A stretch of DNA of 24,000 bases from Flavobacteriales bacterium (GTDB lineage: Bacteria > Bacteroidota > Bacteroidia > Flavobacteriales_D > Parvicellaceae). Each line of letters opens with the position of its first letter. Position 1 is the first letter of the stretch. Shown piece by piece: positions 1 through 24,000 of the stretch. The notes below the pieces were generated by a model. That model was not told the origin of the DNA and ran no database searches. It saw only the letters and a program-made list of their open reading frames with translations. The translations under genes and the position numbers were made by a program. The stretch spans positions 20,790 to 44,789 of the forward strand of contig JAQWSL010000007.1 of assembly GCA_029243225.1 (NCBI GenBank), in the 5' to 3' direction.

Positions 1-560
1 ATAGATCTAAAGACAGTATATCTATCAACGAAGTGAAAAGAATAGTTAAAGTAAATCATGAGATTTTAACTTGCAGTCCATCTACAGCTGCTAAATTATC
101 AGCTGAACCTGGTTGTGATAGCGTAGTTATGGAAATCGACCCAAAAGGGATTGATTACGCTTCTATGGGGCAATATTGTCCGGTCTTTCCTAATCATCCT
201 AGCTTTGATTGGTCTAGAGATAATTTCGGTCCTTTATATATTCCAAAAGCAGGAAGTACAATTACCTTAGATGAGAATAATTGGATTATTTACAAAAGAA
301 CAATTGATGTTTATGAGAACAATGATGTTGAGGAACTAACTGATGGTTCAATAAAAATTAACGGCAAAGTTGTTACTGAATATACTTTTAAACAAAATTA
401 TTATTGGCTAACAGGAGATAATAGACATGGATCTGCTGACTCTAGATATTGGGGGTTTGTTCCTGAAGATCATGTAGTAGGTACGGCTTCATTTGTTTGG
501 TTCTCCAAGCATGCTGAAACTGGTATTCGTTGGAATAGAGTATTTTCATTTGTTAAGTAA
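1..560 (+). CDS. lepB: Signal peptidase I, C-terminal part (5' end lies outside the window)
   Basis: The frame is open from the window edge; the GTG at 33 is only the first start-like codon in the track. Carries the hallmark box D/E motif GDNRHGSADSRYWGFVPEDHVVG. Its TAA stop overlaps the ATG of the next gene (TAATG at 558-562). Confidence 0.9.
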   Translation, partial: RSKDSISINEVKRIVKVNHEILTCSPSTAAKLSAEPGCDSVVMEIDPKGIDYASMGQYCPVFPNHPSFDWSRDNFGPLYIPKAGSTITLDENNWIIYKRTIDVYENNDVEELTDGSIKINGKVVTEYTFKQNYYWLTGDNRHGSADSRYWGFVPEDHVVGTASFVWFSKHAETGIRWNRVFSFVK

Positions 561-1165
561 TGAATTTTCTATTGGGAACATCTTATGCGGGTAATTTAGA
601 TTATTTCTCTTGTATTAAAAATTCATCCAAAATTTTAATCGATTCACATGAGTTTTTTCATAAACAATCATTTAAAAACAGGTGTCAAATATATGGAGCA
701 AATGGCTTACTTAATTTAACTGTTCCAATTCAAAGAAAAACAGGTAGAACGCCAGTTAAAGATGTTCAAATTGAGTACAGCTTTAATTGGCGTAAAGTAC
801 ATTGGAAATCTTTAGAGAGCTGCTATAGATCTACACCATATTTTGAATATTACGAACATTACTTTGCCCCATTATATGAAAAAGAAAAGCCGAAATATTT
901 ATTAGATTTTAACACAAGTATTTTTGATTTAATTGTTCAAATTCTTGATTTTAACATTCAATTGTCTTTTTCAGAATCGCATCAAAATTCTTTGGAAGGT
1001 TATGTTGATAATAGAGATTTAATTCACCCAAAACTGAAGCCTACCTCCATGTTTAAGGATAAAAAATATTATCAAGTATTTGAAGATAAATATGGCTTCA
1101 TACCAAACCTAAGTATGTATGATTTAATTTTTAATGAAGGGCCTAGCGCTGTACTTTATTTATAA
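560..1165 (+). CDS. WbqC-family protein (function unknown)
   Basis: About 200 aa. The N-terminus (LDYFSCI...IDSHEFFHKQSFKNRCQIYGANGLLNLTVPI) matches my memory of the WbqC-like family, and lepB-wbqC adjacency is typical of Bacteroidota. ATG start overlaps the lepB stop. Confidence 0.75.
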   Translation: MNFLLGTSYAGNLDYFSCIKNSSKILIDSHEFFHKQSFKNRCQIYGANGLLNLTVPIQRKTGRTPVKDVQIEYSFNWRKVHWKSLESCYRSTPYFEYYEHYFAPLYEKEKPKYLLDFNTSIFDLIVQILDFNIQLSFSESHQNSLEGYVDNRDLIHPKLKPTSMFKDKKYYQVFEDKYGFIPNLSMYDLIFNEGPSAVLYL

Positions 1166-4108
1166 TTATTTCTTTTCTGCTTTTTCTATGGCATCTATGA
1201 AAACTCTTTGAATTCGAGTTCTAATATTCATTGTTATTAATTTTTTGTTTTCTGCATCTGGATATACTCTGTTGGAAAGAAAAACATAGACAAAACCATT
1301 TTCTGGATCGGCCCAGGTTAAAGTTCCTGTAAACCCAGAATGTCCGAAGCTACTGTAAGAAGCACAATTAAAACATGTAGGACCTCCTGCACTCCCTCTT
1401 ACAGGTTTGTCAAAAGCAATGCCCCTTCTATTTTTATTGCTTAGATAATATGGCGAGCTGGTAAATAGTTCAACTGTTTTTTTGTCGATAAGTGTGTCGC
1501 CACCATAAATCCCATTTTGCATAAATAGTTGCATCATTACCCCTAAATCATTAGAGTTAGAGAAAAGTCCAGCATGCCCTGCAACCCCACCCATCATCGC
1601 AGCTCCCTGATCATGAACATCTCCATGAATGAGCTGTTTTCTAAATGTTTGATCATCCTCAGTTGGAATAATTCGATCTAAGGACCATTTATTTCTTGGG
1701 TTATAGCCTATGTTTTTCAAACCTAATCTTGAATAATAGGTTTTGTCTACATATTCATCTTGAGACACTTTGGTAATATCTCTTATCATTTCGTTAACAA
1801 AATAATACCCTACATCGCTATATTTATATTTCTTTACTTTTAATAAATCAGTGTTAAGTATTCGTTTGAATATAGTATCTCGATAGTTTTCATTTATGAA
1901 TAAATTATTAGCTACACGTTTGTTAAAATAGGAAGACTTTTTAATGCTGTATATTTCATACTTAGGTTTTCCTTTATATAAAGTTTTAATGTAAAATGGT
2001 ATCCAAGGTGTTAATTTTGCTTGATGAGTAAGCATTTCTTTAAGAATGATTTTACCGTAGGCAGTAGAATCTACAAGCTGTGGAAGATAATCTCCTAGAG
2101 ATGAATCTAATGAGATTTTATCTTTTTGATGAAGATCCATAAGCGCTGCAGCTGAACTTGCTATTTTAGTAATAGATGCTAAATCATAAATATCTGAATT
2201 GTCAACAGGTTTTGATTTTTGGTCATAAGTATGTTTCCCATATGATTTATGAAAGAATACTTGACCGTCTTTAGCTGCATAAATTTGGCAACCAGGAAAC
2301 ACTTTTTCTTTGAAAGCTTCTTCAATAATACTGTCAATTTTAAGAAGATTTTTTGAATCTATTCCTATAGACTCTGGATATACATAAGACAATCTATTTT
2401 TAGAAGTAGAAAGCCCAAAACCTTCCTTGAAATTTTCATTAATAGAAACTGGTAATTTTCCTTTAGCACTTATTCCTCCAAATAATAATTGTCCTGTTAA
2501 CTCGTTTGGTGTTTTTTCATCTTCATAAGCAATTAAAACTCCATCTACTTTAGATATAGATTTAAATTTTGAAAGTGCGTAAGGAGATCCAAAAATATTT
2601 AAAATAATTTTGCTATGATCAACTATATCTTCACATAGCTGGTCTACTATTTTTGATAAACCAAAATTTTGATATGAATTTTGATTCATTTGGTAGACAT
2701 TAAGAATTATTAAATTATGATTCTTCAAATTCATAATTAAAGAGCTTAATTGCTCGTCAGTAGCTCTTTTTTGAATATTATATTCGTAAGACCTACAGTA
2801 TTTATTTATAGAGTTTTTAAATTCTTTTGAATTAGATTCTCCAATATTTACAGTAGCTATATTTAGGGTGTCAAGTCTAGTTATTGGAATAACATTGTTG
2901 TTTTTTATAACTGTTAATGCGTTTTTGTATAGCTCATGATTTAAATAAGAGGCATTGTAGGTATTCAAATCAGGAACTAAGTTTTCTTTATTTACTTTTT
3001 TATGTGAATATAATTTTAACCACTTTTTAGCGCTTAGTATTTTTTTAACTTTTTGGTCAATTTCATTAATTGTTAGTTCTGAGCTTTCGATTGCTTTTTT
3101 TATTTCAGCCACTGCTGCAGGTATGTCTTCTGGAATTAGTAAAATGTCATTTCCCGCTTTAAGAGCTTGAACATCGAGTTTTCCTTTTTCGTAGAATGCA
3201 CTAACGCCTCTCATGTTTAACCCATCTGTAAATATTAAACCTTTAAAGTTTAATTCTTTTTGGAGCAAGTCAGTTACTACTTTTTTGGAAAGAGTTGATG
3301 CCTTATTAGGTGTATTATCTAGTGTTGGTACATACAAATGAGCAACCATCATGGCTTTTAACCCACTATCAATTAATAGTTTAAAAGGATGTAATTCAAC
3401 AGAGTCTAATCTTTTTTTATTATGATATATAATGGGAAGTGTTTTATGTGAATCGCTGTCTGTATCTCCATGACCTGGGAAATGTTTGGCATTGGCTAAA
3501 ATATTTTGATTTTGTAGCCCTTTCATGTACATGAGCGATTTTTTAGCAACTTTATTTGGGTTTTCTCCAAAAGACCTAGAGTTTATTACAGGATTATTTG
3601 GGTTGTTATTAATGTCAACTACTGGTGCCATATTCATATTAACACCTAATCTTTTGCATTGTTTTCCAATTTCTTGTCCCATTTGATATATGAGATTGTT
3701 GCTTTGAATTGCTCCTAATGTCATTTGTTTAGGGAAAGCTATTGTACTATCTAGTCGCATGGATAGTCCCCATTCAGCATCTATTGAAATTAATAGTGGT
3801 ATTTTAGAAACGGATTGAAACTTATTAGTTAAATGTGCTTGTTTGTATGGACTTCCTTGGTAAAATATTATTCCGCCTATGTGGAATTCCTCTATCAATC
3901 TGGATATTTCTTTTTCGTGAGATAAATCCTTGTTAGAATAAGCAGCAACCATAAAAAGCTGACCTATTTTTTCATTAAGAGATAGGGAGTTAAAAACACT
4001 GTCGACCCAATCATTTTTTTCATCACTTGCTTGAATAATAGTTGATGAAAACATAAATGTGCTTACTAATAAGCTTTTAAAAATGATGTTTAACAATGTT
4101 TTATTCAT
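1166..4108 (-). CDS. Secreted fusion of a glycoside hydrolase family 3 (NagZ-like beta-N-acetylhexosaminidase) N-domain and a beta-lactamase-fold serine hydrolase C-domain
   Basis: N-terminal signal peptide (MNKTLLNIIFKSLLVSTFMFSSTIIQA). GH3 motifs KHFPGHGDTDSDSHKTLP and GLIFTDGLNM. C-terminal half has the serine-hydrolase triad of motifs: SITK (SxxK, nt 2165-2176), YSD (YxN-like) and HSG (KTG-like). ATG start at 4106-4108. Confidence 0.9.
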   Translation of the reverse strand: MNKTLLNIIFKSLLVSTFMFSSTIIQASDEKNDWVDSVFNSLSLNEKIGQLFMVAAYSNKDLSHEKEISRLIEEFHIGGIIFYQGSPYKQAHLTNKFQSVSKIPLLISIDAEWGLSMRLDSTIAFPKQMTLGAIQSNNLIYQMGQEIGKQCKRLGVNMNMAPVVDINNNPNNPVINSRSFGENPNKVAKKSLMYMKGLQNQNILANAKHFPGHGDTDSDSHKTLPIIYHNKKRLDSVELHPFKLLIDSGLKAMMVAHLYVPTLDNTPNKASTLSKKVVTDLLQKELNFKGLIFTDGLNMRGVSAFYEKGKLDVQALKAGNDILLIPEDIPAAVAEIKKAIESSELTINEIDQKVKKILSAKKWLKLYSHKKVNKENLVPDLNTYNASYLNHELYKNALTVIKNNNVIPITRLDTLNIATVNIGESNSKEFKNSINKYCRSYEYNIQKRATDEQLSSLIMNLKNHNLIILNVYQMNQNSYQNFGLSKIVDQLCEDIVDHSKIILNIFGSPYALSKFKSISKVDGVLIAYEDEKTPNELTGQLLFGGISAKGKLPVSINENFKEGFGLSTSKNRLSYVYPESIGIDSKNLLKIDSIIEEAFKEKVFPGCQIYAAKDGQVFFHKSYGKHTYDQKSKPVDNSDIYDLASITKIASSAAALMDLHQKDKISLDSSLGDYLPQLVDSTAYGKIILKEMLTHQAKLTPWIPFYIKTLYKGKPKYEIYSIKKSSYFNKRVANNLFINENYRDTIFKRILNTDLLKVKKYKYSDVGYYFVNEMIRDITKVSQDEYVDKTYYSRLGLKNIGYNPRNKWSLDRIIPTEDDQTFRKQLIHGDVHDQGAAMMGGVAGHAGLFSNSNDLGVMMQLFMQNGIYGGDTLIDKKTVELFTSSPYYLSNKNRRGIAFDKPVRGSAGGPTCFNCASYSSFGHSGFTGTLTWADPENGFVYVFLSNRVYPDAENKKLITMNIRTRIQRVFIDAIEKAEKK

Positions 4109-4272
4109 TGAAATGAATGAGTTTTTCTATAAAATTAGTATTACCCCTAATTGAAAGATTTGATTCTTTTATTTATTATTAACGTAAGAGTGTGAAGTGT
4201 ATTTTGCTATTTAATTATTAATGACAAGTCTTATTTTATTTATATTGTATAATTCTTAAAGAAAATCGTTTG

Positions 4273-7200
4273 ATGAATTATAGATTAAATATTGTTTTCT
4301 TGTTCTATTTAATCAATGTTGTTGTTTATTCACAACATACAAATTTTGAATTTTTTAGAACTAGTCCTGATGGATTAAGCCAATCAGTAGTTACAGATGT
4401 TATGCAGGACTCTAAGGGCGTGTTGTGGTTTTCGACTGAAGATGGATTGAATAGTTTTGATGGTGATGTTTTTAAGAGATTTTACAGGGAAGATGGTTTG
4501 TTGAGCCATGAAATTGAATGTGTTGTAGAAGGAGCTAATGAAGATTTATGGGTAGGCACACGAAGAGGATTAAATCTTATTAACAATAATAAGGTTGTTG
4601 CTCTTCCTTCGAAATTATTGGAGTCTTTGAAAAAATATACACACATAAATAAATTGTATTTTCTTTCAGATAGTTCTCTTGTTATAGCAACAGGCAGATT
4701 CAAGTCTAAATTACACATTTGGAATCAAAAGGAGATGAATGAACTGATCTTGCCATTAGAAGGTGAATACATTGTTAATTGTCTTATTGAACATGAAAAT
4801 GTATTATTTATTGGTACAAATAAAGGACTTGTTGCTTTTAAAGATGGTGTTTTTCAAGTGTTTAATGAGTCAAAAGATTTGCGAACTAATATTGTAAATT
4901 GTTTTTCAATTTTTAAAGACAATTTAATTATTGGTTCTAATAAGGGGTTGATTTTTCACAAAAACGACAGTTTTTTTTATGATTCTACTTTTTCAAATTT
5001 TGAAAATAAAAATATTTCAAATTTATCAAGCCATAACAATAGTCTTGTTTTTTCAGAATTTAAAGAGTTTGTTTACCTATATAAGGATTCTGAAATTCAA
5101 ATATTTGATAAATCTCAAGGGCTGTCATCTACTAAAATCAATGATTTGTTAATAGACAGAGAAGGTTCAATTTGGATTTCTTTTTCTGGTTTTGGGTTAG
5201 CTAAGTTTAGAGAAAAACCATTTATATCTTATGATGAATTTAATCGATTTGAATTAGGGCATGTAAACTCTATGTTTGTAGATAATGCTGAGAAGTTGTG
5301 GGTCGGAAGTACAAAGGGATTACAAGTTAAATTAAAGAATGAATTATATTTTAAAAGATATCTACCCAAGTATGATTTTGCCAATTGCAAAATTAAGTTC
5401 AATTCTGTTTCTTCTATTCTTGAAGATGTAAAAGAAAGAATTTGGATTTGTACTCCTATGTCAGCTATCATTATTTATGAAAACGATTCTTTTAGACAAC
5501 TAAATATTAAAGAAAATGAGTTAACCAATCTTGGTTTTGATCCTGAAACTGTTAAAAATATATTGAGTGTGATTAATGATCCTAGAACATTATGTTTAGA
5601 CAACAATGGATTTTTATGGATAGGCTCGTTTACAGATGGTATTGTTGTCTTAGATAAGAATCTAAATTGCATAAAATATTTAAGTAAAAAGAAAGGGCTC
5701 CGTGGAGATTTAATTCAATGTTTTTTTAAAGATTCTTATGGTAATATTTGGATTGGTTCAGCTAGTGGATTAACAAGAATATCAGGTGATTCAATTGAGA
5801 TATTTGATGATTATAAAGAGTTGAAAAAATCTACTTATTCAATAAAAGAGGATCATTTTGGTAATATTTTAGTTGCCACAGATTTTGGATTATATAAGTT
5901 ATTTCTAAATGATGACCAATTAATTAAACAAGTAAAACATTATGATATAAAAAATGGATTAGCTTCTTCTGTTGTTTATGCAATGGAAATAGATGATGCT
6001 GGTAATCTATATCTTGGAACAACTCTAGGAGTTGACAGGGTCACTAAAGAGTCATTTAATGATTATAACATTGTAAACAAGCATTATGGACCAGACGAAG
6101 GCTTTAAAGGGGTGGAATGCAATACCAATGCAAGTTTTAAGGATCACAATGGAGATTTATGGTTTGGAACTAATTCTGTTTCTAAGCTTAGAATTAATCT
6201 TGACGTTATCGATACTATTAAGCCAAATATATTTATTAATGATATTCGTTTAAATTATTTAAATGTTCCTTCATGGGATTTAAAAAATGGTTCTACTCAA
6301 AATATTTTAGGTTTTGATAAGCCCGTGTTTTTTTATAATCAAAATCATTTAACATTTGATTATAAAGCAATTACTAGTGTAAGTCCAAAAAACATAAGGT
6401 ATTCTTTTAAAATAGAGCCAATAGATGTAAAATGGAATCCTAAAACAAAACAACGTTTTAGTACTTATTCTAATTTGTCACCAGGTAGCTACACCTTCAA
6501 AGTTAAAGCTGAGAATATTGATAAAACTGAAAGTGAAATCGTTTCTTACTCTTTTCAAATTGCAAAACCTTGGTGGGATGAGTACTGGTTTTATTTAATT
6601 GAAGTATCCGCTGGGTTGTTATTAATTTTTGGTTTTATTTCAATTAGAGAAAGAAGGTTAAAGTTGAATCAAATGATTCTTGAGAAAAAAGTAAAGCAAA
6701 GAACATCTCAGTTAAATGCTGAAAAAGTAAAAGTTGAATCTCAAAATAAGGAAATTAAGAAAAGTATAAATTATGCGAGAAGAATACAGAACTCCATTCT
6801 TCCAGATGAAAGTTTAATGGATGATTATTTTGAAGATTTCATGGTTTTCTACCAACCAAAAGACATTGTTGGAGGTGATTTCTATTGGTTTAGGTGCTTT
6901 GGGAATATAAGTGTTATTGCATCAGTTGATTGTACAGGTCATGGAGTGCCTGGAGGGTTTATGAGTATGATGGGGAGTTTGTTGTTAGATAAGATTGTTC
7001 AATCACATAATCTAGAGACTTCTAAAATATTAAAAGATTTAAATTCAGAAATTGTTAGAGTATTGGATCAAGAAAGTGGTGGTGAAATTCAAGATGGTAT
7101 GGATATTTCATTATGTGTAATTGACAAGCAAAACAGGAAAGTTTCATTTAGTGGAGCCAGAAACGGAATAACAATAATAAGAGCAGATAAAATTGAGAAA

Positions 7201-7509
7201 TATGATGCAGATCTTTTTTCTGTTGGTGGTTCCTATACTAAAATTAGTAGAGAGTTGAAAAGAGATTTTAAGAGCTATTCTATTGATTTAGAACCTAATG
7301 ATTGGTTATATATGTATACAGATGGTTATTACGATCAGCTTGGAGAAAAGAAAATGAGATCTTTAGGTCTTAAGAAATTTGAAGAAATCATTAAAGAGTG
7401 TAGTTCATTCAAAGAAAATAAGAATCAATTTTTAAGCGAAAAATTTAATTTATGGAAAGGGGAGCTGCCACAAATTGATGATTTACTTATTATAGGATTT
7501 AAAGTTTAA
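4273..7509 (+). CDS. Membrane sensor phosphatase: signal/TM, beta-propeller (Reg_prop) repeats, Y_Y_Y domain, TM helix, coiled coil, PP2C/SpoIIE-type Ser/Thr phosphatase (SiaA/RsbU-like)
   Basis: Repeated xxDxxGxLWxGTxxGL propeller blades (e.g. DSKGVLWFSTEDGLNSF, NEDLWVGTRRGLNLI, HNGDLWFGTNS). Y_Y_Y signature IRYSFKIEPIDVKWNP...YSNLSPGSYTFKVKAEN. TM WFYLIEVSAGLLLIFGFISI (about nt 6590-6650). PP2C region nt 6766-7506 with INYARRIQNSILP, GGDFYWF, DCTGHGVPGGFMSM, DGMDISL, YTDGYYDQ, QIDDLLIIG. The track starts at TTG 4270; I prefer the adjacent ATG at 4273. Confidence 0.9.
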   Translation: MNYRLNIVFLFYLINVVVYSQHTNFEFFRTSPDGLSQSVVTDVMQDSKGVLWFSTEDGLNSFDGDVFKRFYREDGLLSHEIECVVEGANEDLWVGTRRGLNLINNNKVVALPSKLLESLKKYTHINKLYFLSDSSLVIATGRFKSKLHIWNQKEMNELILPLEGEYIVNCLIEHENVLFIGTNKGLVAFKDGVFQVFNESKDLRTNIVNCFSIFKDNLIIGSNKGLIFHKNDSFFYDSTFSNFENKNISNLSSHNNSLVFSEFKEFVYLYKDSEIQIFDKSQGLSSTKINDLLIDREGSIWISFSGFGLAKFREKPFISYDEFNRFELGHVNSMFVDNAEKLWVGSTKGLQVKLKNELYFKRYLPKYDFANCKIKFNSVSSILEDVKERIWICTPMSAIIIYENDSFRQLNIKENELTNLGFDPETVKNILSVINDPRTLCLDNNGFLWIGSFTDGIVVLDKNLNCIKYLSKKKGLRGDLIQCFFKDSYGNIWIGSASGLTRISGDSIEIFDDYKELKKSTYSIKEDHFGNILVATDFGLYKLFLNDDQLIKQVKHYDIKNGLASSVVYAMEIDDAGNLYLGTTLGVDRVTKESFNDYNIVNKHYGPDEGFKGVECNTNASFKDHNGDLWFGTNSVSKLRINLDVIDTIKPNIFINDIRLNYLNVPSWDLKNGSTQNILGFDKPVFFYNQNHLTFDYKAITSVSPKNIRYSFKIEPIDVKWNPKTKQRFSTYSNLSPGSYTFKVKAENIDKTESEIVSYSFQIAKPWWDEYWFYLIEVSAGLLLIFGFISIRERRLKLNQMILEKKVKQRTSQLNAEKVKVESQNKEIKKSINYARRIQNSILPDESLMDDYFEDFMVFYQPKDIVGGDFYWFRCFGNISVIASVDCTGHGVPGGFMSMMGSLLLDKIVQSHNLETSKILKDLNSEIVRVLDQESGGEIQDGMDISLCVIDKQNRKVSFSGARNGITIIRADKIEKYDADLFSVGGSYTKISRELKRDFKSYSIDLEPNDWLYMYTDGYYDQLGEKKMRSLGLKKFEEIIKECSSFKENKNQFLSEKFNLWKGELPQIDDLLIIGFKV

Positions 7510-7847
7510 ATTCCTTTAAACTCAAAAGGAACATCAACTAAGATTTCTAATTCTCTTCCTCTATCATACATGATAATATGATCTTTTGGATACTTCCAAA
7601 TTGCTTTGCCTTTTCCTCCTTCTAGTTTTGATAAAAGCTGAATGAATTGTTTTGCGGAAGATGAATTGAAATATGAAAGCTCAAAAACTAATGTTAATAG
7701 TTGATGCTTTGTTTTAAAATAATTGTCGATCTGATCTTTAACATCTTTATAAAAATCTATTGCATCTTCCATCATAGAAATACCAGAAATGGATAACACA
7801 TTATTTTGAGTATCTAGATTTATTAAAGTTTGGCCAAAGTGTTCCAT
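7506..7847 (-). CDS. DUF1987 / SiaC-like regulatory phosphoprotein (partner-switch substrate)
   Basis: 113 aa with the DUF1987 pattern as I recall it: ISGISMMEDAIDFY ... FELSYFNSSSAKQFIQLLSKLE ... IWKYPKD ... VPFEF. ATG start lies 6 nt after the stop of the upstream kinase-like gene. Its stop overlaps the stop of the convergent phosphatase gene. Confidence 0.8.
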   Translation of the reverse strand: MEHFGQTLINLDTQNNVLSISGISMMEDAIDFYKDVKDQIDNYFKTKHQLLTLVFELSYFNSSSAKQFIQLLSKLEGGKGKAIWKYPKDHIIMYDRGRELEILVDVPFEFKGI

Positions 7848-7853
7848 ATTTTA

Positions 7854-8942
7854 TTAAATGTATTTAGGTATAAAAATACCCATATTTAAGTAAATTCCAT
7901 TGTCAATGTTATGAATTTCAAAATCTATTTTTGAATGATTATACCTTCTAATATCTATTAATCCAACTCCTGCACTGTTGTTCTCAATAAAGGAATTTTC
8001 TTTTAAGGCTTTAAGGTACTGAGTTGTTAGTTCTCCAACAGAATAAGCATTTATCTTAGAAATGAATTCTTCCATTTCAGCATAATCTCCACTTTTCAGA
8101 AAATTACCTGTACTCATGTAAAAGCCATCTTTGTTTTTAAAAATACAAAACGACCCATGCAGAACGTTATTTACTTTTTTCCCATGCCGAGAAATATTCT
8201 GAATCAGTTCAACTCCAGTATGAAACATTCTAAAATAATTAACATTTTTTTTCCTTGAATATTTTGGAATATTAGCTTTTAAAATAGCCAACAAAGCTTT
8301 AATGTTTTCTTTAGAAAAATTGCCATTATAAAAAAACATAACATCATTTTTTCTAAGCATAGAGTAAATTTCAATATTTTCTTCAATTTTATTTTTTTCA
8401 ATTAGCTGTAAAGTTTCACCTTTTAATTTGGCTAAATCAATTTGATAGCTGAATTGATACGAATCCGAACTTAATTTTTGGAAATCTTTTTGTATTGGGT
8501 TTTTTGATTTTCTAGCCATTTCTATTAAGCCAAGTCCACCGCCACCCTTTTCTGTAAAAGCACCATTTTTTAATATGTCTCTATATAATTCTTTTAATTG
8601 ATTCTCATCAAGAGAATTCAATTCGGAGAGCCTAGTACTCAAAAATTCATATGCTGTTAATCCAATCTTATTTGATGAGAAAATATGGATGCTATCTTCT
8701 AAGTTTCTTACCCCAAAACAGTCATTTTTCACTTTCTCATCTGAGTATCGGACAATGTTTTGAAAAACTTCAACCATTAAAAAAGATAATTTTTTCTTTA
8801 CTGCCTGACTTGATTCATGTTTAGCAAGAGATACAATAAATTCTGAAAAATGATCATTTAGTAATCCATTGTAATAAATACTTAGAGTATCTCTTCTGAA
8901 ATAATCTTTAATTTTAAATATTTTATTAAGATAGCTTTTCAA
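7854..8942 (-). CDS. Tandem double SiaB-like GHKL-fold Ser/Thr protein kinase (two RsbW/SpoIIAB/SiaB-type domains in one chain)
   Basis: The two halves align with each other. N half (about nt 8403-8942): IYYNGLLN, VEVFQNIVRYS, FSSNKIG, EKGGGGLGLIEMARKS. C half (about nt 7857-8402): FFYNGNFS, VELIQNISRHG, MSTGNFL, NNSAGVGLIDIRRYN. ExxxNxxxH/Y resembles the GHKL N-box and the Gly-rich GLGL/GVGL the G2 box. The first in-frame start is TTG at 8940-8942, with an upstream stop at 8958-8960 and no nearby ATG, so the start is slightly uncertain. Confidence 0.7.
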   Translation of the reverse strand: MKSYLNKIFKIKDYFRRDTLSIYYNGLLNDHFSEFIVSLAKHESSQAVKKKLSFLMVEVFQNIVRYSDEKVKNDCFGVRNLEDSIHIFSSNKIGLTAYEFLSTRLSELNSLDENQLKELYRDILKNGAFTEKGGGGLGLIEMARKSKNPIQKDFQKLSSDSYQFSYQIDLAKLKGETLQLIEKNKIEENIEIYSMLRKNDVMFFYNGNFSKENIKALLAILKANIPKYSRKKNVNYFRMFHTGVELIQNISRHGKKVNNVLHGSFCIFKNKDGFYMSTGNFLKSGDYAEMEEFISKINAYSVGELTTQYLKALKENSFIENNSAGVGLIDIRRYNHSKIDFEIHNIDNGIYLNMGIFIPKYI

Positions 8943-9084
8943 ATGTTGTTTTAATTCTTAAGGTGATTATCTCAATTAAAATACTCTATTTGTTTGAAAG
9001 TAATCAGCAAGTTTGTTGTTTAAGTGTTACAATTTGTTCTTAAAAGTTATTGGAAATAATAATTTCCTATAATTTATGGAAATA

Positions 9085-10575
9085 TTAAATACATTTAACT
9101 TCTAGGGTTAATTTATTTAGTATTTCAACCATAGCCAAGGTATCTAATTTGCAGTATTCTAGTAAATCTTTTCTCGCGTTTTGATTGTTGCCTTTAAAAG
9201 TTCCGCTCATCATTTGAGAAAAGGTGTGACTAGCCATACCGCCCTCCTTAATTGTTAAACTTTCATAAGATAAATTGTTTATCATAGCAGGTAGAACGTT
9301 TTTAATTGAGTAAGAGCCTTTCATTTCTTTTTTATAGTACCATTTTTTTTGGAATGGAACCATTAAGTCTTTAATCCTAGAAATAAGTTGTTTTAATTCG
9401 ATTTCATACTCAGGAAATGCTTCTGCTAACTGTTTTATTTTGCTGCTTTCAAAACTTTTGTTATAAACAATAATATCCCCTGATCCTCTACAGGATTTAA
9501 TTAAATTTTTAATAAAATTTAATCTAGGATCAGAGCCATCTGCAACTGCCAAATGTTCATAATGAGTGGTTTTACCATTCCTTTCTTTTTGAATGTGTAA
9601 AGAAAATTGAAAAACCATGTGTTCATAAGGTTTTGAGTTGTTGAAAATTGGCACAGCAGAACTAAATGTTTCAAAATCTAGATAATATAAAGGGAGTTGA
9701 AGTTCTGAAATGAAATTTGATATTTTAATTTCATTAATTATTTTTTCGTTTGATTGCTCACATGAAACTTGAATTTTTTGATTCTTACTAAGTGGATAAT
9801 CTGTTGGGATATCATCTATTTTTAGAATTCCCTTTTTAAAAAGATCAAATTTCTTTTCTTGACTAAGGTTAGAAATATCAAAAACTGAATATTTAGGAAT
9901 GTTTTCCCAGCAATTGCCAATGAAATCACAGTTGTATGGTGATGTACAATGGGGACCTATATCTTTTGGAGGAATGTCTTTTTGATTTAATATTTTTTTT
10001 TGATTTTCAATCTCTTTAGAAATATCCATCTCTATTTTTGAAATTTCATCTTTTACTGAAGTAACTGTAAAGAGTTTTTCTAAATCGAGCTCATTTTTTT
10101 TAACATATTTATTATTAATGTGAACAATAAAAACATCTTCTAATTTTAGACCCGAATTTTCAATAACATAAGATTGAATTGCCGCATCATTAATGTGAGT
10201 TTTAGAAATACTTGTTGAGCTTTTAACTTCATAAGCTTTCCAACCATTTTCATTTTTAACTAAAATGTCTAAAATTGCTAATACACCATTAAATTGAAAT
10301 GCAGCTTCGTAAATTACTTTTTTACCTCCGTGAATACACAATTGAGTTTTTTTTATTGCATCTTCAAAATTATAAAATGTTTTAGTAGTACAATCTATTC
10401 CATTGGGGAATAGCTGCTGAGCTAATTCACCGACCATATCACCTTGATTGAAAATTGCTTTCTGCATTTCAGAAAGTTCATCTTTAAGGTCTCTATTGTG
10501 TTTGTTTAAGTAGAGTGATTTTGAACATTTTAAACCTCTTATAAAGGTTGATTTGGACAATACATGTTTTTGCAT
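9085..10575 (-). CDS. DUF2779-family protein: N-terminal Cas4/RecB-like PD-(D/E)xK nuclease fold with a 4-Cys cluster, plus a C-terminal DEDD-like (RNase H fold) exonuclease-like domain
   Basis: The N-terminus MQKHVLSKSTFIRGLKCSKSLYL is typical of DUF2779 as I recall it. D...EVK nuclease motif (LAILDILV...WKAYEVKSS, about nt 10211-10285). Cys17 plus CTSPYNCDFIGNC (nt 9907-9948). C-terminal YYLDFETF (DxE), VYNKSFES and EYCKLDTLAM (Yx3D). Confidence 0.75.
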   Translation of the reverse strand: MQKHVLSKSTFIRGLKCSKSLYLNKHNRDLKDELSEMQKAIFNQGDMVGELAQQLFPNGIDCTTKTFYNFEDAIKKTQLCIHGGKKVIYEAAFQFNGVLAILDILVKNENGWKAYEVKSSTSISKTHINDAAIQSYVIENSGLKLEDVFIVHINNKYVKKNELDLEKLFTVTSVKDEISKIEMDISKEIENQKKILNQKDIPPKDIGPHCTSPYNCDFIGNCWENIPKYSVFDISNLSQEKKFDLFKKGILKIDDIPTDYPLSKNQKIQVSCEQSNEKIINEIKISNFISELQLPLYYLDFETFSSAVPIFNNSKPYEHMVFQFSLHIQKERNGKTTHYEHLAVADGSDPRLNFIKNLIKSCRGSGDIIVYNKSFESSKIKQLAEAFPEYEIELKQLISRIKDLMVPFQKKWYYKKEMKGSYSIKNVLPAMINNLSYESLTIKEGGMASHTFSQMMSGTFKGNNQNARKDLLEYCKLDTLAMVEILNKLTLEVKCI

Positions 10576-10610
10576 GTATGTAAATTACAAAATCAAATAA
10601 GATTTTATTA

Positions 10611-11762
10611 CTATTTGTTGCTAATAAATTTTGAAGAAAAAAGATTTCGTTTGTTATCCTCAATTAATATAAAATAGATACCTTTTTTATAGTAATTGTT
10701 TAGCATGATTTGATCATTGCTAATGTCTTTGATAAATGTAATTTCTTTACCTAAATTATTGATGATCTTTAAGCGGTAAGGTTTCTTAATTTTATTAGTT
10801 ACTTCAATCACGAAATTTGTTTCAATTGGATTGGGCATTACTTTAATGTATTTAGATTCTTGTATGTTATTTTCATTAATTGAAGAAACAATGCCATTTA
10901 ACATACTAACAACTTCGTTAGTATTCCCTAAATCGTAAAAATCTACAGTTAAAAAATTGGGAAATTTGTTTTTTTCAATTTGACATTGAAGCGCTCTATT
11001 AATAAAAAAAGGATTTGAATTAGCTACAGACGATGCATTTTCATCTCCTGTTCCAAGTATAGTTGTTACAAAATGATTGAAAATAAATAAATCATTTATT
11101 GAATCTCCTCTGTTAAAGTCACAATTAAAGTCATTTTGATTATTTACTGAATAATGTGTTTCTACTGCATAATCCCATACATAATGATACCATTGTTGAT
11201 TAGCTGTTGCATCATCAACATCTGAAAAAATTACTAATCTGGTGTTGTTGTTTATCATATTTTGTAAAGTAGGCCACGAACTTGTTGTGTCGTGTGTATA
11301 AAGAAAAGTGTTTAACCCAGATTGATTAATTACACTTTCAATAGAATTTGCATCTGTATAGCATTCAAAAATAATAGTAACAACTTCATTCGTGTTGGTG
11401 GCTAAAAACTGATTAATTTGATTTAAGTAATCAATTAAAGGATTAGACCCGAGAATTGCAGATCCATGATATACCATAGGTGTTCCACCACTATCGTAAA
11501 CATCAAGCATTAATGCTCTTACACCATTATTAAGTTGTGTCACAATGTTGAAATTCTGATTTGGTAAACTAAAATTACCTTCTGCTGAATTAAATGAATT
11601 GTGTGTTGTAAGATACGCTACAGTATTGTAGGTTTTGTTGCATAAACTAGCAGAGCCATTGCATTGAGCTTTTGCTGTAAAAGAAAATAATATTACTATA
11701 ATTGAGAAAATTAATTTCAATGAATAAGTTTTAAATTTCAACACCAATAACAAGAACATCAT
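10611..11762 (-). CDS. Secreted PI-PLC X-domain-like phosphodiesterase with a T9SS type A C-terminal sorting domain
   Basis: Signal peptide ending FSFTAKA-QC. PLC-like TIM-barrel motifs YLTTHNSFNS, GVRALMLDVY and MVYHGS. C-terminal 80 aa is a Por_Secre_tail-like CTD. The ATG at 11762 overlaps the upstream gene by 32 nt. An in-frame TTG at 11741 would give a more canonical signal peptide (MKFKTYSLKLIF...) and an 11-nt overlap. Confidence 0.8.
   Translation of the reverse strand: MMFLLLVLKFKTYSLKLIFSIIVILFSFTAKAQCNGSASLCNKTYNTVAYLTTHNSFNSAEGNFSLPNQNFNIVTQLNNGVRALMLDVYDSGGTPMVYHGSAILGSNPLIDYLNQINQFLATNTNEVVTIIFECYTDANSIESVINQSGLNTFLYTHDTTSSWPTLQNMINNNTRLVIFSDVDDATANQQWYHYVWDYAVETHYSVNNQNDFNCDFNRGDSINDLFIFNHFVTTILGTGDENASSVANSNPFFINRALQCQIEKNKFPNFLTVDFYDLGNTNEVVSMLNGIVSSINENNIQESKYIKVMPNPIETNFVIEVTNKIKKPYRLKIINNLGKEITFIKDISNDQIMLNNYYKKGIYFILIEDNKRNLFSSKFISNK
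10614..10853 (-). other. T9SS type A C-terminal sorting domain (Por_Secre_tail-like) of the PLC-like protein
   Basis: KYIKVMPNPIETNFVIEV...GIYFILIEDNKRNLFSSKFISNK. The PNP-x-x-x-hydrophobic start and the GxY-hydrophobic-K/R ending are typical of type A CTDs. Confidence 0.75.
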
Positions 11763-14700
11763 CTAATTGTTCTTCATTTTTTTTCCAAGAATTGAACTTT
11801 TCCTTAAAGATATCCTTTTGTTTATTTAATGGAGTTTTGTCTAATTCTAAAATTAATTCTTTAAATCTTCTAATTAGAAATTTTTTATTTTTTTCCCCTC
11901 CAAATTGATCAATATACCCATCAGAGAACATGTAAATTCTATCTCCTTTCTTAATAGGAATCTCTAGCTCAATTGGTGTCTCATTTCTTTGATTCATCTC
12001 TCCAACAGAACACGGCATGGATTCGAAAGTATGTATTTCTTCCCCATCCCATAAAATAATGGGTCTCCTTGCACCAGAAAAAGTAAATATATTTTCATTT
12101 TGGTTAAAGGCACAGATTGATAAATCTATACCATCTTTCTGAAAAGAATCTCCACTTCTATGAATTGAATTATAGATTCCAATGTCTAAAAGTTCTAAAG
12201 CCAAGCCCGGAGAGTTTACTTTTGGATCTAAAATAATTTGATTCATTAACTCACTTCCTAACATCGAAAGAAATGCTCCAGGAATTCCATGACCTGTACA
12301 ATCGGCACATGCAATTATTAGGTAATCACCTTTTTTCTTAAACCAATAAAAGTCTCCACTTACGATGTCTCTTGGTTGGTTGTAAATAAAAAAGTCAGAA
12401 AAAAAAGATTCTAAAATTTTCACATTTGGAAGCACTGCTTGTTGAATGTTCTTTGCGTAATTAATGCTATCTGTAATGTTGTTATTTTTGAGTTCTATGA
12501 TTTCTTTTTGTTTGGTCACTTTTATTTTTTCTTTATTTAATTCTCTTGTGCGTAATTCAACTTTTTCTAATAATAAAACACGATTTTTCTCTGCCTTTAT
12601 GCTTCTGAATTTTAATACTAGATAAAACGAAATGAGAACTACAAAGCAAATTAATATTATGAACCATTCTCTTTCCCAAAAGGGAGGGATGATTTCAAAT
12701 TCATAACTGATTAAATCAGATTCAACCATATCTCCATTGGCCCCTTTAATATATAAAGTGTATTTTCCTGAAGGTAAGTAAGAATAGATTGCTCTATTTC
12801 TTTTACTCCAAGGAGACCAGTCTTTATCAAAATTTTTTAATTTATAGCTGTATGTAACTTGATGGGGATTTCCAAAATGCAAACCAATGAATTCAAATGA
12901 TAGATGATTCTCTGTATGTTTAAACTTCTTCTTAGAATTTTCAATTTCGTTTTTAAGAAATAATTTTTTACTTGTAAAATGCATTAAAGGCGGAATAGAA
13001 TCAAAAGTTATTTCTTTAGCGTTACACTTAATTGCTCCCTTAACTGTACCAAACCATAAATCACCATTTTTATCTTTGAATTTTGCATTTTGATTTGTTT
13101 CAACTCCAGTGAAACCTTGATTTATTCCATAATGTTTGAATAAGTTTTTATTTCCAGTTGAATTAGAACCTGTTGTGTCACTGATAACATCTAATCCAGA
13201 ATTTGTGCCTACCCAAACTTTACCGAAATTATCTGCAATTATTAGGTAAGGGTTGTTAGAGCTTAATCCGTTTTTAGAATCAAACTGTATGAATTTTGTA
13301 CCATCGTATTTAAAAATACCTCCTCCGATAGTACCTACCCAAATATTTCCATTAATGTCTTCAGTAATACTTCCAGCTCTTAGATTAAGGAGTCCATCTT
13401 CATGGTTTAGTGTTTGAAAACCCTCACCATCCCAAACTGAAACCCCAGCATCATCAGAACCAAAATATACTAATCCCTTTTTTGAGGAGAATACTGTCCA
13501 AAACTTGTTGCTACAAAGACCGTCAGATTTAAAGAATGATTCAATTTGAATTTCTTTTAGAGATATGTCAATTTTGCTAATACCATTGTTATAGCTCGCC
13601 AGCCAAATAAATCCATTAATGTCTTGACAAATACTAATTATATAATTGTCAGATATTCCATCCTCAGTTGTTAAATGCTGAACTAGATTGAAATTTTCAT
13701 CAATTATATAGACTCCATCATTAGTGCCAAGCCATATGTTATTTTTATTATCTTCAAAAACAGATCTTAAATTATTTAATTTAAAATTGAATAATTTACT
13801 TACATGGATTATGTCAGTAGTTGATTTTCTCTTTTTATTATCAATTAATATTACATCTAATTCACTTTTTGCACCAACCCATAATCGGTTGTTGTGATCC
13901 ATTAAAAGTGTTGTAACTTGATTGTTCTGAAGCCCATAAAATTTATCGTAAGCCTGAAACTTTGCTGTAATAACTTGCGAAACACCATCGCCTTCAGAAC
14001 CGATCCATAAATTGTTTTCATTGTCAAAAAGTATGGTGTTTATCTTGTTTGAGAGTAAATTATTTTTTGTAGTTAATGCTTGGATATAATTTTCTTTAAA
14101 AATTAGAGCACCATTTTCTTTATTTGAAACATAAATTTCATTGGTTTTTGAAATTGCAATATCTGTAAATGTGTTTTCAAGGCTGATTTCTGAAACAACT
14201 TCATTTTCTTTGAAGAAAGTTAATCCTTTTGATGAAATAACAATTAATTCATTATTAGTGTCCCAGTCAAAGTCATAAACTATTGATTGGTCCAATAGTT
14301 TTGATTTGAATTTTAAATTCTCATCTAGAATAATAAGTCCATTACTTGTTGCTATATATAGTTGTTTGTTATTGGATTTAATTTCATTAAGTCTAGTGAG
14401 TTTGTTAGTGTCAACAGAGATAACATTTTTAATGTGTATTGAGTCGTTTGTTAATTCTAAATTGAAAATACCATCAGAGGAGCTAATTCCCATCACGCCA
14501 TTCTTCCAATTTGTTAAAGCAATAATATCGGAGTTTAATTCTTTAGGATGATTGTTAAATATCTTGTTTTTGGAAATACAAGAAAAACCATCATATCTAT
14601 GTCCAGTCCAAATGTTACTGTAATTATCTTCGCAAATAGCTTTAACATGATTATCTGCTAAATTGTTTTTTTGACTGAAAGTGTTAAAATCTATTCCGTT

Positions 14701-14880
14701 AAACCTTGAAACCCCTCCTTGTGTTCCAAGCCAAATGAACCCTTTTGAGTCTTGAAATATATCGTATACACTAGATTGAGGAAGTCCTTCAGCTAAATTG
14801 AAGTTTTTAAAATTGAATTGTTGTGCATATGAATTTAATATGAGATGAATACAAATAAGTATTACAAAACTTTTTTTCAT
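11731..14880 (-). CDS. Second membrane sensor phosphatase, paralogous in architecture to 4273-7509: signal peptide, beta-propeller repeats, Y_Y_Y, TM, coiled coil, PP2C/SpoIIE phosphatase
   Basis: Signal peptide MKKSFVILICIHLILNSYAQ. Propeller blades (DSKGFIWLGTQGGVSRF, NENNLWIGSEGDG, KNGDLWFGTVKG). Y_Y_Y VTYSYKLKNFDKDWSPW...YSYLPSGKYTLYIKGAN. TM WFIILICFVVLISFYLVLKF. PP2C region nt 11734-12465 with INYAKNIQQAVLP, SGDFYWF, DCTGHGIPGAFLSM, DGIDLSI, FSDGYIDQ, QLDDVLVIG. Confidence 0.9.
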   Translation of the reverse strand: MKKSFVILICIHLILNSYAQQFNFKNFNLAEGLPQSSVYDIFQDSKGFIWLGTQGGVSRFNGIDFNTFSQKNNLADNHVKAICEDNYSNIWTGHRYDGFSCISKNKIFNNHPKELNSDIIALTNWKNGVMGISSSDGIFNLELTNDSIHIKNVISVDTNKLTRLNEIKSNNKQLYIATSNGLIILDENLKFKSKLLDQSIVYDFDWDTNNELIVISSKGLTFFKENEVVSEISLENTFTDIAISKTNEIYVSNKENGALIFKENYIQALTTKNNLLSNKINTILFDNENNLWIGSEGDGVSQVITAKFQAYDKFYGLQNNQVTTLLMDHNNRLWVGAKSELDVILIDNKKRKSTTDIIHVSKLFNFKLNNLRSVFEDNKNNIWLGTNDGVYIIDENFNLVQHLTTEDGISDNYIISICQDINGFIWLASYNNGISKIDISLKEIQIESFFKSDGLCSNKFWTVFSSKKGLVYFGSDDAGVSVWDGEGFQTLNHEDGLLNLRAGSITEDINGNIWVGTIGGGIFKYDGTKFIQFDSKNGLSSNNPYLIIADNFGKVWVGTNSGLDVISDTTGSNSTGNKNLFKHYGINQGFTGVETNQNAKFKDKNGDLWFGTVKGAIKCNAKEITFDSIPPLMHFTSKKLFLKNEIENSKKKFKHTENHLSFEFIGLHFGNPHQVTYSYKLKNFDKDWSPWSKRNRAIYSYLPSGKYTLYIKGANGDMVESDLISYEFEIIPPFWEREWFIILICFVVLISFYLVLKFRSIKAEKNRVLLLEKVELRTRELNKEKIKVTKQKEIIELKNNNITDSINYAKNIQQAVLPNVKILESFFSDFFIYNQPRDIVSGDFYWFKKKGDYLIIACADCTGHGIPGAFLSMLGSELMNQIILDPKVNSPGLALELLDIGIYNSIHRSGDSFQKDGIDLSICAFNQNENIFTFSGARRPIILWDGEEIHTFESMPCSVGEMNQRNETPIELEIPIKKGDRIYMFSDGYIDQFGGEKNKKFLIRRFKELILELDKTPLNKQKDIFKEKFNSWKKNEEQLDDVLVIGVEI

Positions 14881-14920
14881 AATTAAATTTCCTTTTCACA
14901 AAGGTAATTACTTTAGTAAT

Positions 14921-16717
14921 TTAATATGTTTTTGCAATGGTTTTCGTTAGAAAACCTTTGTTTGTCACAATTGAAACAATATAAATTCCTGAATTAAAAC
15001 CTTGTAAATTTATTTTCGAAGAATTACTATTAAAATCTTTGATAGTCACAATTTTTTTACCTGATATGTCGAAAATATTTATTTCGTTAATTTCTAGATT
15101 AGAGCTCCAATTAATGAAAATTTCATTTTTTGTTGGATTTGGAAATACCGACCATAAGTTTTGAGTGAAATTTTCAATTCCTACTGTATATATATATGGA
15201 TTCGATGTATAAATGCAACCATCTGAATTTATTATACTTACAGTAAAGTCTCCAGAATTTTGAGGAAAATATGTTGCTGAATTAGCTCCAGAAATAGGCG
15301 TTCCATTATTGTTCCATTGAACAGTCCAACCTAATGGTGCTGATGTGAACAATTCTAAATTTGAGTTAATATCAATAACAGGGCTTGTTGCAGTTGAATC
15401 ACAATATACCGCATAAATAGTATCTGATGATGTACCACAGCCATAATTGTTAAAAGCAATTAGGTGGTAATATCCTGAGTTTTCAATTGTATCTGTCGGG
15501 GAAGTGTGTCCTGCAATAATAGTGTCGTTCACATACCATTGTAAGCCGTACTGTGTAGAATCTGTAGATAAAACGTATAAATTGTTGTCAAATTCAATGT
15601 TGGGTTGTCCGGGAACATCATAAATCTGAATAGTATCATTGCTTAATATCGATGGTGATGGTAAGATTTGTAAATAATCTATAGTATAAGTAACATCTGC
15701 ATAGCTGCCAGCCGAACAATTTGAACAAGAATTTAGATTGATGTTATGAGATCCTATGTAATCATCTGATCCATAAGTGAATTCAGCTGTATTGGATTGA
15801 GCAGCAGATTCATCAGCATCCATTACAGAAATTTCATAAGTTTTGTTTGGGTCAAGATTAATGTTCATTGTCCAGGTAATGGGGCCGTTATTATTATATT
15901 CAAATGTTGACTGGTAAATTAAGTTCCCATCTTCGTAAAGTATGAAATAGGGGTCTGGCATATTTCCATTTAACAATTCCCATCCCCAAGGAGCACCTGT
16001 CCAACTTTCAGTAACATTTTCAATAGTAAAGCTTGTTAGTGTATAAACATCGACAGTGTCAATACTATTGTATGCTTGATAAGTAACATGGTATTCTCCA
16101 GGAGAATTGTATTGTTGAGTCGATGGGTTTTCAGCTGTAGTAGTATTTCCATTATCAAAATCCCAAAAATAAGCAGCTAATCCAGGGTTGTTATTAGTAA
16201 AGTCAATACTTACTGGAAAGCAACCAGATGAATTGTTCATTGAAAAACCAGAATTACCAGAGCCAGGGTTGTTTTGATTCACAGCCATAAAAACAGAAAA
16301 TGAAATTGGAATGTTATTTATTGTTTGACCAGAGGCAATAACATTAACAAGGATGCTAACTTCGATATCATAGTTTCCAGCTAATAAGGGTGTTCCAAAG
16401 ATGTTTATACAGCCATATATGTTACTCTGAGGGTCATAATTACAACCACCTGCAGAGTTGTCACATTCCCAGTCTAATCCAACAGGGAGTGCAATGTTGA
16501 CAATTTGAAAGTTTGTAATAGTTGCTCCCATTGTGTCTAAAATCATAACAAAGGTAACATCTTCACTATATGGATTTCCGATAAATCCATCTGGCAAAGA
16601 GTCAGGATAAATTCCAGGTTGAGTATATGAATAATCTATCGTACATGTTTGAGAATAGAATAAATTAGAATTAAAAATTGAAAAAACAAGAAGTAAAAAT
16701 GCTATAAATTTTTTCAT
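14921..16717 (-). CDS. Cell-surface/secreted PKD-domain protein with a T9SS type A C-terminal sorting domain (adhesin-like)
   Basis: Signal peptide MKKFIAFLLLVFSIFNSNLFYSQ. PKD-like segment YFWDFDNGNTTTAENPSTQQYNSPGEYHVTYQAYN. Cys-rich Ig-like repeats. C-terminal type A CTD. Confidence 0.85.
   Translation of the reverse strand: MKKFIAFLLLVFSIFNSNLFYSQTCTIDYSYTQPGIYPDSLPDGFIGNPYSEDVTFVMILDTMGATITNFQIVNIALPVGLDWECDNSAGGCNYDPQSNIYGCINIFGTPLLAGNYDIEVSILVNVIASGQTINNIPISFSVFMAVNQNNPGSGNSGFSMNNSSGCFPVSIDFTNNNPGLAAYFWDFDNGNTTTAENPSTQQYNSPGEYHVTYQAYNSIDTVDVYTLTSFTIENVTESWTGAPWGWELLNGNMPDPYFILYEDGNLIYQSTFEYNNNGPITWTMNINLDPNKTYEISVMDADESAAQSNTAEFTYGSDDYIGSHNINLNSCSNCSAGSYADVTYTIDYLQILPSPSILSNDTIQIYDVPGQPNIEFDNNLYVLSTDSTQYGLQWYVNDTIIAGHTSPTDTIENSGYYHLIAFNNYGCGTSSDTIYAVYCDSTATSPVIDINSNLELFTSAPLGWTVQWNNNGTPISGANSATYFPQNSGDFTVSIINSDGCIYTSNPYIYTVGIENFTQNLWSVFPNPTKNEIFINWSSNLEINEINIFDISGKKIVTIKDFNSNSSKINLQGFNSGIYIVSIVTNKGFLTKTIAKTY
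14924..15157 (-). other. T9SS type A C-terminal sorting domain of the PKD protein
   Basis: LWSVFPNPTKNEIFINW...GIYIVSIVTNKGFLTKTIAKTY. Confidence 0.8.
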
Positions 16718-16872
16718 TATTTAGAGTGATAAATTCTATATAAAGCTAAAATATTTAAAGTAAAGTAAAAAATACAAGCTAAATATTTCAAAAAATGAAT
16801 GATTATAAAGTTGTAAATGTTTTATTTTTTCATCGACTAAAAAAATAAACTAAAGGCGTTTTGTTGTAGAAA

Positions 16873-17928
16873 TTAGAGATTATTTGTCTTAATAAATCCT
16901 TTGGATCCTCTAGATTTAAAAAGTGCATTTCTGGTATTTGCCCATTGAAACGAAATTTCAAATCCACCAGAATTTGCTTGGCTAATTTCTGAAACTGAAA
17001 GTTCGTAAAGCAATCCAATTTTACAACTTCCAAATTCAACCATAATTTGAGGCGCAATGGCATCTTTAAGGCGATGAATTAAGCCAAAGCCAAAGTATGA
17101 TTCTGTATATATTCCTGTGTATTTAGTTCCATTTCTAAGCCTTGCTTTCATCATGGCATTTATTAATAACATTTGATGAGGTCCTTGATTCATGAAAACA
17201 AAAGAAACTGCTGAAGCCCATTCAGAATTTGGTATATCAAGCTGCGCACCTGAATGAATTACAAGTTTAGCATCTAGCTTATCTTCATTACCATTAGAGA
17301 ATTTTAATTGAGGTTGAGAAACATGAAAATAAGCAACACCAGCATAGATATTGGATAGCTCATTTCTAGTTAAATTATTTTTTTTACCGCTATAACTGTA
17401 AAAAACTCCAGCGCCAAAATCTTCATGAAAGAAAGAAGAATTTGAAGAAGATTCATTAGAGTTAATGTTAGAATCAAAAGAAGTTCCGTCAAATTGGTTA
17501 CCCCAACTTAAATTGCCTAATTTTCCTGTTCTTTGTACTGCCCCCATTTGAATTGCTGCCGAAACAGTTTGATTTTCAGCAATTGGAATAATTCCGGAAA
17601 TGGAAAAATTTAGTTGGTTAATTCCAAATTGACCTTCACCTGCTATATCATTGAAAAAAGACAAACCTAATCCTAAATAACTCTTTTGTTTTCCGTTGTC
17701 ATTCTTTAAAAGATTCATGTCAAATGAAAATTGAGAAGTCATATAAGATTTATCAATGCCTAGCCACTGTTTTCTGTTCGATATAGTTACTCTTTCCCAA
17801 CCATTGAAAACACCTATTGATGCAGGGTTGATAAGTTGAGGTACAAAAGTGCTTTGAGCAAAATGTACATCTTGTGCTTTAAAATTAAAGCAGGTGAAAA
17901 TTAATAGTAAATAAATTAACTTTTTCAT
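16873..17928 (-). CDS. PorP/SprF-family type IX secretion system outer-membrane protein
   Basis: N-terminus MKKLIYLLLIFTCFNFKAQDVHFAQSTFVPQLINPASIGVFNGWERVTISNRKQWLGI is the canonical PorP/SprF opening (QD-HFSQ-like ... NPA ... YR.QW). The start ATG overlaps the TGA of the upstream type B CTD gene (ATGA at 17925-17928). Confidence 0.9.
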   Translation of the reverse strand: MKKLIYLLLIFTCFNFKAQDVHFAQSTFVPQLINPASIGVFNGWERVTISNRKQWLGIDKSYMTSQFSFDMNLLKNDNGKQKSYLGLGLSFFNDIAGEGQFGINQLNFSISGIIPIAENQTVSAAIQMGAVQRTGKLGNLSWGNQFDGTSFDSNINSNESSSNSSFFHEDFGAGVFYSYSGKKNNLTRNELSNIYAGVAYFHVSQPQLKFSNGNEDKLDAKLVIHSGAQLDIPNSEWASAVSFVFMNQGPHQMLLINAMMKARLRNGTKYTGIYTESYFGFGLIHRLKDAIAPQIMVEFGSCKIGLLYELSVSEISQANSGGFEISFQWANTRNALFKSRGSKGFIKTNNL

Positions 17929-20444
17929 CTTACAAGGGTTACTGTTCCTTTTTTAACTTCATTTTCACCATCATTGTAAATTACATTTGCTTTATAAACG
18001 TAAACTCCAGAATTAACTGGTTGATTATTGAAACTACCATCCCATAATATAGATGTAGACTGAGTGTTGAACATTAATTGTCCCCATCTGTCATAAATTG
18101 ATAAATTGAATTTAGCTACGTCAACCCCTGCAAAAATATCTAGTAAATCATTATTGTTATCGTTGTTTGGAGAGAAAGCAGAAGGAATGCTAATGCCATC
18201 ATAAGTAGGAGTAGGAGGTGAGCCTTCTAATCTAAAATGTCCAGTTATAGTTTGAGCTCCTGAAGCTTGAAAGTTTGCAAACGAAGAGTCAACTGCAGGG
18301 TTAAATGTTTCAGAAAGAGATGATTCCCAATAATCAAAAACATACCCAGCATTTGGACTTGAATTCACATTAATATCTATTCCACCAAAATAATTTCCAG
18401 TAAAGGGATAGGTGTCAATCCAAATCGAATTAACTTTTATGTTTCCTGAAAGTGGAGGAGCAACTTCAAATGTAATGTCATAAGGTCCCAAAAGGTTGTA
18501 ACAATCTACTAGCCCTGTATTAAGGGCTACACATCTTGCATTTATAAAATCTTTTAAATTCTGAACATTGTTATTCCAAGTAGCCATACTTCCGCCCCAT
18601 TTTGCAACTTGACCCGGCATTTCAGGTTCGATTAAAGCAATAAGACTGTCTAGATGATTTATCATATAATCACAACTATAAACAGTGTTTCCCAAATCAA
18701 TGTATCTAGAAATGTAAAATTGTTCAAATGTAGGATTGTCCATTAGTTTGACCAATATTTCAGTATGACCTTGTCCGCCAGGGTCTGGAAGTGATTCTGG
18801 ATTACAAGGGTCAGCGTTTGCAGATTGGTCAGGAATTCCGGTGTAGTTAATGTAATGACCAAATGTTGCATCCATATCCCAAAGTGTATATCTCCACTTT
18901 TTCTTGTCTCCGTCTGGGTTTAAACCCCTCCACCATGCAGTATTCCAGTTTAACCAATCCATACAAACAGTGTAGCTATTTAAGCAAAAATAATCGACTA
19001 AACTTTTCCAATTGTATAAGCTATCAACATAGTCAAAATTTGCTTGAATTGACATGTCGTTTGTTTGAATATAATTTAGTAGAGAATTCCAATCAGATTG
19101 AGCATTTGGAGATCCAAATTGTTGCCAAGTACCTCCCCAAGTTTTAAGGAATTGAATGTACTCAGGACTATTACTAAATTTTTCATCTTGATCATAATAC
19201 CTAGAAAGAAAATCATCATCATCTACTTTTTCACGAATTTCATAAACTCCCCAATATTCACCGTCTACATATAAAATACACGGTTCATAAGATCGTTCAT
19301 CTAGCCTTAAACCACCAACTTGAGATAAGGAGTGTACATAGGCATCTCTTATGTGTGCTCCGCCACTTTCAAATGAGATGTTGTCATTTGCAGCTGCTTT
19401 AATTATTAAACGCTGGTACTTATCTCTATCTTTCCCTCTAAAAATAGGGTGTTTGATGGCGTAGTTATAACCCTCTTGATCTTTCATTATAAAATCTATC
19501 CCTCTTTGATCATATGACCAGCTGTCATTTCCGTGTTTATTGTAATCTCCTGTTCCTTCGTCTATTAAAACTCCTGTACTTGCAAAATATTCAATTGCAC
19601 CATTAAAATTATCTGTAAAGGCATTCGAAAGATCATCATTTATAAAGTCAGTAATTTCATCACCACATATAGAGATGATAGCAATCGTGTGAGTAGTATT
19701 AATAAAATAAGTATTTGTTTCAATAAAACTATTTGGAATGTTTGGGTCAGAACTAATAGCGATAGCTCTAATCACTTTATTTGTGTTAACAGAGATTGCA
19801 CCATTTGCTATATTAGAAGTAGCATTTGGAATACTCCCATCTGTTGTATAATGAACATTCGTGTTAAAATCAGGACAGGTAATGTTTAATGAAATGGTAC
19901 CGCTATGGTACCCGGGATCCAAGTCAAAAATTGGAGTTGCAGCATATTCTAAAGATGAATTTGAATTTGGGCCATTCGGAGTTGAATTTGTGAAAAGTGA
20001 CCAATAGTTACTTCCATCACTAGTTCTTCCTCTTGAGTGATTTAGCTGACAGGGTAAGATTTGAACCTGATCAATAACAACACCATTTGGATCGGAAATT
20101 AAAATTTCTTCTGGTTTTGTTTGGGTTAGTTTAAAAGATGTATGTATAATTCCTCCCGTAAATTCATCTCTTCCAGAGCATACAACCATAATTCTTCCTC
20201 CGGCAGGAATTGTTCCTGAGCTAATTTGATACTTTATAATGTCTGTAGGTTTATCTGATAAATACCAACCTGTTAAATCTACAGGGTTTGTAGAATTATT
20301 GTAAAGTTCAAACCAATCTTCAAAATTTCCGTAATTATCTGCATAATTAGAATTATTTGATGCACAATACTCGTTAATTAAAACTTGACCATTAGAATTA
20401 AGTAAAATAAAAATTGAGAAAAGGAATGAGATTATTTTTTTCAT
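17925..20444 (-). CDS. CotH-kinase-family protein with an N-terminal lamin-tail domain (LTD) and a T9SS type B (gliding-motility-associated) C-terminal domain
   Basis: Signal peptide MKKIISFLFSIFILLNSNGQ. LTD opening VLINEYCASN...FEDWFELYNNSTNPVDLTGWYLSD. HYTTDGSIPN segment (chitobiase-C-like Ig domain, tentative). CotH-like core YVDGEYWGVYEIREKVDDD and LWDMDATFGH (nt 18861-18881 encode WDMDATF). Type B CTD at the C-terminus. Confidence 0.85.
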   Translation of the reverse strand: MKKIISFLFSIFILLNSNGQVLINEYCASNNSNYADNYGNFEDWFELYNNSTNPVDLTGWYLSDKPTDIIKYQISSGTIPAGGRIMVVCSGRDEFTGGIIHTSFKLTQTKPEEILISDPNGVVIDQVQILPCQLNHSRGRTSDGSNYWSLFTNSTPNGPNSNSSLEYAATPIFDLDPGYHSGTISLNITCPDFNTNVHYTTDGSIPNATSNIANGAISVNTNKVIRAIAISSDPNIPNSFIETNTYFINTTHTIAIISICGDEITDFINDDLSNAFTDNFNGAIEYFASTGVLIDEGTGDYNKHGNDSWSYDQRGIDFIMKDQEGYNYAIKHPIFRGKDRDKYQRLIIKAAANDNISFESGGAHIRDAYVHSLSQVGGLRLDERSYEPCILYVDGEYWGVYEIREKVDDDDFLSRYYDQDEKFSNSPEYIQFLKTWGGTWQQFGSPNAQSDWNSLLNYIQTNDMSIQANFDYVDSLYNWKSLVDYFCLNSYTVCMDWLNWNTAWWRGLNPDGDKKKWRYTLWDMDATFGHYINYTGIPDQSANADPCNPESLPDPGGQGHTEILVKLMDNPTFEQFYISRYIDLGNTVYSCDYMINHLDSLIALIEPEMPGQVAKWGGSMATWNNNVQNLKDFINARCVALNTGLVDCYNLLGPYDITFEVAPPLSGNIKVNSIWIDTYPFTGNYFGGIDINVNSSPNAGYVFDYWESSLSETFNPAVDSSFANFQASGAQTITGHFRLEGSPPTPTYDGISIPSAFSPNNDNNNDLLDIFAGVDVAKFNLSIYDRWGQLMFNTQSTSILWDGSFNNQPVNSGVYVYKANVIYNDGENEVKKGTVTLVR
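17928..18188 (-). other. T9SS type B C-terminal sorting domain (gliding motility-associated CTD)
   Basis: IPSAFSPNNDNNNDLLDIF...LSIYDRWGQLMF...WDGSFNNQPVNSGVYVYKANVIY. This matches the FSPNGDG.ND...I.I.NRWG..V......WDG......G.Y.Y pattern of type B CTDs. Confidence 0.85.
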
Positions 20445-20562
20445 TAAAAATTTGTTAATCGTTGGGGCTGTGTATACAATTAATAGACTTGTAAGTTAAG
20501 TGTTTAGTTGCTTAATTAGTAATGAATTTTATATGTAAATATACTATTAATTTAAAAAATCT

Positions 20563-20751
20563 CTAATTGGGGAAAATTGTCATGAATTTCACTTGTAATA
20601 TTGCATTAATGTATTGATAACCACTTATTTGTTTGTTTATTGATTTAATTAACTGGTCTAAATGGTTGTCTGAACATTGATTTAAGTTGTCATTAATGCT
20701 AAACATATTCCAAAAACTTTGAATAAAAGCTATTTTTTCAAATCGTGACAT
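20563..20751 (-). CDS. Hypothetical small protein (62 aa); doubtful
   Basis: The only ORF in the 400-nt gap between plsC and the CotH gene. Same strand as its neighbours, ATG start, no recognisable motif. Could be a chance ORF in AT-rich DNA. Confidence 0.25.
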   Translation of the reverse strand: MSRFEKIAFIQSFWNMFSINDNLNQCSDNHLDQLIKSINKQISGYQYINAILQVKFMTIFPN

Positions 20752-20843
20752 AATATTTTATACGTTGTTATCTTAAAAAAGATATTATCTATATAATAAA
20801 AACACAATTTTTTTGTAGGTGTTGTCTAGTGATCTAATGAATT

Positions 20844-21554
20844 TTAAATTTCATTTAAAAGATTAGCAACACTGTCTTGGGTTAATTGGGCAAGTTGCTC
20901 TGCTGAAAAATCAGGATAATCAATCGGATTTATAGGGTGACCAATATTTACATTTATTTTATGAGATCTTAACTTGAAACTACTTGGTGGGTTTACTTCT
21001 AAGGTACCTTTTATTGCTACAGGTACAATCGTTATGTTACTGTTCTTAGCAATGATAAAGCTTCCTCTTTTGAATAGATTTAATTCTCCATTTTTAGAAC
21101 GTGTTCCTTCAGGAAAAGTAACGACATTTCTACCGCTTAAAATTAGTTCTCCAGCTTTTTGCATACTAGACATGGCTTTTTCTGTATTTGAACGATCAAT
21201 AAAAATCATTCCTGCAGAACTTACATACCAACCAATGAAAGGAATTTTTTTCAACTCTTTTTTAGCGATAAAATGAATGGGTTTGTCCATAGAAATAAAC
21301 ATTGCTGGAATGTCATACATTGATTGGTGATTTGCACAATAAATCACAGGTTTTTCAAGTTTTGATATTCTATCTTTATTATGCAAATAAACTGGGGAAA
21401 AAACAATTGCACAGAGTAGTCTTGACCAAATGTTTTTTGCTATCCAAAATGAAAGGTTTTTAGAAATAATTAAAGCAAGTATTGCTAAAATTCCAGAGAA
21501 AATAATGGCTAAAAAGATAAATACCCATTGAATTAAATTAATAATTTTCCACAT
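20844..21554 (-). CDS. plsC: 1-acyl-sn-glycerol-3-phosphate (lysophospholipid) acyltransferase family protein
   Basis: N-terminal TM helix. HX4D catalytic motif in CANHQSMYD. Acyl-acceptor motif FPEGTRS. Starts 17 nt after the stop of the upstream alpha-oxoamine synthase gene. Confidence 0.85.
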   Translation of the reverse strand: MWKIINLIQWVFIFLAIIFSGILAILALIISKNLSFWIAKNIWSRLLCAIVFSPVYLHNKDRISKLEKPVIYCANHQSMYDIPAMFISMDKPIHFIAKKELKKIPFIGWYVSSAGMIFIDRSNTEKAMSSMQKAGELILSGRNVVTFPEGTRSKNGELNLFKRGSFIIAKNSNITIVPVAIKGTLEVNPPSSFKLRSHKINVNIGHPINPIDYPDFSAEQLAQLTQDSVANLLNEI

Positions 21555-21571
21555 GAATATTTATCTGTTAA

Positions 21572-22825
21572 CTAGTTATTAGTGTCTAAGACTTTTTCTG
21601 AATGGTATTCGCCAATATCTAATTTAGATTTTATTGCTTTGAATATTTTAATCGTGTAGTCTACATCATCAAGAGAGTGTGCTGCTGTAGGTATTAGTCT
21701 TAATAGTATCATTCCTTTAGGAACTACAGGATAAACAACAATAGAGCAGAACAAACTGTGATTCTCTCTAAGATCGAATGTTAAATTGGTTGCTTCACCT
21801 AAAGTTCCAGTTAGCATTACAGGTGTAACACATGAGTTTGTATTTCCTAGGCTAAATCCTGCATTTTTTAATCCGCTTTGCAAAGCATTGGTTATGGTCC
21901 AAAGTTTTTCTCTTTGTTCTTTTCCTTTTAAAAGTTCTAATCTTTTACGAGCCCCTACCACTAATGGCATTGGAAGAGATTTTGCAAAAATTTGAGATCT
22001 CATGTTGTAAGCTAGATAGTTAATGATGTCATCATTACTACAAATAAAAGCACCAACACTTGCCATAGATTTTGCAAATGTTCCAAAAAGGACATCAATC
22101 TCATCTTGAACGCCTTGGTGCTCTCCAGCTCCTTGTCCCGTTTCACCTAGAGTTCCAAAGCCATGAGCATCATCTACAAAAAGTCTAAATTCAAATCGTC
22201 CAGATTTTCTGTATTCTATAATTTCTTTTAGTTTTCCTTGATCACCACTCATTCCAAAAACCCCTTCAGTAACTACCAGAATACCTCCTCCAGTTTCTTC
22301 AGCTAGTTTAGTAGCGGTAACCATTTGCTTTTCAAAACTAACCATATCATTGTGAATGAAAACCTTTCGTTTACCTTGGTGAAGTCTTACTCCATCAACC
22401 ATGCAGGCATGAGATTCACTGTCGTAAACAATTACATCGTTTCTGTCAACAAGAGCTTCAATAGCAGACATGCAACCTTGGTATCCAAAATTCAATAAAT
22501 AGCAAGCATCTTTGTCCATAAAAGACGCTAATTCTTCTTCTAATTTTTCGTGTTCACTTGTTTGCCCTGACATCATTCTTGCACCCATTGGATAACCGAG
22601 TCCCCAACGTTTAGCAGCATCTGCATCAGCTTTTCTAACTTCAGGAAGATTTGAAAGCCCTAAGTAATTGTTGATGCTCCATGTAAGAACTTCCTTGCCT
22701 TTAAAGGTCATTCTAGGTGCAATGTCACCTTCAAGCTTAGGGAAAGTGAAATAACCGTGTGATTCCTTAGCATGCTGACCAAGAGGTCCTCTGTTGGCTT
22801 TAATTTTGTCAAAAATATCTCTCAT
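21572..22825 (-). CDS. PLP-dependent alpha-oxoamine synthase family enzyme (Kbl / serine palmitoyltransferase / cysteate-C-fatty-acyltransferase-like)
   Basis: SINNYLGLSN, DDAHGFG, and a PLP-lysine motif GTFAKSMASVG. The 417-aa length and the N-terminus (IFDKIKANRGPLGQHAKESHGYFTFPKLEG) resemble the conserved Bacteroidota SPT/CapB-like group as I recall it. Substrate cannot be assigned from sequence alone. Confidence 0.85.
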   Translation of the reverse strand: MRDIFDKIKANRGPLGQHAKESHGYFTFPKLEGDIAPRMTFKGKEVLTWSINNYLGLSNLPEVRKADADAAKRWGLGYPMGARMMSGQTSEHEKLEEELASFMDKDACYLLNFGYQGCMSAIEALVDRNDVIVYDSESHACMVDGVRLHQGKRKVFIHNDMVSFEKQMVTATKLAEETGGGILVVTEGVFGMSGDQGKLKEIIEYRKSGRFEFRLFVDDAHGFGTLGETGQGAGEHQGVQDEIDVLFGTFAKSMASVGAFICSNDDIINYLAYNMRSQIFAKSLPMPLVVGARKRLELLKGKEQREKLWTITNALQSGLKNAGFSLGNTNSCVTPVMLTGTLGEATNLTFDLRENHSLFCSIVVYPVVPKGMILLRLIPTAAHSLDDVDYTIKIFKAIKSKLDIGEYHSEKVLDTNN

Positions 22826-22990
22826 GATGTTGTTTTCTATGTGTCTTTAGTCTTGTAAGTAGGTTAATAATCGGCTAAATTAAAACACTTATATATCCCT
22901 TACAATACTATTGTCGTTTTTTATTAACATGTTGTAAATATTTATAGCTTACAATTTTATTTTCAATGGTGCGTTAGTTACTAAAAAAAT

Positions 22991-22998
22991 TATATTTG
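22991..22998 (+). promoter_or_regulatory. Candidate Bacteroidetes sigma-A -7 promoter element (TAnnTTTG) upstream of bamD
   Basis: TATATTTG is an exact match to the TAnnTTTG consensus and ends 7 nt before the bamD ATG (23006). That would imply a leaderless or near-leaderless mRNA. I found no convincing -33 TTG partner. Confidence 0.3.
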
Positions 22999-23005
22999 CA
23001 AACGC

Positions 23006-23812
23006 ATGAAATATTTCAAATTCTTATCTATCTTCTTAGTATTCACTTTTTTAGTGGGATGTTCTGATTATAGTAAAATTGTAAAAGGAACGGATTACAA
23101 TTTAAAATATGAAACAGCTGTAGATTGTTATAATAATGGCGATTGTTTCAAATCACTTCCTTTATTCGAGGAGTTAATGTCTTATTTTAAAATGACAGAC
23201 AAAGGTGAAGATGTGTATTATTACTATGCCAAGACACAATTTTGTTTGAATGATTATTATTTAGCAGGTTATTATTTTAAAAGGTTTTCTAAGAATTTTC
23301 CCAATAGTGATCGAGCAGAAGAATGTTCCTTTAACAGTGCGATTTGTTACATGAAAAATTCTCCAGATTTTTATTTAGATCAGTCAGACACCTATAAATC
23401 GATAGATGAGTTTCAGTTATTTATGAATAGATATCCTCAAAGTCCTCTGGTTGATAGTTGTAATGTTTTGATTAAAGCTCTAAGAGCTAAATTAGAGCTT
23501 AAAAGTTTTGAAAAATCTAATTTGTATTTTAAAATGGAAAAATACCGTTCTGCAGTCATAGCTTTTAATTCAACTTTAGAGCAATTTCCAGATACAAAAT
23601 ATAGAGAAAAAATACTTTTTATGATTGTTAAGGCGAATTATATGTTTGCTTCCAATAGCATTGACAAGAAAAAAACAGAAAGATTTGAAGCAACTATCGA
23701 TTCTTATCTTACCTTTGTGGACTCTTTTGAAAAAAGTGATTATTTAAAGACTGCAGAGTCTTATTATAATTCTTCTTTAAGAGAAATTGAAAAACAGAAT
23801 AATTTAAATTAG
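23006..23812 (+). CDS. bamD: Outer membrane protein assembly factor BamD (TPR lipoprotein)
   Basis: Lipoprotein signal with lipobox LVG-C (FLVGCSDY). TPR-like helical repeats with the NFPNSDRAEE and RYPQSPLVD segments typical of BamD/YfiO. Followed by rpoZ, as in most Flavobacteriia. Confidence 0.85.
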   Translation: MKYFKFLSIFLVFTFLVGCSDYSKIVKGTDYNLKYETAVDCYNNGDCFKSLPLFEELMSYFKMTDKGEDVYYYYAKTQFCLNDYYLAGYYFKRFSKNFPNSDRAEECSFNSAICYMKNSPDFYLDQSDTYKSIDEFQLFMNRYPQSPLVDSCNVLIKALRAKLELKSFEKSNLYFKMEKYRSAVIAFNSTLEQFPDTKYREKILFMIVKANYMFASNSIDKKKTERFEATIDSYLTFVDSFEKSDYLKTAESYYNSSLREIEKQNNLN

Positions 23813-23813
23813 A

Positions 23814-24000
23814 ATGGCATATAGAGATAACACTGCAGAAAGAACAACTATTACTAGGAATCTTAGGGATATGGAAAATCCTTTAGGAAATGTTTATGAA
23901 ACAATTGTTGTACTATCTAAAAGATCTAACCAAATTAATTCTGAGCTGAATGAGGAGCTATCTCAAAAGCTAGATGAATTTGCTTCTACAACTGACAATT
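23814..24000 (+). CDS. rpoZ: DNA-directed RNA polymerase subunit omega, N-terminal part (3' end outside the window)
   Basis: Not in the supplied track. My own translation from ATG 23814 gives MAYRDNTAERTTITRNLRDMENPLGNVYETIVVLSKRSNQINSELNEELSQKLDEFASTTDN, open to the window end. The NxYExxxxxxKRxxQI core and the position after bamD fit Bacteroidota RpoZ. Confidence 0.7.
   Translation, partial: MAYRDNTAERTTITRNLRDMENPLGNVYETIVVLSKRSNQINSELNEELSQKLDEFASTTDN

Follow-up and report, generated by a model that had tools for sequence, protein, structure and literature searches.

The closest described counterpart of the locus studied here is the SiaABCD biofilm system of Pseudomonas aeruginosa (PA0172-PA0169), in which a membrane sensor with a PP2C phosphatase domain (SiaA), a GHKL-like kinase that works as a dimer (SiaB; PMC7278518) and a DUF1987 phosphoprotein with a STAS-like structure (SiaC; PMC7647112, PMC8457831) accompany the diguanylate cyclase SiaD. 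A PP2C phosphatase, a GHKL serine kinase and a small phosphoserine protein also make up the RsbU/RsbV/RsbW and SpoIIE/SpoIIAA/SpoIIAB systems, whose kinases are likewise dimeric. In the literature, we found nothing on the tandem SiaB/SiaC family of Bacteroidota described below, biochemistry included; this arrangement is an uncharacterized variant of the known SiaABC switch type.

We analyzed a window of 24,000 nt (the whole stretch of DNA) from a marine Flavobacteriales bacterium and established which domains it encodes, whether catalytic and acceptor residues are retained, how the sensors are placed in the membrane and how widely the three-part core is conserved. Like SiaABCD, the window encodes membrane sensors with a SiaA-type PP2C domain, a SiaB-family GHKL-like kinase and a SiaC/DUF1987 phosphoprotein, and the kinase gene lies directly 5′ of the substrate gene (Table 1). 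Unlike in SiaABCD, the kinase is duplicated in tandem within a single chain, there are two phosphatases instead of one, and their genes, convergent or separate, do not head a co-directional operon. The SiaA-, SiaB- and SiaC-like proteins of the window score far below the equivalog cutoffs and are therefore not orthologous to their Pseudomonas counterparts. The Rsb and SpoII systems differ as well: no protein here matches Pfam STAS or HATPase_c_2 (the sequence families are DUF1987 and DUF6272), and no sigma factor is nearby.

Table 1. Features of the partner-switch locus, with positions in the window
Feature	Position	Strand	Basis or remark
Sensor phosphatase A (PP2C-A)	4270..7509	+	First ATG at 4273; propeller/Y_Y_Y sensor and SiaA-type PP2C
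SiaC-family (DUF1987) phosphoprotein, 113 aa	7506..7847	-	PF09345, 5.5e-22
Tandem SiaB-family kinase, 362 aa	7854..8942	-	TTG start; PF19788, 1.8e-49 in 2 stretches
AT-rich gap, 142 nt, upstream of the kinase gene	8943..9084	-	Sequence
DUF2779/RecB-Cas4-like nuclease-fold protein	9085..10575	-	PF11074, 1.4e-45, 155 bits
PI-PLC-X-like secreted enzyme with type A T9SS sorting domain	10611..11762	-	PF00388, 1.9e-08; PF18962, 1.8e-06
Sensor phosphatase B (PP2C-B)	11731..14880	-	Architecture as in sensor phosphatase A

The gene coordinates and spacings given in the first-pass annotation matched at every coordinate. The PLC-like gene overlaps the 3′ end of the PP2C-B gene by 32 nt and is followed after 35 nt by the DUF2779 gene, then after 142 nt by the tandem kinase gene and after a further 6 nt by the SiaC-like gene. 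The PP2C-A gene is convergent with the latter, their stop codons overlapping within the palindrome TTTAAA. The 142-nt gap is the probable promoter region of a kinase/SiaC bicistron; in other lineages, the kinase-SiaC pair occurs alone or 3′ of unrelated genes. No Rfam families or tRNAs were found in the window.

The SiaC-like protein scored 78 bits against PF09345 in a profile-HMM search (cutoff, 24.5), which bears out its earlier placement in the DUF1987/SiaC family. In the alignment, its YFNSSS stretch lies opposite YLNTSS of P. aeruginosa SiaC (6KKO_C/6K4F), where T is Thr68, making Ser62 (motif Y59-F60-N61-S62) the predicted phospho-acceptor. All 71 homologues have S (55 sequences) or T (16 sequences) at this position, and Y59 and N61 are invariant among them. 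The acceptor motif Y-x-N-[ST] is thus common to both systems, with Ser in most members versus Thr in Pseudomonas. There were no fusion proteins among the best 120 SiaC-profile matches.

Membership of the kinase in the SiaB family was equally clear from curated profiles: NF038262 (SiaB_fam_kinase; NCBIfam) scored 186.8 bits (cutoff, 85) and DUF6272 (PF19788) 167 bits in two stretches. The chain consists of two complete GHKL-like SiaB domains (approximately aa 1 to 175 and 185 to 362), which align with each other over 177 columns (hhalign probability, 100%). In each half, an E-x-x-Q-N box is present (E58/N62 and E245/N249), as is a Gly-rich lid (K132-GGGGLGL and A324-GVGLID). The catalytic Glu (equivalent to SiaB E61) and the N-box Asn are present in both halves, and all four residues (E58, N62, E245 and N249) are invariant across 59 sequences. 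Otherwise, the halves differ in conservation: 25 positions reach ≥90% in the first half and 10 in the second, with mean column entropies of 1.92 and 2.34, respectively. AF2 confidently models the chain as a single compact unit (pLDDT, 84.9; pTM, 0.85); its closest PDB fold is SiaB (6KKO_A; TM, 0.83), with weaker likeness to SpoIIAB and UsfX (TM, 0.5 to 0.65 on the target). The tandem kinase is probably a covalent pseudo-dimer.

Both phosphatases were confirmed to carry SiaA-like PP2C domains: SiaA (6K4E) was their sole PDB sequence match (E = 3.6e-35 for PP2C-A and 9.7e-33 for PP2C-B), and positions 385 to 657 of the NCBIfam SiaA model matched PP2C-A with 190 bits, below the equivalog cutoff. 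The metal-binding motifs GDFY, DCTGHGVPG, TDGYxDQ and DD are retained in both domains, including all Mg/Mn-binding Asp motifs (as listed in PMC7647112).

PP2C-A has an N-terminal signal/anchor, an extracytoplasmic part of ∼750 aa with a double Reg_prop propeller and Y_Y_Y domain, a transmembrane (TM) helix, a helical linker and the PP2C domain. Pfam detected Reg_prop (4.5e-37, 122 bits), Y_Y_Y (1.4e-12, 48 bits) and SpoIIE (1.9e-14, 54 bits) in PP2C-A, and the same domains in PP2C-B (2.9e-39, 129 bits; 5.4e-11, 43 bits; and 1.2e-11, 45 bits, respectively); the single TM helix spans aa 772 to 792 and aa 737 to 761, respectively. All of these domain scores, like those of the other proteins of the locus, are above the curated cutoffs. 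In place of the periplasmic domain of SiaA, the sensors thus have the extracytoplasmic double propeller, Y_Y_Y domain and single TM helix of Bacteroidetes hybrid two-component sensors (HTCS; BT4663 type), but with a PP2C phosphatase as cytoplasmic output instead of a HisKA-HATPase-REC-AraC cassette. In HTCS proteins, this propeller/Y_Y_Y module binds oligosaccharides, and by analogy, the ligands here are probably glycans. PP2C-A and PP2C-B share 31% identity over 1,090 columns (BLASTP), and as they are so strongly diverged, the two sensors probably respond to different ligands. PP2C-A orthologues occur in the related loci L001, L006 and L008 (58 to 83% identity) and in L011, L002 and L014 (36 to 60%), and those of PP2C-B in L001, L006 and L008 only (56 to 90%). 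Judged from these distributions, the phosphatases are separate orthologue lineages kept in relatives, B being the younger.

At least 409 Bacteroidota genomes at species level carry a tandem SiaB gene followed by a SiaC gene; they are spread over Flavobacteriales, Bacteroidales, Cytophagales, Sphingobacteriales and Chitinophagales. The two genes are adjacent in 39 of the 49 dereplicated lineages with room for them, and in 2 more by six-frame search, so that the neighborhood is conserved and the adjacency not due to chance; at approximately eight loci, tandem SiaB occurs without SiaC within 10 kb. This core is accompanied by 0 to 4 nearby, often convergent PP2C genes of propeller, TPR or PP2C-only type. 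The doubled kinase and the multiple input phosphatases, both pointed out in the first-pass annotation, are thus real and general traits of the family. Phosphatase linkage is frequent (adjacent in 26/43 dereplicated lineages and within 10 kb in 31/43) but not obligatory, since 17/43 have no adjacent PP2C gene.

The reported lack of an output gene also held. Window open reading frames of ≥80 aa contained no GGDEF, sigma, STAS or DNA-binding domain, and no gene of these classes recurred when 150 flanking genes of 52 dereplicated lineages were classified with Pfam; siaD was found neither in the window nor near the module in these lineages. Nor was a characterized output gene present beside the homologues elsewhere. 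As the census yielded no recurrent output family, the absence of an adjacent output gene is real and general. It fits a target encoded elsewhere and the kinase itself as effector alike.

The latter would follow the logic of RsbW/SpoIIAB, with the tandem kinase holding the output and the SiaC-like protein serving as antagonist rather than effector. Of the two halves, one would phosphorylate the SiaC-like protein (probably the N-terminal half, which is better conserved) and the other sequester a target such as a sigma factor or enzyme, to be displaced by the unphosphorylated SiaC-like protein. The unequal conservation of the halves fits such subfunctionalization, the GHKL fold is similar to that of the anti-sigma kinases SpoIIAB and UsfX as well, and single-SiaB modules adjoin a candidate output, which is SiaD in Pseudomonas and a TerB-ABC exporter in Cytophagales, whereas tandem-SiaB modules adjoin none. 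We nevertheless regard this as unlikely: the catalytic Glu and ATP-binding Asn are kept in both halves, so that neither stands out as a pseudokinase; sigma factors do not recur in the neighborhood; in P. aeruginosa, the output is not bound by SiaB (PMC7278518); and a covalent pseudo-dimer accounts for the duplication without a new function. A conserved but dispersed output of known class (a nucleotide second-messenger enzyme or an exporter encoded elsewhere) seems quite improbable; the candidates would be a GGDEF protein, a class III cyclase bearing a coiled-coil stalk or an ABC-2 exporter with a TerB domain. SiaC does bind the dimeric coiled-coil stalk of SiaD (PMC8457831), a REC-coiled-coil-class III cyclase is encoded three genes away from the tandem kinase in a single Bacteroidales sublineage (L026, L028, L029 and L032), and the TerB-ABC exporter lies 3′ of single-SiaB/SiaC in 5/5 Cytophagales look-ups and at 3 genome loci. 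However, the candidate genes are absent from the window and from the close relatives L001, L006 and L008, no candidate family recurs across lineages, the cyclase synteny is limited to one closely related group, and SiaC Asp79, which contacts SiaD, corresponds to the variable position 73.

That the module regulates its strand-mates (T9SS cargo, i.e., the PLC-like enzyme and a PKD protein) or T9SS itself, the local run being a functional unit, is very doubtful. The PLC-like gene (PI-PLC-X, 34.5 bits; Por_Secre_tail, 28.5 bits) overlaps PP2C-B, and this pair is retained in L001, L006 and L008, where the proposed T9SS cargo link stands. It did not extend to the family: Por_Secre_tail is the commonest flanking family (8/150 genes), but distal genes of the same loci yielded 4/150 (Fisher P = 0.38), and cargo families vary between lineages. 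It is also not evident how a cytoplasmic phosphoprotein of 113 aa would reach secreted cargo without an intermediary. The DUF2779 gene is found in L001, L006 and L007 only, being missing from all more distant loci and from L008, which keeps the remaining arrangement; the PP2C-B/PLC pair is confined to L001, L006 and L008. Both genes are missing from most loci; within the "tight run," they are passengers specific to certain lineages and not members of the module, the PLC-like gene being a companion of sensor phosphatase B.

We consider it likely that the locus encodes a SiaABC-type Ser/Thr partner switch adapted to Bacteroidota, with several sensor phosphatases and an unlinked target other than a diguanylate cyclase. 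By homology, we infer that the tandem SiaB kinase, as the single-chain equivalent of a SiaB homodimer, phosphorylates the SiaC-like protein at Ser62 and that the two membrane-anchored phosphatases remove this phosphate. With two diverged sensors acting on one SiaC-like protein, its phosphorylation state would integrate several outside signals, and the unphosphorylated form would act by binding and controlling a target whose gene lies elsewhere in the genome and which is no co-encoded diguanylate cyclase.

The same PP2C, SiaB and SiaC families occur within the phylum in an uncharacterized Cytophagales cluster (CheR-CheB-GAF-PP2C-SiaB-SiaC-ABC) that adjoins the tandem-SiaB module in four genomes. 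Unlike the module described here, this cluster, not present in the window, is a co-directional operon with a single SiaB of 180 aa and a cytoplasmic dCache/GAF/PAS sensor phosphatase. A TerB-ABC-ABC2 exporter is always located 3′ of its SiaC gene, which suggests one possible class of output.

Mechanically called ORFs reproduced the gene coordinates and spacings of the first-pass annotation, and its domain calls were confirmed above curated Pfam and NCBIfam cut-offs (see table). The tight minus-strand run it described stands as a gene order but not in its full membership: the DUF2779 and PLC-like genes are passengers, the former being present only in L001, L006, and L007 among the loci from other genomes that carry relatives of the module. 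At the convergent end, the stop codons of the SiaC-like gene and sensor phosphatase A share the palindrome TTTAAA. These stops overlap by 4 nt in the window (7506-7509), as they do in L001 (11438-11441) and L002 (11434-11437); relatives with as little as 48% kinase identity keep the overlap, and L004 has a 5-nt gap instead. As overlapping convergent stops leave no space for terminators, both transcripts must overlap as antisense.

Features of the window discussed in the text
Feature	Coordinates	Strand	Content and spacing
GH3-beta-lactamase fusion, 980 aa	1166-4108	-	GH3 (NagZ-like) plus beta-lactamase-fold serine hydrolase; divergent from sensor phosphatase A, gap of 162 nt
Sensor phosphatase A	4270/4273-7509	+	Reg_prop, Y_Y_Y, SpoIIE; convergent on the minus-strand run
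SiaC-like gene, 113 aa	7847-7506	-	PF09345, 78 bits; 6 nt after the kinase
Tandem kinase, 362 aa	8942-7854	-	PF19788/DUF6272, two copies; 142 nt after the DUF2779 gene
DUF2779 gene	10575-9085	-	DUF2779 match; 35 nt after the PLC-like gene
PLC-like gene	11762-10611	-	PI-PLC-X and Por_Secre_tail; 32-nt overlap with the 3' end of sensor phosphatase B
Sensor phosphatase B	14880-11731	-	Reg_prop, Y_Y_Y, SpoIIE (Pfam/NCBIfam, above curated cut-offs)
CotH-kinase-like gene	16873-20444	-	Lamin-tail domain and type B (CHU_C) T9SS signal

The other genes of the window encode a signal peptidase, WbqC, the GH3-beta-lactamase fusion, a PKD T9SS cargo protein, a PorP/SprF-family protein, the CotH-CHU_C protein, an acyltransferase, an aminotransferase, and BamD/YfiO. 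A homologue of the fusion gene holds the same position in L001, L002, L006, L008, and L011; in L002 Pfam annotates the beta-lactamase part only, and the shorter L011 protein (615 aa) suggests the same. The CotH-kinase-like gene is translationally coupled to the PorP/SprF-family gene by a 4-nt overlap, an arrangement that is syntenic in L001; type B T9SS cargo usually comes with a PorP-like partner of its own. Rfam and tRNA scans were both empty, and the window hence has no c-di-GMP riboswitch. Predicted promoters and terminators were no more numerous than those of shuffled sequence; the sigma-70 consensus may be inappropriate for Bacteroidota.

The assignment of the tandem kinase to the SiaB family is supported by 186.8 bits, in two stretches, against the SiaB family protein kinase model NF038262 (cut-off, 85) and 167 bits against PF19788 (cut-off, 26.6). 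Against the equivalog model NF038264, the protein reached 79.9 bits (cut-off, 225), too low for a SiaB orthologue, and its 362-aa chain differs from the single ∼180-aa domain of SiaB orthologues. Duplication of the kinase within one chain, likewise proposed earlier, is evident from two halves that align as homologues across 177 columns (hhalign probability, 100%; identity, 19%). Each half scores comparably to a whole single SiaB, and single-domain SiaBs match both half-profiles. The proposed catalytic residue of SiaB is E61 (PMC7647112); its equivalent glutamate and the GHKL N-box asparagine occur in both halves (E58/N62 and E245/N249, with E245 aligned opposite the SiaB glutamate in IEMTQNI) and are invariant among 59 tandem kinases. 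Half 1 is the more constrained, with 25 positions conserved at ≥90% versus 10 in half 2. The AlphaFold model is a single compact, confident object (pLDDT, 84.9; pTM, 0.85), for which Foldseek returned both chains of SiaB (6KKO_A and 6KKO_B) as the best PDB matches (TM, 0.83 on target; probability, 1.00), followed by GHKL kinases, among them SpoIIAB and UsfX, which are anti-sigma kinases. Since P. aeruginosa SiaB acts as a dimer (PMC7278518), the tandem kinase is most simply read as a possible covalent pseudo-dimer.

The SiaC-like protein belongs to DUF1987, matching PF09345 over aa 8 to 111 of 113 (78.1 bits; cut-off, 24.5), and scores below the SiaC equivalog NF038265 (42.2 bits; cut-off, 150), again too low for an orthologue. 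In alignment with P. aeruginosa SiaC (6KKO_C and 6K4F), Y-F-N-S62-S-S lies opposite Y-L-N-T68-S-S. The predicted acceptor position 62 holds Ser in 55 and Thr in 16 of the 71 nonidentical Bacteroidota homologues, among which Y59 and N61 are invariant. Asp79 of SiaC contacts the diguanylate cyclase SiaD (PMC8457831), and the equivalent position 73 is variable among homologues, hinting weakly that the SiaC-like protein may have a partner other than a SiaD-type one. A profile built from 24 diverse SiaC-like proteins gave 672 matches; the best 120 were all single-domain proteins of 120 to 131 aa, so Rosetta-stone fusions offered no hint of the output.

For both sensor phosphatases, the PP2C domain of SiaA (6K4E) is the only PDB sequence match of the C-terminal domain (E = 3.6e-35 for A and 9.7e-33 for B). 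The metal ligands of SiaA are D457, D474, G477, D600, G601, and D653 (PMC7647112), and in full-length alignments to 6K4E the corresponding motifs GDFY, DC(T)GHG, (T/S)DG, and DD are intact in A and B. Only model positions 385 to 657 of the SiaA equivalog NF038263 are matched (190 and 165 bits, respectively; cut-off, 700), so neither protein is a full-length SiaA orthologue. Each contains one strong internal transmembrane helix (A, aa 772 to 792; B, aa 737 to 761). The N terminus of each reads as hydrophobic and signal-like, and in A the stretch fell short of the scan threshold. In this topology, the propeller/Y_Y_Y region (∼750 aa) is extracytoplasmic, and the helical linker and PP2C domain are cytoplasmic. 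Full-length identity between A and B is 31%. In L001, L006, and L008, A-type copies are 58 to 83% and B-type copies 56 to 90% identical to their counterparts, while A versus B stays at ∼31%, indicating separate orthologue lineages that were both kept since before these three lineages split. In L006 (CALSPA010000012.1; 89% kinase identity), each of the two sensor phosphatase genes (5621-7228 and 11434-13767) is broken into a pair of ORFs, reflecting either assembly frameshifts or recent pseudogenization of both inputs.

The module is widespread in Bacteroidota. Database searches with the tandem kinase gave 651 homologues, the best 120 of which are nearly all tandem proteins of ∼360 aa from Flavobacteriales and other Bacteroidia MAGs, some already named "SiaB family protein kinase" by NCBI. 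A scan of one genome per species confirmed at least 409 relatives; the best 80 loci are from Flavobacteriales, Bacteroidales, Cytophagales, Sphingobacteriales, and Chitinophagales, with the exception of one MAG labelled Gammaproteobacteria whose flanks match Flavobacteriales loci. In this MAG (L063, JBLHIB010000014.1), the context proS-...-tandem SiaB-SiaC-PP2C-rpsT-RadC is that of Flavobacteriales L057, L079, L080, and L084, and the contig is therefore probably misbinned. Among the matches listed, CALSPA010000012.1 (89%) is nearest to the window, with a Parvicellaceae MAG (70%) next, and the locus of the latter is fully syntenic with the window. Carriers of the module also include Cesiribacter andamanensis AMV16, Nafulsella turpanensis ZLM-10, and Flavobacteriales bacterium DA487, which are taken as isolates because their record titles bear no MAG label.

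When 1,262 ORFs from 86 loci were called and clustered, only three clusters were common: tandem SiaB, SiaC, and PP2C. Dereplication at 60% kinase identity left 52 lineages. The neighborhood is conserved. Of the 49 lineages whose sequence extends far enough, 39 have SiaC as the next gene after the kinase, and six-frame search rescued 2 more. Of 43 lineages, 26 have an adjacent PP2C gene and 31 have one no more than 10 kb away; the gene is convergent in 18. Adjacent PP2C copies numbered zero (17 lineages), one (17), two (5), three (3), or four (1), and their sensors vary from propeller/Y_Y_Y to TPR to a bare PP2C of ∼366 aa. The proposal of more than one input phosphatase per kinase/substrate pair is thus borne out as a family trait rather than a peculiarity of the window. 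Six-frame HMM searches (6 to 21 kb per locus) found no SiaC-like ORF in L030, L033, L042, L049, L059, L060, L061, and L069. The kinase in these loci is a complete tandem SiaB; only in L059 is it divided between two ORFs. Such kinases could be orphan paralogues with another substrate. L042 and L049 share convergent neighbors of 344 and 132 aa in place of SiaC.

Single-domain SiaBs occur in a conserved nine-gene cluster, found in 5/5 successful Cytophagales SiaC look-ups (L086 to L090, e.g., L087:1486-13212) and three genome loci (L048, L051, and L070). Its genes encode, in order, CheR, CheB, a GAF protein, a (dCache/GAF/PAS)-PP2C (SpoIIE) protein, single SiaB (180 aa), SiaC (120 aa), a TerB-like ABC/ABC2 exporter (∼1,040 aa), a lipoprotein-like protein (∼300 aa), and a secreted protein (∼145 aa). 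This cluster, which appears to be undescribed, joins chemotaxis-type methylation enzymes, a Sia-like switch, and an exporter; the exporter is constant beside single-SiaB modules and could be their output. Directly beyond the cluster, a tandem-SiaB/SiaC/convergent-PP2C module follows in four places. The lipoprotein-like family (c7), which has no Pfam or NCBIfam match, also occurs in six Flavobacteriales loci, always upstream of the tandem kinase: three to five genes away and directly after polA in L034, L041, L044, and L053, and by order only in L038 and L050.

Several lineage-restricted neighbors were also encountered. The small conserved upstream ORFs c34 (∼230 aa), c35 (∼100 aa), and c70 (76 aa) match neither Pfam nor NCBIfam and lack a counterpart among the called ORFs of the window, and they were rejected as candidates. 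A conserved 76-aa ORF without a Pfam match lies 6 nt upstream of the kinase in the 70% relative (L001:9764-9994) and directly upstream of it in L008 (53%); none was called in L006 or in the window, where the gap is only 142 nt. In one Bacteroidales sublineage (L026, L028, L029, and L032), a divergent REC-coiled-coil-class III adenylate/guanylate cyclase (PF00072 and PF00211), recalling the stalk-GGDEF architecture of SiaD, lies ∼3 genes upstream of the kinase, separated from the SiaB/SiaC pair by genes that read in translation as PBP1a-like and Zn-ADH-like.

We then considered what the module might control. P. aeruginosa SiaABCD co-encodes its GGDEF output, SiaD; no GGDEF, sigma, anti-sigma, STAS, or DNA-binding protein is encoded among the window genes, as the first-pass annotation had stated, and GGDEF, sigma-70, STAS, and HTH are not among the recurrent Pfam families of 150 flanking proteins (the two nearest nonmodule genes per side) from the 52 lineages. 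A conserved fourth gene was likewise rejected: beyond the three core clusters, none is present in more than 12 of the 86 loci, and those that recur encode housekeeping functions or T9SS cargo (PKD cargo, ferritin, thioredoxin-like, DinB, epimerase, rpsT, RadC, polA, and proS). The top family among the flanking proteins was Por_Secre_tail (8/150; all others, ≤4), which would fit a module that regulates neighboring T9SS cargo. We regard this as extremely improbable: in control genes at least five genes away, the family makes up 4/150 (P = 0.38 by Fisher's test), and the enrichment was rejected as a family-wide feature. The earlier link to T9SS cargo holds in close relatives sharing the pair of sensor phosphatase B and PLC-like genes and is unsupported beyond them.

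The module is probably a SiaABC-type Ser/Thr partner switch that acts on an unlinked target. The tandem kinase would phosphorylate Ser62 of the SiaC-like protein, sensor phosphatases A and B would reverse this in response to extracytoplasmic ligands, and the unphosphorylated SiaC-like protein would engage a target encoded elsewhere. The propeller/Y_Y_Y sensor of hybrid two-component systems (HTCS) is linked to glycans, which by analogy may be the ligands here. For this model, the analysis establishes which families the parts belong to, that they look catalytically competent in sequence, their topology, and their linkage; the phosphotransfer, the signals, and the target are inferred. Alternatively, one kinase half could itself be the effector, in the manner of RsbW. 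The main reason for retaining this explanation is that single-kinase relatives have a constant candidate-output neighbor and tandem-kinase modules do not. RsbW/RsbV-type switches combine a STAS antagonist, a HATPase_c_2 kinase, and a cognate sigma factor; the window proteins have no such Pfam matches, no sigma factor recurs near the module, and the likeness to SpoIIAB is a distant one of fold. We consider an RsbW-like role of one kinase half unlikely. A target drawn from a known class, either a cyclase or an ABC exporter like that of the Cytophagales cluster, but dispersed in the genome, seems quite improbable to us, with neither class recurrent beside the tandem kinase. The overall interpretation of the first-pass annotation is supported, with corrections for the T9SS link and the passenger genes.

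This putative switch seems to work like SiaABCD and uses the same three protein families, although all three types of window protein score far below the NCBIfam equivalog cut-offs and are thus not orthologues. It also differs in kinase architecture and in the number, orientation, and sensor type of its phosphatases. With HTCS it shares the Reg_prop/Y_Y_Y sensor, but it has PP2C in place of HisKA, HATPase_c, REC, and AraC. More tentatively, and with considerable doubt on our part, tandem SiaB/SiaC might be a Bacteroidota-wide hub with an output logic unlike that of every described partner switch. It would be either an asymmetric single-chain kinase, with one half phosphorylating SiaC and the other holding a phylum-conserved target, or a case of SiaC-like control of a target class new to DUF1987, neither nucleotide cyclase nor sigma factor; either way, as many as four different sensor phosphatases would converge on one phosphosite.

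The eLife 2021 SiaC-SiaD paper (PMC8457831) goes no further than noting that DUF1987 has a wide distribution and might act on proteins encoded next to it. Our literature search for a Sia-like system in Bacteroidota turned up only Pseudomonas work. Orphan partner switches are not rare, and the chemistry itself is expected. To our knowledge, activation of SiaD in Pseudomonas is the only described job of the widespread SiaC/DUF1987 proteins; what is new is a conserved cyclase-less version, carried by 409 or more species-level genomes that range from marine Flavobacteriales to Bacteroidales of gut type. The finding poses a well-defined, phylum-wide, and experimentally tractable question. The tandem kinase also offers a natural experiment on whether the partners in a GHKL kinase dimer can take separate roles. 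Bacteroidota dominate polysaccharide turnover in oceans and guts; the identity of the target would reveal what the phosphoswitch controls in this phylum and would also show how several outward-facing sensors, of the kind found in polysaccharide-sensing HTCS, can act through a single Ser/Thr switch rather than a His-Asp relay.

Follow-up and report, generated by a model that had tools for sequence, protein, structure and literature searches.

Introduction

Several GHKL kinases (HATPase_c_2), among them SpoIIAB, RsbW and UsfX, carry a Bergerat-fold kinase domain and act as dimers in partner switches whose other components are a PP2C phosphatase and a small protein that accepts the phosphate, in these systems one with a STAS domain. 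Binding of sigma-F to the SpoIIAB dimer is asymmetric, with one sigma-F per dimer. To our knowledge, the kinases of such partner switches (SpoIIAB, RsbW and SiaB type) have all been described as non-covalent homodimers.

The SiaABCD system of the proteobacterium Pseudomonas aeruginosa is built in a similar way. Its kinase SiaB (PA0171; PDB 6KKO) is a single homodimerizing domain of ~180 aa, and the partners of SiaB are the DUF1987 phosphoprotein SiaC, with its acceptor residue in a Y-x-N-[ST]-S-S motif, and the PP2C phosphatase SiaA, which receives its input through a membrane/HAMP module. The output is the diguanylate cyclase SiaD, and we know of no other kind of output of SiaC proteins. The kinase is a dimer, assembles with SiaC at a ratio of 2:2 and phosphorylates residue T68 of SiaC, with E61 of SiaB as the predicted catalytic residue (PMC7647112; PMC7278518).

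Here we analyze a Flavobacteriales gene whose single-chain product unites two diverged SiaB kinase domains, together with its surroundings in a 24,000-nt stretch of DNA (hereafter "the window"; Table 1). Like SiaB, the encoded protein belongs to the domain family DUF6272 / NF038262, has the N-box E-x-x-Q-N as well as an Asn in SSN and TGN that corresponds to the one in SAGN of SiaB, and carries in its N half the lid G-A-G-L-G-L-[IL]-[DE]-x-A-R-K-S; its putative partners are likewise a DUF1987 protein and a PP2C phosphatase. However, two diverged domains are fused here, identity to SiaB is only ~20%, the phosphatases (of which there may be several) have a beta-propeller/Y_Y_Y sensor in place of the membrane/HAMP input, no diguanylate cyclase is encoded in the locus, and the host belongs to the Bacteroidota. 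The locus also differs from the SpoIIAB, RsbW and UsfX systems in that the acceptor is of DUF1987 type and that no sigma-factor or STAS gene lies in the window.

Table 1. Features of the tandem SiaB-family gene and its neighbors, with positions in the window.
Feature	Position	Strand	Details
Sensor phosphatase, beta-propeller Reg_prop/Y_Y_Y + SpoIIE-type PP2C	4270..7509	+	Pfam
SiaC-like (DUF1987) phosphoprotein gene	7506..7847	-	7 nt downstream of kinase gene; Pfam SiaC (PF09345) E 5.5e-22
Predicted acceptor Ser62 of SiaC-like protein	codon 7662-7664	-	motif aligned to SiaC LLYLNT68SSIK
Tandem SiaB-family (2 x DUF6272) protein gene	7854..8942	-	362 aa, TTG start, stop codon 7854-7856
C half, residues 186-362, diverged SiaB-like domain	7857..8387	-	HHalign vs SiaB family E 3.6e-19
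Reduced lid of C half, AGVGLIDIRR	7944..7973	-	only A-G-x-G-L-I-D..R kept, 76-99%
Invariant Asn280 (TGN), C half	8103..8105	-	100% conserved
N-box of C half, ELIQNISRH (E245, N249, H253)	8184..8210	-	family conservation
N half, residues 1-185, canonical and more conserved SiaB-like domain	8388..8942	-	HHalign vs SiaB family E 1.6e-20
Inter-domain linker, ~14 residues, KLKGETLQLIEKNK	8388..8429	-	AlphaFold2 model, pLDDT 79-82
Gly-rich ATP lid of N half, KGGGGLGLIEMARKS	8505..8549	-	consensus KGGAGLGLIEMARKS matches SiaB SGAGLGLLDIARKS
Invariant Asn91 (SSN), N half, GHKL G1 box position	8670..8672	-	100% conserved; aligns with Asn of SiaB SAGN
N-box of N half, EVFQNIVRY (E58, N62, Y66)	8745..8771	-	aligns with SiaB E61/N65/Y69
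Second sensor phosphatase, same architecture	11731..14880	-	Pfam Reg_prop, Y_Y_Y, SpoIIE

Results

The two halves of the protein are homologous. A BLASTP comparison of residues 1-185 with residues 186-362 aligned 162 columns at 22% identity (E 3e-8) and paired YYNG with FYNG, VEVFQNIVRY with VELIQNISRH, SSN with TGN, and GGGGLGLIEMARKS with SAGVGLIDIRRYN, which are the same pairs on which an earlier sequence-only reading of this DNA had based its claim that the halves correspond motif for motif. When 102 homologues were used to build a profile for each half, the two profiles matched over 153 columns in HHalign (probability 99.8%, E 1.5e-28), and both halves have the same order of 11 secondary-structure elements (H-E-H-H-E-E-H-H-H-E-E) in the AlphaFold2 model. 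The tandem duplication that had been proposed, with a SiaB-like domain of Bergerat/GHKL fold as its unit, is borne out.

Family assignment gave a consistent picture. Both Pfam DUF6272 (PF19788; E 1.8e-49, 167.3 bits, cut-off 26.6) and NCBIfam SiaB_fam_kinase (NF038262; 186.8 bits, cut-off 85) match 2 stretches of the protein, while HATPase_c and HATPase_c_2 have no Pfam match in it at E <= 0.01. Weaker HMM similarity extends to the slr1658-superfamily regulators (NF047703; 2 stretches, E 1.2e-11, 44 bits against a cut-off of 100) and to the cyanobacterial slr1658 equivalog (NF052618; 35.7 against 200 bits), and on this basis the slr1658 superfamily and the tandem SiaB-like domains appear to be related at the level of the domain superfamily. 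The tandem DUF6272 form is already catalogued in Pfam and PGAP, but our search of the literature on DUF6272, DUF1987 or partner-switching in Bacteroidetes found nothing on it. We consider "SiaB family protein kinase" a fair annotation label for the protein, but advise against carrying over "SiaB" or "biofilm regulation" to it.

Prediction of the structure of the single chain, as suggested along with the sequence-only reading, yielded a defined two-domain arrangement (AlphaFold2; pLDDT 85.7, pTM 0.86) in which the linker connects the final N-half strand (161-171) to the initial C-half helix (186-198). The best fold match of this model in the PDB is SiaB (6kko_A; E 8e-7, TM 0.83 normalized to target), followed in Foldseek by the CA domains of histidine kinases (HK853), PDHK, SpoIIAB (1l0o, 1th8, 1til) and UsfX (8ih8, 8jzt), with matches of the SpoIIAB/RsbW/UsfX type reaching probabilities of 0.97-1.0 and TM values of 0.5-0.7 normalized to target. 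Since SiaB acts as a dimer in its 2:2 complex with SiaC, the suggestion of a built-in pseudo-dimer is a reasonable one. The tandem protein has 362 aa, compared with 144-183 aa in the 120 best relatives of SiaB.

The gene neighborhood was compared across 84 loci, comprising 83 related loci and the window. In 64/84 of them, the tandem kinase gene is followed immediately by a SiaC-like gene, and exactly one is present in each of these 64. Their predicted acceptor motif reads Y-F-N-[S84%/T16%]-S-S-A-K, with S or T at the acceptor position in 100% of the 64 orthologues. The SiaC-like protein of the window scores below the cut-off of the SiaC equivalog (42 against 150 bits) and has weak similarity to slr1659, which parallels that of the kinase to slr1658. 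The phosphatase gene next to it is convergent with it and overlaps its 3' end by 4 nt, and the second sensor phosphatase is likely a second input to the same switch. In total, 71 PP2C genes are spread over 40 of the 84 loci, multiple copies per locus being common (four in L002). Natural fusions link the same components: P0253 joins Y_Y_Y-SpoIIE to a tandem DUF6272 protein, and P0216 (DUF6272x2-SiaC) has one SiaC domain per tandem kinase. No GGDEF domain was matched among the 15 window ORFs scanned, and a single ORF with a GGDEF motif was found among the 854 ORFs of all 84 loci. We also considered a gene for a REC-class III cyclase, present in 13 loci (12 of them from Bacteroidales/Marinilabiliales), as an output but rejected it, because genes for PBP1 and ADH, read from the opposite strand, lie between it and the kinase gene and its presence therefore looks like plain synteny.

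We think it probable, with some reservation, that the protein is a Bacteroidota-type, SiaABC-like partner-switching kinase that forms an intramolecular pseudo-dimer, in which each half has a nucleotide site and the N half is the canonical one. Its two DUF6272 (Bergerat/GHKL-fold) domains would stem from one ancient duplication and would pack together in place of the SiaB homodimer. Using ATP, the tandem kinase would place a phosphate on Ser62 of the SiaC-like protein encoded just downstream, and the nearby sensor-PP2C phosphatases (Y_Y_Y propeller + SpoIIE) would strip it off upon signals, so that the unphosphorylated SiaC-like protein could act on an output encoded outside the locus and other than a diguanylate cyclase. 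The N half with its SiaB-type lid would be the canonical catalytic unit, while the C half with its remodeled lid is probably specialized, through a change in activity or for a role in regulation. Some findings count against this explanation: The protein scores 79.9 bits against the SiaB equivalog NF038264, far from the cut-off of 225; a SiaC-like neighbor went undetected in ~14 of the 84 loci despite enough flanking sequence; and clustering of the 854 neighboring ORFs returned only the kinase, SiaC and PP2C families as broadly conserved, without an output gene.

How far the two halves differ in function was addressed by residue conservation over 233 tandem proteins. The sequence-only reading had considered the N-box intact only in the C half because of Tyr66 in the N half as opposed to His253, and had contrasted the lids as GGGGLGL and SAGVGL. 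These letters are correct for the protein studied here, but neither the Glu nor the Asn of E-x-x-Q-N varies in N or C halves (100% conservation), and the N-box E/Q/N together with the further Asn reach 98-100% in both. The position in question is His in 90% and Tyr in 10% of N halves (position 66) and His in 91% and Tyr in 8% of C halves (position 253); since SiaB, a biochemically proven kinase, itself has Tyr69 there, the distinction does not discriminate between active and inactive domains. For Asn91, we infer a role in nucleotide binding. With the residues of the nucleotide site kept in both halves, both probably bind ATP, and the idea of a dead pseudokinase half finds no support in the features on which it had been based.

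What does set the halves apart is the lid and the rate of evolution. The N-half consensus KGGAGLGLIEMARKS is 83-100% conserved in the family, whereas the C half, reduced to AGVGLID..R, has lost both the KGG before and the ARKS after the core, which the N half shares with SiaB, and lacks the first Gly of G-x-G-x-G-L; without this Gly and ARKS, its ATP binding or catalysis may be impaired, which also counts against the explanation that we favor. Mean pairwise identity is 35.7% for the N half and 29.6% for the C half, and in 89% of pairs the N half is the better conserved one. In a score-based neighbor-joining tree, N halves group in a clade of their own (193/200 bootstraps), and C halves have conserved residues (N224 85%, G263 96%, G279 82%) for which N halves show no conservation. 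Score-based distances (N-C 1.21, N-SiaB 1.32, C-SiaB 1.26) fit either a duplication within the lineage or a fusion of old paralogues. Of the asymmetry proposed earlier, the part that stands is thus the existence of distinct halves kept phylum-wide, while the difference in the N-box falls away with both boxes intact. If one half is less canonical, these alignments point to the C half.

The faster evolution, the lost lid segments and the private conserved residues of the C half are also what would be expected if one half, most plausibly this one, were a non-catalytic pseudokinase or decoy that binds ATP or a partner without phosphate transfer and serves the N half as a scaffold or allosteric sensor. 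We regard this as rather unlikely, since the Glu of catalytic type, the Asn of Mg-binding type and the second Asn are all retained in 100% of C halves and the core A-G-x-G-L in 76-99%, a pattern unusual for degenerate pseudo-enzyme domains; the exchange of His for Tyr carries no information here.

A different division of labor would have one half bind and phosphorylate the SiaC-like protein and the other bind, for example, the output or a phosphatase, in the style of SpoIIAB and sigma-F. The established asymmetry of SpoIIAB offers a precedent, the N and C positions have been distinct since before the family diversified, the locus encodes no output gene, and the P0216 fusion hints at a 1:1 stoichiometry of SiaC and tandem kinase. 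But P0216 is a single case that could be a read-through artefact, and the earlier suggestion of two different partners is not supported as far as locus-encoded ones are concerned: Each of the 64 loci has one SiaC-like gene (64/64), beside which only PP2C is also conserved nearby. In a mirror-tree analysis of 59 loci, moreover, the distances of SiaC-like proteins tracked both halves equally (r 0.79 for N and 0.80 for C; partial correlations 0.36 and 0.39). Separate partners for the two halves hence seem improbable to us, although the failure of the mirror-tree to prefer either half as the one contacting SiaC also speaks against the pseudo-dimer kinase with a canonical N half that we favor.

The tandem form is widespread. 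It occurs in at least 547 species-level genomes, nearly all of Bacteroidota, and makes up 148/150 of the nearest 50%-identity cluster representatives; in each of the ranked lists, the top is taken up by tandem proteins. More than 250 full-length homologues match the 362-aa protein in length and domain order, HMM typing found the N-type domain followed by the C-type domain in 253/260 proteins, and 102 of the 120 best database homologues, from independent assemblies, are 340-380 aa long. Shorter database entries (200-308 aa) are few and resemble truncated or mis-started gene calls. The kinase gene of the window itself is one unbroken ORF, and its TTG start is also kept in the related loci L004, L005, L012 and L016. 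An artefact in which a frameshift (placed near nt 8400 by the sequence-only reading), a sequencing error or misassembly fused two neighboring genes of one domain each, or in which the halves resemble each other by chance, is already refuted for practical purposes by the internal homology and by unbroken ORFs of ~360 aa in hundreds of independent assemblies, including those of the cultured Nafulsella turpanensis and Cesiribacter andamanensis.

Discussion

Among the homologues surveyed, the tandem architecture appears to be the usual SiaB-type form throughout the Bacteroidota, so that it is not rare even though it had seemed unfamiliar in comparison with the characterized Sia, Rsb and SpoIIA systems. 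Given this phylum-wide occurrence and the ATP-site residues in both copies, we see the protein as a variant of a known system and not as a one-off oddity.

A natural single-chain kinase with diverged halves is a tool for dissecting partner-switching dimers: Each site of the chain can be mutated independently, which gives a direct route to the role of each protomer. The module also has no diguanylate cyclase, the one output known so far for SiaC proteins, and discovery of its target would therefore give access to an unexplored signaling pathway in a major phylum.

More speculatively, and as a possibility that we hold only tentatively, the tandem protein may be an obligate covalent asymmetric dimer that has been kept phylum-wide, with the N half as the SiaC kinase and the C half as an ATP-binding regulatory or output-docking subunit, which would integrate the signals of the sensor phosphatases toward an output other than c-di-GMP synthesis. 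If true, this would be the first GHKL Ser/Thr kinase dimer to be fused and subfunctionalized, and would open the way into an uncharacterized phylum-wide signaling pathway. The module spans hundreds of Bacteroidota species; many of its carriers are marine Flavobacteriales, and others are Bacteroidales from gut and sediment.

A tandem pair of SiaB-type kinase domains

The tandem kinase gene of the window is an uninterrupted reading frame for a 362-aa protein, and the homology between the N half (residues 1–185) and the C half (residues 186–362) of its product is confirmed far beyond chance. BLASTP aligned the halves at 22% identity over 162 columns (E 3e-8), pairing exactly those motifs that a sequence-only reading had paired, and half profiles built from 102 full-length homologues matched each other in HHalign with a probability of 99.8% (E 1.5e-28). 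An AlphaFold2 model resting on an alignment of the same homologue set (mean pLDDT 85.7, pTM 0.86) has 11 helices and strands in identical order in both halves, so that the earlier proposal of two homologous SiaB-like halves holds. Both Pfam DUF6272 (PF19788; E 1.8e-49) and the NCBIfam subfamily model NF038262 "SiaB family protein kinase" (186.8 bits; cut-off 85) match the protein in two stretches.

The sole solved structure matched by sequence is the Pseudomonas aeruginosa SiaB–SiaC complex (6KKO), which is also the top fold match of the model (6kko_A, E 8e-7, TM 0.83 normalised to SiaB). Next in rank are histidine-kinase catalytic domains, pyruvate dehydrogenase kinases, SpoIIAB, and UsfX. 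Each half can therefore be classed as SiaB-like within the Bergerat/GHKL fold. SiaB, whose predicted catalytic residue is Glu61, is a dimer that forms a 2:2 complex with SiaC and phosphorylates it at Thr68, and the PP2C phosphatase SiaA undoes this phosphorylation (PMC7647112; PMC7278518). By subfamily HMM, fold, and motifs, the tandem kinase belongs to the SiaB family, from which its halves are about equally distant (N profile E 1.6e-20, C profile E 3.6e-19). However, it is not SiaB proper: its SiaB equivalog score of 79.9 bits lies under the 225-bit cut-off, it has two domains instead of the single domain of about 180 aa of proteobacterial SiaB, and it comes with another sensor and no SiaD.

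Both halves retain nucleotide-site residues

The sequence-only reading had found the N-box intact only in the C half and considered a pseudokinase possible. Judged by the criteria of that reading, neither half is a dead pseudokinase, since the N-box Glu and Asn are invariant and the ATP-site residues are kept in both.

Conservation of nucleotide-site positions in a joint alignment of 233 N halves, 233 C halves, and SiaB
Position	N halves	C halves	SiaB
N-box Glu/Gln/Asn (SiaB E61, Q64, N65)	100/100/100%	100/98/100%	present
Position earlier scored as N-box His	His 90%, Tyr 10%	His 91%, Tyr 8%	Tyr69
Second Asn (N91/N280; SiaB SAGN)	100%	100%	present
Lid core A-G-x-G-L	90–100%	76–99%	present

As Tyr also occupies the His position in a tenth of N halves and in SiaB, Tyr66 of the window protein is an ordinary variant and no defect. 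The suspected asymmetry of the halves thus does not extend to this position, but it stands for the lid flanks and for conservation. The SiaB-type lid is complete in the N half (K-G-G-A-G-L-G-L-I-E-M-A-R-K-S; SiaB, S-G-A-G-L-G-L-L-D-I-A-R-K-S), whereas in the C half the flanks KGG and ARKS and the first Gly of G-x-G-x-G-L have been lost. The C half also has conserved residues of its own (N224, G263, and G279). Mean pairwise identity is 35.7% for N halves versus 29.6% for C halves, with the N half being the more similar in 89% of protein pairs. The main rival reading, a non-catalytic C half, would be compatible with this altered lid and seems rather unlikely to us beside the retained ATP-site residues.

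An old and widespread architecture

A word-indexed protein search with the tandem kinase returned 657 relatives, and 102 of the best 120 have a length of 340–380 aa (31–88% identity to the window protein). The best relatives belong to independently assembled genomes of Parvicellaceae, Crocinitomicaceae, Flavobacteriales, and Bacteroidia, and two-domain proteins of the same length in such assemblies exclude a frameshift or assembly fusion. The protein is already catalogued in databases, with some relatives labelled "SiaB family protein kinase" by PGAP; in the full-text literature we found no paper on DUF6272, the tandem form, or this module in Bacteroidota.

An exhaustive HMMER search of 1.84 billion cluster representatives with the N half alone gave 2314 matches at E ≤ 1e-3. 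Two matched stretches are present in 148 of the best 150 (about 335–390 aa or longer fusions), and the 2 exceptions appear to be truncated fragments. When each GTDB species was represented by a single genome, at least 547 of these genomes were found to encode a relative. Nearly all of the best 80 belong to Bacteroidota (Flavobacteriales, Cytophagales including the cultured Nafulsella turpanensis and Cesiribacter andamanensis, Bacteroidales, Marinilabiliales, Chitinophagales, and Sphingobacteriaceae). The nearest relative among the matches listed, at 89% identity, is from an uncultured marine Flavobacteriales MAG (locus L004). The tandem architecture is not rare. One of the best 80 loci (L075) bears a Gammaproteobacteria MAG label, which may reflect a binning error or horizontal transfer; all others are Bacteroidota.

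HMM typing of the halves found an N-type followed by a C-type domain in 253 of 260 collected proteins, N-N in 4 (P0150, P0224, P0227, and P0251), and C-N in 1 (P0191); the latter two types may have branched off early or arisen by separate duplications. The N halves grouped as a separate clade in 193 of 200 neighbour-joining bootstraps. Together with the typing, this places the duplication before the diversification of the family, with the two positions evolving apart since.

A proposed SiaABC-like partner switch

Features of the window and of related loci (L-numbers)
Feature	Locus	Coordinates (strand)	Remark
Tandem kinase gene	window	7854–8942 (−)	
TTG start of tandem kinase gene	window	8940–8942	also L004 6001, L005 5995, L012 5995, L016 5992
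SiaC-family (DUF1987) gene, 113 aa	window	7506–7847 (−)	starts 7 nt downstream of tandem kinase gene
Sensor phosphatase, beta-propeller/Y_Y_Y + SpoIIE-type PP2C	window	4270–7509 (+)	convergent with SiaC-like gene
Shared 3' ends of the two preceding genes	window	7506–7509	4 nt, TTAA forming both stops
Second sensor phosphatase	window	11731–14880 (−)	same architecture
Glycoside hydrolase family 3 (N- and C-terminal) + serine beta-lactamase-like protein, 980 aa	window	1166–4108 (−)	
DUF2779 protein	window	9085–10575 (−)	directly upstream of kinase operon; weak Cas4-like and RNase H-like matches
PI-PLC-X-domain protein with Por_Secre_tail	window	10611–11762 (−)	type IX secretion cluster (cargo and components); called start overlaps 3' end of second phosphatase gene by 32 nt
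PKD protein with Por_Secre_tail	window	14921–16717 (−)	type IX secretion cluster
PorP/SprF	window	16873–17928 (−)	type IX secretion cluster
CotH-kinase/lamin-tail/CHU_C protein	window	17925–20444 (−)	type IX secretion cluster
Four TPR-SpoIIE genes in a row	L002	9456–17098	
Two adjoining tandem-kinase genes	L031	1920–3008, 3405–4502	followed by one SiaC-like and two PP2C genes
Receiver-cyclase gene	12 Bacteroidales/Marinilabiliales loci within L028–L058, and L006	e.g., L044 824–1879 (−)	

Across 84 loci (the window and 83 related ones), exactly one SiaC-like gene directly follows the tandem kinase in 64, most often at a distance of −28 to +19 nt, and PP2C genes, often several, are present in 40. 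No other broadly conserved gene family and no diguanylate cyclase accompanies the tandem kinase in these 84 loci; in around 14 with sufficient flanking sequence it is an orphan amid housekeeping genes. Two natural fusions appear to tie kinase, phosphatase, and SiaC-like components together, P0253 (1371 aa; Y_Y_Y-SpoIIE-DUF6272x2) and P0216 (513 aa; DUF6272x2-SiaC, i.e., one SiaC per tandem kinase), though each is known from a single database entry and could be a read-through error. In the SiaC-like protein, YFNSSSAK lines up with LLYLNT68SSIK of SiaC, and 64 orthologues have either Ser (84%) or Thr (16%) at the predicted acceptor position.

The kinase activity, stoichiometry, and C-half role of the tandem kinase are inferences; we propose that it provides the kinase function in a SiaABC-like partner switch. 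Its fused domains would form an intramolecular pseudo-dimer in place of the SiaB homodimer, a prediction drawn from the dimeric state of SiaB and the pTM of the model. Both nucleotide sites would be preserved, with the N half as the canonical SiaC kinase and the C half in a specialised role. The sensor phosphatases would reset the SiaC-like protein, which in its unphosphorylated form may act on an output. That each half instead serves a different partner is improbable, as gene content lends this model no support. Returning to the partner switch, the several sensor-PP2C genes per locus (two in the window, four in L002) suggest many inputs onto one SiaC-like protein.

Recurrent neighbours and start codon

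The DUF2779 gene showed no link to the kinase module in other loci. A recurrent neighbour, present in 13 loci, encodes a response-regulator receiver joined to a class III adenylate/guanylate cyclase; it is noteworthy because the known target of SiaC, itself a nucleotide cyclase, has a related fold. In the Bacteroidales/Marinilabiliales loci this gene is upstream, separated from the tandem kinase by about 3.5 kb with PBP1 and ADH genes, and its recurrence is probably synteny.

The TTG start of the tandem kinase gene is shared by four homologues (47–89% identity), and in L006 the conserved N-terminal codons reach upstream of the first usable start, from an ATT. Conservation of a start codon other than ATG may serve to limit how much of the kinase is translated.
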